NCBI GenBank assembly: GCA_000002445.1
Contig: CP000071.1
Span: 544,001 to 608,000 of the forward strand
Direction of reading: 5' to 3'
Length of the DNA stretch: 64,000 bases
DNA from: Trypanosoma brucei
Lineage: Eukaryota
Positions 1 to 64,000 of the stretch are shown here, one piece after another (within the stretch, counting starts at the first letter, position 1; the number at the start of each line of letters is the position of its first letter). Under the pieces are notes generated by a model. It was not told the DNA's origin. It searched no databases and worked only from the letters and a program-made list of their open reading frames with translations. The translations under genes were made by a program, and so were the position numbers.

Positions 1-1385
1 ATTGCACGTCTGCAGGGCAGGAACGACCAACGTTTTTCGGAGAAACAGCGACATGTTCACAAGAAGACATTTTGACAGCCGCTAAGAGAGATATTGCCGT
101 CACGAAGCTTCTTCCTTCAGCTGTCCAGATGCATATGGATAGGTTACTCGTCGACCCTATAACTGAACCCCTTGTCTTTCCTCCATTTGATGGTTCGGTG
201 TGCTCTGAGTTCAAAGTACCGTCAAGTCATTTCTCAGAGGGCGTACCTGACGCTGATATGGTAATGTATGCTGCAGCGGGTCCAACGCCGGAGGGTGTGG
301 CTGCCTGGGCTACGGGTTGCATAACTCTTGACGATGGGCGTGCTGTGGCTGGCGTAACTAACCTTGGCCCCGGTTCCATTAGCCTGTCGGAGACCAGCAT
401 TCGCACAGCTGCTCATGAGATTGCCCACATCCTTGGGTTCAATTTCCGAGCGATGAACGATGCCGGTATGGTGCAAAGAATTCCCGGTGTTCGTGGAAAG
501 GTTGATGTGACACTCATTTCGTCACCCAGGACACTGCAGAAGGCCCGCGAACACTACAATTGTCCCGATGCCCCTGGAATGGAACTGGAGGACGAAGGTG
601 GTAGTGGCACCGCATTATCACACTGGGAGCGGCGCAATGCGAAGGATGAGATCATGTCTGGTATTTCTTCACCTGGTCGATACACAGCGCTAACGATGGC
701 GGCGTTTGAGGATCTGGGATATTACCGTGGTGCCTGGGGGAGCGAAGAACCTATGGGTTGGGGAAACAACTCTGGTTGTGAGCTACTCAACGAAAGCTGT
801 TTGGTGAACGGTGTGACAGCGCACCCGGATATGTTCTGCAACGAAACCGTGAGCAAGCTGGTTTGTAACTCGGAGCGAGATGGTCTTGGAAGGTGTAATG
901 TAATTAAGCATGAAAATCCACTTCCACCGCAATACCATTACTTTTCTGATCCTTCACGTGGTGCCCCCTCCCATCTCTTGATGGACTACTGCCCGTCCAT
1001 TGACGCGTTCTCCAACACGCCTTGTGCCGACGGCGAAACGAAATTCATGCGTGGAAGTTTGATAGGACCGTCGTCAATGTGTCTGAAGGCCGAGGGACTC
1101 CGTGACAGTCAGGGCGTCATTGGCGATGTTTGTGCGGATGTGCGGTGTGATGGTGGTGAAGTAAGCATTCGTTATCTTGGGGATGATGCATGGCATCCGT
1201 GCCCAGAAGGCAGTCACATCAAACCGACTACAACATTCACGGATGGCGTCATTGTTTGCCCGACTTACAGTGAGGTTTGTATCAAAGCAACAGTGGTTGT
1301 ACGCCCTTCTTCAGCCAGCTACCGTTCTTCAGTGCCGCAATCGCTGCTTCTCACCCTATTCGCTATAGTTTATGCTGCCTGTTAA
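1..1385 (+). CDS. GP63/leishmanolysin (major surface protease, MSP) family zinc metalloprotease. C-terminal 461 codons only. The gene begins upstream of the window.
   Basis: The frame is open from nt 3 to the stop at 1385. It has a HEIAHILGF zinc-binding HEXXH motif, many conserved Cys, and a hydrophobic C-terminus (LLLTLFAIVYAAC) consistent with a GPI-anchor signal. There is no start codon at the true N-terminus because the window edge cuts the gene. Confidence 0.85.
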   Translation, partial: CTSAGQERPTFFGETATCSQEDILTAAKRDIAVTKLLPSAVQMHMDRLLVDPITEPLVFPPFDGSVCSEFKVPSSHFSEGVPDADMVMYAAAGPTPEGVAAWATGCITLDDGRAVAGVTNLGPGSISLSETSIRTAAHEIAHILGFNFRAMNDAGMVQRIPGVRGKVDVTLISSPRTLQKAREHYNCPDAPGMELEDEGGSGTALSHWERRNAKDEIMSGISSPGRYTALTMAAFEDLGYYRGAWGSEEPMGWGNNSGCELLNESCLVNGVTAHPDMFCNETVSKLVCNSERDGLGRCNVIKHENPLPPQYHYFSDPSRGAPSHLLMDYCPSIDAFSNTPCADGETKFMRGSLIGPSSMCLKAEGLRDSQGVIGDVCADVRCDGGEVSIRYLGDDAWHPCPEGSHIKPTTTFTDGVIVCPTYSEVCIKATVVVRPSSASYRSSVPQSLLLTLFAIVYAAC

Positions 1386-2404
1386 ATGGCGTGACTATAG
1401 GTGTGGGGTTAAGCATCCGTTACTGTCCTTGGATGTTGCGTCAGAAATGGTTACTACATGCGATACGCAGGTTTTCCTTTTATACGAGTATTTTCCATTA
1501 CCACTTTGCAAGGTTGTTGTATTCCTTTCTTTTGTCTTTGTACACGTTTTTTTTAAATACTTTGTTTATTATACGCACAGAACCCTATGACTCCAGAGGT
1601 TGTATGGGGAGAATGTGTGTGCGAGCGTTATCGTCTGTTATTTCTTAGTCCAGTTGTCTGCGTTCTCACGGCAGAATCGTGGCAGCAGCGGGCACCTAAA
1701 CGATTTTAGGCCGCCACGTCGCGGTCGGCACTGATTCATCGTTAAATACATTTTTTAAATATAATTTTCGTATCGATAATGTTGATTTCAATTCCACTTT
1801 GCTCTTATCTACCTATATGTTAACAACACACTTCCGTTGTTGCATTTCACCACGGGTTTCGGGCGCTTATTCTCTCTTCCCCTTGTTCCTCCCATATGTC
1901 AAAAGGAAGCGGTTGATGATGTAGCAGAGGTGATTATTTCCAAAGCAAAAGATGCGGTGCATTTAATTTTTGTTCGGGTGGGAGGTTGTGGCGCTGCTGT
2001 GCTTATCCGTTTATACGGTTCCGTGTTGTTGGAGGTGCCTTGTGTATCATACATTTATATCTGCAGCTTCTTCGGTTGATTGAGGGTTGGGCTATGAAGA
2101 AGTGGACGATTTAGCTATTTGGTATGTGTAGGCAAACGTCGATGCCGAGTGCTACTGCGGGCTAACGTGAATATAAGAGAAAATCGTATCAGCATGCGCT
2201 CCACTACAATTGCTGTAACTCATTTTTTGCATCAGCAGCGCACGTGCTTGTGTACCCTTAACTCAACCGGCAACAACTAGTCTTCTTAAACTTGTGCTGG
2301 ACGCTGGCATGCTCTTAGCCATCCCGTAAATTTGTGGTGTTGTTGTTTTGCTTTATTGTTTAGCCGTTTTTACACGAAATTCCTGTTCGGTGCGTCAGTC
2401 GCCA

Positions 2405-2495
2405 TGGTTGTTTTCCTACACATCATGTGTTCGTCGTTGTAGCTTTCTCTTCCATTTTCTGTTTTTGTGTTTTTTTCGACATGCTTTCTGCATGC
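2405..2495 (+). promoter_or_regulatory. Polypyrimidine tract, probably the trans-splicing/polyadenylation signal upstream of the nodulin-like gene. AG dinucleotides follow at about 2499.
   Basis: A long C/T-rich run (tcttccattttctgtttttgtgtttttttcgacatgctttctg) lies 160-250 nt upstream of the ATG at 2659. This is the usual trypanosomatid mRNA-processing signal. Confidence 0.3.
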
Positions 2496-2658
2496 GCACA
2501 GAGAAGTGCACGAGCGGGGAAAGTGAAGCACAACGGTAGACTATTTGCTGAGTGTTGAGATTCCTCATTTGGTGGAAGCGTAGAAATACACGCGGTTATA
2601 CACAATACATTCGAGTGTATATATTTGCACCCCGTTTGTTCGTTTACCGCCGCCGGAG

Positions 2659-4434
2659 ATGAACTGCGCGGCGGACCACGTCGTTGAACGACTGCCTACG
2701 GCGCGGCAACAACCCGCCGGTGAGCCCCACCGATTTGGCCTGTTGGCCGTCGCCGCCTTCAGTTGCATATGCGTTTCGCTTACATATGGCTTCAACCTCA
2801 TATCTGGTGCAATGCAGGAGCGATATGGCCTCACCCAACGGGACTTGTCGACAATCAGTACTGTTGGCATTGCGGTTGGGTATTTTGGTTTGCCGTACAG
2901 TTTTATTTACGATCATTTCGGCCCGAAGCCCATCTACTTCCTGGGGTTGCTCTGCTACCTGCTGGGCACTGTGATGTTCGCGTTAACGTTTCAGGGAGTT
3001 ATTGAGGGTACTGTTTTACGACTTAGCATATACAACGCATCCGTGACTCTTGGTTGCTCAATGTTCGACATGGGTGCTTTGGTGACACTGTTGAGCGTTT
3101 TCCCCTCAAATCGTGGTGCCGTGGTGGCCATGCTGAAGACCTTAAATGGCCTCGGCGCAGCAATTGTAGGGAGCGTTCGGCTGGCTTTCTTCAGTGAGAA
3201 CACTTCTGCTTACTTTTACTTTCTGATGACCCTTGTAATTGTTATTGGGACGCTTGCCACCGCATATGTACGCCTCCCATCGTATCACCTTACAGGTTAC
3301 GAGGAGAATCATTTGAGTGAGGAGGAAAAGGTAAAACGGCTCATGAGGAAGGCCGTATACTTGCGGCAGAAGGCACCCACGTGGCGTTTCGTGCACGGTT
3401 TCGTCATCTTAATAGCACTCATTGTATTCCTCCCCACCCAGGGAGCGCTATTAGCTTACCTGAAGCTTGGTTCCGATTACAAGGTGGGATTCGCCGTCGT
3501 CACCATTATTCTGACGTTGTTGCTCCCCCTAATGGCGATCCCGACAACCAAATTCGATGGCAACAACCAGCGTATTGGCATCGATGATAAATCCCCCACT
3601 GAAGGTGCTGTTGGAAGTAACGATGGCGATTCGAGTGGTAGCAACGTAGTAGAAACAAACGTAGACTACATTGCGCCGCAGTTCCAGGAGTCATTTCTTG
3701 CTGGTTTGCGCACTCTGCGGCTCTGGTGCCTGATGTTTACAATATTCTTCTGTGCCGGTTCACTATTTGTTGTCATGTTCAATGCTCGTTACATCTACAC
3801 AGCTATGGTAGGTGAGGCCCCTGATGAGGCACTTAACACACTTCTTACTGTGCTTGGCGGTGCAGGCAGCGCCACGGGGAGGCTGGGGATGAGTTTTTTC
3901 GAAGTTTGGTCGCAGAAGCGTAAACCGGAACAGCGCGTTCCCATCACTGTTGTGCTTTTCATCCCGACAACCTTCGTCATCATTATGTTGACGATGTTCC
4001 TCACGGTCCCGAAGAGTGTTCTTCCTCTCTCGTATTTTATTGGCGCCCTTGCTAACGGATGCAACTCAGCTACAATCATTCTTGTGTCGCGGACAATATT
4101 TGCCAAGGACCCCGCCAAGCATTACTACTTCTGTTACATAGGTTCATTGTTGTCTGCCATCTTCCTCAACCGCTTGTTGTATGGCGAGTGGTACACGCAT
4201 GAGGCTGAAAAGCGTGGTGAAGTTGTATGCACGGATAAGGTGTGTGTGATGATGCCGATGATGCTGTTACTTGTTCTTTCTCTCTTGGCATTTGTAAGCA
4301 GTTCATATGTTCATGTGCAGTACCGCCGGCTCTGCACCAAAGCTTTGGAAGAGCGGCGCCGCATTCGTGAGGAAGAAGCTGCAGCGCGGAGGCAGCTCTC
4401 CGGTGCCACTGCAACGGCGGAACTTCCCAACTAA
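2659..4434 (+). CDS. Nodulin-like / major-facilitator-type polytopic membrane protein (591 aa)
   Basis: About 12 hydrophobic segments. The N-terminal half (GLPYSFIYDHFGPKPIYFLGLLCYLLG...) resembles the nodulin-like MFS domain annotated in kinetoplastids. There is a charged central loop and a C-terminal charged tail. Confidence 0.5.
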   Translation: MNCAADHVVERLPTARQQPAGEPHRFGLLAVAAFSCICVSLTYGFNLISGAMQERYGLTQRDLSTISTVGIAVGYFGLPYSFIYDHFGPKPIYFLGLLCYLLGTVMFALTFQGVIEGTVLRLSIYNASVTLGCSMFDMGALVTLLSVFPSNRGAVVAMLKTLNGLGAAIVGSVRLAFFSENTSAYFYFLMTLVIVIGTLATAYVRLPSYHLTGYEENHLSEEEKVKRLMRKAVYLRQKAPTWRFVHGFVILIALIVFLPTQGALLAYLKLGSDYKVGFAVVTIILTLLLPLMAIPTTKFDGNNQRIGIDDKSPTEGAVGSNDGDSSGSNVVETNVDYIAPQFQESFLAGLRTLRLWCLMFTIFFCAGSLFVVMFNARYIYTAMVGEAPDEALNTLLTVLGGAGSATGRLGMSFFEVWSQKRKPEQRVPITVVLFIPTTFVIIMLTMFLTVPKSVLPLSYFIGALANGCNSATIILVSRTIFAKDPAKHYYFCYIGSLLSAIFLNRLLYGEWYTHEAEKRGEVVCTDKVCVMMPMMLLLVLSLLAFVSSSYVHVQYRRLCTKALEERRRIREEEAAARRQLSGATATAELPN

Positions 4435-5932
4435 AGGAGTCGCAGTTTACTTACTTAATTTTCTTTTGGTTTGTTTCGAAGGTAATTTTCTTGCGTCTCC
4501 TGCGGCTTCGTGGTGAATTGTTATGAAGTGTGCGTAGATAAATAAATTTATTTTTAAAATTTCAAGTGTATTCCCCTCTGTGATACCATCATAATTGTTA
4601 TTTTTTGGCGTTCATTTACTTGCTTTTATTTTTTCCAGAGTGTGAAATCACAGAAGCAAAAATAAGGTAATCAAGTAAGATCTAAATGCGTTTTAAAGAG
4701 CTCTAATTTCTTGGCTTATTCACTTATTCGTTGATATTTTATTGAATAATCCTACATATTTTTGGCAGATGAATCAATTGCTTAATTATATATGTGTTTA
4801 TTTTGCGTTTTTTTTAAATGATATCTTTTATCGTTCCACTTATTTTTGGGGTGAGTGACTTCAGTGACTGACGTTATAAATGAAGAAAAATAAGAGTAGA
4901 ATTAATAATGTCGCGACGTCCTTCTCTTCTCTTTCATCCCACCCTTTTCGTTTTATTAAAAAAAATGAGATGGTAAAATGTCGCACTAGAGCACATGTCA
5001 GGATTGAAAGGAAAAGAAAAACTGTTAACTGCAACGTCGATATTAAAATTAAAGGAAAGGAAAAAGTACATACTAAATCAATAATTAAGATTGTTAGTGT
5101 TAAATGTTATTATGATAAAAGCGAGGCGGATCGTTATTTCAGCGGTGTTGGGCAACGTTAGGAATGACAGAACAAGAGCAATAAAAAAAGGAAGTAGCAG
5201 TGACTTGTCTGTTAGTGTATTTGCGTTCACTTCTGCACACCTCTGCACTTCATCGTTTCCTCTATTTCATTTCTTTATTAATTTTTTTTTCTTTAGATGA
5301 GGAAACCCCTTCGTTTTTTTCTTCTCACTCTCCATTTGGGAGGGGGAGCGGGCGGGTGAAGCGTTATCACAGTTTTGAAACGCACTAAATGCAGTGGTGA
5401 CATCGCGGTTCTACTTGTTTTACCTATTAGTGTATTTGTTTCTTCGCACACTCCTTAATCTCAATCACTTCAGATTACATATGCGACTTGTACCTTTTTC
5501 TTTTTTCATTGTAGAGGATCGTTTCTTCTTTTCTTTGATTGATTGATTGGTTTGCGTTTGTTTGCTTTAATTATGTTTGAACATTTTTCAAATTCAAGAT
5601 TAAAACGGGAAAAGTTGGACCACATGGCGCCGTAACTCAACCACATTACGTCGAGCAACTGAAGAAAATTGTAGCGCGTGATGAATAAATACAAACGACC
5701 AATAATCGGAAGCGTCAGTAACACCTCACGCATGACGCCACTTTGAATGCAATACTAATTATCTGACTCATATCCCCGTTTCCTCATTTTCCTCCTTTTT
5801 GTTTCTATTCCGTTACACCTCCGCTTCGCTCGTGGCATTCTTCCAGTGAGCGCACTTACGATGGATGGTGGAGGAAGAATATGAATGTGCAACACTTGCG
5901 TTCGTTGGCTTCGGATGCAACAACAATGGCTT

Positions 5933-6029
5933 TACCTCGATGATGTGTATGAGAACAAGCATATGTCCGAGCTGACCACAATTGTGGCACAATGAGAGCA
6001 TTACTCGAGTCCTTGAAAGCTGAGTGGTA
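5933..6029 (+). ncRNA. Candidate box C/D snoRNA, copy 1 of a repeated gene, with two guide elements against the 5' end of SSU rRNA
   Basis: Terminal stem tacc...ggta. C-box-like aTGATGT at 5940-5946. Antisense element aacaagcatatg at 5954-5965 followed by a degenerate D' CCGA at 5967-5970. C'-like aatgaga at 5991-5997. Antisense element agtccttgaaa at 6008-6018 immediately 5' of D box CTGA at 6020-6023. Confidence 0.45.
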
Positions 6030-6310
6030 TCGTACCTTTCTTTCTTTGCTTTAACTTATGATGCAAAGCAAATAAACAGCGGGGGAAACCTCGTCTCAAA
6101 ATGTGATTTTGCGTGAACGAGCGTTTTCAAGCGTCATCCACTGACTCATATCCCCGTTTCCTCATTTTCCTCCTTTTTGTTTCTATTCCGTTACACCTCC
6201 GCTTCGCTCGTGGCATTCTTCCAGTGAGTGCACTTACGATGAACGGTGGAGGAAGAATATAAATGTGCAACACTTGCGTTCATTGGCTTCGGATGCAACA
6301 ACAATGGCTT

Positions 6311-6407
6311 TACCTCGATGATGTGTATGAGAACAAGCATATGTCCGAGCTGACCACAATTGTGGTACAATGAGAGCATTACTCGAGTCCTTGAAAGCTG
6401 AGTGGTA
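6311..6407 (+). ncRNA. Candidate box C/D snoRNA, copy 2
   Basis: Identical box and guide architecture to copy 1, shifted by 378 nt. There is one SNP (c to t) outside the guides. Confidence 0.45.
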
Positions 6408-6688
6408 TCGTACCTTTCTTTCTTTGCTTTAACTTATGATGCAAAGCAAATAAACAGCGGGGGAAACCTCGTCTCAAAATGTGATTTTGCGTGAACGAGC
6501 GTTTTCAAGCGTCATCCACTGACTCATATCCCCGTTTCCTCATTTTCCTCCTTTTTGTTTCTATTCCGTTACACCTCCGCTTCGCTCGTGGCATTCTTCC
6601 AGTGAGCGCACTTACGATGGATGGTGGAGGAAGAATATGAATGTGCAACACTTGCATTCATTGGCTTCGGATGCAACAACAATGGCTT

Positions 6689-6785
6689 TACCTCGATGAT
6701 GTGTATGAGAACAAGCATATGTCCGAGCTGACCACAATTGTGGCACAATGAGAGCATTACTCGAGTCCTTGAAAGCTGAGTGGTA
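6689..6785 (+). ncRNA. Candidate box C/D snoRNA, copy 3
   Basis: Identical box and guide architecture, shifted by 756 nt from copy 1. Confidence 0.45.
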
Positions 6786-7022
6786 TCGTACCTTTCTTTC
6801 TTTGCTTTAACTTATGATGCAAAGCAAATAAACAGCGGGGGAAACCTCGTCTCAAAATGTGATTTTGCGTGAACGACCGTTTTCAAGCGTCATCCACTGA
6901 CTCATATCCCCGTTTCCTCATTTTCCTCCTTTTTGTTTCTATTCCGTTACACCTCCGCTTCGCTCGTGGCATTCTTCCAGTGAGCGCACTTACGATGGAT
7001 GGTGGAGGAAGAATATAAATGT

Positions 7023-7528
7023 GCACCCTGGCGATGCCGGTCACCTCAACGTGGTGCCAGGGTCCAGTACCCCGTATCATCGGGGGAAGCCAAGAGCCAG
7101 CAGCGTTCCTTTCATGGGGAACACTGCTGTGCTCCGGATACGGCATCATACAGCACAGGGATCAGCAGCGTCTTGTTGGGACACCGTTTTTCATTTGTCG
7201 GTCCCTGGGCACGTGCCAGCGTGCCATCAGCAGTATCATCCGCACTAAGATGCTGCTGTCCGGTGATGTGGAACTCCAAAAAAGGATTGCTAATTGACAT
7301 CTTTTGGAGTTCCGGGGTGGGAGGCTTCTCGCCCCATCTGCTGTATTCCGTTCATCTGCGGAAATACAACAAGAGTTATAGAGGGTGTGTTAGGATGAAT
7401 AAAAAAAGGGAGGCTCTGCCACAGTTGCCAGACCGATAGCATCTCAGGGCTCTACGGTGATGGCTGATGGCCGCGCCAGTGGGGGGAAACTCTCACGAAG
7501 GCACGAAGAAAATTAAATTAAATTAATT
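7023..7528 (+). mobile_element. RIME-like (ingi-family) non-LTR retroposon, about 0.5 kb, with a Pr77 5' signature and an A-rich 3' end
   Basis: The 5' end reads gcaccctggcgatgccggtcacctcaacgtggtgccagggtccagtaccccgtatcatcgggggaagccaagagccagcagcgttcc. This matches my recollection of the conserved 5' 77-80 nt of T. brucei ingi/RIME, T. cruzi L1Tc/NARTc and SIDER. The element has no long ORF and ends in gaagaaaattaaattaaattaatta. Its length of about 505 bp fits RIME. Confidence 0.75.
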
Positions 7529-10500
7529 ATTCTTACCAGAATACCCTCTATTTTTCGCGTTGTTTCCCTTTTTTCATCGCAGTCGCTAGCCGGCTGAAAT
7601 GGTTTCATGCTTCCATTATAAAGCGGGCCATGGTGGCCCCCTCTTTCCCGTCAGGGGGGATCGTTTGTTGCGGTATGCCGAGTATAACGTGCGAGCCCGC
7701 CTCGGTGTGTTTTGGGGGTTTGACCGTCTTTCCGATTGTTCTGCCTCCTCATTCCGTTCCTTTCACCTCACAGCCGTAATGATGTCTTTCCCTCACTCCA
7801 AGGCGCTGTTGTGGCGTCAGGTTGTTCCGCGCGCCTTTTTTTCCGCCTACACTATCGTTTTACCTGGTCCAACCAAGTAAAATCGTGAATTGGAACGCCG
7901 GCTTTAGCCCCTTCTTCGGTTGGTTCCACTATGTGTTTATATCCGTCGCGAAGTCCCGCTTTTTTAATATCGCAGGACCTGTGGCTTACAGCGGGGGAAA
8001 GGGACGATGGATCAGTGTACGGTGATGCGCTCCTCCCTCTTTTCGGCCGTTTTCTCGCAATATCCATGACGGCTGCGCGCCAACCTCCTATCACTAGAAT
8101 TTCTGCTCCGTGGCTAAGTGTCAGTTTCCGCACCCCTTGCCAGTGGTTTTTCCTTTTTTGCTCCCTCTCTCCGGGATGCCGGCGACACAGTCCCTGACGA
8201 GCTGTTGAGCGCTGCTGCTCCGCCAGCCCGTTTCCGACCTGCTTCCCGAAACCATGTCACAGTCTTCGGTGACTTTTTACACTTTTTACTCTATCCCTGT
8301 TTGCCTTCAGCTCTTCGGGGCGCCGTTCAATCAAAGAGGTCCTCCCCACCAATATTGCCGCGGCAGTTGCACCGTCATCTGAAAAGACAAACCAGCCGGT
8401 TCTCGAAAGAAGGCATGTCGGATTGCTGATTTTTTCTCTTCACAGGCCCACTGACAACTTATTCACTTCCCCTTCCCCCGCCCCTTCCGCCAAGAGTAAA
8501 GTTCATCGACGCGTGGATGCGCTACCCGTTGTTTTTTTCTCTTTGTCATTTTGCTTTTGCGGACAGTGGCCCACTGAGTTTGAGTGGAGCTGCGGAGGCG
8601 CTCTGTAATGTGTTGGGGAAGTTGAAATCGGTGTATGCCTTCGTCCAAGCGAAAACTAGGTATGCAGCCGAGAAAGTGAGGGAGTTTGAGGATATGGTGG
8701 AGTTGGTGAGGTCGAAGATTGCGAGGGGCAGGAAAAACGGGGAAAGACGATAATAACCGCACCTCGTGCACGAGCATTGAAAAGTTTTCGGATTGTGGAC
8801 GGAGCGTGGGATAGGTGGGCCGGAGGGCGAGGGAACGGAGAGTGCTGAGGTGTGTATTGGATACGCAGCCGTGAAGGATGCTGAGCAAAGGGAGGTTTTG
8901 AGGCGGCATGAGGCTCGACGAAATGGTGGCTGCGCTCGGGAATCTGTAAAAAAATACTGAAAATTATTTATGGTTGATGTACTCGAGAACACCGCGGGAA
9001 GAACTTACCACCAAGCTGCTCCGCCGGAACAGAGCGAAACGAAAGGGCAGTATAGTGGGAATCCATCAAAACCATGGGGGACGTAGCTGCTTCTCCTTCG
9101 GACAAATCATACGCAATGAGTTTGGAGGGTGCAGGGAGCTGGCCTGTGCATGGGTGGGGGTTGGAGACGCAACGACGGTTTTGGAGGAATTCGGGCTTTC
9201 TGCTTGATGCTGTTGGAAAGAATTGCGGCGGGAACAAAATTGGAGAAAATGATCCCATCTGCAAAGCATCATTTTTTGTGGAAATGCTGACCTGCTCGGA
9301 ATTGTGTAATTGGAAAAAGGCGGCCCCCAAAGAGATGGCAACCCACTCGGCACATAATACGAAAAAGGCACGTGTATATACATATATATGATGGTGATGG
9401 TAAGGAAAGAAGCAATGAAGGAACCCACACGGTACGAAGAAGCGAAAAAAAAATCCACAACAACCATTCAAAACTCTAATTAATACAAAAAAAGAGAGGG
9501 ATGTGTAGTGAAAACTTCTCACAAAATCCCATATTTCGCTTCGTTAAAGAAAAGCTGTATGTGGGGAAAGACGTTAGTGATAGAGAAAACCCCGTTGCTG
9601 GTACCGTGGGTGATATGGGTGAGTGGAAAAGGGGAGAGGAACACGAAAAGAGCGTGGAAGACTGGGTGGCTTGGGTGCCGCACTCACTCCCACCTCCTAC
9701 GAAACCCCACGGAATGATGACCAAACGATGGGTGCAGAAGCCAAAGGTCAGAAGAATCGCACAAAATGAAATACTGTGACGCTGTCGTGTGCATCGTGGA
9801 TGTCTCGTCCCTGAATTCGCCTAAGCCATCCTTTTGGATTTTGCCATACTAGTCTGGTTTTCAGTTGCACAGCAGAGGGGCCACTTCAACAGCTCAGCCC
9901 ACTAACAGGGAAATGCTGGGGACTGGCATGCGATTTCCTGGGAAAGAGGGGGGGGTCTTGAATACGTGGTGGGGTGCATCAACACAACTTGTTGGGAATA
10001 ACACTGATTGCCCGAGCGGCAGCGAGCACCACGACCGAGGACCCATGTGGGTATACAATGGGGAACCTGCGCCATCGCTGATGTCAAAAGCACGGCGTCG
10101 TAACCACGGATATACAGAAGTTGTGGGCTGTACGCTTTGATGCGTGTATACGCATAACAGCGAAGAAGCGTACAAGAGCGTAAGTTTACCAATGAAAGTC
10201 AGCAACACGTGCATCACTACCATCGCTACTTTGCGTTTAGTCGCACCACCTCACCGTTTTAGGGCTTTCTTCAAGCAGCAGCTACCAAAATTACTTCCCA
10301 CTTTACTGGCTCCTAACCTGCAAAGATCCATTGGCAGTGTATCCACGCACTGCACTTTTAGTTTATCGGTTGTAACCTTTCCATTAGCACCAGTTTTCAC
10401 TCCGAACCTCCTTCAGTGTCTGCCGCGCCGGCTTGCATACAGAAGTAAGAGGATTAAGATCCTTTCCTTTTACTTCTGACAACCCTGAGTTGCCTCTGGT

Positions 10501-11011
10501 CGATAGGCCCACACATATTGGGAAAAGCCCTACCAAATTTGGAAAAAGAGATCTAAAGAGTATGATCCTTTAGTAGAGTTTTAACCAAAACGTCGTTGAT
10601 TGTGAAGTAACATTCGGAGGATGAACGTGAATGTCGCTCAAATAAAGCAGATCTTCGCTTTTAGCAGCCCCAAGCGATGCTTGTTATTTCATTGGCGGCA
10701 AGCATGTCTAGGCAACTGTTGCTTTTCTTTGTACTGCCGCCAAGCTTATCGTCGGAAAATCTTTATGGGAATATATTGTCCGTAAAGCGTGCAGCCCCAT
10801 GCTGAGCCGTTCAGTCGGTAATACACATTACGCTGCATTCTCTTGCCTTCCACGGTTGTTCAAATACAACCGAAAAGGCGCGTCATTCAGGGATGGCAGC
10901 TCCGGGTCATGAGGATGGGATGCACCTCCACTGGATACAAACACACATACCGTATAAAATATGCTGTGAGAGCCGGCTCTACCGTTTTTGCCGACCGATC
11001 GAGGCGCTCAT

Positions 11012-11395
11012 CTATACATCTCGCGTGTTGAAAAAAGCGCCCAACTTTCTCGGCTCATACGGTATTTCGTACTGCTTTTTCTTGAGGTTGCTCAGTCTTT
11101 CGAGGAATACACAATTTTCTTGGTAGGCGTCACCAAGCTCAATGAACCGCTGCCTTTCTGCAGCACCCAACGCCCCCAGACTCAACTCCTTCAGAAATAG
11201 GGAGTTCATCTCGTTGCAAAACTTTTGTCGTTCCCCCTCCACTTTTTCCTTCATCCTCCCGAGTACATCTTCGACCTCCCACATACGCCACCGACGGTCA
11301 GGTGTAAAGGTGCGTCTTCTAACCTCGCTGTCCCTTCCCAAAAGGCAATAAGTCAGCATAACACTTTGACTAACGACCCGGCGAGGAACAAACAA
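11012..11395 (-). CDS. Small hypothetical protein (127 aa or shorter), charged and helical. It may be the last gene of the minus-strand transcription unit.
   Basis: This ORF looks more protein-like than its neighbours in the strand-switch region (…ERQKFCNEMNSLFLKELSLGALGAAERQRFIELGDAYQENCVFLERLSNLKKKQYEIPYEPRKLGAFFNTRDV). I recognise no family. Confidence 0.3.
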   Translation of the reverse strand: MFVPRRVVSQSVMLTYCLLGRDSEVRRRTFTPDRRWRMWEVEDVLGRMKEKVEGERQKFCNEMNSLFLKELSLGALGAAERQRFIELGDAYQENCVFLERLSNLKKKQYEIPYEPRKLGAFFNTRDV

Positions 11396-14244
11396 TTTTA
11401 GCTACAAAGAGCGCCTGCGACAACCCCTAAAATTTTAAAATTTACTTCAGACTCATGGAGTAAAACACCAATTTCGACTGCAGCTAAAGAGGCTGCAAGA
11501 CGTCATTACACTGCTTCAACAGTAAACAAAAGATAAAGCGAAAGACTTCCACCATAACAACGACGTAAAAAACAACTGAACTAACATAACCTTCTCCCAT
11601 AATCCCCCCTCCGCTTAACGGTGGCTTCCGCCCCTGCAAATCTTCCCGCCGAAAGTTGCTTCGGAGGAATGGCCCCGCATTACTACTGCAAAACTTCCCG
11701 GTAATACATTTCACCCTGGGGGCGGTGGGTAATCTATCTTTCCGGTGCCGTCCTGCCAATGCGTTAAACCAACATCATTAAATATACACCAACTTGTAGT
11801 TAAACACGTTGTCCACAACCGCACTCACAACAACTCAGATCACGTCAAACCCCTCTCGCATACCCTCTTCAACTTTCTCGAATGAACCACATTCCCCCCC
11901 TCCCACTTCTGAAAGCACTGGTGACGACCCTCGCGAATATAATATGCACTATTCACTCCGACGCGCTGTTGAAGAGGAGCCCAGTGGCAGAACTCACATT
12001 ACTGTTAATTGTTGCATTTGAAGCGTGTTCACCCTTATCACGCATCCCAAATGCCCCAGACGAGGAACGAGAGACCCTTTACAAGGCACAAGGACAAACC
12101 CTACAGCATGAGAAAACAACACCTTTTTTTGTCCGTTAGCGTCGCAACCCCTCAGTGGTTGGAGATCTCGAGACGCTTGAAACGCATAGATACTCCAATA
12201 CCTAATGCGGGCTTAACAATGAGATATTCTGCGAGATTCACCACTAAAGTCACAGTCTTTACTGCATCCCTACACGCTGCAGAGCCCAACTTTCTCTCCT
12301 CCTCCCGCGCCAACTTCCATTCCCAAGGACGCTCCCGGTATGTGAAATGAATATATAAATCCTCTTCCCCTGGAGCTCATCATCCATTCCCCAAGAATAT
12401 GCCCGCTTGTGAGCATTCATGTACTTACATACCCTAAAACCACCCCACAATCGAACCACTTGCTATTAAGTTACCGAAGTAGAAACGATAATATTAACGG
12501 TGCTATTACTCTTAACGATTCGGAGCGATTGAAAGCGCCCTGACTTTAATAGCGTTCTGTTAACTTTATAACCGCCCTTCTACCGCGTGACAACGCACTA
12601 AAGGAACGCAGTCATTTTGTTGCGGACTATTGTGGTGCTGGAAACGGCAAGGGGGCGATGACGAGGGAACTACTTACGATAAGATTATTACGTCGCTGAC
12701 GCTCCCATTACCCCCACTTCTACTCTCCCCTTCCCCAAACAATACACGCAACACACAAAAGCCTCCAGAATAAACCACTTTATCTCCAAACTTCGATTAG
12801 GATTTGCACTTCCCCAACTCAACATGGTTCACCTTTATTTTGCCTTCCCAACTCCCTCTTGAACGTCACTGCGCATTCATTACGGGGGCATCGGTTAAGA
12901 GGTAAAAAAAAACGCTGGCAAAACGGAACCTTCAAATCCACTCAGGTAACACACTCATTACTTGCGTGTTGTTATCACTCTCTCGTCCACAGCGTTCTTC
13001 TAACAAGAGCACAGGACATTGACATGCGGTAACGTGGAACATTCAAAAACTGCAGATTGGTTGAGGTAAAAAATAAAACAGGAAATGAAACAAAAACAAA
13101 TTCCAACAGAAAAGAACAGGACCATCGGAAGGAGACTCCTTTCACTTGGGGCTTTCAATATGATACGAATGAGCGCAATTATTTAATTCACTTGCGGAAG
13201 CTTTCCTTTTTATCGCAGCCATTTGAGTGGAGCCTCTTTCAAACCCCGACCCAAGACGTGGCGGGGGGGGACCGTTTGTTTCCCTATTGTGGGCCTGTAG
13301 AAGCTGAATGAAAACAAGTGAGTTCCCCCCTCCGTTCCATCGTTAAATAAACACCGAGCAGAGGCTGGCCATATTTAGTTGTGAAGCGGTTCCGTTATAA
13401 TTCCTCGCGGCACAGCACAAATTAGCAGTTTAACTTTCACCTCTTTTTTTTCTTTCATGATCTTTTCACACCGGAACGAGATCATGTGCACTCGAAACTA
13501 CTACACTCCGAAAAAAAGGGAGGCCCATCCAAGCGCGAACAAAGGTGGGAGGAAGAAACTAAGAGGGGGAAAAGAAAAAGTCTATAGGTATGAGAGAGTA
13601 AATGGAGAAAATAATGAAAAATAGGGGAGAAGGGGACAAACAAACACACACACACAAAAAACAAACAAACAAACAGAAACGGTAGGGAATGTTGCAAAGG
13701 CGTATCGGAAGGCAAATCGCCAACGGAGACCCCTCCTGTTAGGAAATGAGAGGTGAAAAGGAGCACTAATCCACACATGCACAAATACATCCTCGCATAG
13801 GAATGATAGTGAACCGAAGGGAAGGTAAGAAGGAACAAACGCACATATACACACATACACACCAAACCCCGCCACGCCCGATATCCCCGCAACGGTTGTG
13901 GCCAGCCCTCGCAAAACCCTCCTCGTGTCTAAAAAAAAGAAAAACTCCACCAAACACGGGACGGGCAAGAGGAACTTCACCATGAAGCGTATACATAAAA
14001 ATATCACCGTGCCATGTTGCACGTATCCAAAAAGGGGTGTGATAATACAAAAATGAAGAAGTGAAGGGGTGGGGATTGGAAGGACGCCTCGGCACAACAC
14101 CGCAACAGAAGGGGAAAACTATGAAAAAATATTGAAAGGGGGAGACAAAAAGAGACGCGACAAAGGGGGAGGGTGTGGAAAGAGAGTCAGAAACGAAATA
14201 GCAGCCGATGGAATGACTGTTGGTTAACCGACGGAGCCACCACC

Positions 14245-16023
14245 TCACTGCACAGCAGGTGCGAAGTAACGCACATGATCGGGGAGAACAATTTCGACTG
14301 AAACGTCCGCGCCGCCTTCGCTCTTCCCTCTAGCTTTCTTTTGTCTCATTGCTTTAGCTTTCTGCTCGCGTATCATCTCTAACATCTTAGCTCGCTCCTG
14401 CTCACGTTTCGCACGCTGCGCCTGCCGCTCTTCCTCTCGCTGGGGTGAATGCCGTAAAGGAGAAAGTTGTCTGCAGGCAGAGCCCGTGCTTTTTATCCGT
14501 ATGAATCCTTGAGCCGCTAAATGGTTAACCAGTGAAGGCTCGCGTGCGAAGGGCGAGTGCCTCCTACTCGGCCGTGCTGCACATGCCGCCTGCTTGGGCC
14601 GCTTGCCCTTCGCGATCCCTACCGACACCACTGACAAATCTGCAGGACTAACCGCCTCTACATCAGACCGGGTGTTCTGCCGATTCTGCTGCTTCTCTTC
14701 ACGTGGCGCCACCGCTACTTTCCGGCCGGCCCTCAGCCCCTTTTGTGGTGTGGCGCCTTTTCTTACGGAAGTGTCAACTTTAGATGCCACAGCACATGGC
14801 TGTAAGCCATCTTGTGACCCACCTTGGCTCTCTACAGGTCCCTCCGCGATTAAAATATCGTCGGCCGGGCGGAACTTTTGCAGGTAAGACTCAATGAATT
14901 TAACATCGTTGTTACGTGCGTGGATCCACTGGGACAGCTGGCTCTCCCCACTACTATCAGAGGAACCTGCTGCGTGCCCTATCGGTCCTCGTTTGGCCTG
15001 CCGTGGTTGCTGCTTCCGCTGCTTCTGCGGCAATTTTTGCGGCGTTCCCTCCTGTTGTGCCTCCAGTTCCGGTTGTCGCTGTGGGTGGAGATGTTGGGGC
15101 TTCTTATGCACCATTACGGAAGCATGCAGTGCCCGCTTGGGGCCAAGCGCCCGCTGTTGCTGTTGCTGCTGTTTTTTTAGTACTACCTTACGGTGTCGGG
15201 GTGAGGATGCCTTTTCATCCGGCGTTACCGCAGCCGTTGTTTGGCGTACTTGGATTGCCCGTTCTGTCATCTCCATTACCTTTTCCAGCCCATACCGCTT
15301 GTTGGGGTCTGTCTGCAGCATCCCCATAATAATTGCCTGAATATCCTCCGGGACGGCAGCCGGGAGCGGGGCGATATCACCCGCTGTTATCTGCCGCACG
15401 AGACTGGCGAAACTGTCGGATGAAAAGGGACGACGCAGACACGCCATCTCGTAAAAGACACAACCGAGTGACCAAACATCCGACGGATAACTGTACGGCA
15501 TACCTAAAAGTAACTCCGGTGACAACCAAATGGGTGACCCAACGAAAGTGGTCGTGAGAGATGCGGATCCCGACATGGCCTTAGAGGATCCAAAGTCGCC
15601 CAAGTATAGCTCCGATGCATCGGCGTTCACAAATACATTCCCGGGTTTGACGTCCCTGTGCATGATACTCAGCCCGTGGCAACACTTCAGTGCCGATATG
15701 AGCTGCTGGAAACCACGGAGAAGCGCAAGATGGGGAAGGGCCTTCTTCCGCCGCGCAAGGCGCTCCAGATGAGACTCCAGATCACCGCCCTCCGCATACT
15801 GCAGCACAACGTAAAGCCCGCCGTCGTGAACAAAAGACTCCAAGTATGGAATAATGTTAGGGTGCCGCGCCCGCATGGACACATTTACCTCCTGCATCCC
15901 CTGTGTTCCATCAGCCAAACGTTTAATAACGACGCGCTTCGTCTCATTTTGTTTGTCAACCGCGAGATATGCACCACTCGTGCCCCCTAGCTGCCGTATA
16001 ACGGTGTAGTGATCCATCCCCAT
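14245..16023 (-). CDS. Serine/threonine protein kinase, NEK-like (592 aa). N-terminal kinase domain plus a basic/Gln-rich C-terminal tail.
   Basis: Kinase subdomains are present: glycine loop LGGTSGAYLAV, VIK, HRDVKPGNVF, DFG, and SPE...DVWSLGCVFYE. A poly-Q and Arg/Lys-rich tail follows. Confidence 0.8.
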   Translation of the reverse strand: MGMDHYTVIRQLGGTSGAYLAVDKQNETKRVVIKRLADGTQGMQEVNVSMRARHPNIIPYLESFVHDGGLYVVLQYAEGGDLESHLERLARRKKALPHLALLRGFQQLISALKCCHGLSIMHRDVKPGNVFVNADASELYLGDFGSSKAMSGSASLTTTFVGSPIWLSPELLLGMPYSYPSDVWSLGCVFYEMACLRRPFSSDSFASLVRQITAGDIAPLPAAVPEDIQAIIMGMLQTDPNKRYGLEKVMEMTERAIQVRQTTAAVTPDEKASSPRHRKVVLKKQQQQQQRALGPKRALHASVMVHKKPQHLHPQRQPELEAQQEGTPQKLPQKQRKQQPRQAKRGPIGHAAGSSDSSGESQLSQWIHARNNDVKFIESYLQKFRPADDILIAEGPVESQGGSQDGLQPCAVASKVDTSVRKGATPQKGLRAGRKVAVAPREEKQQNRQNTRSDVEAVSPADLSVVSVGIAKGKRPKQAACAARPSRRHSPFAREPSLVNHLAAQGFIRIKSTGSACRQLSPLRHSPQREEERQAQRAKREQERAKMLEMIREQKAKAMRQKKARGKSEGGADVSVEIVLPDHVRYFAPAVQ

Positions 16024-16383
16024 TTTTTTTGTTTCGCACCCGTATCTACGGCTATCTTCGAAACAATCTTCCTACACGCTTTACCTCGTGCTGTATTATT
16101 TGCCCAGGCAAGAATATCTCTACTTTCCCTCCCTCCGAATTGTACTCCGTTTGTTCGCAGTCGTGCCTTCGGGGTGTTTCCGAGGTAAGCGTGGTGTGTA
16201 TTTAAATAAATAAATAAATATATATATATTTGTCTTCGTATGTTTCCCCCGGTTGCTCCTCTCTTTGAGAGGTTGACGCCGCTTTCGGTACGGCAGCGAA
16301 CAAAAGAGGTTTCGTTTCTTCTCCTGGTTCCACCCCTCGTTGCTTCTCCGCACCTGCAGCAAACAAAGGGCAAACCCTAAGCA

Positions 16384-16440
16384 CAATGAAAGCAAAAAAC
16401 AACAACAGAAAAGAAGGGAGGGGAAAAGGAAGCAGTGAAA
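16384..16440 (-). promoter_or_regulatory. Polypyrimidine tract on the minus strand, the probable splice-acceptor signal for the NEK-like gene at 14245-16023
   Basis: The plus strand is purine-rich here (agcaaaaaacaacaacagaaaagaagggaggggaaaaggaag), so the coding strand is pyrimidine-rich. It lies about 350 nt upstream of the ATG. Confidence 0.3.
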
Positions 16441-16863
16441 CATGGCGCAGGAACTGAAATAAAATGATCACCTAATGAAAAAGGGGATATGCGCGCAAGA
16501 AAAAGCCATCTAACTCTATCCACAAGGGTGAAACACGATCTACCTACCGGGGCCTTACACAAAGTGAAGAAGCAAAAGCGTTACGCAAGTAAGAAAGCCC
16601 AGAGCAGTAACCACAGCCGAGGGAGGGGAAGGAACCCTTCCCTTCCCTCTGTTGCTTACCTTTAATACACTCTCATCTCCACAAGTGGGACTCAGTGGTG
16701 GGAGAATGTGTGAATTCGCGGTTCTCGCGCTGATCTAGCGTTGTTCCACCCTTTTCACCCATTCTAATACTGTCTCTTCGATTTCCTCGTCATACTTCTA
16801 GGCGTTAGTCGTTTAACCAGCCATCATCGCCATTTTTCTTCTTTTTGATATCTTGACTTCTCT

Positions 16864-17466
16864 TCAACTGGGGTCACCAATGAGTAAAATACTCTCACTT
16901 GCGGTTTCCTCAAGTCCCCCTCGTTCCACCTCCCCCAAGCACGGTAAGGTAACGTCAGGTAACTGCATCTCGAACTGCTCGTGGCGCCGCTTGGCATTTA
17001 AGCGCACCTTTTCTACATTTCTCTCTAGTGCAAGAATTTCCCTGTCTTTTTCTTCCAGCATCATCTTAACGCGCGTAAGTTCCTCACGCGCCTGGCTCAC
17101 CTTCCCGACTGTGGCCTGTCGTTGCGCTACTTCCTGCTGGAGTTTCCCAATGCTCTCCGCGTAATCTTTTTGAACGTTGGTCAGACGTTCCTCTTCCTTT
17201 AGAAGTGAATCCAAGAGCTCCTTTTGCCCCAATTCGCACCTTCTCTTTTCACTGATTTTGGCCTCCTGTGAGGCTTTCTTCTGGGTGAACTCATCGATTA
17301 AACGTTGCAGGTCTTGCTGCCTCTGCCTGAGCTGGCCGGAGAGGGACTCTGCCCTTCGGCGAAGATCCTCGACAATTCGGCGACGAAGTTGCACCGTGTT
17401 CATCTTTTCAGAGATTGCGGCGGAGCGTGTTTGGTAGTCGCCCGCCATGGGGGCACTCGCCATCAT
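16864..17466 (-). CDS. Hypothetical coiled-coil protein (200 aa)
   Basis: Heptad-like charged sequence (QLRQRQQDLQRLIDEFTQKKASQEAKISEKRR...EKDREILALERNVEKVRLNAKRR). No recognisable domain. Confidence 0.5.
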   Translation of the reverse strand: MMASAPMAGDYQTRSAAISEKMNTVQLRRRIVEDLRRRAESLSGQLRQRQQDLQRLIDEFTQKKASQEAKISEKRRCELGQKELLDSLLKEEERLTNVQKDYAESIGKLQQEVAQRQATVGKVSQAREELTRVKMMLEEKDREILALERNVEKVRLNAKRRHEQFEMQLPDVTLPCLGEVERGGLEETASESILLIGDPS

Positions 17467-17909
17467 GATTTACTCACCTGTGATGTGGTAGCTTTGCGGA
17501 GGGGTGGTTTTCCTTTAATGCCAAAGGTAGGTATACGTGTGGGTCTTTAGAGGGTGAAACTGGCGTGGGCAACGACAGGAACGAGGGTATCGAAGAAGAG
17601 AACATGCATCTTTTTTTTAAAAAAGGAACAAGCGTGCAGCAGGAACAGCCACGGAGGACGATGGATGATAATTAGCAGCGACCGCAAGGGAAACTCTATA
17701 GAATATATTTCTTAAGAAGGAAAAAGATGCAAACGCATTTCTGTATATGCAGCAAAAGCAACAGTTTCTTGAGCGCTTACACTGTGAGATTGTCCACTCC
17801 TTTCTCACAGGCAGCTACACGTACGCGATTAGCCGTTCTCTTATGTTGTGAAACCCGCTATTGTGGTTGTGAGAACAAACGAAGGGGAAAGGAAAAAATC
17901 CGCTGCCGC

Positions 17910-19973
17910 TCATGCTGGTCCCGCCACGGCAGTTCCCTCGAGAAGGCGGTCAATTACAACGACCTCCTCCACGTCCGGAAGCACGTGCCACTGAGCGCGA
18001 TCAGGCACCATCTGCATCACCAGCACCGCATCACGTTCCGCCACATCCACGCACCTGTAATAATTGTAGACGTTGTGCGTTACCTCGAGTCCGAGTGCCT
18101 TCACGGCCACGTCCCACCGGAGCTGCCGTCGAGCCAACAGCGAAGCCTCAAGACCACCCGGTGGGCGGGCTGATGATGTGTCTTCGCCTCCACCAACACT
18201 TGGTGTCCTATTGAGGTTACAATTATTTGCTTCGCTGTGTCGCGGGCTTGGGTACTTTGAATGCATTTGAGAGAGCTGCCGCGGCGACCGCCTTTCCACC
18301 GTGTGTTGTGTCGGGAGAGCCGGCAACCATGAGCTAGTGCGGCCATCACCCTCTGTGTGATGCTTGTTTTCATTCACACTGCCTCCGTTAAGTGTACTAC
18401 CATTTGTGCCCAGGCGGCGTCTCTGTACGGCGGCGTCACGCCGCTGTTTCAAGGCACGCATCTCATTTTGCACTAGTTGACGATACCACGCAACTTCTTC
18501 CTCAATTTGAGCTATTGGCTTATGTCGCATGTCCTCCACGTTACTGACACTTCTCGCACCCCGGCGTCCCTCGTCTGCACGTTCAAAGTCCATCCCAAAC
18601 GATACGTTGCTCCCGCCGTTACACGAAAATGCACGTGGGGGCATCGCTGCAGTTGACTCACACGTCGCCGTTGGTGTGGCAGGAAAAAATCTTGGCGGCG
18701 TGAGGCGGCCAAGGCTGGCAGTTGCACGCGCCTCGGCCTGCACTCGCTCCTGCGAGGGCGGGAGCGCCGGATGCCCCTCACGTGGTAGAGATACAAATGA
18801 AAGCTTCCCCGTATTGTCTACGACACCCAACTCCCGTTGCTGTGCCAGAAAAATATGCTCTCCAACGGAGTCCGGTGTGTCGTGCGATACGTGCTGGGAC
18901 ACCACAGCGTGAACGGCACCACTCATGATGGGACAGCGGAGTATATCATCACAACTTGGCCGCTGTTGCGGGTCAAGGGCGAGCATGCGGTCCACGAGCT
19001 CAGCAACCTCCGGCGGGTAGTGTGACGGAAGGGGCTGCCGAGCACCGGTAATCACACGCATCATAAGTGTTGTGATGTCACGTGATTCGAAGGGATGACG
19101 GAGACTCAGTAGCTCGTACAAAATGCAGCCAAGGGACCATACATCGGAACTGGGGCTGCACACACCTCTTTCTAAGTTCTCCGGCGACATGTATAGCGGT
19201 GTGCCACGCATCGCGCCGTTGAAAACTCCGAGTCCATCCTCTCCTAAACTTACGTTTCCTTCCAGTCCTGGCGAAGCTCTAGTGGTTGGTGATGAACGCA
19301 CCGTACAACCGCCGTCCTCGCTAGACTTTTGCTCTTCCTCCCAGGCATTCTGCCCACTCACTTTTCCACCACGATGTTCTCCTACTTTCCATGCTAGTTT
19401 GTCTGTTGCTGGCGTGCGCATCACCTCCGCTACTCCGAAGTCCCCAACAGCCACCTCCTGTGATTGAAGATCGAGGAATATGTTACTTGTTTTCAGGTCA
19501 CGATGCACAATGCCCTGCGCATGAAGGTATTGCATGGCGAAACACACGCTAGCGAACCATTTCATGACGCTTTCAAGGGGCAAATACTCATCTTTCTCCC
19601 GCTGTTGTGCTACGAGGCGGTCGAGGTCCCCACCGTCGTAGTAGTCCATTACTATGCAAAGGTTCTCCTTATTGAAAAGGAAAGCGTCCCGCTGGGCCAC
19701 GATGAAGGGATGGTTTAGAAGACTCATAACCTCTATCTCACGCACAGCGTCCAGCCGCTGTTGGTCCTGAAACTCAGCGAGGTTAATCCGCTTCATGACG
19801 AATACTCCATCGTCAATCGCTCTACGAACTTTGAATACAACACCGAAACTACCCACAGCCATCTTTTCTATGATATGATATTCATTCATCACTTGGTACC
19901 TCAACCACCTGCTTTCCTTTTTATGCCTCTCTATTTCTGCGCACTCAACTTCACAACCGTGTGTCACGCTCAC
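17910..19973 (-). CDS. Serine/threonine protein kinase, NEK-like (687 aa), with an activation-loop insertion and a long C-terminal extension
   Basis: GSFGVVFKV glycine loop, VMK, HRDLKTSNIFL, DFGVAEV, GTPLYMSPE, DVWSLGCILYELLSLRHPF. About 65 aa are inserted between DFG and APE. Confidence 0.8.
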   Translation of the reverse strand: MSVTHGCEVECAEIERHKKESRWLRYQVMNEYHIIEKMAVGSFGVVFKVRRAIDDGVFVMKRINLAEFQDQQRLDAVREIEVMSLLNHPFIVAQRDAFLFNKENLCIVMDYYDGGDLDRLVAQQREKDEYLPLESVMKWFASVCFAMQYLHAQGIVHRDLKTSNIFLDLQSQEVAVGDFGVAEVMRTPATDKLAWKVGEHRGGKVSGQNAWEEEQKSSEDGGCTVRSSPTTRASPGLEGNVSLGEDGLGVFNGAMRGTPLYMSPENLERGVCSPSSDVWSLGCILYELLSLRHPFESRDITTLMMRVITGARQPLPSHYPPEVAELVDRMLALDPQQRPSCDDILRCPIMSGAVHAVVSQHVSHDTPDSVGEHIFLAQQRELGVVDNTGKLSFVSLPREGHPALPPSQERVQAEARATASLGRLTPPRFFPATPTATCESTAAMPPRAFSCNGGSNVSFGMDFERADEGRRGARSVSNVEDMRHKPIAQIEEEVAWYRQLVQNEMRALKQRRDAAVQRRRLGTNGSTLNGGSVNENKHHTEGDGRTSSWLPALPTQHTVERRSPRQLSQMHSKYPSPRHSEANNCNLNRTPSVGGGEDTSSARPPGGLEASLLARRQLRWDVAVKALGLEVTHNVYNYYRCVDVAERDAVLVMQMVPDRAQWHVLPDVEEVVVIDRLLEGTAVAGPA

Positions 19974-20779
19974 ACTTATGACGTGAAAGCCTTAAGGCAT
20001 ACACAAAAAGCAATTTTCCTTCCACCTCTCTCTACGTCAATTTCAACCTCCTCAACCCGTTCAGCTCTCAGTCCGCTAAACCTTTCAGCCCGTTAATAAC
20101 TTGCCCACAAACGATCGCGGCTCAGCCGGGCCCTCTTCTCTTCTCTTTTCCCCTCTTGTTTTTCTGTGGCCTTATTTACGCCGACTACTTCACGGCCTCT
20201 CCCCCGTGCTTGGCGGAACAAAGAGGGGTTACGGATTTCCTGCCGCTCGCACAACTCACCGTGAGGTGTTACAGTTCCCCCACCCCCAGCTGTTATGATT
20301 TGGGAAAGAGTTGAATGGCAAAGAAAAAGATGGACAAGAGGCAGGTGAAGCACTCAATAAGGCGACTATAAGGGACAGAAGACAGGGACAGTAACAATAG
20401 ATCGGCCAAAAGGGGGGAGCTTCTCAGTTGGTGAAACGAAGGAAAGCCGCACTAAAAGCGACTTCAGTTGATGTGAGAGAAAACAAAACGAAAGGGGGTT
20501 GAAAGACGTTGGCACACGGACAAGGGCATCTGTCGTCCTCTGGGCGTAGCGTAGTGGATGAAAGCTGCCACTCAACGTCGACCAGATGTGCAGCGCAATC
20601 ATAGGAATGCGGAGTTCAGCAAACAAATATAAACGTTTTAAAAAATCCTTGTACAAATAGATTCGTTATGCTTAATATAATGAGCACAGATTGGCAAAGG
20701 TAAGCGAATATTCAAAAAAATAAAATAAGAGTTAACTCCTGTGCGCGAGCTTCACCAGGCATGGCAGCCGATCGATAAT

Positions 20780-23035
20780 CTAGACGGCGTCAAACCCAAG
20801 CCGGCGTCTCTCCCGATGGAGTGCGAGGCGATAACAATAATGAAGTTTGGCGTCATCGGCAACAGTAGCAGCACCGCGGTAGGGAAGCGGCATTGTACAC
20901 ACGTCGTGCTCGTAGGCTGCGTTGTACCACTTTTCGATCACATCTTGTCTCCCTTCATTGTTCATCTCGTGGATTACAAGACGTGGAGGCTGTTGGCCTA
21001 AGCATCCATCGCTCAAGACCTTGAAGCATTGTAGTTCCTCCCAACGCGAGAAGACCCGTGGGGGAAACATTCTTACCTCTTCTGCGCTACAACAATCCAA
21101 GTAACAGTAAATGTTGCTCTTGTCAGCATTGACGTCATAGCTAGCGCCCTTACCGCTGCTGCAGATATTCAGAGGGACGCGACCTCTTTTAGAATCGCTG
21201 CCCGCTTCGCAATTACCATCGGAACCCACAGCCACAGCAAGTGGTATCCACAATTCACTAAAGTCAGGCACAGTGTTCGTGCTGGCACCCGCTTCGCTCC
21301 ATGGCGATAGTGGCCGCTCTCCCAGTGAATGCCAACACCGGAATTTATTCCCCACCTGCTCATCACAGTCAGTAATCCGTCCCACCGGTGGCAGCCCCTT
21401 CAGGGGGTGTGAAATCCCACGTGATACCGAGCTGGCCGCAAGCTCAGAGCACAGCTGAGCAGCGGACGTCCCCACGAACAGCCACAAACCTGGGAAGTAG
21501 CGGTGACGAAGGGGGCGTTTTTTACCGCCGTTAGGGAAAGTCCCATCACAAAACGATTGGTTGTCCTTAAGCTCCCTCAGCTCGTTCATTACAGAGGTTG
21601 TTCTCCCTCTGAGGTTTTCGGCTGCAATGTTACGAAGTGTGAGTGTGCGACGCAGTTGCTTTCCGTCAGGAAGCTTGAGCTCCGCATTCTGCGATATGGC
21701 TGGCACTACCCACTGCTCGGATGCCCGCCTCAACGCACCACCACGCTTTGCGTGCCTGCGACGCCGATAATTTCGTCTGTCATGTGAGAAGGCTGGATCA
21801 CAATCGCGGTCATGCGTGGTGTAGGGCACAACTATGCGTTGGAGCTCCTTTCCCCCGGTCCCCACATCTTTCACTCCAAAAAGCACCTCGACTTCATTTC
21901 CCACCCTCAAAGGAGGCTGCTGTGGAAACTGCGGATCCGCGACTCCCGTCCTTTGACAATTCGACCCACCGTGCAAGGCAACTTCCTTGATGTGGCACTG
22001 TAGAGACGTCACAGTCGATCCTAACCGAGTTGCTTCTATCACACTCTCGAGTAGCAGACACCGCCGCATCGAAGATTGAAGTCGTGACCGCCCATTACCA
22101 CTACTCAGCAGGCTAGTGTGTGGGATAATGGGCCCATCAAGAATAGCGGCAGCCTCATCAGCGGAATGTGGAGCGGACCACTGCGGCTTCACCAATTGAA
22201 TGGCTGAAGGTAGGGTCGGTTCGTCGACAAGAAGCTCTGCAGCGGGGGGCAAAGTGACCGCCCGAGACGCACAATGAAATACGGAGAGGGCGTCATGCCA
22301 AGTTGTTCTAATGGTACTACCCGCAAGCGCCCGCTGAAGCAGCTTTGAACGGCTACCACAGGCACCAGGGGCACAGCACCGTGGTGTGAGCATCAATAGA
22401 AACTCCCCATGCTTGATGAACAGCCACTGAATCACGGTGGTCACCTGCAGTGGTCGCAATAGTGGTGGAGGCTCCACCTCTTCAGAAAAGGAGCCGGCTC
22501 CTGGACAAGAGTGCTCTCCCTCTCTGTGTGTCGTTGCATTGACGACTGTACTGCATGCTGGCAAGAGCGGGAGGCGAGACGGCTCCATGGCCGCCACTTC
22601 ATAGTTGTGTAACATTTCCCTGGCATGTGGCAGAGACCTCAATGGTCTGTGCCTTTGTTCGCTGCTGCTAATACCGCTGGCGGTATATGACCTAAGGACG
22701 GCATCGCCTTCGTGTCTCAGTTTGCAAAGCAGCGCCAGTGATACATCACTGCCGTGTCTGTCGGTTTGGTGAACAAACTTCAACGGCATAGCGTTATTGC
22801 TGCCGTTTCTCTCGCGGTGGAGGGTCGGAAGTTGCTCCTCTTGTAGGTGAAAGCCAGTATTAGAAAAGGAGAGAGGTTGACCATATGGGTGAAGGGTTGT
22901 ATACATTTTTTTCTTCGGCAAAATCACGCTCGTACGAATATCTCCTACATTCTTCCCGACCGGCACAATGGATGCATAATGAGAAGCAGCGACGCCCCTC
23001 CAGGCAGGGAACGAGGGGAAAAGAAAAGGTAGCAT
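20780..23035 (-). CDS. Hypothetical protein (751 aa)
   Basis: Long ORF with unbiased composition. It sits co-directionally within the minus-strand gene cluster. No motif recognised. Confidence 0.5.
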   Translation of the reverse strand: MLPFLFPSFPAWRGVAASHYASIVPVGKNVGDIRTSVILPKKKMYTTLHPYGQPLSFSNTGFHLQEEQLPTLHRERNGSNNAMPLKFVHQTDRHGSDVSLALLCKLRHEGDAVLRSYTASGISSSEQRHRPLRSLPHAREMLHNYEVAAMEPSRLPLLPACSTVVNATTHREGEHSCPGAGSFSEEVEPPPLLRPLQVTTVIQWLFIKHGEFLLMLTPRCCAPGACGSRSKLLQRALAGSTIRTTWHDALSVFHCASRAVTLPPAAELLVDEPTLPSAIQLVKPQWSAPHSADEAAAILDGPIIPHTSLLSSGNGRSRLQSSMRRCLLLESVIEATRLGSTVTSLQCHIKEVALHGGSNCQRTGVADPQFPQQPPLRVGNEVEVLFGVKDVGTGGKELQRIVVPYTTHDRDCDPAFSHDRRNYRRRRHAKRGGALRRASEQWVVPAISQNAELKLPDGKQLRRTLTLRNIAAENLRGRTTSVMNELRELKDNQSFCDGTFPNGGKKRPLRHRYFPGLWLFVGTSAAQLCSELAASSVSRGISHPLKGLPPVGRITDCDEQVGNKFRCWHSLGERPLSPWSEAGASTNTVPDFSELWIPLAVAVGSDGNCEAGSDSKRGRVPLNICSSGKGASYDVNADKSNIYCYLDCCSAEEVRMFPPRVFSRWEELQCFKVLSDGCLGQQPPRLVIHEMNNEGRQDVIEKWYNAAYEHDVCTMPLPYRGAATVADDAKLHYCYRLALHRERRRLGFDAV

Positions 23036-23706
23036 TACACCTCGGAACGGGAGTAATCAACGCGCCCACTACCGCACGCAACAGTGAGAAAGGAGTGAAC
23101 CACTAAAAGGTTGGCGGTGGCATTGAGTCATCGTCACTGCCTTAGCAAACTACAAAGATAAAACAAAAAAAAACCCAAGAGGAGGGAGGGATGCCAGCGC
23201 GATCACGACTGGATAACCAAAGACCAGATACCACGGTTCAACTGGCACAACGCCCCCAAGAAGTTTTCACGCTCCTAAGCGACTCCCGTAGGATACTCCA
23301 TATACAAACATTGGCAAGGAAGAGTGGAGTAGTGTGAAAAAACGACAAAATTACAAAGATGAAGAGTCTTTCCTTTCCGTAAGCCTCACTGGTAATATAT
23401 TCAACGTCCCATCTTTACCCCTGCCGCCTTCTCTTTCCCGCCTCCAATGGTAGTGCGCCCCATAATATGCACATGGACGCGAGTAGGAACGTGCTGTGTA
23501 GAGTCAAGCCATAAATAAAAGGGGTCTACAAACCACAGAACTGTAACAACATCAGGTATAATGGTGGCGTTGAGAACGCGCACTACCGCTCTCTTCACAT
23601 TTGATCTCACCAACAATAAGGAACCCCTCTACCCCATCCGCCTATTCAGTCATTCCCCCATTCTTTGCATTTTTCCTGATTCCTCCAGCGCGATCCCAAC
23701 CCTGTG

Positions 23707-24951
23707 CTACTGTTGCTCAGGCCATGGGAGGTGCTCACCAAAGAGGAGGTGCTGTACAACGTTGAACTTCAATAACACTTCCGCGGCATACATTTTAACC
23801 ATACCTGTGTACGTTTTCTTCCATGAATCCACCCCGCTGATATTATAGAGCATACTGCTGTGCTCAAAGAAGGGGCCAGATTTATTCTCAATCACCCACA
23901 ACACCTGGGCAAAGTACAAATATTCCTCTGCGTGTCTTCTCACGATGTCTGCTTCGCAGACGTGCTTCGGTAATATCAACTCGTGATTCGCGTTGCCGTT
24001 GCTATTTTCACTACCATTTTCAGCATTGTTGTTGGCATTTGTCGTAGTCTCTGGGGTTGCAGTTGGCACCTCCTTATTTATAAGCTGCGAAGCACCAAAT
24101 ACAAAAGGCAGATGGTGATAGTCGTCCAACCCCCACACGCCATGAGAACCCGCTGGCTCCAGCTTGTAGTGATGTTGGAGGTGGCGCATGAAGGAAAGAT
24201 ACGCACTGAAGACGTCGAAGACCATTGCGCGGCGTAGCTGTAGCAGTGCATCCCTTTGCTCCACAGGAGGTGGTGGTGGTCGCTGAACTTTGTGAGGAAC
24301 AACCACAGGTACGTCGGATTGCAACGGTGCGCCATTGTCTCCGCACTCCTGCATGCAGATAAGCATGACAATGAAGAAATGTAGTTCATGCCCCGTGCCG
24401 TAGTCAATGCGCACACTGTTACCGAATGCATCCTTCATGTATTCAGCAAGCTCCAACACCAAAGGATCATCTCCATTTTCATTCGCTCTCGCTTCTTTCA
24501 AAACCTCACCTGCACTAATGTCTCGATTTTGTCGTTCAGTTGTATCTCCCAATCCGCGATTGAGCGTAGCAACCAACCCCCGCATCAAGTCAAAAATATT
24601 CTCCTCGAGCCGGCTATGAAACACCCGGAAAGACCTATTACCAAACCGCTGCTGCTTCATATCTTCCAGCGGTATGCTTGCCACGATAGAACGGAGGTGT
24701 GGGAAGAAGACATCCGTGAAGAAGACAATTGTTGGATGTTTCTCTTCGCGGCGCTGCTGAAGCCAGGCACTTCGAGACATCTCCTCGACCGCCTCCGCGC
24801 AGCATTGCACGTAAGACACAATCTTGGCAAACGACGGCGACGAGTGAAACGTTTCGACGAGTTGCGGCTTCTCAAGGATGTATTTCCGCGGTACATGAGG
24901 ATTACCAGCTACCTGCGACATTTGTAGTGGTTGCACTAACGATGCCAGCAA
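23707..24951 (-). CDS. Phosphotyrosyl phosphatase activator (PTPA) / PP2A activator, a peptidyl-prolyl isomerase-type protein
   Basis: Diagnostic PTPA motifs: FGNSVRIDYGTGHELHFF and HGVWGLDDYHHLPFVFGASQL. Confidence 0.85.
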   Translation of the reverse strand: MLASLVQPLQMSQVAGNPHVPRKYILEKPQLVETFHSSPSFAKIVSYVQCCAEAVEEMSRSAWLQQRREEKHPTIVFFTDVFFPHLRSIVASIPLEDMKQQRFGNRSFRVFHSRLEENIFDLMRGLVATLNRGLGDTTERQNRDISAGEVLKEARANENGDDPLVLELAEYMKDAFGNSVRIDYGTGHELHFFIVMLICMQECGDNGAPLQSDVPVVVPHKVQRPPPPPVEQRDALLQLRRAMVFDVFSAYLSFMRHLQHHYKLEPAGSHGVWGLDDYHHLPFVFGASQLINKEVPTATPETTTNANNNAENGSENSNGNANHELILPKHVCEADIVRRHAEEYLYFAQVLWVIENKSGPFFEHSSMLYNISGVDSWKKTYTGMVKMYAAEVLLKFNVVQHLLFGEHLPWPEQQ

Positions 24952-26367
24952 CGGGAGTTGTAGGAAAGTGGCAGAAATGATGAGTGTCGATGGAGAGTGT
25001 CGCTACACACGTCAGTGGTAACACACAGCGAGAAGTTGTAGAGCGTCTCACCTCTGTAAAACCAACACTTTCCCCCCCGCCGTAGGTATAAGGCTGTGGA
25101 AAATAGTAAACGAATGTATAAATGTGTGTACGCGCGTTGCGAGGAGTGTTGAAACTACACGGTCACGACCACTATTACCCCTCCGTTTAGCTGTGCTATA
25201 TTTGACTGGCGCTGCTTGCGTAGCCCCCGTGAGAACGGAATGAGAAAATAAGCTCGCGGCAACCGATCAATCGGCCAAAGAGAATGGAAGGGTAGGTGGC
25301 TGCACACAATGATAGTAAATGCTAACTAATGTAATTCCTTCAAAGCACGCCAGGGAGCCAGAAAATGTGAAATTGGAAGTAAGGTAGTCAAATCAACAAA
25401 TATTGAGTATGCAGGGGTACAAATAACAAAGAATTGTGAAAGAAGGGAAGCAATCCTAAGCGCATGCAGGGTTGGTAAATGTCGTCGCATCCATACACTG
25501 CGCGACCCGCAAAGCCCTGACGTATCTCAAGGTTTGGGCCCTAACAAAGGACAAACCAACTCGCATATGCTACGCGAATGCGTGGGCGTATTTGGACTAT
25601 GGCGATTCAAAGAAAACTAGGAGTTTTGAAATTAAGCTTACTCACCTCCCCCCCCTATTTGAACGCTGCAACGCCAACATGACGAACAAACACAGACACA
25701 CACACACAAAAAAAAGAGGGAGTCTTACCCGCTACGCTATCCCTCTCTACGTTTATACACCCTGCACGGCTGTGCATATGAATACGTACATGCACACATT
25801 TAATATATTTGAATAAACACACAACGATAAAAAAACGCACCACCACATAGGACCACAATGGCAGATCTGCGGGACGCAGGCGAAAATGTCAGCGAGGCTA
25901 ACAACGATGACAATAACGATAGTGAGGTACAGACAAAGTAAAACAAAGCTCGTGGTAAAGGGAACAATGTGGAATGGGAAACAGGGTAACATATCAAACA
26001 TCCGCGGAAATGTGTTCCCATACCATTCATTTAGAGTAACGGAGATTCCCCGCGCTTGCAAGCGATAAGTGCCAGTCTCCATAAACATGGGAATGGACCC
26101 TCTCCTGCACCTCGTTTCTTTTCTTCGCTCTCACCCCTTTGCTTACCTTAAATCAATTCGCCTTCACCGTTCTGCGCTTTCGCGGCCCCATGATGTCTTC
26201 TTTGGTGAAGCCCCCATCCACTGGAAAAAAAAAGCGCCAAGAATTCTCAACGGAACGAAAATGAAAACTTAAAAAAAAAGAATAGAGATTACAAGAGCAT
26301 CTGTGAAGTAAAGCAGTGTGTGTGTATGTGGGGGTGGATGGGGAGAAAAAGTCTGCTGTAACAAGTG

Positions 26368-28236
26368 CTACAAAAGGTCCTGCCCCATTTGTGCCATAAG
26401 CGAAACCAGAGGCTGAAAACGACCCTCGCCGTTACCGACAAATCGCTCATCCGACACAGATGTCGACTCTTGAAGAAGAGAAATGAGATCCTGCCGCAGA
26501 GCGCCTCGAAGCCCCTCGTTTGTTGTGTACAAAAACACCTCCACCTCCACATCTCTGTGGACGGAGCGGGACCCGTAATTTGTGCTGCCGTAAGACACCA
26601 AATATGGCTCTCCTACATGATCCCACGTTTCTTCGCAGTTAACGACATCATTATTGTTTGCGCCACCAGCGCAAGCGCTGCTAATTCCCACTCTTCCCAC
26701 CGGGGCACCACCTTGTTTCTGATCCTTCATGAACCAAAGTCCTTTCGCGTGGTATGTCTTTCCCTCCGCACTGAACTCGTGCAAGCGGATACGGTGTGCA
26801 CACTTGTATTCCTTCATTAAGTAACGGAAGGCTCGCTGCAACTGCAGGTAGAAGTAAGGTATGTACCGAGCGAAGCCTTTCGAACCGTACCATCCATTTG
26901 TACTGACGCTAGCAGTTATGAAATCGTAGGGGCTACTGCTGGCAAGTAACTCATCGACAAAGTGTCCATACATATTAAGATAAGGTGAGGCCAAGTAGAT
27001 GTGCGTCGACCGTGGTGCCATCCTCAGTAACATTTGCACGATGAAGGAATCGTGAAAAATGTTGGCGCGTGCACACTGCATGGTCGGGAAGAGAAGAGTA
27101 TCGTAGTGTCCCGTCGCTTCATCTTCCATCTCTGGGTGCTGCTCCACTTGCCACGCTTCCGCTGCTACAGCCCCGGAACTATGTGCGAAGTCCCGCAACC
27201 TCCTCTCAGCTACTTCACAGAATTCGTACCACTGCGTCGATGGATCCACGCCTGCCATATTAGGAAAGATGGTAAGGTTACTCCCCGCATGCACCACGAA
27301 CTCCCCACTACTCGAATTCGCATTCTGTCCCCATTTCTTCGTATCACCACAACCCGCAACGGTCGCAGAACCCGCATTCGTGTTACACTCCTTGTGGATT
27401 CCAACTGGATACGATAAAGCACAAAGAGCGTCAACGAGACCACTGAACCACGCAGCGACGTGAGGGTTGTCGTGCACAGCCAAATAGCGGTCAACACGGG
27501 TGTCGAAATAGTCGTCGGAAAGGTTCGCCCCGGTGAGAATCGTCTGGCAGTTGTCGAAGCAGAATATTTTGGTGTGTTGTACCCCAAGCGCCTCACGAGC
27601 CCTGCCGAATGGGGCCACGAGCCAATTCCAGCGACACGGCGATTGGAACAGAAAGAGTCGCACGTTCACAGCAGAGTCGGCACCAGGGGACGCCGCCTCA
27701 GATTGGAGGTTTAGCAGTTCTGCTACAGTCTTTAGGTTTTGCCGAACGTGCATCCGATTGTAGTCCAGAAGAATGCACACATCGAGTGCCTTTTTGTCGC
27801 TACGAGCCTTCGACACCCGGTTTCTCAGCGCAGTGACAAGCTGTCGGGCGAGCGGACCATCGCCAATATACAGCGCAGACAAAACAATACGATGTTGGGC
27901 TGCACTGATTTGTCGCAGCAGCTCACTAAAGAATTGCTTCGGGCCGGCCAACACCCGCAGATCTTTACCACGCGCAGGAAGTGTGCAGCACGTTTCTCCA
28001 AGGAAACGCAACATCTCTGCCTGCGGACCATCAGTAACAACACTGCTGGCGCCCCTCGTTCTTCCCCCCACAGTGACCTTGTTGTCAAGCGCGTGGAAAA
28101 GAGTGCCATTAGAATGGCAAGTAGAAGTCTGCACAGAACCACTCAGGCTGAAGAGACGAAAGGCCAGAAGCAGCGACGTACCAAACACGAGTGCGTAAGC
28201 GAGAAGAAAGAGCATTGTTTGTTCCCTTTTCACCAA
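26368..28236 (-). CDS. Phospholipase-D-superfamily phosphatidyltransferase, most like the eukaryotic PGS1-type phosphatidylglycerophosphate synthase
   Basis: Two HKD motifs (HTKIFCFDNCQTILTGANLSDDY and HAKGLWFMKD....GISSACAGG). There is an N-terminal hydrophobic or presequence-like segment. Confidence 0.7.
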   Translation of the reverse strand: MVKREQTMLFLLAYALVFGTSLLLAFRLFSLSGSVQTSTCHSNGTLFHALDNKVTVGGRTRGASSVVTDGPQAEMLRFLGETCCTLPARGKDLRVLAGPKQFFSELLRQISAAQHRIVLSALYIGDGPLARQLVTALRNRVSKARSDKKALDVCILLDYNRMHVRQNLKTVAELLNLQSEAASPGADSAVNVRLFLFQSPCRWNWLVAPFGRAREALGVQHTKIFCFDNCQTILTGANLSDDYFDTRVDRYLAVHDNPHVAAWFSGLVDALCALSYPVGIHKECNTNAGSATVAGCGDTKKWGQNANSSSGEFVVHAGSNLTIFPNMAGVDPSTQWYEFCEVAERRLRDFAHSSGAVAAEAWQVEQHPEMEDEATGHYDTLLFPTMQCARANIFHDSFIVQMLLRMAPRSTHIYLASPYLNMYGHFVDELLASSSPYDFITASVSTNGWYGSKGFARYIPYFYLQLQRAFRYLMKEYKCAHRIRLHEFSAEGKTYHAKGLWFMKDQKQGGAPVGRVGISSACAGGANNNDVVNCEETWDHVGEPYLVSYGSTNYGSRSVHRDVEVEVFLYTTNEGLRGALRQDLISLLQESTSVSDERFVGNGEGRFQPLVSLMAQMGQDLL

Positions 28237-28605
28237 GGTCGCGACACACTACTGTCAAACGCACTCCAACAGATGGCCTTCCCCCGGTTGACAACTTCTT
28301 TGCAGACGAGAGTTCAGCGGTGGAGAACCGTAAGATACTAAGAGAAGAAACTGCACGTTAAATGGGAGAGGGGACAGAGGGAACACAAAATAAAGACAGT
28401 TTCCAACGGCACGACAGCAGGAGGAAGAACACTATCCGAAACAAATCCGTTGTCTCGTTAGTTTACCCGGTCTGGTCGTCCACCTATCAATACGACAATC
28501 CTTTAGCACATCCCCATGCGCCAGTTCAGCAACTCATACTCGTGCACGGTCCAGAACTTCACCGCCACCCTCGCTGGTCCTTGTCCCTGCTGTTGCCGTT
28601 CTTCT

Positions 28606-29058
28606 TCACGAGTCGCTGACATCCGAGTCTACCACGCAGGCAGCGCCCTGCAGGCCATTTTCCAGCAACAGCGGGAGTAGCGCCTCATACACCTTTTCGT
28701 CGCAGACAAATCCCTCGGCGTAACCAAATCGCACCTCCACTGCACATCGTGTTGGTTCTGGTGCTGGGGTTTGCGTTGTGCCTGTGCTTTTCGTCCATGG
28801 CACTCTGGCAACAACCGTGCGCCCACTTGGGGATGTGGGCCTAATCGAAGCCACAGCACTCCCCGCATCGATACACGGGAAAAGGCTTCGACAGTCGTTT
28901 ATTTGCATGGCGAGTTCATCAGCAGCTGTCATTACCACATTACAGGACGACGAGCGCGAGGAAGACAAGCGATGCTCTGCCGGTTCCATGTCATAAGACA
29001 ACTTACCTTTGGTGTCCCGCTTCATGGGCGTTACGCAGTCGGACGCGCATACACACAT
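28606..29058 (-). CDS. Hypothetical small protein (150 aa)
   Basis: Moderately complex ORF, co-oriented with its neighbours. No motif recognised. Confidence 0.35.
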   Translation of the reverse strand: MCVCASDCVTPMKRDTKGKLSYDMEPAEHRLSSSRSSSCNVVMTAADELAMQINDCRSLFPCIDAGSAVASIRPTSPSGRTVVARVPWTKSTGTTQTPAPEPTRCAVEVRFGYAEGFVCDEKVYEALLPLLLENGLQGAACVVDSDVSDS

Positions 29059-29830
29059 ATACGTATATATAAATATTATATATATATAATATATTTATAA
29101 AGGTATTTTACGTGGGCGAGAGGTGGTAGTGTTAGAAGGGGGACACTGCAGCACGTGTCCATTCTCACAAATAGTGTATGTTGTGTCACATCTCAGCTTC
29201 ACGTTACAAAACAACGGCGCATGTTTCTGCGCGGTCAACCGCTCCGACCACTTTCTTACTTAAACTTTGTCTCCACCCCGTTTCACTGGCAATATACAAA
29301 ACGATACTTCCTGCCGTTTCATCCTGCCAACCACGCGGGGCGCTCGTGAGGAAATTCATATATGTATTTTTTAGTTTTGTTTGGGAAATATATATCCATA
29401 TATGAACGTATGTGAAAATGTATATCGTGAAAAGGTAGAGTGACCGCAGTGCACAACAACAAACATCTTGGCCCGTCTAGCAGACGGTAAAACCATAAAA
29501 ACACAGGCGAACAATATGTTCGCCCCCACTCCCCCCAAACACCTCCCCTGCTTATCAGAGCTTAGTACGGTGACACGTGTTATAAGCACCCATGGAGGCG
29601 GTTGAGCAGCGAAGGAAGTGACCAAAGCGCAGAAGCAAAAAAACAAAAAGAGAAGCCATCACGTTCCAGTAACAGCGGTGGGCAGCAGAAAATACAGTCT
29701 CAGAACTACGGCGCTTCCCACCCTCCACTCCTCCGCACCTTCCCCCAGCTGCTTTCACCCAGTAGAGGCTCTGCCACATAACAGGGGCGAGGCCGTAGAC
29801 CAGCGGCGTCACGCATTGAGTTCAAAAAAC

Positions 29831-29860
29831 AATAATAATAATAATATTATTATTATTATT
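29831..29860. repeat. Perfect 30-nt palindrome (AAT)5(ATT)5
   Basis: aataataataataatattattattattatt. The second half is the reverse complement of the first. A near-identical 25-nt palindrome lies at 43989-44013. Confidence 0.9.
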
Positions 29861-30025
29861 TTTTCACCCTTCGCAGATTCCAGCTCTCTTACCTGTTTAC
29901 CCTAAACATCCGTCACTACAACCCACCTCTTCTTCGCTATTACGATTATTATTATTTTCTCTTACTTCCCCATCAAAACCAGCGGTAGATGCTCCAGCTG
30001 ATATAAATGTTGTTACCATCGTTTG

Positions 30026-31858
30026 CTAGTGTGTGGGAGTCTTCGCCATCTTCCGCACGGGTTGGGCATTCATCAACTCCACTGGATGAATTGTGCCGCT
30101 GTTGTTTCCAGCTGACAGCAACGCTGTGCGTGCTGCCTTCGACATCTCGAAGTTTCGCAGCAGTGCTGCCCTGCAAACCGCAGACTCTCCACAGAAGGCT
30201 TGTGCGAGCAACCAGTCACGTGGGGCATTATTCCCTGTTCGTGTGAGGGCTGCCGTAGCGCGGTACAGAACCGCTACACTCGCGAACACCTCGGCGACGT
30301 ACTGAGCGGTAGTGCGTATGAACGCCGCATCGCGACGGCGCTCCCCCTCTCGAAGGAGCTTCAAAAAGGTCGCAACATCCCCCTCCAGCTCGTTGGCGCT
30401 TAGACGGAGGTACACATGAGGCGAAACGAGCCGCGGGACGTCTGACGGCGCGCTTATCGCGCGCATGAAAAGCGAAGACCCGATGCCTTTGCTAACCGAC
30501 CCGGCAGCGCCCTGCAGACCACTTTCAGTATGCAAAAGTAACGGTGCGATGTATCTCTGGTGCTGTAAGCTGCCACGAAACGAGAGAGCTGCAAGTATCT
30601 GAGATTCGTCACGCACCATCCGCACAGCATACGCATAGTCTATAAGTCGGTCTGGTTTAGAGGCATGCGGCACACCGCCCTGTGGGTCCAGCTGTAGTAC
30701 GCCGTTAATTACCTCACGTGTCAGCTGGAGAGCCGTTGCAAGCGCCTGGCCGGCGTACGTGCTGACAGCAACACATTCTGCCAACGGTGGATGTCGTGCG
30801 TCGCCCACCTCATTCTCTTTACTGTCGACAGGATTTGTGTCCTTTGCCAGTTGGCTCGGGTCATCCGCACTGCAACCTACTACAAAGGATGTCAGAGCGT
30901 CTATGCCATAGCGGCTGCAAGCCATGGCCGCCAAAGCCTTCTGTACGAACGGGTTGCGTATAAGTAAGGCGTCGTGACGCACTGCGTGGGTAGCATGCAG
31001 AGCACATATCTCTAGCAGCCGGTCTATCATCCCACTGCTGGCGGCCGCCGCGAGAAGGTTGTGTTCTGCCGTGAAGGCGTCCACAGCGGCAGCTGAGTTG
31101 GAGACTATTGCCGCCTCAGCACCACTCAATGTTACAGTGCACAGTCCGCCAGTTGCAGGGCTAACACTGATATGTCCGCCTGCCTGCTGCATTGGGAGCG
31201 ACAAAAGTAGCGGTTCGCGGTTGCTTGCCGTGCCCTTCACCTGATCTTCCTTTCCGCACTCCTGAGAGGCGAGGAGTTGCATGGTTTTGGGTATTGAGCC
31301 AGGTGCGGCAATGGCGATAAACGAGCCGTGCAGCACCACTTTGCGGCCCGGTTCATTAGATCCATCGCTGCCGAGGGCCACGCGGACGTGGTCCTGTGAA
31401 TTTGGTGGGGCGCGCCATTCAGTGGCGGCTGTGCCAACATCAACAGGCCACATCACGGGATGTGCAGACCGCTTTGTTGCGGTACGCACGGCGTCACACC
31501 TCTCGCGCAGGAGCGACCGCTGCGATGGCGCTGTAACCGGAGACTTTGCAGTGGTAAGCTCAGCCGCCTTCCCTGAGGATTTTTCTACATCGCTAGCGTT
31601 AACCTTGACGCCATCTGTATTACCATCTTTTTTTGTTGCTGCGGGCCCAATGCCATTGTTATCATTGGTATCGGTGATGGCCGGCTCCGCGCCGAAGTGC
31701 TGGAAAAGCAGGACATCTACCAACCGCCCCTGCGTGAGAAGCGCCGCCACAAAGTCTGGGCGGGCACGAAGAAAGAAACCTCGGCGCATCCCAGTAAACA
31801 ACAACAATAACAACAATACAGGACTTAAAGTTAGTAGTGTTGTGCCCGACGATGACAA
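30026..31858 (-). CDS. Hypothetical protein (610 aa) with an N-terminal hydrophobic signal or anchor
   Basis: Long Ala/Leu-rich ORF co-oriented with the cluster. No family recognised. Confidence 0.55.
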   Translation of the reverse strand: MSSSGTTLLTLSPVLLLLLLFTGMRRGFFLRARPDFVAALLTQGRLVDVLLFQHFGAEPAITDTNDNNGIGPAATKKDGNTDGVKVNASDVEKSSGKAAELTTAKSPVTAPSQRSLLRERCDAVRTATKRSAHPVMWPVDVGTAATEWRAPPNSQDHVRVALGSDGSNEPGRKVVLHGSFIAIAAPGSIPKTMQLLASQECGKEDQVKGTASNREPLLLSLPMQQAGGHISVSPATGGLCTVTLSGAEAAIVSNSAAAVDAFTAEHNLLAAAASSGMIDRLLEICALHATHAVRHDALLIRNPFVQKALAAMACSRYGIDALTSFVVGCSADDPSQLAKDTNPVDSKENEVGDARHPPLAECVAVSTYAGQALATALQLTREVINGVLQLDPQGGVPHASKPDRLIDYAYAVRMVRDESQILAALSFRGSLQHQRYIAPLLLHTESGLQGAAGSVSKGIGSSLFMRAISAPSDVPRLVSPHVYLRLSANELEGDVATFLKLLREGERRRDAAFIRTTAQYVAEVFASVAVLYRATAALTRTGNNAPRDWLLAQAFCGESAVCRAALLRNFEMSKAARTALLSAGNNSGTIHPVELMNAQPVRKMAKTPTH

Positions 31859-32441
31859 TTTACCCTAAGCTTATTTCCCACTACACCCGTTACTCAGCCT
31901 AGGTTTGGTTCACCCACTTAAACCCGGGCGGTGCTTTTCTTTGGCTGTGCGTATTTATAAGATCATCCATCCATACAAGGAACAAAACAGCAAAAAACGA
32001 AGTGAAGGAGAAACAATATAATAAATTTCAGGAAATGAAAGTTTCCGCACGAAACGGAAAAGAAGGCCCACCACGGCGTAGAGCAGCGGTCACATAATGC
32101 GCTGAGTGTTCCCTTCACCGTGAACTGTCTGCCTGTGCCGGCTACCTTAAATAGGGATCGGATTGGTTGGCGTCGTCACACTTTGCATACGTAAACGTAG
32201 CACCTGCGCTTATTTCATCGTCTTTCCCTTTTCCTTCAGCGGAGTTGGACAGGCAACGCCGGAAAACAAAGTGGATAAATAAATAAGGGGATAGAAAGGG
32301 AGAAAATAGGTGAGGACGGGCACACACGAAACACCCACATATGTATATATATATATATATGTATACGTTCCACCATTTTCTAGCTCCTTTTTTTTTCTTA
32401 TCTTTCCCCTCTCCCTCAGCCACACATACTCCAAATCTCAT

Positions 32442-32822
32442 TTAGATATCATCAGTAAGATCCAACTTCACTTTCCCGTCAACTGCGTTATCAAAGGCAG
32501 GCATACCGAGGTACGGGCAGCCGGCGCAACGAAAGGCATCCCCCTTCGCGCAGTTCCCGCAGCCTCCTGGTGGCATGGCGCCCATCACTTGACTTCCACC
32601 GGCCTCCAACTGCCGCTCCAACTCGGCTCGGCCGCAGGTGCAGTTCTTACAAGCCCGGCGCCGTGTCGCACAGTCCAACTTTTCAACCGTACTTTTGGCC
32701 TCACGATCCTCAGCTGTAAGCAAATCATCCTCATCAATTGGTCGTCGTGTTTTGAGACTGAAGGCCTGTGTGGAGTTGGCGGCGTTGTGGGATGTTGATG
32801 GAGCGGGGGATGACATTCTCAC
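32442..32822 (-). CDS. Anamorsin/Dre2 (CIAPIN1) Fe-S cluster assembly protein. Short form: only the linker and C-terminal Cys-rich domain.
   Basis: C-terminal CIAPIN1 signature CKNCTCG...[23 protein letters not shown]. Only 126 aa. Confidence 0.75.
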
Positions 32823-32891
32823 GAGACAGTTCCTTCCAGTGGATTACCGCTCGGCTGCCAACGTTGCTGCTGAATTGACTTCTTGCCTTTA

Positions 32892-32893
<2 letters not shown>

Positions 32894-32932
<39 letters not shown>
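32894..32932. repeat. (TA)19 microsatellite followed by a T9 run
   Basis: A direct read gives tatatat...×19. Similar shorter (TA)n tracts occur at 16208-16228, 29061-29100, 32341-32360, 34296-34330, 38233-38258, 39238-39262 and 52921-52940. Confidence 0.95.
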
Positions 32933-32940
<8 letters not shown>

Positions 32941-35690
32941 CAATGCTAATTTCCCCTCCCCTCTAATTATACGAGAGTTTGCACTAGTACTTCGTCAACC
33001 ACGTACGACGCTATTTGTAAGAAAAATATCCGAGTTTCAAGACTAGAACTGTATTTTTTTTTTTTTGCGGTGTATGTGTTTGAACACAATGTGCCACTAT
33101 CTGTGTTGAAGGGTCCACATTAAAAAACAATAATGACAACAAGGGATGAAAGAGGTGAACAAAAAAAAAATCCGTATATTCAGTCAAGCTGCAGTGGCAT
33201 TTAAATGAAGCACTGTTGTGTTCAAACACATCATCACTAAAACACGAAACATCTTTTTTTTTTAAAAAAAATAGAGGGATGTTGTGAGGCGGAACCACGA
33301 ACGCGAGTGGCGCATGTGAACAAAATTTGAGGAACTCTGATTTTGGAAGGGCAACAGAGTAAACACAATAACAGAATGGGAAATGCTTCTCTAAAGGCAT
33401 GCCGACACATGCGCTTTTGTCGCTATTCACGTAGCGGGATGTAAAGAGCAGCTCAGATTGCGCTATGGGAGTGATTAAACAAATAAACACACAAACACAC
33501 AAAAAGCCACACGAAAAAAAAAAGAAAGGCAAGGAGACAATGAAAAATGTGTAAATCAGTCGCTCCTCCATCCTTCTTTTTTTTTTTTTACAAAAAAAAA
33601 ATTATTTTTATTTTCCTTCCCAGACTAATCTCAAACTTTTCAACCCACCACTCGTCCTCTTCTTCCCTTTCCTTTTCTTAACCACACATTTATCTATTTA
33701 TTCCGCACCACCTCATTATTTCACATCTCCCTATTTGTGAAGCCACCTTTTTTTTTTTAAAAAAAACATTAATGGAGAACTAAGGGAGCCAGCGACACTG
33801 CTAAAATATAAGTGCATAAGTACAACTGCGTATAGTCGTGCGAAAAAAAAAAAGAAAAAAAAACACACACATGTCAATGGGCAGACGGGCCAAAAGGAAG
33901 AGGTCTAAAAAAAAAAAGGAAAGAAGCAGGAAAAACATAAAACATAAAATATAAAACACAAAACATAAAACAGAAAAGAAGAAAAAGAAACAATGAAAGG
34001 CACAACTGATGAAGGATGAACAGCGCACTTCACGATAAGAAAGGAGAGGAATATCCCATTAAGAGATGAAAGAGGAAACAAATACAGCACTGTTTATCAT
34101 AACACCTTTTCCACACCGTCTTATTCCCCACTAAGATGCATTACAAACGCAAATAAATGAAAACGGATGAAGCGGGTAATTGAGGAACAAAAATGTCAAT
34201 GATGGGCACTCAGATCAGCGCGTAGTGATGTAAACAGATCATACACACAAAGCCAGAACCAACAAGAACAGCAAAAAAAAAAAAAAGAACACGAGTATAT
34301 ATATATATATATGTATATATATGTATGTATGTTAGGCAATCCACCTTTCGCTGGTAAAAAACCTTTTTCTCTCTCTCTCTCTCTGCGTCTTTTTTGTTTT
34401 TTTTTTCCTCCACGTAGCTTCATCAAGTGTTTTAAAAGCATTTTTTTTTGTTTTTATCTCCTTTTCCTCCCATAATTTCACATCGCAGATATGTGGTTGA
34501 TGCAAAATTCCACCACACTTTCGACAAGTTCCCTTCCGTATGCTCACAAACTTTCTGTCGCTTTGTGACTTTACTCTCTTAAATTAAAACAATTCTTCAT
34601 GCAAGTGCCCACCCTTGACGTTGCCTTAGCTGTATGCCTTTCCTGTCAATTTTTTTCTTTTTTTTCTTTTTGTTGACTTGCCGCCTTCTTTGTTACCCTT
34701 TTGTTGCATTTTCCTTAACATTTCAACGTTTCACTCCGGTTTTTCTTTCTTTTTCGTTTACTTCTTGACCCCTTTTCTTTGACTGTTGTTGTTGTTGTTG
34801 TTGTCGTTTCTCTCCCCTTCTTTACTTCTCCGATCATCAACGCATTTTTCTTCTTTTTTTTTTATTTTATTTTATTATTTTGCCTTACGGAAATTACACC
34901 ACAGGTGGAGGAACACACAATGAACAAACTTATCAAGCAGTAAATGGCCCTAAAAAGAAATATTTGGATAATCGCCGCACATTTAAGGATTACGCCTCCC
35001 CTGTCATTTTTTTTCTCTTTTTTTAATTTTTTGACCTGCCGCCGCCTTCCACGCGAAACGCATCGCGGAATTCCCTTCGTTTGTTTTCTCTCACATATGT
35101 GACATATATTTTTCTCTTTATTTTATTTTTGTTATTTTTAAATGATGAATTGACAGCGATGTTGCATAGTGTGAAGTAAATGGATCAGTACCCAACGCGC
35201 AACTAATCCCCCACTTCATCAGGGACGAAGTTGCGTAAATAATTGAATAACAAAAGTAAAAAAAAAAAAGGACAACAAACTACCTTCCGCTCCAACGTTT
35301 GAAAAAGATAAGAAAAAAAAAATTAAAAAGTGACGAAAAAAAAAAGAGCCGTGTTGTGAGCCTCTTCATTCACCCACTCCGATAATCATGAGATGAACAG
35401 AAAACAAGAGACCAAACAAACAACAATAATAAAAATAATAGTAATAAAACAACAGGGGAAACTGGTCTCTCAGAACAGAAAACACCAATCCAACAACGCT
35501 AATTAAACAAAAAGGAGTTAAATATCGTGGAGTAAATTAGAATCAAAAAAAAAAAAGAAAAACTCGAAGATCATGGATAGTAGTAATAGTAATAATGATA
35601 ATAGTAAAATATAACAAAAAAATCTATTGTTCATATATATATATTTCCTTCCTTCTGATCTCTTGGTTTCTCTCTTTTTTTTTTCCACGA

Positions 35691-37271
35691 TCAGGACTGC
35701 TGTGTTGCGTATGGATGGCACATACGCACCTCCGGTCCCAAAGAAATTCCCTCCGCAAAGTCCAGCACCCCAACCTCTTCTCCCTCTGCAAATTGATACG
35801 GTGCTGTTTGAATGCTTGGTCTGGCGTAATATTCCTCCACACACTCTTTTTCCCTTTCTTTATTACCTTCAACTCCATCTTCCAAACTTGTTGTTAATGC
35901 TACTGCCGACGTTACCGGTGTTGGTGATAACAAACCGCTTGTCATGACCCCACTGTTGGTTATTGGCCGCTCTCTCCGTCGTATCACTCCACAATGCTTG
36001 TAGAGATCCACAATTAATTCACCACAGCTAATTTCATTTCCATGTGGCCGCCCACCCACCCATTCATAAAGCCGCGGGTGAATGTAACTAAGCATCAGGG
36101 CGGAATTCGTGTCCAGAGGGCGCCCAACGTTTTCGTTGATAAACTCACGGAGAAGGCGCTTGCGTTGCGGAGTCCACTCAAAACCTTTCAATCGGCGCAC
36201 GGCAAAACGGCGGTAGCACCACTTCTCGTCGTGCCGCCCAAAGAGACGACGACTCGCTTCCACCAGCTGAACACAATTGTGTCGCACGTGGCCATTAACA
36301 TCAGGTGCATTGACATCAATGTTGTCAATGGCCTCCATAATAACCGCCCCACGCCTCGGTCGTCGCTCAAACAGCGACTGTCCTTCACCCATGATTCCTG
36401 CTGAGAGAGGCCTAGTCAACAACATACCACCGTACTCCGCATTTACGCTGTCAGCAATGTTGCCATCAACACTATTATTGTTACTCCTGCTGCTACCATT
36501 ATCACTGTTGTTGCGGATGTCATACGCAAAGCTTGTTCGCCTCGAGCGCAACCGGTCAAAATGCGCAGGCTCCACTACAACAGCTACATGCGAGTATCGC
36601 AATGCTGCGGCACGCATACCACTGTAGACATACTGTGCAGCAGTTATCTTTGAGCTGATTTCTCCAGTTCCCATCATGAGGATGATGTCCCCTTCACGAA
36701 GTGTTGGCTCCACGAGGGACCATTCTTCAAGTGGGTGCTCCTCCAGTGGGCTGAAGAGACGTCCCACCGCCTCCTGCTGCCGCCACCACAAAGCGAGACA
36801 CAACACCACATAACTACAGCACCCCAAAATACACGCTGCTGCCACAATCAAACACTTTCTTCCGCGGCACTGGGAGCAAAATCGGTTCCATCCGCTACGG
36901 AATGGGCGTAACACACTGAAACGTCCTAGTTGCTGTTGCTGTTGCTGTTGTTGCTGTTGTTTTGAGTATTGATGCTGATGCTGATGTGTTTGATGTTGCG
37001 TTTGCGAATGGTGATGCTGCTGTTTGTGATGGTAATGATGTGGTTGATACTGTGACTGTGTCTGTGAATGATGCTGATGCTGCTTCTGATGTGTTAAGGG
37101 GAACGAATTTGTGGCAAATGGTGCGATCGATGGGCGCAGTAACGCGTTTTGTGAACAACCTAAATGGATGAAACGACGGCTGTCGACGCGTGGCGCGTGG
37201 AAAAACAAACCCCGTATGCCCCATCGCCGCTGCTGCTGGATGAACAACCCCATCACCTCTACACTATGCAT
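35691..37271 (-). CDS. Membrane-anchored protein with a YiiX/YaeF-like permuted papain-fold (peptidase C92-like) domain and a His/Gln-rich N-terminal region
   Basis: The motifs align with E. coli YiiX: GDIILMMGTGEISSKI...RYSHVAVVV matches GDIIF..SRSSQSKAI...YSHTGMLV, and later ISCGELIVDLYKHCG matches YCSEVVWKVYQNALG. One TM helix (CLIVAAACILGCCSYVVLCLALWW) precedes the domain. Q10 and HQ repeats come from a CAG/CAA/CAC microsatellite. Confidence 0.5.
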   Translation of the reverse strand: MHSVEVMGLFIQQQRRWGIRGLFFHAPRVDSRRFIHLGCSQNALLRPSIAPFATNSFPLTHQKQHQHHSQTQSQYQPHHYHHKQQHHHSQTQHQTHQHQHQYSKQQQQQQQQQQLGRFSVLRPFRSGWNRFCSQCRGRKCLIVAAACILGCCSYVVLCLALWWRQQEAVGRLFSPLEEHPLEEWSLVEPTLREGDIILMMGTGEISSKITAAQYVYSGMRAAALRYSHVAVVVEPAHFDRLRSRRTSFAYDIRNNSDNGSSRSNNNSVDGNIADSVNAEYGGMLLTRPLSAGIMGEGQSLFERRPRRGAVIMEAIDNIDVNAPDVNGHVRHNCVQLVEASRRLFGRHDEKWCYRRFAVRRLKGFEWTPQRKRLLREFINENVGRPLDTNSALMLSYIHPRLYEWVGGRPHGNEISCGELIVDLYKHCGVIRRRERPITNSGVMTSGLLSPTPVTSAVALTTSLEDGVEGNKEREKECVEEYYARPSIQTAPYQFAEGEEVGVLDFAEGISLGPEVRMCHPYATQQS

Positions 37272-37297
37272 CGAACCCTTTCTTCTATATTTATTTC

Positions 37298-37350
37298 CTC
37301 CTCCACTTCCACTTCCACTTCCACTTCCACTTCCACTTCCACCTCCACTC
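37298..37350. repeat. (CCACTT)n hexanucleotide microsatellite, 6-7 units, immediately upstream of the YiiX-like gene start
   Basis: cctccacttccacttccacttccacttccacttccacttccacctccactcc. Confidence 0.95.
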
Positions 37351-38232
37351 CTTTTTCTTTTTCTTTTTTTCTATAAATAAGTAAAAAAGTAAATATATTA
37401 ATAAATGTATCCCCCTGTTACCTCTCACTTACCCTTCTTTGCACTGACACCCCGCTAACGTGTGGCGCTTCACCGATTAAAACACTAGCCGATGTTTAGC
37501 TGTGAGTAGCGTTGATATGATGCCGCGTATGCGTACGTACGTGTGTTTTGTGTGCGCGTGTGTATTATTATTATTATTATTTTTTTTTTTGGGGGGGATG
37601 GGTGAAGGAAGGGATGGAACTAACAAAAATAAAGCAAACAAAAGTAAACCAACTCAAGTAAAGGGGGAAATAAAATAAAAATAAATATGGAACCGAGTGA
37701 AGGTCCCCCAGGGCGCTACGAATATTTGATAGAGACAAAAATAAGAAAAAAAGAGAGAAGAGCACATGAACAAAACAAAAAAAAAAACAGAGGAAAGGAA
37801 AAGAAACAAATGCTCCGTTTGACAGATTAATGCAAAGTGACAGAGGACAAACAGCTTTAAAAGAACACTAAAGAAGATCAGTAGCAACAGTAACTGAAAG
37901 AGAAAAGAAAGAAAAAAAAACAAGGGCAAACGCAAATAAAAGAGTTCCTCCTTGTACTTTACTAATTAAGTTATTTTTCGCCTCCCCGCCTGCGGTGGTG
38001 GTGGCCGGAAAGAGAGAAAAAGAGGAGAAAAAAAGAAAGAATGACTTGCCTTTTGCCACGCAACTGCCGCACACCGGTACCATTGTGAGAAGCGGAAACG
38101 AAAGGACGACGGCATTCGGTCAAGTCATTTTGAAGAGGGAGCGAAGGGGAGGGGGAGAAATTAATAAAGGAAAAAAAAAGAAAAGGGAACATATCGTTTG
38201 TGCCCCGTCGCTTCACCAGCAATTATACGCGA

Positions 38233-38264
<32 letters not shown>

Positions 38265-40140
38265 TACAATAATACGTGAAGGGGAAAGGGAGATAAAACG
38301 AAGAGACAGAAGGAATCCGCGTTCATTGAACGGCTCGCCGGTGCTACACATGTTTCCGCAAACCCCCCCCCAAAGTAAATATCACAAAGAAAGCAAAACT
38401 GCAGGAGATCAATGAGAAAAAACAACAACTGAAGACTATCGATGAAAACGTGTGACTCTCAGCACACGGCAATCATGTCACTACTGCTTAGCGAAGGAAA
38501 AGGTGAACGGGGCGTCTCCGTTTTATCACCGATGAAAAGCGTGTGGATGGAGCGCGGGTGAAATGAATAACCACAAAAAACTAGAAAAAAAAGACTTTTT
38601 TTTCCGGAGGAGGGGGGAGTTGGAGACAAAAAGGCACATTTGTTGTCGCAGAAGCGGTTCTGGTTCCTTTATGTCAGGCCTCGTTAGATTTTAAATCACA
38701 CATTTTCTCTTTACCAACCGTATATCCCTCTTACCTCAGCTCTACCGCACATATATCATATACAACACACATGTACATGTATGCCAATGAGAGGTAGGGA
38801 GATATGATACGTGCATGATGGGAAATTTAGCTAAAGGGGCAACAGGATCAATTAAAGAGGACAAAAATAAAAAAAGAAAAAAGAAAAAAAAAATAAGGGC
38901 GGTCTCCCTCATGGAAAGTAAATGCACCGTCCCCCCAACACCAGTGGATGGTTGGCGCAGTTTTGTGCCCTCGACGATAACAACGAGTAGTGTGACGTGT
39001 TAAAAGCAACGCAAAACAAAACAAAACAAAGAGAGAGAGAGATGACTGACCAAACTGAAGGAGATGCAATAAATATCAAAGGAAAGCGGAGAATTCCGCA
39101 AACCGAAACACTTCGCCCCCCCGCCTCCCTCCCTTTCTTCCCTCTTTGTCTTTCGTGTAATCCCCATTTCACATTTCTGTTCCATATTAACTTTTCTCCA
39201 AGCCCCTCTCCTCTCCTCACCTCCCCCACAAAAAAATATAATATAATATATATATATATATATTTAACCTTTAACTCAGTCGCCATTTTCCCCATCCATT
39301 TGCTTTTCCTTAAGTCCATGCCGCGCCTTCACAGAGAAGTGAGTAAAACAAGGAACATAAGAAGAGCCCAAAAGCCTCGTAATAGGTTTGAGCATTCGCA
39401 CACATGACGTAAATAAATAAATATATGTGTACATATATATGTAAAGCAAAGAGAGAGAGAAAGAAAGTCAACGACGCGAACGAAGCAAAATAAACATAAG
39501 GAAGAAAGAAGGGTAGCTGCGCATCGCACATTTACATGCACACCCACGGTGTCGAAACAATAAAAGCAACAACACTCAAAACAAAGGTAAAAAAGAAAAA
39601 AGAAGAAATATAGAGGGAGAAATACACATGGATTAAGAAAAATATGGAAGGGAAAGATGACTGATGGGTGGCTTGTAAAGACAAGATAGTGTCTTTTACA
39701 TTCTACTTCGCCACCTTTCCCCTAAAGGAGGTGGAAATCACACATAAGGACGCACATGCGCAGTAGAATGACCCCGATTGCACATAATAAACCCTCAAGT
39801 GTTAACGCAGCAGAGTTCAACACCGGAGATGAAGGGTAACTAGCAAGTTATACTGAGTTCTCCCTTTCTCCCCCCCCCCACGCACACATATATGCCTGTT
39901 GAAGCTCGTCTATGACGAACCAAAAGTACAGAATTCAATCTGTACGGCACCATTTTCCCCTGCTCATCTTGAACACGAGTAGTGGTAACTCTCATTATAT
40001 AACCAACTGTTTAGCCTGAACTGCTTCCCACTAACTTGGGCTTTACAACTCAACGCGGCAATTTACCCTAGACATGCGTACATAAAATACCGCACAAGAT
40101 AAATGATTTGTTTTTTTCTAACTGTGTCTTTACGCCCTTT

Positions 40141-42480
40141 TCAGCGCTTTTGAAGGTTTGAGCACCCCGCTGTATGGAGTTCTAAATACGCCTCAATCGA
40201 AAAGGTCGTCGTCCACTGTCTGAAGAATGGGTGACTGAGTAGCTCCCGTGCGGTGGGACGGCGCCGAGGTTCGGGGTCCATGCAGGAATGAATAAAGTCC
40301 AGAAATGCGTCACTGAGAGGCACATCTCGGGGGAAACGGCGGAGATCCAACGGCTCTTCCATACGGTGAATCGTTACAAATGGGTCCGCGCAGTCCGTGA
40401 GGTCAACGGGGTATTGTCCAACAGCGAACTCCGCCAGCGTCATGCCAACCGCCCAGATGTCGCTTGGCTTCCCGTGAGGCCTTCCCCGCTGTCGCTCGGG
40501 GCTCATATACTTACTTGTTCCGGAGCATTGCGGATCATCTCCAGTGGCTGCACCGCTTTCACTAGCGGACGCAACTCCCACGAGGGGTGGTGATTCGTAG
40601 CCACTGCCCGTGTGAATTCCGTTTATGCTGTGCCCATAACCGTTACCACTCATGTTACTGGCGGCATCGCTCTCAAACCCGTTGTCAACACTACCACGTT
40701 TGTTGTTAACGCGTGGGTTGCAGCGCCTTTCCTCGCACGAGTCGTCTCTGCTTTTAATTTTGACGTCAGCACCAGTGTCACCACTCGCGATAAAGTCTGC
40801 TGGGAAGTGGGGAAGCGACACAACACTTTCCTCTTCCCCTGTACATCGAGAGGATAACCCAAAATCACCAAGTTTCACTATTCCTCTGTTGTTGATTAGG
40901 ACGTTACCAGGTTTAATGTCACGGTGGACGAAACCCCTGCTGTGCATATGTTCCACACCGCGCAGAAGCTGCTCGCCCACCACGGCAACGAGCCTCTCAG
41001 GTACTGAAACCACTTTTCGCTCATCCTTCGCATCCACTTCACTTTCCCTCATTTCCTTTTCCTCGGTCATGCACACCGCCCCATCGCCATTGTGACGATT
41101 GCTACGATTACGTCGCCTCGCACCATGCGTGCCACCGTTTTGGTTCTGCCGCTTTTTTGTCCTACTACCGCCCGCACTAACGACTTGACAGTTCACATCG
41201 TTGCCGGTACTTACACCGTTAGACACGTCGTTATCCGTGACATAACCACCGAGTAATCTCTGCAACCGGTCCAGACCGCCGTAGTGCATGTATTCCATCA
41301 CAAAGTCGAGTGCCATTTCTTCTTTATTAAAGAACGCGTTGTACACCTTTACCATGAATGGGTTCCGGTAAGCCATATGAAGTGTTTGGAGCTCACGCAA
41401 AACAAAGCGGTGAAGCTGTCGGATGTAAGGCGATGCCCGCACACTGTGCGTACGGCAAATGTTCATATGTTCCCATCCATAAATCATCGAGGAGAGGTCA
41501 ATGCGTTTGACGGCGAGCAACTTCCCAGTGGGATAATGTTCTGCCATGTACACGTTTGCCGACGCCCCCTCACCCACAATTGACTTTAGTTTGACATCAC
41601 TGTACTTTACAGCGGTAAGACCAGGTTCATTGCTGCTGCTGGAGTCGGCGTTGTTGGGGGGGAGCACGGAGGGTGACGGGAGATTAAAGCTTGGCATGAC
41701 GTACGTGTGCGTTGCGCTATCACCACCAGCGGCAGCAAATGTGGGTCGCGGTGTGGTAAACCCCGAAGTTTTGGCGTTATGGGCATTTAGCGAATATGTG
41801 ATGGGGCTGTATGGCGTGTCGAGGCTAGTAGACAGTAGCGTAAAAGAGTTGTTGGACAGTGGTTCCGTCGTTAACGAAAGCTTTGGCTTCAGCAGCGCCC
41901 CGGGTACTGAGCGACGACCGTGTGAGCCCAATGGGGCTGGGGAAACTTCCCCTCCGTGAATCCCAAGATTTGCATTGAGTTGCAAGACACTTTCCATAGT
42001 GAGACACCCATCACCAGAAACAATAAAGGGACCAACATGTAGATGCTGACCATCATCGGACAGCGATATCCACTGCGCCCGCGGGTGGTGACCAAAAAAG
42101 TCTTCTGGAGCCAACATATTGAGTGAAGCCACCGAGGCACCAGCAGCGGTGCTGCACGCGGAGCGGTTCAGTAAAGGTGGGCGCAACTGCTGAAACCGGT
42201 CCCGTTTGGGTGTAACAGTGCTGGAAGCATGGGCTGTGAGCTGTAAACTGGAGGGAATGTGAAGTGGCTCTGTAGGGGGAAGCAATGACGGTGGAGTTAA
42301 GGAGAAGAGGGGCGGCGGCCGCTGCTTCACTTGCCGCCCTATTGCTGTTGCGGAGAGCACACCGTTGCAGCTACTGGGCGACTCCTCCGGGTTGCTCGTG
42401 ACGTTGTGTAACTGAGCACTAGCGCATGAATATATATTTCCGGGTATACTTCCATCTACCGTAGCAGTTTTATGGTCCAT
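40141..42480 (-). CDS. MAP kinase kinase (STE7/MEK)-like protein kinase, 779 aa, with a long N-terminal extension and large kinase-domain insertions
   Basis: VGEGASANVYMAEH...AVKRI, HRDIKPGNVLINNRGIVKLGDFGLS, GTSKYMSPERQRGRPHGKPSDIWAVGMTLAEFAVGQYP. These match the MEK consensus HRDVKPSNILVNSRG.IKLCDFGVS and GT.SYMSPER...SDIWS.G.SL.E.A.G.YP. Confidence 0.75.
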   Translation of the reverse strand: MDHKTATVDGSIPGNIYSCASAQLHNVTSNPEESPSSCNGVLSATAIGRQVKQRPPPLFSLTPPSLLPPTEPLHIPSSLQLTAHASSTVTPKRDRFQQLRPPLLNRSACSTAAGASVASLNMLAPEDFFGHHPRAQWISLSDDGQHLHVGPFIVSGDGCLTMESVLQLNANLGIHGGEVSPAPLGSHGRRSVPGALLKPKLSLTTEPLSNNSFTLLSTSLDTPYSPITYSLNAHNAKTSGFTTPRPTFAAAGGDSATHTYVMPSFNLPSPSVLPPNNADSSSSNEPGLTAVKYSDVKLKSIVGEGASANVYMAEHYPTGKLLAVKRIDLSSMIYGWEHMNICRTHSVRASPYIRQLHRFVLRELQTLHMAYRNPFMVKVYNAFFNKEEMALDFVMEYMHYGGLDRLQRLLGGYVTDNDVSNGVSTGNDVNCQVVSAGGSRTKKRQNQNGGTHGARRRNRSNRHNGDGAVCMTEEKEMRESEVDAKDERKVVSVPERLVAVVGEQLLRGVEHMHSRGFVHRDIKPGNVLINNRGIVKLGDFGLSSRCTGEEESVVSLPHFPADFIASGDTGADVKIKSRDDSCEERRCNPRVNNKRGSVDNGFESDAASNMSGNGYGHSINGIHTGSGYESPPLVGVASASESGAATGDDPQCSGTSKYMSPERQRGRPHGKPSDIWAVGMTLAEFAVGQYPVDLTDCADPFVTIHRMEEPLDLRRFPRDVPLSDAFLDFIHSCMDPEPRRRPTARELLSHPFFRQWTTTFSIEAYLELHTAGCSNLQKR

Positions 42481-44910
42481 TTGAATGTGTCTTCTTCTGC
42501 CCGCTATTCCGTGCCGAGGCCGAAAGGTATCGGATAACCAAACTTGGTGAATGAAAGAATCACGCCCACTGCGTATATATATGTATATATTCTAAGATAT
42601 TTCCTTCGTTTCTCTCCACCCGTGAGCGCGTGTGCGTCCTTGCACCACGCCTCCCTTTCCTTGCCTTCGACTTTCCCCGTGTCTTCCTCTGTATAATCCC
42701 TCAAATCCACTTTTCTAATTCAGTTTTTTTTTTCTGCTCTCCTCGGAGATTACAGTGGGTCCAGAGGTTAGATAGAAAAAAGGAGAGAAATGGAATGACA
42801 TCCAATCAGAGAAGAAGGAGGAGGGGGAGGGGAGGAGGGATATGTATGTCGCAAACAATCTCGACTTAAAGAATGACAACAAGCCCGAAAAAACAACACA
42901 ACAACGAAAACAACGCCACTGGATAACACAGCAGTCAGCGGACGCTTATGGTACACTTTGAGTCAAGAAGGACGAGGAGGTGGATAACGAAAACAATCAA
43001 ATCAACATCATCTTCCCCCCCTTTTTTTTCTCGCTACCTTTCTTTCCATATTTCTCCGTAACCGTGCATTACCGTTGTCATTTTCGTCGTATGTAGTTTC
43101 GTATTAAAAAAAAAAAAAGACACCCCTTTCATGGCATCCTTCCTTGTGTCTCACTCTTTAATTTACTGTCTTTCTTTTCTTTTCTCTTTTCAGTTGTTGT
43201 TCAATTTCCCATCGTTACGATCATTCATTAATATGCGCTGCCAGTCCCGGCTGCAGTTCTTGTAGACACACACCGACAAAAAAAAAAGGAATAAAGAAAA
43301 AAAAAACAGAGATTATGGGATAATTGTGTAAAAACACCGCGCTGAATATCATTGTCTAACAAGCTTTTCCATATTCTTATTTCTTCACCGATGTCCACAC
43401 ACTCTTTCCCCACTTCTTCCCGCTGTTGTACAACCGTTGCGCATTCAACGAAGTAAAGTTAAAAATATGTGAGGGTTGAGAGAAGGGAAAAGAGATGAGG
43501 GTTGAAGAAAACACATGCACACAAACTCCCACGTGTGTGCATACATTATGTGTGTAGTAGATGTGTACATATAAATGCGTACAAGTACATGCAACTACAT
43601 ACATACATGTACATATATGCATATATATGTATATATGTATATAAATATTTATTTATATACACTTGTTTGTGTGATTGTTGACCAAACTTCCTGTTTCATG
43701 GCATTACCACACGCCCTTGAGAGGTGCTGCGGCGCCGGAATATGTAGCCTCCTTTTTTGCCTCCCATTCACTCACTCATTCATTCATTCAATCATTTTTT
43801 TTTCTCGTGCATTTTGCTCATTGTATTTTGTCACGCGGCAGAACCCCAGGGCTCATGTGAAAGACGAAACCAAAGGAATTAAAAGCGTAAGTTATAAAAT
43901 GATAGAATGAAGTGTGGGGAGGGAAAAAGGGATTTTTCTTTTTTTTTTTTTAAAAGGGGGAGAAAGTGCCAAAGAGCAAAGTGAGCAACACCAAGAGAAA
44001 TAATAATAATAATTATTATTATTTTTTGAGACTCACACAAACAGGGTACAGTTTCCAACGGCCTCAATAAAAAAAGAGTGCGTGGATAAGGGGGGAAAAG
44101 AGATATTAAACAGGGGAAGAAATAAATAAGAAGGAAAAAAAAAACAAAAGTAGATCAGGATGAAAACATTTCCCTTGAAATATATTTGTCTTGACAAATC
44201 CAGAAGATGATATAAGCCCCCTCACAACACCCATTACCCATTTCGGCCTTTTACAACAGCACACAAAATTAGGCAGTAAATTCCCCGTTTCGAGCCCCCC
44301 CCCCCCAAAAAAATGCGTTTCGGCCCCTCAACTCCCGGTTGTGAATGTCGTGGTAATAACGATAAAAATATTGAAATAATAATGAAAATCAAAGTAGTTA
44401 TGAATTAAATATACCTACGCTCGCTCTCTTCCTCTTCCTCTTCCTTTCCCTCTCCCTCCCTTTTCATCATTTCTATATTTTGATCACTTACTGAATAGTT
44501 CTTTTTTTTTTTTTTAAGTCTGAACAATGGGTTGCCAGTTCAATCGGCATAATATAATTTCGGGTTTGGTATCAACTTGGCAGTTACGTTACCATCACCC
44601 CAAATCCTCCCCGTTTCATCACTATTTTATTTTTCCCCCTTCTTGATTTCTGTATGTTTACATTATTTACCATATTCGCACCACCTCATCCGCTACGTAA
44701 GTCACAGATGTGTCTGCTGCCTCTAAGTACCTTTAATCGCGTTTATACATTTGATGAATTCATTTACAGTTGTACATAACTTCACATTACCTCGGAGAAA
44801 AATAAAATTAATACAAAAAAAAGAAAAAAGACAGTTGTACATCCGTACATATATTTAATATATATATATATATATGCCTGTTCACTTATACGCATCTGTA
44901 CACCGAAATG

Positions 44911-45381
44911 TCAGCGGAGCAGGCGACAACCCGGAGTAAAGAACTGCATCCTACTGGCATCCGGCACTATACGCCAGGAGCCAATATTAATACTGCGGAA
45001 CTCTTGGCAGCAGGCACACGGGGCACAGCAACAGAAGACACAGAAAAAGTCACCAATGATATTCCCAGATGTGCCAGTACGCTTGCGGAGGTTGTAACGT
45101 GTGAACCAGCGGGCGCATGGACAAAGGAGAACCATGAGGCAATGCGGCCAAACGGAACACACATCGCCCAAACTCGACGCATATGTTTTGCACAAGATAC
45201 AAGGTGAACAGAATAAACAGTTGAAGATGCAGAGAAGTGCGTTGGCAAAATCAGGGGCGCCGCAGCAGGGCGCCAATCGCCAAAACTCCCAAACGAATCC
45301 GGCGGTACCATTCCAGCCGCATTGGTCAAAGCCAATGATACCGAGGAACCCCGTACGGTTAATCTCAGCGCAAAGAGACAT
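44911..45381 (-). CDS. PLAC8 (FCR/cell-number-regulator-like) cysteine-rich small protein, 156 aa
   Basis: Cys-rich pattern CLFCSPCILC...LLCPCARWF...GDFFCVFCCCAPCACCQEFRSI. This matches the PLAC8 CCxxCxxxQ..RE C-terminal motif. Confidence 0.5.
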   Translation of the reverse strand: MSLCAEINRTGFLGIIGFDQCGWNGTAGFVWEFWRLAPCCGAPDFANALLCIFNCLFCSPCILCKTYASSLGDVCSVWPHCLMVLLCPCARWFTRYNLRKRTGTSGNIIGDFFCVFCCCAPCACCQEFRSINIGSWRIVPDASRMQFFTPGCRLLR

Positions 45382-45981
45382 GACTTTGGAAAAGAAGTGC
45401 GCGCTTAATTCCCCTTAGTTGAAAAAAAAAGGGGGAAAAATAACTGAATGTTGACGCCGCGGCAATGTTGTGTGGCCCTTCTTAGCGGGTGCTCTTTCAC
45501 CCTTTTGTATCTACTTGGGGTACAAATGGGCAAGGTGTTGTTAGATGTCTGTCCACTTCGCAACCTCAAAACGTTTAGTCAAACCTTCGCCACAAAAAGC
45601 CTATGCAGGCAATAGTGATAACTTTTGTTTTTTCGATAGCTTGTCTGCAGATGAGAAGGTGTGGGGGTGGTTACGGGATGTACAAGGTAGAGTATGGCAG
45701 TAGACGAAATACAACTTGACGAAGAAGCAACCAAACATCACGGCAAAATACGTGTAAAGTTACCTATAAAGAAGGGAAGTAAAATACCAAGAATAATTTA
45801 TACGGTGGACCACATAGAAAGAAGAATTATATGTAGGGTGGTAGTGACGAGAGAACCCGTTGCGGCACGTAGCAAAACTGACGAAAGGGAAGAACATATG
45901 GACAATTAAGCGTACATGCAAACAACGACAAGGGTCATATGTGTATACATGTACTACTACATAGGCCTTGCCTTTCCATCA

Positions 45982-47865
45982 CTAACGCCGTAACTTCCCC
46001 ACCTGAAGGTCGAAGGGATCGAGTGTCATGAGGGAGCATAGAAATGAGGTGAGTTGAAGCACCTTCGCAGTCCCATGCATGGGTTCCTCGCCGCGTTGCT
46101 TTCGTACTCGCGGGGGAGTTGCGAGTGGCGATACGCCATGAAGTTGACTCCCTACAGTGTTTTGCCACTTTGAGTACTGACATTCTCCCGCACAAGATTC
46201 GGCGCTGAGCATCGATCGCACAACAAATCGCATGGACACACTGTGGATGAGCTCCGACATGAACACCTTCAACAACATCACAGCAACAAGGACAAGCAGC
46301 AACAGCAATGGAGCGTTTCTAAAGAGTGCGTGAGCGATAGGTGAAAAACTCCACAGAAGGAGTGCGGCGTATGGGACCGGAACAAACCCCGTCCGTCGAA
46401 CATATTTGGGGAAAAAACCATCGCTCGGCCGCAGCAGTTTGCGCAAATCCTGAGAGTCGTACAGCGCACTATCCACACAGCAGGCTCGGATATGCGTGAG
46501 TCGCCACAGCACCGTTTCCGCAGCCATATCGATAAGGGTGAGTTGCGTGAAACTTCGGTAGACGCTAAGAGAAATACCATTGAACTTCGCCACGAAGAGA
46601 TGCTTCGTAAAATCCACTGCTACTTCCGACAGAAGTACAAAAAGTGTATCGGCAAAATCCAGACCACAGAAGCGTTCGTGCATGTGCTGCATAACCATAA
46701 CAAGTACAAACAAAAGGAACTTCACGCGCTCAATTGCGTCTGCTGCCGCTACAGAGTACAATGACTCCCTGTTGTGTTTTTTGTACACAGCCCCCTTAAG
46801 TTCACTCAAGCTGCTGCTGACGATGAGAGTAAGAAGCAAATTCCCTTCCGAGTTAACTGCAACGTTGAGCGTTACAACAGAGAGCAGCAGTACAACAGCA
46901 TGAGCAGCGACACTCACCACAGCCACGACAGCGCTCAGCACAGGGAGCCACGTGGCGGCGAAGCGCTCACACTGCTCACCACAGGTTTGTGCGGCTCCCC
47001 GCCAATCCCCCACACACGCCGTGAGCACCTCCGTCGCCTCGTGCGAAAGCGCTGACAACAGCTTGTCGGCAACTTCCAAAATGTTGAAGACCATCATGAG
47101 CTTGATGAAAGAAGTGCGACGCACAGCATGATAGAGATACGCATAAAGCTCCACGGTCTTGAACGACAGGAGAGTGTAAGTAAGCACACCTACGACGATG
47201 AGCACCAAAGCCACTGCATCCCGCCGCTCAAAACGGTGCACACTAACGATCAACTTGAGTGGAAGAATCAGAAGCGACAGAAGATTCTCCACCATGCCAA
47301 GTATTGTGAGGGCAAAAAAGTACTCAATGTCAACGAACATATCGGGCATACGAACAAAGTGCCGAAGCTGCTTAACGAAGCCTATGTCCTGTTGCCCGCA
47401 CATGGTGCTACCTTCGTGGCGTGAGGCATCGGGGCAGCGCTCCCGGTCTGACGGACCAAAGAGACTGCGCAGCAGCCGCGCTTGCATTTGGCAGGTAACC
47501 AACACCGGCTGGCGCGAGCCTCTAATGCTTTGGGAAAAAAGTGTTGGCCGCAGGAAGAGAGAAAAGGAGTAAAAAAGAGACAAGACGGTCATACAAGTGG
47601 CTTTGAGGATGCACACCTGAATGTCTGCAAGGATAGGAGTGATACAATCAAAAGGGATTGATTCCAAAAGCAGAGACACGTAACACCGGCCGCCATGCAC
47701 AATCACACATACCTTCCCCTGTGCATTCATATGACGAGAATGCAACTCAAACCCCGTAGGGAGCAGTGAGCAGTCTCGTTCGAGACGTAGCCACGTGTAA
47801 ACAGATGATCCGAAGAAGGTGGTGCGGCAACAAACATACAGGATCCGATACGGAGGGTGGAACAA
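45982..47865 (-). CDS. Polytopic membrane protein, TAPT1/DUF747-like. The ORF is 627 aa. The true start is probably an internal Met.
   Basis: Multiple TM helices. The segment SFIKLMMVFNILEVADKLLSALSHEA resembles the conserved IKLY.I.N.LEV.D.L core of the TAPT1 family. The N-terminal 60 codons look non-coding-like. Confidence 0.45.
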   Translation of the reverse strand: MFHPPYRILYVCCRTTFFGSSVYTWLRLERDCSLLPTGFELHSRHMNAQGKVCVIVHGGRCYVSLLLESIPFDCITPILADIQVCILKATCMTVLSLFYSFSLFLRPTLFSQSIRGSRQPVLVTCQMQARLLRSLFGPSDRERCPDASRHEGSTMCGQQDIGFVKQLRHFVRMPDMFVDIEYFFALTILGMVENLLSLLILPLKLIVSVHRFERRDAVALVLIVVGVLTYTLLSFKTVELYAYLYHAVRRTSFIKLMMVFNILEVADKLLSALSHEATEVLTACVGDWRGAAQTCGEQCERFAATWLPVLSAVVAVVSVAAHAVVLLLSVVTLNVAVNSEGNLLLTLIVSSSLSELKGAVYKKHNRESLYSVAAADAIERVKFLLFVLVMVMQHMHERFCGLDFADTLFVLLSEVAVDFTKHLFVAKFNGISLSVYRSFTQLTLIDMAAETVLWRLTHIRACCVDSALYDSQDLRKLLRPSDGFFPKYVRRTGFVPVPYAALLLWSFSPIAHALFRNAPLLLLLVLVAVMLLKVFMSELIHSVSMRFVVRSMLSAESCAGECQYSKWQNTVGSQLHGVSPLATPPRVRKQRGEEPMHGTAKVLQLTSFLCSLMTLDPFDLQVGKLRR

Positions 47866-47913
47866 TAAAGCCAGTCTTTCCTCCCTCTTCGCCGTTCAAC
47901 AACATCTAGGAAC

Positions 47914-48852
47914 TCACACTACAGCAGCATCGTGCTGGGTTGCAGCGGTGTCTGCCGTTGTCTGTTGGACCCTGCTGCTGAGGGCAGCGAGCGCGATATT
48001 TCGACGACGTTGTGCCTCTTCTTCTGTAGATCCCGGGAGTAACGCCCCGGCCGCAGCACCTTGAAGAACAGGTACCGCAACGGTGTCAGTGATGCCTCCA
48101 GACCCGCTTCCAGCGCGGCTGCCATCCCCACTACCCTGTTGCCGTGGCGCTTTCGATACCATGCCGCAAAGCTTGAGTAAAGGTTCCAAAAGCACACTCA
48201 GGGGCACCACCGAGGGCGTGTTAAGAGCCGACTGCAGATACCAAGTCGTGAGAAGCCCAAGGAGCGCTGGAGTGAAAACGCTGCCCAAGAAAACTTTGGT
48301 TCCTCCAACATCGTTCTCTGTGATGCGGTGCTGCCCGCGAAAAAGCCAGTCAATTACAAGTGTAATTGCTAGTAACGCCGTTGGTACGTGCTGCCGCTGC
48401 ACCTGGCGCGGAAGTTGGGACGGAAAAGCAGGAGACCTTGGCGAAACCCCCACCCACGGAACAAGAATGCCCGAAGCCGCAGGCCACACCCCACAGTAGC
48501 ACTGAAGGAACCACGTGAATCCAACGTTGTACAGTAACGCGCTCAGTATGAGCAGTGTAAGGGAGGCAGACACAGTCGATGCAGCAATTAATCTCACCAG
48601 AGCTCGGGTCCCGATGATGCTCTCCACTGCCACACCGAAAGTTAGCATGTAAACCGCGCTGCAAACAGCCAGCACTATATTGGTCTCAACTACGACGTAC
48701 GTGATTAGGTTCCAAGGGTAGCTTCTGGCAGAAAAAGTGTGGGCGGGGATGAAACCAAGCACGCGCGGAACCACGGTGGAAAAAGTACTGAGCAGAGCTG
48801 TTCCACACAGCACGGCGGCAATTGCTCCGCTAACTGCACCCTCACCAGCCAT
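47914..48852 (-). CDS. TMEM115/PL6-like rhomboid-fold membrane protein (312 aa)
   Basis: Four or five TM helices, then a C-terminal EEEAQRRRNIALAALSSRVQQ. This matches the human TMEM115 C-terminal motif AERRRQLALKALNERLKRVEDQ. Confidence 0.5.
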   Translation of the reverse strand: MAGEGAVSGAIAAVLCGTALLSTFSTVVPRVLGFIPAHTFSARSYPWNLITYVVVETNIVLAVCSAVYMLTFGVAVESIIGTRALVRLIAASTVSASLTLLILSALLYNVGFTWFLQCYCGVWPAASGILVPWVGVSPRSPAFPSQLPRQVQRQHVPTALLAITLVIDWLFRGQHRITENDVGGTKVFLGSVFTPALLGLLTTWYLQSALNTPSVVPLSVLLEPLLKLCGMVSKAPRQQGSGDGSRAGSGSGGITDTVAVPVLQGAAAGALLPGSTEEEAQRRRNIALAALSSRVQQTTADTAATQHDAAVV

Positions 48853-49274
48853 GCGACCGCGGCCGCCACGTCAAGTTATATGAAGCTTAATATAGGAAAG
48901 TTCCTAAGGGTCTTTTCACGATGTTAAGAGCAAGAGGGAGGACGTGAAAGTAGAAGGAAAGACAACGACCGCACTGCCAAAGTAAGCGGGCGATCGAAAA
49001 GATAGAAAGTCACACTTGTTTTTCTTTTCGAATGCCGTTAATTGCTGACCTTTACTTGTCATATACACACCAAAATCCACTGATAGAGGAACAAAAAACC
49101 GGAAGCCACACGTGGGCAACGCTCGGAGAGGTAACTGTATCCACTATGATACAAAGGGGGAGAGTACACTCGACATCACTGAGAGAGGAAGCATATTTAA
49201 AATTCTTTACTAAAGTGTCGCAATGAAGTCCAACATTGTAAACCAGAAAGGTGCAACAGAGCCTTACGGGTCCC

Positions 49275-50504
49275 CTACAAGTCACTAATCAAAATGGCAA
49301 CGGAGGAGGCGGAGAAAATGCCACCATTTCCGTATACCAGGGCCCGTTTTGGTACCGGTGTAAGCTGGCGGTCCCCTGCCTCCTCAGAAAGCTGCGCTAT
49401 AGCTTCAGTTATGTTGTACATCGCTGGAACTTCCCACGGGGCACCAAAGCACTGCAGCCCACCATGTGTGTTGATAGGGAACTTGGAAGGGTCCAATACG
49501 CCCCCGTTGTTGAGCATTTCGTTATAGGCTGTTTCCATGAATTCGCCGCCCTTTCCCTCGGGGCACAGGCCAACCGCCTCAACAGCCTGAATCAAACAAA
49601 TAGGAAAGCAGTCATACAAACCAAAGAAGTGAATATCGCCCACGTTCAGATTAGCGGAGAGAAACGCATCCCGAGCAGCATGACGACAAGAGAAAATATC
49701 CGGCACGATGTCATCGCTGGAACCTGGTGGAAAAAGTGGACCAGACGCTTCTGCGACGCTGGCGATTATCGGCTTTGAGCCGCCTAGGTGCCGTTGCTCC
49801 TGTTTCCCCTGCGCAAAGTGTTCGGCGTAGTGCGCTTCGCCTGAAACAATGAGAGCCACGGCACCGTCCGCGCGTCGGGCACACTCTAGCAAATTCGTGA
49901 CTGGCGCCACACAGCGGGAATGCAACACCTCATCAAGGGTGTAGGCTTTCCGGCACATTGCCTCGGGATGCCTCTCAGCCATTTTACTCATCAGTACGGG
50001 CACCATGGCTAGCTGCTCACGTTTCAAGCCATAGCGACTCATGTACCACTGAGCATAGCGGTCATAACCATGTGGAATGCACGGCTCTGGCAGCCCGCTT
50101 CTCCGCAGCGATGCATTGGAGCGCTCTGCAAACGCGCCACTTCCCATGCTCAACACGGCATCTGCGGCAATGACAGCAACCGTCTGTGCGCATCCAGTCC
50201 GCACCAAATCCACGGCCATCCCAAGAGCCGTAATAGGACCTGCCCCACCCGTGTCGACGGTGCGAACTATAAACTTTCCCTTCGTGGGGAATAGGCCAGC
50301 CACTGTGGCTATGTGGTGTGCTTGCATGAACTGTGGGCTTGCCAACGAGGGCACCGCGATGAGAGCTTGCAAGTCACACTGCTTCATGTTTGCATCAACC
50401 AGGGCACATTTGAGAGCGGATGCAGCAAGTTCGTCGACTGACTTATGCAGCTTACCAATACCCGTGCGACCGACACCGACAATGCGCACAACCTGAGATG
50501 CCAT
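49275..50504 (-). CDS. SCP2-thiolase-like protein (thiolase fold, 409 aa) that lacks the nucleophilic cysteine
   Basis: Thiolase-fold N-terminus (VVRIVGVGRTGIGK). The region aligning to the SCPx VNNNCATGSTAL motif reads VDTGGAGPITAL, a Cys-to-Gly change. The C-terminal YDCF corresponds to the SCP2-thiolase HDCF loop. Confidence 0.65.
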   Translation of the reverse strand: MASQVVRIVGVGRTGIGKLHKSVDELAASALKCALVDANMKQCDLQALIAVPSLASPQFMQAHHIATVAGLFPTKGKFIVRTVDTGGAGPITALGMAVDLVRTGCAQTVAVIAADAVLSMGSGAFAERSNASLRRSGLPEPCIPHGYDRYAQWYMSRYGLKREQLAMVPVLMSKMAERHPEAMCRKAYTLDEVLHSRCVAPVTNLLECARRADGAVALIVSGEAHYAEHFAQGKQEQRHLGGSKPIIASVAEASGPLFPPGSSDDIVPDIFSCRHAARDAFLSANLNVGDIHFFGLYDCFPICLIQAVEAVGLCPEGKGGEFMETAYNEMLNNGGVLDPSKFPINTHGGLQCFGAPWEVPAMYNITEAIAQLSEEAGDRQLTPVPKRALVYGNGGIFSASSVAILISDL

Positions 50505-50808
50505 GAGTCGTTGAAGGCTAGTATCTTAGTCTGTTATTACCTTTTCAGCTGCTTTCGTAGGGATATCAGGGTGCCAGAATGAAACGAGAACTTGCGCACC
50601 GCACAAAAAAATATCGTCCCCCCAAATTGTAACCAAGTTCCCACACTACCAGAGATACCGAACAGCCCACCTCCCCCCAAAAAAAAATTTCGAACCGCCC
50701 CAACGCAATCTTTCAATTAACACCATTATCATACTTTTGCCTCGGCACAAGCACGTGTATATGACTCCCCCATGTATTTACCTACAGCACTTTAACACCG
50801 TCCCCACG

Positions 50809-52539
50809 CTAAATAATCCAACCACTGGCTACCACATACCACGAAGCAGAATGCACAGCGGAGCTCACAGACAGCGTAACTGGATTAATGGGGCAGTACC
50901 CAACCAGCGTCTGCCCGGCGGTGGCAGCTCGGACCGGCGTGTCAAACTCAACGACTGCGAAGTTGACGCTCGTTCCACCAGCGAACTCTTGGACCTCGCA
51001 TGCGCGAAACCGTAGCACTGCCGGATGCAGAGGGTCCTGGTGCCGTGTACAGCAAGAACATCGCAGACACACCTCTTCCCCTTCCTCTCCATGCCGCGGT
51101 GATCTCGATGGTGGGAATGCCAGAGACAACATCAGCAGCTGCGTCATACGTAGTGGAAGTACAACATCGCTCAACTTGACAAGTGTGTTATACAGAAGTG
51201 GGTGGTTCCATCGATTCACCAGCCACACATTTCGCAGGTACCGAATGCAGCAGTTTTCCCCACACTTCTCATACCCATGGATGGGTGACACCTCTTTCCG
51301 TTGCACGTAGTAACATCTCGGGGACCCGCTATTCCCGGCTGCACCGCGTATCCGCTGTCCAACTGTGAGGTAATGAGCCGGCAGCAATGTCCGATCTTGC
51401 CTTCTTACAATTCCTGGAATGTTGAGTTGGTCAGCCGCTATTATTTGCTCCGTCTCGGCATCCAGATATTTTGTCTCTTCATCCGCGTGAACACCTTCTC
51501 CACCGGACTCTTCTGGAGCCGATGCCATGTACTCCGTGAGGAAGGCACCGAATCCACCACCCTTCCCTGACTTTCGCTTATATCGTTCACCTACAAAGCA
51601 CAACCCCGTACTTGTCTTCTTTGCACTGACACGTGTCAGACCAAGATGGGAAGCAACTACTCGAACATCCGCCTTGCGCTGGAATACATGACCTAATGGA
51701 AAAATCACGTTCGACAGCTGCAGCTGCGAGAGACGTGACAAAAACAGTGTTTGATCGTTGAGGTCTTGCCCTGCAGTGAACGGGCGTGCAATGACACGTG
51801 TATATCTACCGTTCCCCGACTCACTTGCCGCAGCTGAACAAAATACGGTGTCTGCTAGAGAAATGGTACGCGCGTAGTGGCCCGTTGCGACATATTGGGC
51901 TCGTCCTGACGTATGCAATGCGTGAAGAAGTGCACCAAACTTTATCTCCGAATTGCACAGGACATCAACGTTGAGCGTGTTGCCGCGTGCGTAAGAATTC
52001 AGCATTCGATCAAAACACGACGTTACGTAGTGGGAGCTAAAGTTGAACAGTGGAAGAGCTTCACTCTCTGACAGCAAACCCGCAAAGCGCGCCACTTCAG
52101 CAGCGTCGTGGTAATCTTGCTCCGCAGCCTCACACCATCTACGCCGATGATTCCCTCCAACATTCTCACATGTATCACTCGCACTGCCATCAGAGTCCTC
52201 GCTCACATCGTCCCAGTTTTTCATGAAGAGAGGGAAGTAATGCACTGCAGTGGTAGGGTTTTGTTGCATCGGAGTTGTTGCACTACTTTGAGTGATGTCT
52301 GCCCATGCCCGCCGCTTCACGATGGCGTCCATCACGGTGTCTAATGGGAGGGGACGCGGTGACCGCCAGAGCGCTTCCACGTCTCGCCATGTACTTACGC
52401 AACGACATAGGAAAAGCGCAGCGACGGCACTGTCTACTCCACCTGACAGCGCGACAGCTACCCTCACCGCCTGGGACGTCATGCACCGAATCGTGCTCCT
52501 TTCCCTTTGTTGCTTGCGTATAGCAGAAAACACCACCAA
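50809..52539 (-). CDS. tRNA-specific 2-thiouridylase (MnmA/TrmU/MTU1 family), an expanded 576-aa form
   Basis: PP-loop VAVALSGGVDSAV and YVATGHYART motifs. Long insertions relative to the roughly 370-aa bacterial enzymes. Basic N-terminus. Confidence 0.8.
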   Translation of the reverse strand: MVVFSAIRKQQRERSTIRCMTSQAVRVAVALSGGVDSAVAALFLCRCVSTWRDVEALWRSPRPLPLDTVMDAIVKRRAWADITQSSATTPMQQNPTTAVHYFPLFMKNWDDVSEDSDGSASDTCENVGGNHRRRWCEAAEQDYHDAAEVARFAGLLSESEALPLFNFSSHYVTSCFDRMLNSYARGNTLNVDVLCNSEIKFGALLHALHTSGRAQYVATGHYARTISLADTVFCSAAASESGNGRYTRVIARPFTAGQDLNDQTLFLSRLSQLQLSNVIFPLGHVFQRKADVRVVASHLGLTRVSAKKTSTGLCFVGERYKRKSGKGGGFGAFLTEYMASAPEESGGEGVHADEETKYLDAETEQIIAADQLNIPGIVRRQDRTLLPAHYLTVGQRIRGAAGNSGSPRCYYVQRKEVSPIHGYEKCGENCCIRYLRNVWLVNRWNHPLLYNTLVKLSDVVLPLRMTQLLMLSLAFPPSRSPRHGEEGEEVCLRCSCCTRHQDPLHPAVLRFRACEVQEFAGGTSVNFAVVEFDTPVRAATAGQTLVGYCPINPVTLSVSSAVHSASWYVVASGWII

Positions 52540-53456
52540 ATGCTACGCTATGAAGCCGATGTGAACATGAAGGCCTTCTTTGCGGCCTGCCCTTGAGATA
52601 AAAACACCACGTTGCCTTCAAACGTAATTAGGGGGAAAAAGAAGGAAAGCGGGAGGTACAAGAGAATGCTGGATACCCAGAATGGGTGGAAAATAGCAGT
52701 ACAAAGAGATAGGAGGAGCCGACGGGTATGAAAAGGACTAACAAACGCGCTGCAAGCAAACAGAATAAAACAGCAAAGACACACGCAAATGTGGTCGAAG
52801 GAGGTAAGCAAAAAAGTCATTTGGCTGTGGAACCGCGTACGGCCTCTTCCCCAACACGGGGAAAACGGAAGGAGGTATGGGGCCAATTTGAGGAACAGAC
52901 AGACAAGAATGGTAAGGGGCTATATATATATATATATATAGCGAAGGGACGGCGCACCTATGCCACCGCCGTTCTATTTTTTCTTGATCACACGTACGGT
53001 CCTGCTACCAAATAGATCCGATGAACAGGGCATAACAGGTAAGGGAAGAAAGAATATTACCCGCGCCGTAGATACAGCCATACAAATGCACGGCTGTCGT
53101 TCCCTCCCTTTTCCCTCTCTTGGTTGTTTTTCTTCGTTGCCACCGGGCACCGCGGCAGTGACAAAATGGAGGAGGATACAATAAATCACGCTCATACCCC
53201 CTATCTCATTTGCTGTACGTTAAGTTGCCGCCCGGAGAAGATAAAGAGAGGGAGAGGGTCAAGTGGCGCACCCCCGCGTTTTGTTTTTTTGCCTTCTGTT
53301 CAAATTACTTTCCACCTCGTGTTATTTCTCTCGGATGATTGTGATTGTTTTTGTTACTTTCATTTTTTTTTCTGCGTCCTGTTTAGCTCCCCCACGTTAG
53401 TTCCTTCCTTCTTTTTATGACTCAACCTCATGCCGGGGGGACCCCATTCAAGCCCA

Positions 53457-56400
53457 TCAACGCTGCTGAGCTTCAATATACCATGTCAGATAGTCTCGCA
53501 CCGTCGACACGATGGAGCCACCAGCCGCGGTCAACAGCTGCACAAGTCCCTTAAAAACCTCCGGGTCACGCACAACATCAGCGAGTTCCGATTGGCGCTG
53601 CCCCGTTAACGCTGAGGTCTCGGGATCCAGCTGGTACATCAGATTCTTTACCCAATGGACTACTACGGAGGTGAGCTCCTGGTACATCCCTACATTGCAA
53701 CTACGCACATGTTGTTGCTCTCGTGGGCTTAGTTGTTGGCCAACGGGGCTATCCGACATGCTGTCACCCGTCCGTCGCGGTTTACGCGATCCAGATGACA
53801 ACGATTGCACAAAGGCCACCTCTTCAAGAATTTCTACAAGTACGTGCCGTAGGTGGGAGAAATCCATCTGCAAAGCGAGCGACAAGTAGGCGTTTAACCC
53901 CCCACGCACGGCGGTGTGCGGGAGTAGTGCACTACTTTTGCTCAGCGGTGTTGCTTCACGACCTTTGGTGACGGATTGCATGACAAACTGATCCATCTCA
54001 GATGCGTGATTGACACGCCAAAGCACGGCAAAAAAAGCCCCTTCGGCATCAAGCAGTAATTCAGCCATCAATTTGTAATTACACGGGGGTGGGGACCACC
54101 ATACCGGCTGCTCACACCCTTCTGTGGTACTCGCACCTTCATCACCGCTAAAAGGTCTCTCGGACCTTGTGTACATAGCGGGCGTGATAGCCGCCAACAC
54201 CTTCGGCAATGGAGACAGCAGTGGCGCCATCAAATTGCAGTACTCCACGAGCTGCTCGTCGGAAAGCACAGTGGAGTCAGTGCCTGACGAAAGACCCTCC
54301 TCGCACCCAGCAACAGTCCCCTGTTTCTTTCCTGGGAGGTCGTTGGGAGCCACCTTCGAATGCTCAGACACCTGCTCTTCATGCAACATTCTCATGCTCA
54401 GCGTGACACAACCGCGGCTTCCAGTAATATTACACGGGTCGGAAGCCGACAAGGCACGAATGGCACTTCGCCCTGCCTTCGAGTAGGCCCCCAGCATCTG
54501 CGACAACCCGGCATCCCAACGGCTGCCAACATACTGGGCATTATGCGGCACGATAGATTGTTTGAAAAGATGGGTATCGAGAAGCACAAGACTGACACTG
54601 TTGATGATAGCGTTAAGACACCGGTCACCCGCCGCCTTCTCCCGGGCGGCGGATGATTCGGAAAGCTTTCCGAGAGCTGCCACGCACAACGTGGCGCATT
54701 GCATCATGGAACGCACGGCCAGCGGTCGAACATGTGAAGAGGACTTTTGCGATACGGCAAGCGGTAGCAAGCACCGCTCCATAACGACTGCACCGAGTGA
54801 AGCCACGTCCTCCAGTGATGCATCTACGATTAGTTCATGCGACATGAAATTTAAAAGCTGTGGAAGTGTTGCGTGGAAGGCCACAGCTGGGCACTTCCGC
54901 ATCGTCGGCGGCGTGCGAAGGTTCAAAATGGCGAAGCTTACTCTACCCACGTCTTCCGCCGCCTCCGGAGTGTTCGCCGAAGATTTAGAGCCTGGTGCAG
55001 TGTGTCCCAGAAGTACTTGTAATACGGTATCAGCTAGTTGCACAGCGAGGTGCTGCTTTTGGTCGCGTACACCCAATTGCTTTGAAACAGCCCGTAGCAC
55101 CCCTATAGCCTCCGTTCGCGTTTCTTGGGTATGGCAGCCCAAAAGCATGCATATACGCTCCAACGCGTGCAGCACGGTAAAGTCATCCTGCCCTTGTATT
55201 CCTTGCAGTAAACGTCGCGTCAGCTGCACTTGTACTTCATTTAGGCCGTCGACCTCATAGTCATCTTCGTCTGAGGTCACCGCTGTCGCCTCTAATGAGG
55301 TTGTCACTTCGCGGTTAAGTGCGGCGGTGCAAACACAGGACAGCTGCGCTAGGCACGACTGGGCGCTCTCCACGTCACTACACATTCCACCAACGTAAGC
55401 TACGTTACAAAGGAGCGATAACAGCACATTAAGGGGCTCCTGCCGCATCTGAACGCTTGGGGGCACACTGCCGGCGCCACAGCAGATGAGAACGAGTTTT
55501 TGCAGCACGTGAACGGCTAAGCTGCAGGTCTCAGTGCCAACAGTGCTCTTACCTGAGAGCGCATGAGCCACTGAGTGCAACAGCCTTTCCCACACCAACG
55601 CCATGGTAAATGAGACACGTGTTTGAACACCGCGTGTCGTTCGTTGCTTAACGGAACTCTCCGCTAGAACGGTGCACGAAACCAACTCCTTCACTCCTTG
55701 CAACATATGCATTTGCACTACTGACGAGTTCACGCAGCGTTCGTGGCACATCTGAAAGAAACAAAAGCAGTTTGCAAGCTCCGTGAGTTTAACAGCTTGA
55801 TGTGAACAGTTAGCGTCACGGACGCAGGAGTTCCACACAACGCTGAGGACGTCTACAACGAAACTTGTCACGGCGTGCAGGCACTCGTCTCCTTTCTCCC
55901 TTCGCGCTTCAACGACGTCCACCAGTGCCGGCATAACAATGCCACTGAGATCACGAACATTAATTAAATTAGTAACAACGGGACCCAGCTCCTGGTCGTG
56001 GGAAATGACAGAGTAGCTGAGTACTCGGCGCACGACGTATAGGGCAGCAGTTAGAGTCGGGAAATCCATGCCTTGGTCCCGCAACAAGGCTGCAACACCC
56101 TGCAGTAACTCACGAACTGCTACCACGATCACGGGTGGGGCTTCATGAACGCTCATATTACAGTATTCCCGAGTGATTTCCTCCAGGTGGCCGAAGAGTG
56201 ACTCCATTTGCACCAATATTGCCCTTCGTTGCTGCTGTTGTGACTGCGACTGCTGTTGATATGACTGCTGGGACTGCGTTTGACTCTGCTCCTTACGGAT
56301 GGTAACCAGCAGCTCCACCACCGGCAACCAGCACCTGGAGGAAAAGTGTACACTGTGCCGAGAGGACGCAACCTCGAGCAAACAACCGTGGCAAACGTCC

Positions 56401-59400
56401 CGTAGGGAATCAAAAGCGGAGAGCCGCACCAGTGCCATTTGTGCGGCATCACATTCCGTGTGCAGACCAAAGGCCGCCGACAAAAGCAGACTGCTGCGCA
56501 GTCCAGTCGCGTAGAGCAGCAGGGCGTCTTCCGGAATTTGGTTTCCGTCCACAGCAGCTCCAAACACTGCATTAAGCGAGGGCCACGTGCTCAGGAACAA
56601 ATCCTGTGTGACGCTCGTCCAATATTCTTGTTCCGTGTCTCCACCCTCCCGTATCTCACCATCATCCTCGCATAGTCTGCTGCTGCGAAAGAGCAGCTCA
56701 CGCGTTTCATCCGTAAGACGCCGCCGCACTACATTGAATTCCGCCTCTTTGCGATCTTCACTTGTGAAGAAGAACGCATCCATCCTCATGTGTGACACCA
56801 CTGAGCCACGTCGCTTCGCTTCTGTTAGCATGGACTCGTGCACGTTGGACAAAGAGCGTGTGCTGACCTCCTCGAAGACGCTGTCCGTGAAGCGACGGGG
56901 GAAATCTTTATTGTCATTGCAACCTCGCATCTGCGCGTAAAAAGAGGCCGCAGTCATTTTTGTCGTGGAGACGTTTGGGTTGTGCAGGTTGGTATTCAAC
57001 ATGATAATTCCTATACCAGCAATGAAACACGCATCCTCCGATGCGAATGGAAAGACGTCCGTATCCACGCAACTCCTTGATCCTGCCTTATAGTATGCAC
57101 TGCAGAAGAACTCGATGAGACGCTCAATTCGCTGTCCCTCCTTGGGCAGCTTCACGACACGGAACAGTTCCCTCAGTCCGTTTATGAGTGTCTTTCCAGC
57201 CAGCGGTAGCAAGTCCATGAAAGCTCGACATACCTGGAGAGATATAACAGCTGGGTATGACAGAATCTCTGCAACTGCATCGGAGTTCAGCGACGGAGTT
57301 TCCATAAGGAACTGCGCGATGTGTTGCACCTTCTCCTCGGCCTGAGGCGTGGCGGGCTCCGGTATATGACGGTGCGACCAATTATTCTCCGCTATGGCGC
57401 GGTCAGCCTCTGTTTGCCACTCCTCGTCCCTGATGTTAAATAACTTCCGTAGCCCCTTTATGGGTGAGCTATTGATGGCTTCTACAAAACGCAGCTGTTC
57501 TATTTTCTTCTTCCGGTTTAGCAACCTTGGAAGCGGCTTCCAGTTGGACAGGCCAGTGTTCTGGGGAATCTGTTTCGTTAATATTTCTACCACCAGCGCG
57601 AGGCCGTGAAGCGCCAGAAATGGCACGGATCGCTGCATCATAACTGTACCGTCATCTGCGAAACTAGCGCAATTCACTGTCTGAGTCACGTTAGCGGAGT
57701 CGCCTCCACCAGTTTCAGCGTAAACGATGCTTTCGTTGCTGGCCTCTGCGTTGCCCACAGCGCTGCCGCTCGCAGTGCCTGAGGCGCGTGGTTTCGGACC
57801 CTCGATGTCCACGAACTCCTCCGGCCTCGCCGTGCAAACCGCCCGGGAGAGCACGGTGACAACCTTCTGGATCAAATTGAGCTGGTGCCAGTGAACATTG
57901 AGGTCAAAGCGACGGTAGCAACGTAAAAGAAGTGGTGCCTCACCCGAAACGGCCGAGCCTTGAAAAAACGTATCGATGATATGATGAAGGAAAGATCGTT
58001 GCATAAAGGGCGGTGTGCTGTCAGACCCCAGTAATCCAAAGATTCCATTACAGTAGATGGAGCCAACCTCCGTGGAGAGGCAGTCAGGACATGACGTCAC
58101 GACCCGTCGGAGGGTCTCCAAACCGGCATCCAACACCGAAGGCCGCAGGGACATGACACAGTTGAAAATGCCATCTAATATGCGCTTCCTCCAGTTGTCG
58201 TGTCGTAACACGTACTCCAGTTCCGCGGCACTTCCTTCGCACAGCTCACTCACGGTATCCTTCAGTAAACGAACCGCCAAGAATTGGCCCTCGGCACGAT
58301 CACCGCAGTGCTGAGCAACACACGCCGTGTATTCTGGGGAGAAAGATGTAGCTAACACCGACTCCAGCACACAGCAGAGAATGCGGTGGCTTCGTGAATG
58401 GATTGGCACGTTATCATCAAACTCTGTGGACCTTGATAACGTCACAGAATCATCCACTGAGGCATCACCGCACCTACTCAAGTGCGAGGTACGTCCATAC
58501 CACTTTGCAAACCCAAACAGATTACTTACAACGTCACTCTTTGTCGTCCGTTCATCCTCAGAGGCCGTGGCACTTTTAACTGACACAATGGAAAACAAGT
58601 ACCCGACGACGGGGCGGACAAGACCCACGAGATGCGTAATACTTTCGAGCAACGTGGGTCCGAGTAGCCGTTTCAGTTCCTCCACCCGCTGCTCTGCCAT
58701 GCACCGGTCCTCCTCGTCATCGGCAGCGCGTACCTCACCGTTGTGACCGTTGCCAGTAGCCTCGACCATGTCCTGTATATGACCTATCTCGCGGGATGCA
58801 AATTGCCTCTCAAAATGAACGACGCATTGACGCAACTGCTTCAGAATATCTATACACACCTGTACTGCGAAGCGCACCGAAGGAAAGTCTGTCGACCCTG
58901 AAAGCGTATCAACACAAATTCCTATAGTGTTCCTACAAACGTTAATATCGTGTCCGAGACTCACGAACAATGGGTTGCTTTCTTTACGGCGCGCAGCGCC
59001 ATTTCCTCCTGCCTCCCCTCCATTGTTCGCAGTTGGATCGTCATACACTTCCCTAAGTACCTGCCGCAGGGTGTTGTCGATGATGGAAAAGCAACGAGTG
59101 ATGACAATACGCGCTGCGTTGCGCGCAATATTGCGTAACTTACCGTTCTCCGATGAAGTACCAACAAACAAGGTGGCAAGAAACCTTGCAAGATCCTCCA
59201 AATTTCGTTTAGATAAGTCACTGGAGAAGCCCGCATTGGGGTCTGGGTGGACCAGTTGGCCTCTCTCATCGCCTTCAGCTGCCACCGCCGTCGCGGGTGA
59301 AGGGTCTTCACACGGTGACGCGCTTGGTGAAGAATTTGGTGGGGGTTTAGGGTCTTCAGCAGCCCCCGTGTCGGCCTCGGAGGCGCCTTGACGCAACGGT

Positions 59401-59648
59401 CCCGACGCCTCACCACCAGTTCTTTCAGTAACTGAAGCGTTACCACTTGCAGACCCTGACGATGTCGTTGCATCCCCTAAACTCACCTCTTTTATCCATT
59501 CATCGACGTTCCGAAGTACCTCCTGTAGTTTCCCCTTAGGGGTTCCGCTCACCACGTGTCGTGCCTGCAGGAGAAAGGCATGCAATTGAACCATAAAAGT
59601 TGCGCGGTTCTCTAGGTCCACCACCGTCTTATTTGGTGCGAGCTGCAT
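53457..59648 (-). CDS. Large Sec7-domain ARF guanine-nucleotide exchange factor (BIG/GBF-like), 2063 aa
   Basis: Sec7 catalytic region FRVVKLPKEGQRIERLIEFFCSAYYKAG...FASEDACFIAGIGIIMLNTNLHNPNV. This matches the Sec7 consensus FRLPGEAQKIDR..E.FA..Y...NP..F.S.D.AY.LAYSIIMLNTDLHNP. Armadillo/HEAT-like helical flanks. Confidence 0.8.
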   Translation of the reverse strand: MQLAPNKTVVDLENRATFMVQLHAFLLQARHVVSGTPKGKLQEVLRNVDEWIKEVSLGDATTSSGSASGNASVTERTGGEASGPLRQGASEADTGAAEDPKPPPNSSPSASPCEDPSPATAVAAEGDERGQLVHPDPNAGFSSDLSKRNLEDLARFLATLFVGTSSENGKLRNIARNAARIVITRCFSIIDNTLRQVLREVYDDPTANNGGEAGGNGAARRKESNPLFVSLGHDINVCRNTIGICVDTLSGSTDFPSVRFAVQVCIDILKQLRQCVVHFERQFASREIGHIQDMVEATGNGHNGEVRAADDEEDRCMAEQRVEELKRLLGPTLLESITHLVGLVRPVVGYLFSIVSVKSATASEDERTTKSDVVSNLFGFAKWYGRTSHLSRCGDASVDDSVTLSRSTEFDDNVPIHSRSHRILCCVLESVLATSFSPEYTACVAQHCGDRAEGQFLAVRLLKDTVSELCEGSAAELEYVLRHDNWRKRILDGIFNCVMSLRPSVLDAGLETLRRVVTSCPDCLSTEVGSIYCNGIFGLLGSDSTPPFMQRSFLHHIIDTFFQGSAVSGEAPLLLRCYRRFDLNVHWHQLNLIQKVVTVLSRAVCTARPEEFVDIEGPKPRASGTASGSAVGNAEASNESIVYAETGGGDSANVTQTVNCASFADDGTVMMQRSVPFLALHGLALVVEILTKQIPQNTGLSNWKPLPRLLNRKKKIEQLRFVEAINSSPIKGLRKLFNIRDEEWQTEADRAIAENNWSHRHIPEPATPQAEEKVQHIAQFLMETPSLNSDAVAEILSYPAVISLQVCRAFMDLLPLAGKTLINGLRELFRVVKLPKEGQRIERLIEFFCSAYYKAGSRSCVDTDVFPFASEDACFIAGIGIIMLNTNLHNPNVSTTKMTAASFYAQMRGCNDNKDFPRRFTDSVFEEVSTRSLSNVHESMLTEAKRRGSVVSHMRMDAFFFTSEDRKEAEFNVVRRRLTDETRELLFRSSRLCEDDGEIREGGDTEQEYWTSVTQDLFLSTWPSLNAVFGAAVDGNQIPEDALLLYATGLRSSLLLSAAFGLHTECDAAQMALVRLSAFDSLRDVCHGCLLEVASSRHSVHFSSRCWLPVVELLVTIRKEQSQTQSQQSYQQQSQSQQQQRRAILVQMESLFGHLEEITREYCNMSVHEAPPVIVVAVRELLQGVAALLRDQGMDFPTLTAALYVVRRVLSYSVISHDQELGPVVTNLINVRDLSGIVMPALVDVVEARREKGDECLHAVTSFVVDVLSVVWNSCVRDANCSHQAVKLTELANCFCFFQMCHERCVNSSVVQMHMLQGVKELVSCTVLAESSVKQRTTRGVQTRVSFTMALVWERLLHSVAHALSGKSTVGTETCSLAVHVLQKLVLICCGAGSVPPSVQMRQEPLNVLLSLLCNVAYVGGMCSDVESAQSCLAQLSCVCTAALNREVTTSLEATAVTSDEDDYEVDGLNEVQVQLTRRLLQGIQGQDDFTVLHALERICMLLGCHTQETRTEAIGVLRAVSKQLGVRDQKQHLAVQLADTVLQVLLGHTAPGSKSSANTPEAAEDVGRVSFAILNLRTPPTMRKCPAVAFHATLPQLLNFMSHELIVDASLEDVASLGAVVMERCLLPLAVSQKSSSHVRPLAVRSMMQCATLCVAALGKLSESSAAREKAAGDRCLNAIINSVSLVLLDTHLFKQSIVPHNAQYVGSRWDAGLSQMLGAYSKAGRSAIRALSASDPCNITGSRGCVTLSMRMLHEEQVSEHSKVAPNDLPGKKQGTVAGCEEGLSSGTDSTVLSDEQLVEYCNLMAPLLSPLPKVLAAITPAMYTRSERPFSGDEGASTTEGCEQPVWWSPPPCNYKLMAELLLDAEGAFFAVLWRVNHASEMDQFVMQSVTKGREATPLSKSSALLPHTAVRGGLNAYLSLALQMDFSHLRHVLVEILEEVAFVQSLSSGSRKPRRTGDSMSDSPVGQQLSPREQQHVRSCNVGMYQELTSVVVHWVKNLMYQLDPETSALTGQRQSELADVVRDPEVFKGLVQLLTAAGGSIVSTVRDYLTWYIEAQQR

Positions 59649-60174
59649 CGGTCAGTGTCCCACTAATAGGCAAACAAGTTCACCCTAATCCTTGTTACTT
59701 CCTTCCTTTCCTTTCCTTTCCCCTCTTTAACAATGCACCTTTTCGTGCGTCCTAATTACGAGCGGCTTCCTACTTCACTTACTCACCAAGTTCCACATTT
59801 CGAGTACAAAGATATTGGGAGGGAGAAAACAGCCAAATCAAACACAGGGGGAGTGTAAGGCCAAAGACCAAAATGTGTAGGTGGGGCGCAAAGCGAAGGC
59901 AAAAGAAGAATCGAACAGACTTACTTCGAACAGAAGTACGGATTGCTTTCATCCGAAGAAGCAAAGGATAGATAAAGATCGCACTCACCTAACAGCTGCG
60001 ATGCAGCAGTGATAGCCTCGATGAGCTGCAGCGGCATCAGCAACAATCGGTCGCTCACGGCAACGCATCTAAAAATTAGTAACGGCAACTAGTCCACACC
60101 AAAAACGAACGCATAGGCGAGATTGTACACGGAAGTCACAGTAGCAGCGACGGAAAGAGTAGTTCGATCCATTA

Positions 60175-61605
60175 CTAACCTACTGAGCCCCTGAGTGTTT
60201 CCCCAACGCACTCCACAAGTCGTGTTGGAAAGTGCTTTACCTCACGAGGTTCGTTAGCACTGGAGCCACTGTACTGATAACTCAGCTTTCGCTTCATCAA
60301 GGAGATGAATTCGTCAAAGTCCAGTGCACCGTCTCCGTTACGGTCAAAGAGGGCCATAATAAGGTCGAGCTCTTCCTCTTTGAATGGTCTCACACCAGCT
60401 GCCTTCACAACGCGGTTAAATTCACGCTTTCCCAGTGAGAGTCCTGACTCCATGAAAAGACGCACCGCCTCCCCTATAGTATCTGCTTCACGCATAACCT
60501 GATGAAAGCCAATCCATTGGTCCACCGTGACCGTTGTGTTAATCCCTCTCATCCTTCGTATGTTCTCCACTACGTAAAAAGGTACATTGCTTCCAATCAT
60601 CTGTTTCGCCAAAAGTTTTCCAAACTCCTCGGCACCGATGCAACCAACATTATTGGGGTCGAACAGGTGAAACTCCGCCCGCCAGATGGCCTCATTAATG
60701 GCATTAATACTCCCCTCCATCTCGTCGTAGGAGCAGCGAAGTTCCCCATCATCGCCAAAGAGTCGCCTGACAATTCCGTTCTTGCAGCCGGTTGTCAGGG
60801 AATTCGCCTCGTTAGCGGTGCAGCCCAAGCCGCGCAGAACACCTGCAAACTCACTAAGTCCTAGGGTACCAACCCTATCCTTGTCTACGATAGTGAATAA
60901 CATGCGGATGTCCTTCAACTTTGCCGTCAATAAAACCATGAGGAACGTATACTCGGTTAAGTTGAGACAAACATTGCCGTCAGCATCCAGCGAAGCAAAG
61001 AGATCAGACATATCTTCTAGCGACGAAGCCCCCAGGGGTTCATCCTTCCTGAGGACTAACACTGAGCGCACAAAGTCCTCCATTGTCATAAGCATCGCCC
61101 CGTCGTCGGCTGACCGCACCGACGCATAGTGCCTGAAGCGGCTCTTAATGCTACGCAAGTAATAGGGAATTAGGTACTCCGGAGTGGCCAGGGGGTGACA
61201 CAGAACCGTAGCGGCACCCCAGGAGGAGGCACCGATGCAGGCCACACAAAGGGTGAGTGCTGTGCACCCCATGCGACTGTCACCAACGATACGTTGACAC
61301 ATCTCACGCAGCCACAGTCGCGACCACAGCATGGCGGTAACGGAATATGAATGGCAGTGTCCAGCCTGAGGAAAGGAAACCTTGACCGCTCGCCATATTG
61401 AGAGCATCCCTTTTTTTTTATATTTTGTCTCTGTGCTCCCCTTAGAGCTGAATAAACAAATGATGTTCACTCTGACAGCAAACCTTTGTGTGCTTCCCGA
61501 CACACGGACACATCGCGAAAAGAAGCAACGCAAAAGCGGAAAGAAAACGTGGAAAGAAAAAAGCAGACAGAGCAGCGAGCGGAACAGAGGTCCGTCACCT
61601 AACAT
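60175..61605 (-). CDS. EF-hand calcium-binding protein, MICU1-like (mitochondrial calcium uptake regulator family), 476 aa
   Basis: Two canonical EF loops (DADGNVCLNLTE and DRNGDGALDFDE). The C-terminal EF hand ends in FISLMKRKL, matching MICU1 FVSIMKQRL. Size and N-terminal hydrophobic segment also fit. Confidence 0.55.
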   Translation of the reverse strand: MLGDGPLFRSLLCLLFSFHVFFPLLRCFFSRCVRVSGSTQRFAVRVNIICLFSSKGSTETKYKKKGMLSIWRAVKVSFPQAGHCHSYSVTAMLWSRLWLREMCQRIVGDSRMGCTALTLCVACIGASSWGAATVLCHPLATPEYLIPYYLRSIKSRFRHYASVRSADDGAMLMTMEDFVRSVLVLRKDEPLGASSLEDMSDLFASLDADGNVCLNLTEYTFLMVLLTAKLKDIRMLFTIVDKDRVGTLGLSEFAGVLRGLGCTANEANSLTTGCKNGIVRRLFGDDGELRCSYDEMEGSINAINEAIWRAEFHLFDPNNVGCIGAEEFGKLLAKQMIGSNVPFYVVENIRRMRGINTTVTVDQWIGFHQVMREADTIGEAVRLFMESGLSLGKREFNRVVKAAGVRPFKEEELDLIMALFDRNGDGALDFDEFISLMKRKLSYQYSGSSANEPREVKHFPTRLVECVGETLRGSVG

Positions 61606-61804
61606 CTGCAGGCAAAGTTAGTTATCAATCCGTTAAATACGCACCTCCCCCTACCACCAATAGTGCCCAATACTACAGGTCATAAGACGTTAAGACTGCC
61701 AACTGCCATCAACGTAACGTTCAAACGTCCAAGGAAAATCTTGGCGACAACATAAATGTAGAAAAACAAGAAGTCAATGCACAAAAGCGGGTGCACGGGC
61801 AACG

Positions 61805-64000
61805 CTACTCTTTCCGCTCCTCGGGGCGCAGGATGCCAACAACCGCCCCATGATTTTTACCGACGTCGAAGTATCGGGCGACCTCAACTACATCTTTTGG
61901 CTCAACGCTTAGGAGAGCGTCACGCATTTCTTGCTTCTGCTCCGGTCGGATTCCGTGAAGGAAATATGACTCACCAAAACTGTCTGCGGCATAGGGCGCG
62001 TCAATCCCCGCAAAAAGCCGGAGCTTTGACTCGTCCACCCGCAGCTGGGTAACATTGCTTGCCTCACTCAGCCAATCCCCTGCCTCTTTGAATACACGAA
62101 CCGTCGCTTCGGGTGTGGGGTCACGGTAGCTAGACATGGTAACACCACCCACCTCTGCACCTAATGTGGCCTTAACCCCTGACCCATAGGCTCCCCCTTC
62201 CTCACGAACACGACGGTGCAAATATTCGTTGGCGAGCAACTGGCATGCAACCCGCAGCGGCGCTTGCTGTTTATGGGTCCAGTCCAGGTCGTTCGCTATA
62301 GCGATGGCGGCATAAGAGGTGTCGATAGGTAAACTCCTGCACAGTTCAACAACGTCTTCGCGTGCTATGCGCCCCAAGGAGGGGAGACATGCACACGAAG
62401 ACGTATCTTCTCCTTTTGGGAAGCCGCTTAGAAATGAAGCAAGCATGTTCTCCACTTCACACCGGTGCTGCTCCTCACATGTTGCCCACAACACGCCGCG
62501 ACAGAGGTTTGCGGCAAACGACTGCACAAAGCATGAATGGTGTTCAAGTATCGTTGCAACTGCTGAGTGGGAGATGCCCTCGTTGCTGCTTTGAAGTTTC
62601 TCAAGCATCTCTGAGGCGTAACTTGACTGGGCCAAACCATGCCATGACTCTCTCACAGCGCCACAGCGAGTCAAGTGCGACACCGCGAGGGAGGTGGCCA
62701 CACGGTTGCCCTCATGTTGTAGCCGCTGAATCACACCCGAACAACGGGCCTTCGCCACCGAGAGGGTACGGCCACGCACCCCATCATCCTCAACGGAGGT
62801 GTGTGGCTCCAGAAGTGTCATTTTGAGTAGTTCCAGCGCATCGTGTAGTTTCTCTTTAGTCGTGTAAAAGCCGTAAGCGGTTCCAGTAATGTACTCTGAC
62901 TTGTTGCAATATGACTGATTGAGTTGCGGGGAGAAAGAGAATCCGCCGCAGACGAGGTCGGTAGCAATGGAAAGTTCTTTAAACGTGTATTTTCCTGCTC
63001 CGAGACTTCCTAGCAGGGAATGGGAAAGGGGTATACCCGCAAGTGCATCATTCTCTGCCTTCTCAAGAAGCAACACCGTAGCCGCACTAAAAGGTGCCAG
63101 ACCGTGCACATACACCAAGCCATTTGTTGGGTACCCAATCGTGTACACCCCCACTGGTGGTTTCAGAGGAGGAGGAGCGCGTAACAGAGAAGTATTCTGC
63201 CCATCAGCCTTTGGTTGTGGCAGTGGCTCCTGAAAGGATTGACAGGGGATGTCACCTACCTTCAGAGTCGGTAAAATGTCACCGTTCTGCGGTGCCCGCA
63301 CACGCTCGAGCCATTTCTCTGTTTCCTTTTTTATTTCGTCTTTTTGGGCATCCGTTGCTCCATCATTAAGTTTCTCTTCCATATGGGTGATCGTATCGCG
63401 AAGGGAATCTAGGAAATCCTTCTTAGCAGACACCGACACCAGCGCACGATGGGGGTTGTTGAGGAGATTCCGCGAAATGCGTGGCAAAAGCGACTTGGCC
63501 TGTTCAGCCTCCAGTTGCCGCAGATGCGGCAACCAATCGATAAAGTCCAAAGGGTTGTTCTCCGCTCGACATAGCCCCATGGCACAGAGACCCGTACAAA
63601 GGTTAACGCCGTAATCTGCCGCTCGATGCCGTTGTTGAAGTTCCTCCTGAAAAATGACCGATTGTACGCGCCGTTGCTCAAATCCCTCCTTGGATACCCT
63701 CTCCAACGCTGTAATCACAGCGCTAAGTACCTCTTCGTCTGAGTTGGCACGAGCTTCGTCGACTCCTTCGACCCCGTAAGAAACGAGTGGAGACGCCAAA
63801 TAACTACTGTAGCCATTCATAGGAGCGTAGCGGCTGCCAATCTGTGATTCGATCAGAGCCTGGTAAATAGGGGAACTGGGGCCACTGGACAAAAGTATAT
63901 CTAAAACACTAAGCTCCACAATATCCTTCATGTTTTTATCCTCCTTCTGGACCCCAAAGGAAACAGACACACGCTTTTGGCACTGCGGGTTCCCCATAGG
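61805..64000 (-). CDS. M16C metallopeptidase (presequence protease PreP/Cym1-like). C-terminal 730 codons only. The N-terminus with the HxxEH motif lies beyond the window.
   Basis: M16C-associated motif GGAYGSG near the C-terminus and ILLSSGPSSPIYQALIESQIG in the middle. The ORF is still open at the window edge. The Met at 63997 is probably internal. Confidence 0.65.
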   Translation of the reverse strand, partial: PMGNPQCQKRVSVSFGVQKEDKNMKDIVELSVLDILLSSGPSSPIYQALIESQIGSRYAPMNGYSSYLASPLVSYGVEGVDEARANSDEEVLSAVITALERVSKEGFEQRRVQSVIFQEELQQRHRAADYGVNLCTGLCAMGLCRAENNPLDFIDWLPHLRQLEAEQAKSLLPRISRNLLNNPHRALVSVSAKKDFLDSLRDTITHMEEKLNDGATDAQKDEIKKETEKWLERVRAPQNGDILPTLKVGDIPCQSFQEPLPQPKADGQNTSLLRAPPPLKPPVGVYTIGYPTNGLVYVHGLAPFSAATVLLLEKAENDALAGIPLSHSLLGSLGAGKYTFKELSIATDLVCGGFSFSPQLNQSYCNKSEYITGTAYGFYTTKEKLHDALELLKMTLLEPHTSVEDDGVRGRTLSVAKARCSGVIQRLQHEGNRVATSLAVSHLTRCGAVRESWHGLAQSSYASEMLEKLQSSNEGISHSAVATILEHHSCFVQSFAANLCRGVLWATCEEQHRCEVENMLASFLSGFPKGEDTSSCACLPSLGRIAREDVVELCRSLPIDTSYAAIAIANDLDWTHKQQAPLRVACQLLANEYLHRRVREEGGAYGSGVKATLGAEVGGVTMSSYRDPTPEATVRVFKEAGDWLSEASNVTQLRVDESKLRLFAGIDAPYAADSFGESYFLHGIRPEQKQEMRDALLSVEPKDVVEVARYFDVGKNHGAVVGILRPEERKE

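What the first reader, a model, noticed from the sequence alone, without database searches (positions are those of the whole stretch)
5763..7025. The 378-bp tandem array looks like a box C/D snoRNA gene cluster with dual guides to the 5' end of SSU rRNA
Each repeat carries, on the plus strand, a complete box C/D layout: a 4-bp terminal stem, box C aUGAUGU, D', C' and D. Both antisense elements map to adjacent sites in the same rRNA region. I quote that region from memory as the conserved trypanosomatid 18S 5' end: …GTAGTCATATGCTTGTTTCAAGGACTTAGCC…. The element aacaagcatatg is complementary to CATATGCTTGTT (12 bp). With the degenerate D' box CCGA, the '5th nucleotide' rule places the methyl on the A equivalent to human 18S Am27 / yeast Am28. 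The element agtccttgaaa directly abuts box D CUGA and is complementary to TTTCAAGGACT (11 bp). That would target the C of GUUUC*AAGG about 10 nt downstream. Two independent 11-12-nt matches to neighbouring rRNA sites, both with correct spacing to D'/D, are unlikely by chance. Trypanosomatid snoRNAs are typically encoded in tandemly reiterated clusters processed from polycistronic Pol II transcripts, and this array lies just downstream of the plus-strand gene cluster. Inter-copy SNPs fall almost entirely in the spacer (unit offsets +85 to +140), not in the candidate RNA. That pattern suggests constraint on the RNA. A second, weaker C/D-like candidate lies at about 6055-6146 in each unit, with aUGAUGC near 6059 and CUGA at 6141. 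I could not place targets for its guides.
Basis: partly seen in the sequence, partly recalled or inferred. Interest (0 to 1): 0.7.

Follow-up and report, generated by a model that had tools for sequence, protein, structure and literature searches.

The report
Known T. brucei snoRNA cluster TB8Cs2

Summary
A 378-bp unit is repeated 3.3 times at 5763-7025 with 98% identity. Each full unit carries a C/D-box RNA whose two antisense elements pair with adjacent sites at nt 25-45 of kinetoplastid SSU rRNA, with the right spacing to D' and D.

The interpretation also holds, but it is not new.
- **Identity:** Rfam finds the H/ACA snoRNA TB8Cs2H1 once per unit (78-81 bits, threshold 40). The flanking gene is 100% identical to a T. 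brucei brucei TREU927 protein on a 2.48-Mb contig (chromosome 8 by its size, from memory).
- **Published targets:** RiboMeth-seq tables assign TB8Cs2C1 to SSU A56 and C66.

Corrections and additions:
- The "weaker" candidate is TB8Cs2C2, which guides LSU-alpha Um1448.
- A single-copy C/D RNA just upstream (5678-5766) fits TB8Cs2C0, which guides SSU Um2054.
Two of its variable positions lie in the guide pocket and separate the published isoforms H1A (copy 2) and H1B (copies 1, 3, 4).
- The SNP distribution shows no depletion in the RNAs.
- A RIME-like element cuts off the array at 7026.

The parts
5763..7025 (+). Tandem array of 3.3 units of 378 bp. Each unit carries H1, then C1, then C2. The fourth unit is cut off after H1.
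   Evidence: TRF; repeat families; per-copy differences.
5678..5766 (+). Single-copy C/D snoRNA upstream of the array, best fit TB8Cs2C0. Box C GUGAUGA 5678-5684. D' guide cgaccaauaau 5696-5706 abuts D' CGGA 5707-5710. C'-like AUGACG about 5732-5737. Box D CUGA 5763-5766, which is also the first 4 nt of the TRF array. The fifth nucleotide a5702 pairs with the U of AUUAU*UGGUCG in the SSU 3' domain.
   Evidence: Sequence. The 11-nt complement occurs in 7 kinetoplastid-type SSU loci. Anchoring it as 2054 reproduces the published 2096 A, 2123 U and 2134 C in 7/7 loci and 2154 U in 5/7. PMC9283944 assigns SSU_2054 (U) to TB8Cs2C0. The name assignment is an inference, because no published sequence could be read.
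5815..5881 (+). H/ACA-like snoRNA TB8Cs2H1, copy 1, H1B type. Single hairpin with pocket strands UUCGC 5825-5829 and UGGAUG 5862-5867. AGA box 5876-5878.
   Evidence: Rfam RF01549, 81.5 bits, full length 1-65. Hairpin fold z = -2.2.
6193..6259 (+). TB8Cs2H1, copy 2, H1A type. The 3' pocket strand reads UGAACG instead of UGGAUG. C to U at 6229 turns an A-C mismatch in the upper stem into an A-U pair.
   Evidence: Rfam, 78.3 bits. The published H1A primer TATTCTTCCTCCACCGTTCA, described as complementary to positions 47-67, is the exact reverse complement of 6240-6259. Fold z = -3.8.
6571..6637 (+). TB8Cs2H1, copy 3, H1B type.
   Evidence: Rfam, 81.5 bits.
6949..7015 (+). TB8Cs2H1, copy 4, H1B type. 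It is the last RNA gene before the array is cut off.
   Evidence: Rfam, 81.5 bits.
5933..6029 (+). C/D snoRNA TB8Cs2C1, copy 1, a dual guide. The D' guide targets SSU Am56 (human Am27 / yeast Am28). The D guide targets SSU Cm66.
   Evidence: PMC9283944 Table 2; PMC3542256.
6311..6407 (+). TB8Cs2C1, copy 2. It has one difference (C to T at 6366), between the internal hairpin and C', outside the boxes and guides.
6689..6785 (+). TB8Cs2C1, copy 3.
6053..6149 (+). Box C AUGAUGC 6058-6064. D guide aagcgucaucca 6129-6140 abuts box D CUGA 6141-6144. The fifth nucleotide a6136 pairs with the U of UGGAU*GACGCUU in LSU rRNA.
   Evidence: A 12-nt perfect complement occurs in the LSU of 6 rDNA loci. In L046 the target U is LSU nt about 1352. 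PMC9283944 assigns LSUa_1448 (U) to TB8Cs2C2, with NOP1 silencing lowering it from 0.64 to 0.09.
6431..6527 (+). TB8Cs2C2, copy 2.
6809..6905 (+). TB8Cs2C2, copy 3. It has one difference (G to C at 6877), 8 nt upstream of the guide.
7026..7525 (+). RIME/ingi-like retroposon that ends the array. It is not part of the snoRNA system and marks the array's boundary.
   Evidence: The sequence starts CCCTGGCGATGCCGGTCACC and has an A-rich 3' end. The identification is from memory only and was not confirmed by any tool.

Best explanation
The array is the T. brucei snoRNA gene cluster TB8Cs2.

**Gene content.** Each 378-bp unit encodes three small nucleolar RNAs on the + strand:
- H1, a single-hairpin H/ACA-like pseudouridylation guide with an AGA box.
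- C1, a C/D-box methylation guide.
- C2, a second C/D-box methylation guide.

A fourth C/D RNA, C0, lies once, just upstream of the array.

**Expression (established knowledge for trypanosomatids, not tested here).** The units are transcribed by Pol II as part of the + strand polycistron. The individual RNAs are then cut and trimmed out and assembled into snoRNPs.

**Mechanism.**
- C1 pairs its 5' guide with SSU CAUAUGCUUGUU(U). The fifth nucleotide upstream of D' (CCGA) faces the A, giving Am56.
- C1 pairs its 3' guide with UUUCAAGGACU. The fifth nucleotide upstream of D (CUGA) faces the C, giving Cm66.
- C2 uses its D guide for LSU-alpha Um1448.
- C0 uses its D' guide for SSU Um2054.
- H1 presents a pocket (UUCGC with UGGAUG or UGAACG) 14 nt upstream of the AGA box to isomerise a U in the LSU 3' part.

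**Shown versus inferred.** The sequence anatomy, the complementarity and its geometry, the Rfam identity of H1 and the chromosome of origin are shown here. The methylation sites and their NOP1 dependence come from the literature. Transcription, processing and RNP assembly are inferred.
For: - **H1 and organism.** Rfam RF01549 TB8Cs2H1 hits four times at 78-81 bits against a threshold of 40. ORF 2659-4434 is 100% identical to a T. b. brucei TREU927 protein on a 2,481,190-bp contig.
- **C1 geometry.** The guides form a 13-bp duplex (one G-U) and an 11-bp duplex with nt 25-45 of SSU rRNA; SSU identity was Rfam-confirmed for L015 and L046.
- **C1 against published sites.** The predicted A and C are 10 nt apart, as are the published SSU_56 A and SSU_66 C assigned to TB8Cs2C1. 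RiboMeth-seq scores are 0.59 and 0.34, and NOP1 silencing lowers SSU_56 to 0.38 (p = 0.024).
- **Register check.** With the predicted A set to 56, the neighbouring published sites 36 U, 46 C and 125 A fall on the right bases in 7/7 loci.
- **Homology.** TB8Cs2C1 is listed as the homologue of U27/snR74. The SNORD27 model aligns colinearly with box C, guide and D'.
- **C2.** A 12-bp complement occurs in the LSU 5' half of 6 loci, with a U at the fifth position. The published target is LSUa_1448 U, which falls from 0.64 to 0.09 on NOP1 silencing.
- **C0.** An 11-bp complement occurs in the SSU 3' domain, with a U at the fifth position. The register reproduces the published 2096, 2123 and 2134 bases.
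- **H1 isoforms.** The published H1A primer matches copy 2 exactly. H1A and H1B are listed with RPKM values of roughly 800-8,600 in both life stages.
- **Background.** Outside the array, 3 of about 389 CTGA sites have an 11-nt complement to the rDNA reference.
Against: - T. brucei rRNA itself was not available. Targets were checked on environmental kinetoplastid-type rDNA plus published position tables, not on the organism's own sequence.
- The published sequences of TB8Cs2C0, C1 and C2 (Liang 2005; Rajan 2020) could not be read. The names are assigned from the cluster, the order of genes and the targets.
- SSU_66 has low stoichiometry (0.34) and did not fall on NOP1 silencing (0.32).
- The C/D RNAs show no significant fold (z = -0.5, -1.1 and +0.7) and the terminal stem is only 4 bp. 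This is normal for C/D RNAs but gives no structural support.
- The SNORD27 score of 18.9 bits is far below the gathering score of 52.
Confidence: 0.96

Rival explanations
1. The array is a non-functional satellite-like tandem repeat, and its box-like motifs and rRNA complementarities are chance matches.
For: The C/D RNAs have no significant secondary structure. The D' and C' boxes are degenerate. Inter-copy variation shows no depletion in the RNAs.
Against: - Four independent guide-target duplexes of 11-13 bp all have the right spacing to a D or D' box, and all land on published Nm sites with the right base.
- Rfam finds a full-length H/ACA snoRNA in every unit at about twice the gathering score.
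- The background rate of such complementarity at CTGA sites is below 1%.
Confidence: 0.01
2. C1 acts mainly as a base-pairing chaperone or processing factor for the 5' end of 18S pre-rRNA, and methylation is secondary, at least at C66.
For: - The two guides cover 21 contiguous nucleotides of the extreme 5' end of SSU rRNA.
- SSU_66 is only 0.34 methylated and is insensitive to NOP1 silencing.
- PMC9283944 notes that several T. brucei C/D snoRNAs function in pre-rRNA processing.
Against: - TB8Cs2C1 is not among the processing snoRNAs listed there.
- SSU_56 does drop on NOP1 silencing.
- The site and guide are conserved with U27/snR74, which are methylation guides (role from established knowledge).
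- Both duplexes obey the fifth-nucleotide rule.
Confidence: 0.08
3. The 5' guide of C1 uses the perfect CUGA at 5972-5975 as its D' box rather than CCGA at 5967-5970, which would shift or abolish the predicted target.
For: A canonical CUGA lies 5 nt downstream of the degenerate CCGA.
Against: - With CUGA at 5972, the fifth upstream nucleotide (c5967) lies outside the duplex.
- The published site is the A predicted with CCGA.
- SNORD27's own D' aligns with CCGA, and the same 1-nt spacer follows the same guide.
Confidence: 0.02

Closest known systems
T. brucei snoRNA cluster TB8Cs2 (TB8Cs2C0, H1A/H1B, C1, C2), from the Michaeli-laboratory catalogues; H1 is Rfam RF01549
   Same: - The organism and chromosome match.
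- H1 matches the Rfam model over its full length.
- The H1A primer matches copy 2 exactly.
- The predicted targets of C1, C2 and C0 match the published targets in base identity and register.
   Different: Nothing detected. The only caveat is that the published C0, C1 and C2 sequences could not be read and compared base by base.
Human SNORD27 (U27) / yeast snR74 (18S Am27 / Am28 guide)
   Same: C1 has the same target residue and the same 5' guide core, ACAAGCAUAUG, followed by one spacer nucleotide and D'. The Rfam model aligns colinearly, and the literature lists the two as homologues.
   Different: - The score of 18.9 bits is well below the gathering score of 52.
- D' is CCGA rather than CUGA.
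- C1 carries a second guide upstream of box D, for a C 10 nt downstream.
- C1 is encoded in a tandemly repeated mixed C/D and H/ACA cluster. U27 is, from general knowledge, encoded in an intron of a host gene.
Trypanosomatid single-hairpin H/ACA-like (AGA-box) snoRNAs
   Same: H1 is one hairpin of about 67 nt with an internal pseudouridylation pocket. Its AGA box lies 3 nt from the 3' end and 14 nt downstream of the pocket.
   Different: Nothing atypical for the class. It differs from the canonical two-hairpin H/ACA RNAs of yeast and mammals.

Membership tests
C/D-box snoRNA (C1, C2, C0) | Box C (RUGAUGA) near the 5' end and box D (CUGA) near the 3' end | tested here: met
   C1 has AUGAUGU 5940-5946 and CUGA 6020-6023. 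C2 has AUGAUGC 6058-6064 and CUGA 6141-6144. C0 has GUGAUGA 5678-5684 and CUGA 5763-5766. In C1 and C2 the last box C position deviates from the consensus.
C/D-box snoRNA (C1, C2, C0) | Short terminal stem that brings boxes C and D together | tested here: inconclusive
   C1 has 4 bp, TACC 5933-5936 with GGUA 6026-6029, set 3 and 2 nt away from the boxes. No clear stem was found for C2 or C0. The folds are not better than shuffles.
C/D-box snoRNA (C1, C2, C0) | Internal D' and C' boxes | tested here: met
   Both are degenerate. C1 has D' CCGA 5967-5970, which aligns with SNORD27's CUGA, and C' AUGAGAG at about 5992-5998. C0 has D' CGGA 5707-5710.
C/D-box snoRNA (C1, C2, C0) | An antisense element of at least 10 nt ending 0-1 nt upstream of D or D', with the fifth nucleotide facing a 2'-O-methylated rRNA residue | tested here: met
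   The duplexes are 13 bp and 11 bp for C1, 12 bp for C2 and 11 bp for C0. The predicted residues are the published Nm sites SSU_56 A, SSU_66 C, LSUa_1448 U and SSU_2054 U, with the register confirmed.
C/D-box snoRNA (C1, C2, C0) | A stable RNA of about 70-100 nt bound by NOP1/fibrillarin, NOP56, NOP58 and SNU13 | not testable with these tools
   There is only indirect support from the literature. NOP1 silencing lowers SSU_56, LSUa_1448 and SSU_2054.
TB8Cs2 cluster of T. brucei | Located on T. brucei chromosome 8 and contains TB8Cs2H1 | tested here: met
   The flanking protein is 100% identical to a TREU927 protein on a 2.48-Mb contig. RF01549 hits four times. The H1A primer matches exactly.
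TB8Cs2 cluster of T. brucei | Sequence identity with the published TB8Cs2C0, C1 and C2 RNAs | not tested
   Liang 2005 (PMC1370750) and Rajan 2020 (PMC7549662) are not held. The assignment rests on gene order and targets.
Rfam SNORD27 (RF00086) | Covariance-model score at or above the gathering score of 52 bits | tested here: not met
   The score is 18.9 bits, E = 1.9 to 6.9. C1 is a functional homologue by target and guide, but not a member by Rfam's criterion.
Trypanosomatid H/ACA-like snoRNA (H1) | Single hairpin with an internal pocket, an AGA box about 14-16 nt from the pocket and 3 nt from the 3' end | tested here: met
   The Rfam structure alignment gives the pocket strands UUCGC and UGGAUG, followed by a 7-bp lower stem, one nucleotide and AGA. 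Folds give z = -2.2 and -3.8. The 3' end lies 3 nt after AGA, from the primer coordinates.
Trypanosomatid H/ACA-like snoRNA (H1) | Pocket complementary to rRNA on both sides of a mapped pseudouridine | tested here: inconclusive
   The H1A pocket fits AGCGUUCA-U-A-GCGAC in the LSU 3' region of 6 kinetoplastid-type loci, with 6 + 4 bp. Chikne 2016 lists H1A and H1B as LSU3 guides, but the positions are blank in the held table. T. brucei LSU was not available.

The most novel reading that the evidence does not exclude
The tandem array may act as a small workshop for guide diversification.
- One of the four H1 copies carries two substitutions in the 3' pocket strand, plus a stem-stabilising change. 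This would redirect it to a different LSU uridine than the other three copies.
- The unexplained antisense regions, namely the D-side of C0 (5745-5762) and the D'-side of C2, could guide modification of non-rRNA targets.

The literature has already raised both ideas in outline, with H1A and H1B listed separately and the orphan C2 D' domain discussed. Only the specific targets would be new.
Probability: 0.1. Interest if true: 0.3.

Novelty: already known. Interest (0 to 1): 0.08.

Why it matters
It matters little as a discovery, because the cluster, its RNAs and their rRNA targets are already catalogued and mapped experimentally in T. brucei. The value lies in calibration. A tool-free reading correctly predicted both methylation targets of a dual-guide snoRNA. 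It missed the H/ACA gene, and so mistook guide-pocket variation between isoforms for spacer polymorphism.

Tried and rejected
- **Primary catalogues.** Liang 2005 (PMC1370750) and Rajan 2020 (PMC7549662) are not held, so the published snoRNA sequences could not be compared base by base.
- **Window's own genomic record.** Exact-sequence look-up of the MFS protein found no record.
- **Cross-species synteny.** I fetched loci for the T. theileri and T. grayi relatives of the MFS protein (L121, L122). These belong to a tandem array of MFS/nodulin-like (PAD-family) genes with a different gene neighbourhood, and they carry no C1 guides. I ran no further search on the downstream kinase, because the answer would not change the verdict.
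- **C0 D-side guide.** Its first-guess exact target gave no match. Only a 10-nt match in a variable LSU region of 2 loci turned up, which I judged unconvincing. The D' guide proved to be the functional one.
- **C2 guide.** The 15-mer had no exact match. A 12-mer matched after loosening the search.
- **Multi-locus Rfam call.** It failed internally, so I ran single loci instead.
- **RIME identification.** A literature string search for the RIME-like 5' end found nothing, so that identification stays memory-based.
- **Another candidate.** A CTGA site at 44914 on the minus strand has rDNA complementarity but no box C upstream, so it is a chance match.
Full report
**1. The observation**

Tandem Repeats Finder reports one array at 5763-7025 with period 378, 3.3 copies, 98% matches and no indels. 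There are no further copies anywhere in the 64-kb window.

In copy 1 the candidate reads as follows:
- stem TACC 5933-5936
- box C AUGAUGU 5940-5946
- antisense (g)aacaagcauaug 5953-5965, one spacer nucleotide, then D' CCGA 5967-5970
- a palindromic hairpin 5976-5987
- a degenerate C' at about 5992-5998
- antisense aguccuugaaa 6008-6018, one spacer nucleotide (g6019), then box D CUGA 6020-6023
- stem GGUA 6026-6029

**2. Are the targets real, and beyond chance?**

No rRNA lies in the window. I therefore scanned metagenome contigs for the 21-mer CATATGCTTGTTTCAAGGACT, which joins both predicted sites. At least 120 contigs carry it.

In two long contigs Rfam places it at nt 25-45 of a eukaryotic SSU rRNA: L015 (SSU 3101-5168) and L046 (SSU 2947-5072, LSU 5607-9359). 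Most contexts have the 5' end GATCTGGTTGATTCTGCCAGTAGT, which I take to be kinetoplastid-type from memory.

The D' guide forms 13 contiguous pairs (one G-U) and the D guide forms 11. The fifth nucleotides face the A of CAUA*UG and the C of UUUC*AAGG, 10 nt apart.

As a background, I tested all 395 CTGA sites in the window (both strands). Outside the array only three have an 11-nt perfect complement to a 7.6-kb rDNA reference, and one of those is poly-A. The a priori chance is about 5e-4 for a given 12-mer and about 2e-3 for an 11-mer.

**3. What it is**

Rfam at gathering thresholds finds the H/ACA snoRNA family TB8Cs2H1 (RF01549) once per unit, at 5817-5878, 6195-6256, 6573-6634 and 6951-7012. 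The hits are full length and score 78-81 bits against a threshold of 40.

The upstream ORF 2659-4434 is an MFS/nodulin-like protein. It is 100% identical to a T. brucei brucei TREU927 protein on a 2,481,190-bp contig, which is the size of chromosome 8 (the size-to-chromosome link is from memory). The array is therefore snoRNA cluster 2 of chromosome 8, TB8Cs2.

Published RiboMeth-seq data (PMC9283944, Table 2) assign the following sites:

| Site | Base | Score | After NOP1 silencing | snoRNA |
|---|---|---|---|---|
| SSU_56 | A | 0.59 | 0.38 | TB8Cs2C1 |
| SSU_66 | C | 0.34 | 0.32 | TB8Cs2C1 |
| LSUa_1448 | U | 0.64 | 0.09 | TB8Cs2C2 |
| SSU_2054 | U | 0.93 | 0.73 | TB8Cs2C0 |

PMC3542256 lists TB8Cs2C1 (SSU Am56) as the homologue of yeast snR74 (Am28) and human U27 (Am27).

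As a register check I set the predicted A to 56 in seven kinetoplastid-type SSU sequences. The other published sites then fall on the right bases in 7 of 7 loci: 36 U, 46 C, 66 C and 125 A.

The Rfam SNORD27 model aligns colinearly with box C and ACAAGCAUAUGUC[C/U]GA. This supports CCGA as D'. The score is only 18.9 bits against a threshold of 52.

**4. The rest of the unit**

- It has box C AUGAUGC 6058-6064 and box D 6141-6144.
- Its D guide aagcgucaucca (6129-6140) abuts box D.
- The guide is perfectly complementary to UGGAUGACGCUU in the LSU 5' half of six rDNA contigs. In L046 the target U is about LSU nt 1352.
- The fifth nucleotide faces a U, in agreement with the published LSUa_1448 U.

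*Immediately upstream of the array lies a single-copy C/D RNA at 5678-5766.*
- Its box D is the first four bases of the TRF array.
- It shares only box D and the 3' flank with C2.
- Its D' guide cgaccaauaau (5696-5706, abutting CGGA) pairs with AUUAUUGGUCG in the SSU 3' domain of seven loci, and the fifth nucleotide faces a U.
- Setting that U to 2054 reproduces the published 2096 A, 2123 U and 2134 C in 7/7 loci and 2154 U in 5/7.
- I therefore identify it as TB8Cs2C0. This is an inference from position and target.
- Its D-side antisense region has no convincing rRNA target in these loci. For C2, PMC9283944 reports that no target has been predicted for the D'-side domain.

**5. The "spacer SNPs"**

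Eight unit offsets vary among the copies: 89, 102, 104, 121, 138, 142, 226 and 359.
- Offsets 89, 102 and 104 lie inside H1, and all three distinguish copy 2 from the others.
- Offsets 102 and 104 change the 3' strand of the pseudouridylation pocket from UGGAUG to UGAACG.
- Offset 89 converts an A-C mismatch into an A-U pair in the upper stem.

Chikne et al. 2016 (PMC4855143, supplementary tables) list TB8Cs2H1A and TB8Cs2H1B as separate LSU3 guides, both expressed in procyclic and bloodstream forms. Their H1A primer is the exact reverse complement of 6240-6259, which makes copy 2 H1A and copies 1, 3 and 4 H1B.

The H1A pocket fits AGCGUUCA-U-A-GCGAC in the LSU 3' region of six loci. The H1B strand would pair with CGUCCA, a variant seen at the same place in two loci. 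Without T. brucei LSU I cannot say whether the two isoforms hit one site or two.

One variable position lies in C1, outside the boxes and guides. One lies in C2, 8 nt upstream of the guide. Overall 5 of 8 variable positions fall in the 69% of the unit that is RNA, and C1 has 1 against 2.05 expected (P = 0.35). The SNP pattern therefore gives no evidence of constraint. In a homogenised tandem array it would be weak evidence in any case.

**6. Context**

- The + strand carries a GP63/leishmanolysin gene (72-1385) and the MFS gene (2659-4434), followed by the snoRNA genes.
- From 14245 onward every ORF of at least 250 aa is on the minus strand.
- The cluster therefore sits at the end of a + strand transcription unit, at a convergent strand switch. 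This is compatible with the usual polycistronic Pol II expression and processing of trypanosomatid snoRNA clusters. That expression mode is established knowledge and was not tested here.
- The fourth unit is cut at offset 129 by a sequence beginning CCCTGGCGATGCCGG and ending in an A-rich tail near 7525. I recognise it from memory as a RIME/ingi retroposon.
- I saw no target-site duplication, and the array does not resume downstream.

**7. Verdict**

The feature is an already catalogued and experimentally characterised snoRNA cluster. Nothing in the anatomy departs from the known class. Interest is low.

Remaining uncertainty is limited to three points:
- base-by-base confirmation against the published C0, C1 and C2 sequences
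- the exact LSU targets of H1A and H1B
- the two orphan antisense regions

Noticed in passing
window 7026-7525 (+): A RIME/ingi-like retroposon cuts the fourth repeat unit at offset 129. It starts CCCTGGCGATGCCGGTCACCTCAACGTGGTGCCAGGG and has an A-rich 3' end. I saw no target-site duplication, and the array does not resume downstream. The identification is from memory and was not confirmed by a tool.
   Followed up: partly
window 5862-5867 versus 6240-6245 (and 5851 versus 6229): Copy 2 of the H/ACA snoRNA differs from the other three copies at two positions of the 3' guide-pocket strand (UGGAUG to UGAACG) and at one stem position. This corresponds to the published isoforms TB8Cs2H1A (copy 2) and TB8Cs2H1B (copies 1, 3, 4). 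Whether they target the same or different LSU uridines could not be settled without T. brucei LSU rRNA.
   Followed up: partly
window 5678-5766 (+): A single-copy C/D snoRNA, best fit TB8Cs2C0, lies just upstream of the array. Its box D and 3' flank (CTGACTCATATCC...) are identical to those of C2, so the TRF array boundary falls exactly on its box D. The rest of the RNA is unrelated to C2.
   Followed up: yes
window 5745-5762 (C0, D side) and 6065-6100 (C2, D' side): These are orphan antisense regions. The C0 D-side region has no convincing complement in kinetoplastid-type rDNA, only a 10-nt match in a variable LSU region of two loci. For the C2 D' domain, the literature says no target has been predicted and suggests non-rRNA targets; I did not scan it separately.
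   Followed up: partly
window 1-16000 and beyond: The snoRNA cluster sits at a convergent strand-switch region. GP63 (72-1385) and an MFS/PAD-like gene (2659-4434) lie on the + strand. A stretch of about 6.7 kb (7.5-14.2 kb) has no convincing ORF. From 14245 onward there are only minus-strand genes, the first being a protein kinase at 14245-16023.
   Followed up: partly
window 5972-5975 (+): A perfect CUGA lies 5 nt downstream of the functional degenerate D' box CCGA of C1. The published target and the SNORD27 alignment both argue that it is not used as D'.
   Followed up: yes

What the first reader, a model, noticed from the sequence alone, without database searches (positions are those of the whole stretch)
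7023..7528. RIME/ingi-family retroposon with Pr77 signature inserted exactly at the end of the snoRNA-like array
The fourth repeat copy is cut off after 'gaagaatataaatgtgca'. The sequence then continues as the canonical retroposon 5' end (ccctggcgatgccgg.cacctcaacgtggtgccagggtccagtaccccgtatcatcgggggaagccaagagccagcagc). This runs about 505 bp to an A-rich tail, which is the RIME size. Beyond the element there is no continuation of the array, so the insertion or an associated deletion truncated the cluster. Pr77 is a known internal promoter. Here it points in the same direction as the snoRNA candidates. A clean 12-bp target-site duplication is not evident. Only a loose match exists between gaagaatataaat before the element and gaagaaaattaaat at its end.
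Basis: partly seen in the sequence, partly recalled or inferred. Interest (0 to 1): 0.5.

Follow-up and report, generated by a model that had tools for sequence, protein, structure and literature searches.

The report
RIME retroposon capping a snoRNA array
This is an ordinary, already known kind of Trypanosoma brucei mobile element (a 504-bp RIME, the short form of the ingi retroposon) that sits directly against the last small-nucleolar-RNA gene of a tandem array, is old enough to be shared by three T. brucei subspecies, and shows no sign of having a function there.

Summary
The 378-bp snoRNA array (5763-7025; Rfam TB8Cs2H1 x4) stops at 7025. A complete RIME follows at 7026-7529, on the + strand.

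- **Identity.** Positions 7026-7273 match the 5' end of a 5.27-kb ingi at 97.6%. Positions 7280-7514 match its 3' end at 89%. An independent RIME elsewhere matches end to end at 91%. No internal ingi sequence occurs anywhere in the window.
- **5' signature.** The first 77 nt are 76% identical to T. cruzi L1Tc Pr77.
- **Target site.** There is no 12-bp target-site duplication (best 6/12; a control RIME gives 12/12). The 5' flank fits the published Tbingi/TbRIME endonuclease signature 6/10 in the right register (P about 0.02).
- **Most likely history.** A normal insertion into the array, then loss of the duplication and the distal units by deletion or RIME-RIME recombination.
- **Age.** The same junctions occur in T. 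b. gambiense and T. b. equiperdum. Only the array copy number differs (5.3 vs 3.3).
- **Promoter idea.** It is weak. The literature read here reports no promoter activity for T. brucei RIME/ingi 5' ends. The orthologous copies have mutated the CGTG core.

This is a known element family and of low interest.

The parts
5763..7025 (+). Tandem snoRNA array TB8Cs2: three full 378-bp units plus a 129-bp partial unit. Each unit holds the H/ACA snoRNA TB8Cs2H1 and, by inspection, two C/D-box snoRNAs.
   Evidence: TRF; Rfam RF01549 hits at 5817-5878, 6195-6256, 6573-6634 and 6951-7012; the C/D boxes were read from the sequence
6951..7012 (+). Last, intact copy of H/ACA snoRNA TB8Cs2H1. It ends 13 nt before the retroposon.
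   Evidence: Rfam 81.5 bits, full model 1-65; the same 13-nt spacing is seen in L001 and L005
6992..7025 (+). 5' flank in the register of the Tbingi/TbRIME (ingi4) endonuclease target signature. The last 12 nt (7014-7025, TATAAATGTGCA) are the expected but unduplicated target-site duplication.
   Evidence: 6/10 signature positions in register 0 against 3/10 at +/-1; empirical P(>=6) = 0.02 over all window positions; control copies score 5-8/10. Signature taken from PMC3820030
7026..7104 (+). 79-nt signature of ingi-clade retroposons (the first 77 nt are Pr77), with CGTG at +25 to +28.
   Evidence: 78/79 identical to the L008 ingi and 77/79 to the L007 RIME; 60 identical positions over a 79-column alignment with the L1Tc Pr77 oligo from PMC1874656, local score 41 against 15 for the best match elsewhere in the window
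7026..7273 (+). RIME-A: homologous to the first 248 nt of ingi.
   Evidence: blastn 97.6% over 248 nt to ingi 1-248, E = 4e-119
7034..7297 (+). Remnant of the ingi ORF start: MPVTSTWCQGP...MLLSGDVE|LQKRIAN*. The RIME internal-deletion junction cuts the 2A-type motif (ingi reads SGDVEENPGP).
   Evidence: Translation; ingi N-terminal protein P0116 and RIME ORF P0115
7274..7283 (+). RIME-specific junction: CTCC plus an A-run (6 A here, 16 A in the L007 RIME). The run overlaps the start of the homology to the ingi 3' end.
   Evidence: Alignment A1
7280..7514 (+). RIME-B: homologous to the last ~260 nt of ingi (ingi 5010-5268), ending in the conserved ...CACGAAGGCACGAAGAAAATT.
   Evidence: blastn 89.3%, E = 2e-92; 3' ends compared
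7515..7529 (+). A/T-rich tail AAATTAAATTAATTA, in place of the (G/C)C + A7-10 seen in the reference copies. It is identical in all three subspecies.
7530..14244 (.). ORF-poor stretch unrelated to the array, between the element and the convergently oriented kinase gene (14245-16023, minus strand). This is a convergent strand-switch region.
   Evidence: ORF lists; no ingi remnants; no tRNAs; the kinase is annotated in L005, and confirmed by homologues

Best explanation
A RIME is the ~0.5-kb non-autonomous deletion derivative of the T. brucei LINE ingi. RIMEs are mobilised in trans by ingi endonuclease/reverse transcriptase through target-primed reverse transcription. One inserted, in sense orientation, into a unit of the TB8Cs2 snoRNA array, 13 nt downstream of an H/ACA snoRNA. 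The sequence on its 3' side was later lost: the 12-bp duplication, the two C/D snoRNAs of that unit and any further units. The loss came either from homologous recombination with a second RIME or ingi further downstream, or from a deletion with one breakpoint in the unstable A-tail. This happened before T. b. brucei, gambiense and equiperdum diverged. Since then the copy has been a passive, slowly decaying fossil at the end of a polycistronic unit, while unequal crossing-over continues to change the number of whole array units upstream of it. Shown: the identity, anatomy and boundaries, the absence of a duplication, the conservation of both junctions, and the variation in copy number. Inferred: the order of events, the deletion mechanism, and the lack of function.
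For: Identity: ingi positions 1-248 and 5010-5268 are the only ingi sequence in the window (E = 4e-119 and 2e-92). An independent RIME with a perfect 12-bp duplication aligns end to end at 91%. The ingi reference is 5270 bp with an endonuclease domain, which matches the published description of 5.25 kb flanked by the two RIME halves (PMC3447711). The remnant ORF breaks inside the ingi 2A-type motif exactly as in another RIME, P0115. Genuine 5' insertion site: the ingi4 signature scores 6/10 only in the correct register, P about 0.02, against 5-8/10 for controls. Truncation: the array has a non-integer 3.34 units, and its 129-bp partial unit abuts the element. Gambiense has 5.34 units, so the partial unit is fixed and only whole units vary. 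There is no array remnant downstream and no duplication. Age: both junctions and the tail are base-for-base the same in L001 and L005. Neutral decay: the orthologues carry 7 changes within the 79-nt signature, including the CGTG core and the P1 3' strand. Recombination between ingi/RIME copies is a documented source of rearrangements (PMC2854126).
Against: No empty (pre-insertion) allele or outgroup locus could be obtained, so the claim that the array once extended further rests on the non-integer copy number and the missing duplication. The signature match (6/10) is modest, and it drops to 5/10 in the orthologues. The two halves give no positive sign of a chimeric origin: RIME-B is more variable than RIME-A among all copies. 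A target deletion made during the insertion itself (second-strand break upstream of the first nick) would also give an element without a duplication. The in-register 5' signature argues against that only weakly.
Confidence: 0.8

Rival explanations
1. The truncation happened during the insertion itself. In target-primed reverse transcription the first nick was made at an A/T-rich site in the present 3' flank, and the second-strand break fell far upstream inside the array. That would delete the distal array and the intervening DNA and leave no duplication, like the insertion-associated deletions described for mammalian L1 (from general knowledge).
For: No duplication. Both element ends are precise. 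The 12 nt after the tail (ATTAATTATTCT, 7522-7533) share 9 of 12 positions with the genuine duplication of the L007 RIME (TTTAATTATTTA) and are equally A/T-rich (sequences shown; the count is by eye).
Against: In this model the 5' flank would be an arbitrary break and should not carry the endonuclease signature in register, yet it scores 6/10 at offset 0 and 3/10 at +/-1 (P about 0.02). A/T-rich 12-mers resemble each other easily.
Confidence: 0.12
2. The element is functionally co-opted. Its Pr77 acts as an internal promoter driving transcription into the strand-switch region, or its 5' end acts as an HDV-like self-cleaving ribozyme that cuts the polycistronic snoRNA precursor at 7025/7026 and so defines the 3' end of the cluster transcript.
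For: The element is in the same orientation as the snoRNAs and only 13 nt from the last H/ACA. The TREU927 copy keeps CGTG at +25 to +28 and a perfect 7-bp P1 (CCCUGGC/GCCAGGG). L1Tc Pr77 is a promoter and a ribozyme in T. cruzi (PMC1874656, PMC3185411). PMC3185411 states that ingi/RIME Pr77 RNAs self-cleave in vitro, but cites only a manuscript in preparation. The position is conserved in three subspecies.
Against: PMC1874656, citing Garcia-Salcedo 2003, reports no CAT expression or transcription from the first 55, 250 or 500 bp of T. brucei RIME/ingi. The gambiense and equiperdum orthologues have 7 changes in the 79-nt signature: CGTG becomes CG-AG, there is a P1 mismatch, and CCACC becomes TTACC. 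That density is higher than in the rest of RIME-A, so there is no purifying selection at this locus. The nested fold of the 79-mer is no better than shuffles (z = -0.8), and there is no Rfam ribozyme hit. Positional conservation among subspecies that differ by about 2% is expected for any neutral insertion.
Confidence: 0.04
3. The array's right end is its natural boundary and the RIME merely landed next to it. Nothing was truncated on this side, and the partial unit reflects a truncation or a phase difference at the left end.
For: Which end carries the partial unit depends on the phase chosen for the repeat. No outgroup data are available.
Against: The left boundary coincides with the 3' end (D box CTGA) of a single-copy C/D-type snoRNA that occupies the place of the unit's last C/D snoRNA, which looks like an undisturbed boundary. 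If the insertion had been simple, a 12-bp duplication should flank the element, as in L007, and it does not. So a rearrangement touched the element's 3' side in any case.
Confidence: 0.04

Closest known systems
TbRIME (ribosomal inserted mobile element; Hasan et al. 1984), the non-autonomous partner of Tbingi in the ingi4 subclade
   Same: It has the same two-part structure (ingi 5' 248 nt joined to the ingi 3' ~250 nt by CTCC + A-run), the same ~0.5-kb size, the 79-nt 5' signature, the truncated ingi ORF start and the conserved 3' terminus. It is 91% identical over its full length to an independent RIME (L007).
   Different: It lacks the 12-bp target-site duplication and has a degenerate A/T-rich tail instead of (G/C)C + poly(A). 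Both differences are attributes of this copy's history and do not define the family.
Tbingi (5.25-kb autonomous LINE; Kimmel et al. 1987)
   Same: The ends are homologous: 97.6% at the 5' end and 89% at the 3' end, compared with the L008 ingi.
   Different: The 4.76-kb internal region that encodes endonuclease, reverse transcriptase and RNase H is entirely absent (tblastn and blastn).
T. cruzi L1Tc/NARTc Pr77 (internal Pol II promoter and HDV-like ribozyme L1TcRz)
   Same: The first 77 nt are about 76% identical (60 identical positions in a 79-column alignment; PMC1874656 gives 76.6% for ingi/RIME). CGTG is at the same distance from +1, and the P1-forming CCCTGGC...GCCAGGG is present.
   Different: Promoter activity was not detected for T. 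brucei RIME/ingi 5' ends (PMC1874656). Ribozyme activity of ingi/RIME is reported only as unpublished work. The rest of the element is unrelated at the nucleotide level.

Membership tests
TbRIME | The 5' ~250 bp equal the 5' end of ingi, including the 79-nt ingi-clade signature | tested here: met
   7026-7273 against ingi 1-248: 97.6%, E = 4e-119; signature 78/79
TbRIME | The 3' ~250 bp equal the 3' end of ingi | tested here: met
   7280-7540 against ingi 5010-5268: 89.3%, E = 2e-92
TbRIME | The ingi internal coding region is absent and the total length is about 0.5 kb | tested here: met
   No tblastn or blastn match to ingi 249-5009 anywhere in the window; the element is 504 bp
TbRIME | A-rich 3' tail | tested here: inconclusive
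   The tail is AAATTAAATTAATTA (A/T-rich, 15 nt) rather than the A7-10 of the reference copies
TbRIME | 12-bp target-site duplication (a hallmark of an undisturbed insertion; PMC3820030) | tested here: not met
   Best 12-mer match is 6/12; the control L007 gives 12/12. The L008 ingi also lacks one, so the absence marks later rearrangement and does not exclude membership
TbRIME | Preceded by the ingi4 endonuclease signature AxxxxxxxTxxxGTxGGxTxxx^xTxTxxTxxxxx | tested here: met
   6/10 in register, P about 0.02; controls 5-8/10. This is a weak but specific match
Pr77 internal promoter (as defined for L1Tc) | 77-nt 5' sequence with the CGTG downstream core element at +25 to +28 | tested here: met
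   Present in the window copy; destroyed in the gambiense and equiperdum orthologues
Pr77 internal promoter (as defined for L1Tc) | Drives transcription starting at +1 | not testable with these tools
   The literature read here is negative for T. brucei RIME/ingi (PMC1874656 citing Garcia-Salcedo 2003)
HDV-like ribozyme (L1TcRz type) | Nested double-pseudoknot fold (P1, P1.1, P2, P3, P4) with self-cleavage just upstream of +1 | tested here: inconclusive
   A 7-bp P1 and a 5-bp hairpin at the P4 position can be drawn by eye. The MFE fold is no better than shuffles (z = -0.8), there is no Rfam hit, and the pseudoknots were not modelled. Activity cannot be tested here
TB8Cs2 snoRNA cluster (context) | Contains the H/ACA snoRNA TB8Cs2H1 | tested here: met
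   Four hits of 78-82 bits against a gathering score of 40

The most novel reading that the evidence does not exclude
The RIME 5' end, fixed 13 nt downstream of the last H/ACA snoRNA and in the same orientation, acts as a co-transcriptional HDV-like ribozyme or as a transcription boundary. It would define the 3' end of the polycistronic snoRNA precursor where the transcription unit runs into a convergent strand-switch region. That would make it a domesticated retroposon end serving snoRNA processing or termination.
Probability: 0.03. Interest if true: 0.55.

Novelty: already known. Interest (0 to 1): 0.15.

Why it matters
It matters little beyond annotation. It documents one fixed RIME copy that marks, and probably caused, the distal truncation of the TB8Cs2 snoRNA cluster on T. 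brucei chromosome 8, and it shows that the cluster's copy number varies between subspecies by whole units (3.3 vs 5.3). It is a tidy example of how ingi/RIME elements remodel non-coding gene arrays, and of a retroposon without a target-site duplication that points to a secondary rearrangement. The element family, its mechanism and its tendency to cause rearrangements are all well described.

Tried and rejected
- **Other copies in the window.** I looked for further copies of the element or ingi remnants and found none.
- **Target-site duplication.** I looked by exact-word and by 12-mer mismatch scans and found none.
- **Outgroup or empty-site comparison.** Exact look-up of the TREU927 flanking protein found no record. 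The Logan contigs and the T. equiperdum OVI contig end before or inside the array. The T. congolense contig ends inside the flanking gene. The T. vivax kinase locus has a different gene order and no TB8Cs2H1.
- **Ribozyme or RNA family at the 5' end.** Rfam found nothing at E <= 1, and the MFE fold is not better than shuffles.
- **Chimeric origin.** Per-half identities are uninformative, because RIME-B is more variable than RIME-A in all copies.
- **The 146-aa ORF at 6999-7439.** It starts inside the snoRNA and runs out of frame with the ingi ORF, so I rejected it as spurious.
- **tRNAs.** There are none in the window.

Full report
**Where the window comes from.** The protein encoded at 2659-4434 is 100% identical to a nodulin-like/PAD-family protein of Trypanosoma brucei brucei TREU927. 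That protein lies on a 2.48-Mb contig, which is the size of chromosome 8. Rfam identifies four copies of the trypanosomatid H/ACA snoRNA TB8Cs2H1 (the name refers to chromosome 8, cluster 2) at 5817-5878, 6195-6256, 6573-6634 and 6951-7012. Genes upstream are on the + strand. From 14245 onward all large ORFs are on the - strand, starting with a protein kinase. The snoRNA cluster and the element therefore lie at the distal end of a polycistronic unit that faces a convergent strand-switch region.

**Checking the observation.** Tandem Repeats Finder gives one array at 5763-7025, with period 378, 3.3 copies and 98% matches. The fourth unit stops after ...gaagaatataaatgtgca at 7025. It occurs once in the window, with no match in 100 shuffles. 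A sensitive BLAST of the repeat unit against the rest of the window finds nothing better than E = 0.07, so the array does not resume downstream. Exact repeats shared by the two flanks are at most 6 nt long.

**What the element is.** No trypanosome reference library was available, so I obtained independent copies through the element's own coding remnant. From the ATG at 7034 the element encodes MPVTSTWCQGP...MLLSGDVELQKRIAN*. A protein search with this peptide returned four small T. brucei-specific ORFs, and I fetched their loci.

- One locus (L008, T. b. equiperdum) holds a 5270-bp element with an endonuclease domain just after the N-terminal ORF. This is a full-length ingi.
- Window 7026-7273 matches positions 1-248 of that ingi at 97.6% (E = 4e-119). 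Window 7280-7540 matches positions 5010-5268 at 89.3% (E = 2e-92).
- Nothing else in the 64-kb window matches the ingi, at either the nucleotide or the protein level.
- A second locus (L007, T. b. gambiense chromosome record FN554964) holds a complete 0.5-kb RIME that aligns with the window element end to end at 91%.

[quoted passage not shown] The first 77 nt share 60 identical positions (about 76%) with the T. cruzi L1Tc Pr77 oligonucleotide printed in PMC1874656. That paper gives 76.6% for ingi/RIME.

**Anatomy (alignment A1).**

| Part | Coordinates | Notes |
|---|---|---|
| RIME-A | 7026-7273 | matches the ingi 5' end |
| Junction | 7274-7283 | CTCC plus an A-run: 6 A here, 16 A in L007 |
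| RIME-B | to 7514 | ends in the conserved ...CACGAAGGCACGAAGAAAATT |
| Tail | 7515-7529 | AAATTAAATTAATTA |

The reference copies have (G/C)C plus 7-10 A where this copy has its A/T-rich tail. The ingi protein reads ...SGDVEENPGP..., a 2A-type motif by general knowledge of D(V/I)ExNPGP. The RIME internal deletion cuts this motif after SGDVE, in this copy as in the RIME ORF P0115.

**Target site.** Ingi-clade elements make a 12-bp target-site duplication. Tbingi and TbRIME are preceded by the signature AxxxxxxxTxxxGTxGGxTxxx^xTxTxxTxxxxx (PMC3820030).

- The control RIME in L007 has a perfect 12/12 duplication, TTTAATTATTTA.
- The window copy has none. The best match to the expected TATAAATGTGCA is 6/12, inside A/T-rich sequence.
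- The 5' flank matches the endonuclease signature at 6 of 10 specified positions in the correct register and at only 3 of 10 one base either side. Only 2.0-2.6% of all window positions reach 6. The four other copies score 5-8.

I read this as modest but specific evidence that 7025/7026 is a genuine endonuclease-made 5' junction. The element would then have inserted into an array unit, and the disturbance is on its 3' side.

**Comparison across subspecies.** The orthologous loci of T. b. gambiense DAL972 (L001) and T. b. equiperdum (L005) were fetched through the flanking protein.

- Both carry the element at the same junction. The 5' flank, the tail and the 3' flank are base-for-base the same.
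- In all three assemblies the last H/ACA ends 13 nt before the element.
- Array length is 3.34 units in TREU927 and equiperdum and 5.34 units in gambiense, giving 4, 4 and 6 H1 copies.

The 129-bp partial unit is therefore fixed next to the element, and only whole units vary. That is what unequal crossing-over upstream of an old, fixed breakpoint would produce. Copy numbers in assemblies of tandem repeats should be treated with some caution.

**Mechanism.** A non-integer array, an in-register 5' target signature, precise element ends, no duplication and unrelated DNA downstream together point to one history. A standard target-primed insertion into the array was followed by loss of the duplication and the distal array. 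The loss came either through homologous recombination with another RIME or ingi downstream, or through a deletion with a breakpoint in the tail. [quoted passage not shown] A deletion generated during insertion is the main rival. It predicts no in-register signature at the 5' flank, so I rate it lower. I could not obtain an empty site or a usable outgroup locus, so the order of events is inferred.

Three points count against a role at this locus.

- For T. brucei, PMC1874656 reports that neither the first 55 bp, nor the 250-bp RIME-A, nor the first 500 bp of ingi drove reporter expression.
- PMC4748587 identifies CGTG at +25 to +28 as the essential core element. The window copy has it, but the gambiense and equiperdum orthologues read CG-AG there.
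- Those orthologues carry 7 changes within the 79-nt signature, including a mismatch in the putative ribozyme P1 helix.

That pattern indicates neutral decay rather than constraint. Ribozyme activity of ingi/RIME 5' ends is asserted only as unpublished work (PMC3185411). Here the nested fold is unremarkable (z = -0.8), and no Rfam family matches.

**Verdict.** The element is a member of a family described in 1984, in a reference genome, and it is fixed and apparently inert. Novelty: already known. Interest is low, at 0.15. The residual interest lies in the snoRNA-array truncation and in the untested idea that a ribozyme-bearing retroposon end sits exactly where a snoRNA precursor must be cut.

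Noticed in passing
window 7026-7529 compared with L001 15126-15630 and L005 14369-14870: The element differs by 4.4-6.2% between TREU927 and the gambiense/equiperdum orthologues, against 1.2-2.8% in most neighbouring non-coding 500-bp bins. In the RIME-A half the TREU927 copy is closer to non-orthologous copies (98.0% to the L007 RIME, 97.6% to the L008 ingi) than to its own orthologues (95.2-95.6%). This hints at ectopic gene conversion in one lineage or accelerated decay in the other.
   Followed up: partly
window 5763-7025; L001 13107-15125; L005 13107-14368: The copy number of the snoRNA array differs between subspecies by whole units: 3.34 in TREU927 and equiperdum, 5.34 in gambiense, giving 4, 4 and 6 copies of TB8Cs2H1.
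   Followed up: yes
window ~5669-5766 (+): A single-copy C/D-box-like snoRNA (C box TGATGA, D box CTGA) sits immediately 5' of the array, in the position that the unit's last C/D snoRNA occupies inside the array. It is probably the TB8Cs2C0 named in PMC9283944. It is not detected by Rfam, and neither are the two C/D-type snoRNAs inside each unit.
   Followed up: no
window 7530-14244: A 6.7-kb stretch has no consistent gene calls (the gambiense and equiperdum annotations call different small ORFs) and lies between two converging transcription units. It has no tRNAs and no ingi or DIRE remnants. Convergent units in T. brucei are reported siRNA sources (PMC3447711).
   Followed up: partly
L008 6317-6548 (-) and 6993-12262 (+): The full-length ingi used as reference also lacks a flanking 12-bp duplication (best 8/12, and not adjacent). 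It has an inverted RIME-B fragment about 440 bp upstream. This looks like another rearranged retroposon site.
   Followed up: no
window 1501-2000 and 9030-9529: These are local peaks of divergence between subspecies (about 8% and about 4.8%) against a background of 0.4-2.8%. The first lies at the edge of the tandemly repeated GP63-like (Peptidase_M8) genes, whose copy number also differs between assemblies.
   Followed up: no
window 6999-7439 (+): A 146-aa ATG ORF starts inside the last snoRNA unit and reads through the RIME in a frame other than the ingi frame. It is a mechanical ORF, not a gene.
   Followed up: yes

What the first reader, a model, noticed from the sequence alone, without database searches (positions are those of the whole stretch)
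35691..37271. A bacterial/poxviral-type YiiX-like permuted papain-fold domain in a trypanosome membrane protein with a His/Gln-repeat N-terminus
The GDIIL…ISSKI…YSHVAVV and ISCGELIVDLYKHCG motifs line up with the catalytic His and Cys regions of the YaeF/YiiX (peptidase C92, permuted NlpC/P60) family. That family is mainly known from bacteria and poxvirus G6R. Here the domain follows a single TM helix and a low-complexity HQ/Q10 region. That region is encoded by a (CAG/CAA/CAC)n microsatellite and preceded by a (CCACTT)n repeat in the 5' region. The enzymatic role is unknown. Candidates are a lipid or peptide amidase or an acyltransferase. The gene is flanked by unusually long low-complexity intergenic regions of about 2.9 kb each.
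Basis: partly seen in the sequence, partly recalled or inferred. Interest (0 to 1): 0.5.

Follow-up and report, generated by a model that had tools for sequence, protein, structure and literature searches.

The report
Membrane-anchored YiiX-like thiol enzyme, trypanosome
This trypanosome gene, annotated only as "hypothetical", encodes a membrane-anchored enzyme domain of the bacterial, phage and giant-virus YiiX type (a circularly permuted papain-like fold thought to act on fatty-acyl groups); it is conserved in all kinetoplastid parasites but has replaced one of the family's four signature active-site residues.

The parts
35691..37271 (-). Complete ORF, 526 aa plus stop. Identical to T. equiperdum OVI TEOVI_000662800 and orthologous to T. 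brucei TREU927 XP_847010.1 / Q582A5.
37092..37271 (-). N-terminal basic region, residues 1-60 (7 K+R, 2 D+E). It resembles a mitochondrial presequence. Orthologues start MLRFTRR, MLRLTRH, MFRKTILR or MIRRTLCR. The TREU927 annotation starts at Met7.
   Evidence: the targeting role is inferred and was not tested
36930..37091 (-). His/Gln-rich low-complexity tract, residues 61-114, ending in poly-Q (Q10; 36930-36959). It is encoded by imperfect CAG/CAA/CAC repeats. It occurs only in T. brucei and T. congolense, and its length is polymorphic (Q10 versus Q8).
36855..36929 (-). Strongly basic juxtamembrane segment, residues 115-139, net charge +7. By the positive-inside rule it lies on the 'inside' face.
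36783..36854 (-). Single transmembrane helix, residues 140-163 (CLIVAAACILGCCSYVVLCLALWW), conserved in the orthologues.
35706..36740 (-). Permuted papain-like (YaeF/YiiX-type) domain, residues ~178-522, including the family's C-terminal alphaG-beta6 element (PYQF...LGPEV).
36588..36593 (-). Ser227-His228 (YSHVAVV). His228 is the catalytic His and corresponds to BcPPNE His49. It is the first residue of a beta-strand. Ser227 corresponds to the S1' residue Ser48. Both are 26/26 invariant.
36321..36335 (-). Glu313-Ala-Ile-Asp316-Asn317. Glu313 corresponds to the triad Glu64 of BcPPNE and YiiX. Asp316/Asn317 correspond to Glu67/Asp68 of the S1' site. All three are 26/26 invariant.
36114..36116 (-). 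Leu386 in GRPLD. This is the position of the superfamily's signature Tyr (BcPPNE Tyr127 in GYD; YiiX Tyr115 in GKPYD). It is Leu (7) or Met (19) in the orthologues and never Tyr.
36024..36026 (-). Cys416 (EISCGELIV). It is the catalytic nucleophile and corresponds to BcPPNE Cys154 and YiiX Cys128. It is the first residue of a helix and is 26/26 invariant.
36369..36554 (-). Disordered insert 1, residues 240-301 (pLDDT < 50). It splits the His strand from the Glu strand, which are 15 residues apart in the bacterial enzymes. Its length and sequence vary between genera.
35856..35945 (-). Disordered insert 2, residues 443-472 (pLDDT < 50), between the Cys helix region and the C-terminal element. 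It is expanded to more than 200 residues in Leishmaniinae.
37302..37349 (.). (TCCACT)x8 hexanucleotide repeat just upstream of the ATG, probably within the 5' UTR.
   Evidence: UTR placement is inferred from the sequence

Best explanation
The gene encodes a single-pass membrane protein. Its C-terminal domain is a divergent, kinetoplastid-wide offshoot of the circularly permuted NlpC/P60 (YaeF/YiiX-type) thiol enzymes.

Shown here:
- The fold and the permuted order of elements: His on a beta-strand first, Cys at a helix N-terminus later.
- An invariant Cys416/His228/Glu313 triad in register with the crystal structures.
- Conservation of three S1'-site residues: Ser227, Asp316 and Asn317.
- A conserved TM helix with a strongly basic N-flank.

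Inferred mechanism: His228, oriented by Glu313, deprotonates Cys416. Cys416 attacks the carbonyl of a fatty-acyl ester or amide held in a hydrophobic S1 groove, giving an acyl-thioester intermediate. The intermediate is then resolved either by water (lipid or lipoprotein deacylase, or amidase) or by an acceptor (acyltransferase). This is the chemistry of LRAT/PLAAT enzymes and of S. aureus LnsA. The polar S1' residues suggest an amine- or headgroup-bearing leaving group or acceptor.

Because the signature Tyr that normally contacts the P1 carbonyl is Leu or Met here, the oxyanion must be stabilised differently. Candidates are backbone amides or Tyr402 (His in Leishmaniinae).

Topology is predicted as N-in/C-out. 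The presequence-like N-termini of the orthologues make the mitochondrial inner membrane, with the domain in the intermembrane space, the most likely location. This is the weakest step. The HQ/poly-Q tract is a lineage-specific microsatellite expansion on the N-in side and is probably not functional.

For: Sequence: hhalign of the kinetoplastid profile against the ~200-aa family gives probability 99.7%, E 4e-27 over 200 columns. Of ten ~200-aa profile hits scanned, eight hit PF05708 and six exceed the gathering score. A profile of 22 such proteins (A4) hits 3KW0 at 3.8e-22 and YiiX at 3.5e-11.

Topology of the fold: His64 starts strand 64-70, Glu149 lies in strand 146-151 and Cys252 starts helix 252-262, in domain numbering.

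Conservation: H228, E313, C416, S227, D316 and N317 are each 26/26. The triad is kept in most wider relatives.

Chemistry of relatives: YiiX crystallised with a fatty acid in a hydrophobic S1 pocket, and BcPPNE binds lysine at S1' through Ser48, Glu67 and Asp68 (PMC3142127). LnsA His60, Cys143 and Tyr129 are essential for lipoprotein N-acylation (PMC13559823).

Membrane topology: TM hydropathy 2.62, N-flank +5 to +8, C-flank 0 to -4 across orthologues.

Against: There is no direct significant Pfam, NCBIfam or PDB sequence hit for the T. brucei protein, even after the inserts are excised. Only 3 of 26 orthologues give sub-threshold PF05708 hits, and those cover the Cys helix only.

The signature Tyr is absent from the whole clade. 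That Tyr is essential in LnsA and is described as essential across the superfamily.

Some relatives have lost catalytic residues: Angomonas P0058, P0057 and P0063. A non-catalytic role is therefore tolerated in some lineages.

I could not inspect model coordinates, so the Cys-His geometry and the hydrophobicity of the pocket were not measured.

No experimental localisation, substrate or phenotype data were found, and the TriTrypDB ID could not be established. Mitochondrial targeting rests on resemblance of the N-termini only. A type II secretory-pathway membrane protein has the same predicted topology.
Confidence: 0.6

Rival explanations
1. The domain and chemistry are as above, but the protein is a type II (signal-anchor) membrane protein of the ER, Golgi or endosomal system, or of the cell surface. 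The catalytic domain would then be lumenal or extracellular. It could act on secretory-pathway lipids or lipid-anchored proteins, for example GPI or phospholipid acyl remodelling.
For: A single TM helix with a positively charged N-flank and an acidic C-flank is exactly what a signal-anchor protein looks like. In T. brucei the TM helix lies about 140 residues from the N-terminus and follows a long low-complexity tract. That is atypical for a simple presequence plus stop-transfer arrangement. Xu et al. note that many permuted NlpC/P60 enzymes are membrane-associated (PMC3142127).
Against: The N-termini of most orthologues (MLRFTRR, MFRKTILR, MIRRTLCR) look like trypanosomatid mitochondrial presequences; this is my own knowledge applied to the sequences. 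One source annotates the Leptomonas protein as mitochondrial. There is no experimental evidence either way.
Confidence: 0.25
2. The protein is a pseudoenzyme: a structural or scaffolding subunit of a membrane complex that keeps the permuted papain fold but no longer catalyses a reaction. This would be analogous to the TM-anchored IMS subunit NDUEG7 of Euglena complex I.
Against: Cys416, His228, Glu313, Ser227, Asp316 and Asn317 are all 26/26 invariant from Bodo to Trypanosoma and Leishmania. That pattern is hard to explain without catalysis. The kinetoplastid profile has no sequence-level match to NDUEG7 or to any other PDB chain at E <= 10. [quoted passage not shown]
Confidence: 0.12
3. The protein is a peptide- or protein-directed cysteine peptidase or isopeptidase. 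Examples would be a peptidoglycan-type amidase as in canonical NlpC/P60 enzymes, or a PPPDE/DeSI-like deconjugase. It would not be a lipid-directed enzyme.
Confidence: 0.08
4. The motif resemblance is coincidental and the domain is unrelated to NlpC/P60.
For: Direct hmmscan and phmmer searches of the T. brucei sequence find nothing significant. Direct hhalign of the kinetoplastid profile against the single BcPPNE and YiiX sequences is weak (E 0.009 and 0.0015).
Confidence: 0.01

Closest known systems
BcPPNE (Bacillus cereus BCE_A0238, PDB 3KW0), YaeF/YiiX family, Pfam PF05708 / MEROPS C92
E. coli YiiX (PDB 2IF6)
   Different: In YiiX, Tyr115 hydrogen-bonds the fatty-acid head group. The equivalent residue here is Leu or Met. 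YiiX lacks the ~15-residue helix between that motif and the Cys, as well as the TM anchor and the inserts.
~200-aa phage-borne YiiX-like proteins (for example P0077, P0073 and P0071; Paraglaciecola Antarctic GD virus 1 'permuted papain-like amidase')
   Same: These are the closest non-eukaryotic sequence relatives (hhalign 99.7%, E 4e-27). They share motifs across the whole domain: TGDIVLFSG, WSHVG, ES, GVQLV, VRRL, GRP-E/D, FCSELVA-Y, P-DF and LG-E.
   Different: They are short and soluble, keep the Tyr (PYE), and have no inserts. Their genomic context is tailed-phage genomes. Their function is also unknown.
S. aureus LnsA (lipoprotein N-acyltransferase component), a YiiX-like permuted NlpC/P60 enzyme
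   Same: It is a characterised enzyme whose top HHpred matches are YiiX (2IF6) and 3KW0. It has a Cys/His dyad, forms an acyl-thioester and transfers a fatty acyl group to an amine. It works at a membrane.
   Different: LnsA needs a partner membrane protein, LnsB. Its Tyr129 is essential. I did not compare it directly with the trypanosome protein.
Poxvirus G6R (OPG091) and giant-virus permuted papain-like amidases; LRAT/PLAAT (HRASLS) family
   Different: They are much more distant. Xu et al. state that LRAT and G6R both contain all four catalytic residues, including the Tyr. That OPG091 is vaccinia G6R is my recollection and was not verified here.

Membership tests
YaeF/YiiX-like permuted NlpC/P60 (Pfam PF05708, MEROPS C92) | Significant match to the family's sequence profile (PF05708 at or above the 27-bit gathering score) | tested here: not met
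   The T. brucei protein gives no hit at E <= 10 and no hit at E <= 1 after the inserts are excised. The best orthologue scores 16.9 bits, E 0.0067, over the Cys-helix region only. An indirect link does exist: hhalign 99.7%, E 4e-27 to a family that passes PF05708 and hits 3KW0 and 2IF6.
YaeF/YiiX-like permuted NlpC/P60 (Pfam PF05708, MEROPS C92) | Papain-like alpha+beta core superposable on the solved family members | tested here: met
   [not shown]
YaeF/YiiX-like permuted NlpC/P60 (Pfam PF05708, MEROPS C92) | Circular permutation: the catalytic His lies on a strand of the N-terminal sheet and the catalytic Cys lies at the N-terminus of a later helix | tested here: met
   Model secondary structure shows His at the first residue of strand 64-70 and Cys at the first residue of helix 252-262, in domain numbering. 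The order His228 then Cys416 is seen in the sequence.
YaeF/YiiX-like permuted NlpC/P60 (Pfam PF05708, MEROPS C92) | Invariant Cys/His dyad | tested here: met
   His228 and Cys416 are each 26/26. They align to His49 and Cys154 of BcPPNE and to Cys128 of YiiX.
YaeF/YiiX-like permuted NlpC/P60 (Pfam PF05708, MEROPS C92) | Third polar triad residue: a Glu on the strand after the His strand (Glu64) | tested here: met
   Glu313 is 26/26 and aligns to the 'ES' Glu of the ~200-aa family and to Glu64 of BcPPNE. It is separated from the His by an 85-residue stretch that includes a disordered insert.
YaeF/YiiX-like permuted NlpC/P60 (Pfam PF05708, MEROPS C92) | Signature Tyr contacting the P1 carbonyl (BcPPNE Tyr127, YiiX Tyr115, LnsA Tyr129) | tested here: not met
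   The aligned column is Leu (7) or Met (19) in the 26 orthologues. It is Leu, Met or another non-aromatic residue in nearly all of the wider long-form relatives I aligned, and Phe in the degenerate Angomonas copy. The short phage-type relatives have Tyr. Tyr402 (His in 9 of 26), 14 residues before the Cys, is a possible substitute but was not tested.
YaeF/YiiX-like permuted NlpC/P60 (Pfam PF05708, MEROPS C92) | Hydrophobic S1 pocket formed by the beta1-beta2, alphaD-alphaF and alphaF-alphaG loops | tested here: inconclusive
   The corresponding segments (ISSKITAAQYVYSGM; SALMLSYIHPRLYEWV) are rich in hydrophobic and aromatic residues.
LRAT / PLAAT (HRASLS) family | Close structural or sequence match, NCEHF-type Cys motif, C-terminal TM anchor | tested here: not met
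   [not shown]
Euglena complex I accessory subunit NDUEG7 | Sequence homology to NDUEG7, or membership of complex I | tested here: not met
   [not shown]

The most novel reading that the evidence does not exclude
An ancestor of the kinetoplastids captured a phage- or bacterial-type YiiX-like gene and gave it a mitochondrial presequence and a stop-transfer TM helix. It now works as an intermembrane-space-facing, inner-membrane-anchored lipid deacylase or transacylase with a re-engineered, Tyr-less oxyanion site. It could be, for example, the phospholipase that starts cardiolipin or phospholipid acyl-chain remodelling in these parasites. On this reading it would be parasite-specific, with no human orthologue, and a possible drug target.
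Probability: 0.12. Interest if true: 0.65.

Novelty: new variant of a known kind. Interest (0 to 1): 0.4.

Why it matters
The gene is conserved in every kinetoplastid examined, including the agents of sleeping sickness, Chagas disease and leishmaniasis. Every source that names it calls it hypothetical or uncharacterised, and it has no Pfam domain call.

Assigning it to the permuted NlpC/P60 (YiiX-type) fold with an intact Cys/His/Glu triad turns an unknown into a testable hypothesis. It would be a membrane-anchored thiol enzyme acting on fatty-acyl groups, with no detectable close human counterpart.

Bacterial YiiX-type proteins are themselves poorly understood. A eukaryotic clade with a defined membrane topology and a natural Tyr-to-Leu/Met substitution could show which active-site features this family really needs.

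The case also has a methodological lesson. The direct Pfam scan proposed as the refutation test fails, while profile-profile and structure comparisons are unambiguous.

Tried and rejected
1. Direct hmmscan against Pfam and NCBIfam, and phmmer against PDB sequences, with the full protein. Only low-complexity noise came back (Zip, CLN3, TFIIA, SepX).

2. HMMER profile of the 26 orthologues against PDB sequences. No hits at E <= 10.

3. Excising the three low-confidence segments and rescanning. The T. brucei, T. cruzi and Leishmania constructs gave no PF05708 hit. The Bodo-type constructs gave only E 0.03-0.06. The inserts alone therefore do not explain the miss.

4. Direct hhalign of the kinetoplastid profile against the single BcPPNE and YiiX sequences. 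The alignments were weak (E 0.009 and 0.0015) and partial, but in register. I used them only to confirm the Tyr mapping.

5. The search for related loci with the ~200-aa alignment in bacterial genomes. The bacterial-versus-phage distribution therefore rests on three contig contexts and one phage database search.

7. Anantharaman & Aravind 2003 (PMC151301) is not held, so I could not check whether kinetoplastid members were listed there.

8. Literature on the gene. Searches by accession, by 'C92' plus trypanosome, and by NlpC/P60 plus T. brucei found nothing relevant.

9. TriTrypDB ID. From memory of neighbouring genes I guessed Tb927.8.1760 but could not verify it. I therefore attribute nothing from PMC10270622, which mentions that ID, to this gene.

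11. A functional reading of the neighbouring lipid-related genes (PLD-type synthase, ACAD9-like, thiolase) was rejected. Trypanosome polycistrons are not functional operons (established knowledge).

12. The OPG091/G6R literature search was uninformative.
Full report
1. What is in the sequence

The interval 35691-37271 holds one long ORF on the minus strand: 526 aa with an ATG start. Its product is identical to T. equiperdum OVI TEOVI_000662800. It differs from the T. brucei subspecies proteins by a few residues only; the TREU927 entry is XP_847010.1 / Q582A5. The window is therefore Trypanozoon chromosome 8, and a cluster of four TB8Cs2H1 snoRNAs elsewhere in the window fits that.

The protein has five parts:
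- A basic N-terminal region, residues 1-60.
- A His/Gln-rich tract, residues 61-114, ending in Q10.
- A highly basic segment with net charge +7.
- One hydrophobic helix, residues 140-163 (Kyte-Doolittle 2.62).

The DNA-level statements also hold. Imperfect CAG/CAA/CAC-type repeats encode the HQ tract at 36929-37091. A (TCCACT)x8 array lies at 37302-37349, just upstream of the ATG. The nearest ORFs are 2.87 kb away on each side. Those spacers are long for this window but not unique, since the spacer at 42480-45982 is 3.5 kb. They contain no Rfam family. The poly-Q tract is Q10 or Q8 in different Trypanozoon isolates. The 520-aa TREU927 model simply starts at Met7.

hmmscan of the protein against Pfam-A and NCBIfam gives no NlpC/P60 or PF05708 hit. 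phmmer against all PDB sequences gives none either. Only weak matches driven by the low-complexity tract appear.

An HMMER profile of 26 orthologues also finds no PDB sequence at E <= 10. When each orthologue is scanned separately, PF05708 is the only family matched by more than one member. Only 3 of 26 match, all below the gathering score (best 16.9 bits against 27), and the match covers only the Cys-helix part of the model.

Removing the three low-confidence inserts does not rescue the hit for T. brucei, T. cruzi or Leishmania.

3. More sensitive evidence supports the interpretation

A HMMER profile search of 1.84 billion representative proteins returned the kinetoplastid orthologues, then a tier of longer TM-anchored relatives, then many ~200-aa proteins matched in two stretches, one at the His region and one at the Cys region. 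Of ten such short proteins, eight hit PF05708 and six exceed the gathering score.

A profile of 22 of them hits the two solved YaeF/YiiX-family structures: 3KW0 at E 3.8e-22 and E. coli YiiX (2IF6) at E 3.5e-11. Profile-profile comparison of the kinetoplastid alignment with this family gives probability 99.7% and E 4e-27 over 200 aligned columns. The alignment spans the whole domain, with these motif pairs in register:
- EGDIILMMG with TGDIVLFSG
- YSHVAVV with WSHVGMV
- IMEA with LWES
- CVQLV with GVQLV
- AVRRL with AVRRL
- GRPLD with GRPYE
- ISCGELIVDLYK with LFCSELVAEAYQ
- PYQF...LGPEV with P.DF...LG.E

4. Residue-level anatomy

The family's defining features come from Xu et al. 2011 (PMC3142127). 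I counted through the 3KW0 alignment and carried the positions through. The mapping is:
- BcPPNE His49 corresponds to His228.
- Glu64 corresponds to Glu313.
- Cys154 corresponds to Cys416.
- The S1'-site residues Ser48, Glu67 and Asp68 correspond to Ser227, Asp316 and Asn317.

All six are invariant in 26/26 orthologues from Trypanosoma, Leishmania, Leptomonas and Bodo-like taxa.

The model's secondary structure shows the permutation directly. The His is the first residue of a strand, the Glu lies in the next core strand, and the Cys is the first residue of a later helix.

One defining feature is not met. The signature Tyr is BcPPNE Tyr127 in 'GYD' and YiiX Tyr115 in 'GKPYD'. In the YiiX structure it hydrogen-bonds the bound fatty acid, and it is essential in LnsA. 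It aligns with Leu386 in 'GRPLD'. That column is Leu (7) or Met (19) in the orthologues and never Tyr. It is also non-aromatic in nearly all of the wider long-form relatives I aligned (Phe in the degenerate Angomonas copy), whereas the short phage-type proteins keep Tyr. Tyr402, which is His in Leishmaniinae, lies 14 residues before the Cys and is a candidate substitute. I could not test this without coordinates.

The kinetoplastid domain also carries a 60-residue or longer disordered insert between the His and Glu strands, which are 15 residues apart in the bacterial enzymes. A second insert before the C-terminal element grows to more than 200 residues in Leishmaniinae.

5. Distribution

All named members are Kinetoplastea: Trypanosoma, Leishmania, Porcisia, Leptomonas, Lotmaria, Novymonas, Phytomonas, Angomonas, Bodo and Cryptobia. 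Every source that names them calls them hypothetical or uncharacterised, and none has a precomputed Pfam domain.

One unnamed long-form relative sits on a 43-kb metagenomic contig whose intron-less eukaryotic genes all lie on one strand. That organisation is typical of Euglenozoa.

Three of the closest short relatives lie in tailed-phage contexts, with baseplate, head-tail connector and integrase genes. A tblastn search of phage genomes finds a copy annotated 'permuted papain-like amidase'. The closest non-eukaryotic relatives I sampled are therefore phage-borne, not poxviral.

A few relatives have lost catalytic residues. Angomonas deanei P0058 lacks the Glu and the Cys. P0057 lacks the Cys. 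P0063 has His replaced by Asn and has no Cys.

6. How it probably works

The points below are shown:
- the fold;
- the permuted arrangement;
- the invariant Cys/His/Glu triad;
- the conserved S1' residues;
- the conserved TM helix, with a basic N-flank (+5 to +8) and a neutral or acidic C-flank.

The rest is inferred from the family. Cys416 is activated by His228 and Glu313. It forms an acyl-thioester with a fatty-acyl ester or amide held in a hydrophobic S1 groove. The thioester is then hydrolysed or transferred, as in LRAT/PLAAT enzymes and LnsA. Replacing the Tyr with Leu or Met implies a different way of stabilising the oxyanion and a more hydrophobic pocket.

The positive-inside rule predicts an N-in/C-out orientation. 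The orthologues' N-termini (MLRFTRR, MFRKTILR, MIRRTLCR) resemble trypanosomatid mitochondrial presequences; this is my own knowledge. One source labels the Leptomonas protein 'putative mitochondrial'. I therefore favour a stop-transfer inner-membrane anchor with the domain in the intermembrane space. A type II secretory-pathway protein has the same predicted topology and remains a serious rival.

The HQ/poly-Q tract occurs only in T. brucei and T. congolense and varies in length. It looks like a neutral microsatellite expansion.

7. Comparison with what is known, and verdict

The domain is homologous to the YaeF/YiiX family and most probably works like it. I do not file it as an ordinary member, for two reasons. 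It fails the family's curated sequence threshold. It also lacks one of the four defining catalytic residues across the whole clade. In addition it has a lineage-specific architecture: a presequence-like N-terminus, a TM anchor and large inserts. I found no paper linking this gene or its orthologues to the NlpC/P60 superfamily.

I rate it a new variant of a known kind, of moderate interest. It is a well-supported annotation for a pan-kinetoplastid 'hypothetical' membrane protein and a natural experiment on the Tyr requirement. Substrate, location and biological role are still inferred.

Noticed in passing
window 5817-7012 (+): Four tandem copies of the trypanosomatid H/ACA snoRNA TB8Cs2H1 (Rfam RF01549, 78-82 bits) spaced about 380 nt apart, in a stretch with no ORF of 200 aa or more between 4434 and 14245.
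   Followed up: no
[not shown]
   Followed up: partly
P0058 (Angomonas deanei ADEAN_000968700), P0057, P0063: These are catalytically degenerate relatives. The Angomonas copy keeps YSHVAVVVEPA but lacks the Glu313 and Cys416 equivalents. P0057 has lost the Cys. P0063 (791 aa) has His replaced by Asn and has no Cys. They may be pseudoenzyme derivatives.
   Followed up: partly
L001 8001-8621; L004 6001-6591; L005 6001-6642: The closest ~200-aa relatives of the kinetoplastid domain are encoded in tailed-phage-like contigs. Neighbouring genes include Gp77 and DUF932, baseplate J and wedge, and integrase with a head-tail connector. The role of a YiiX-like enzyme in phages is unknown.
   Followed up: partly
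P0067 (432 aa, metagenomic): This relative starts MGNKSSS, which looks like an N-myristoylation signal. It appears to carry two copies of the domain: a degenerate N-terminal copy and a C-terminal copy with PYE and FCSEMV. It could be a lipid-anchored eukaryotic member that keeps the Tyr.
   Followed up: no
window 36930-36959 (-) and 37254-37271 (-): The poly-Q tract is Q10 in this sequence and in TREU927, and Q8 in T. b. gambiense DAL972 and a T. b. equiperdum isolate. Gene models also disagree on the start codon (Met1 versus Met7).
   Followed up: yes
window 26368-28236 (-), 30026-31858 (-), 32442-32822 (-), 49275-50504 (-): Neighbouring genes include a PLD-type phospholipid synthase-like protein, an ACAD9/ACADV-like protein, an anamorsin/CIAPIN1 homologue and a thiolase-like protein. 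Several are lipid- or mitochondrion-related, but co-location in a trypanosome polycistron is not evidence of shared function.
   Followed up: partly
window 32339-32365, 32894-32932, 34296-34330, 38233-38262, 39236-39263: (TA)n/(AT)n dinucleotide microsatellites recur in both long flanks, along with poly-A and poly-T runs. They create spurious low-complexity ORFs ('YIYIYIYI') on both strands.
   Followed up: no
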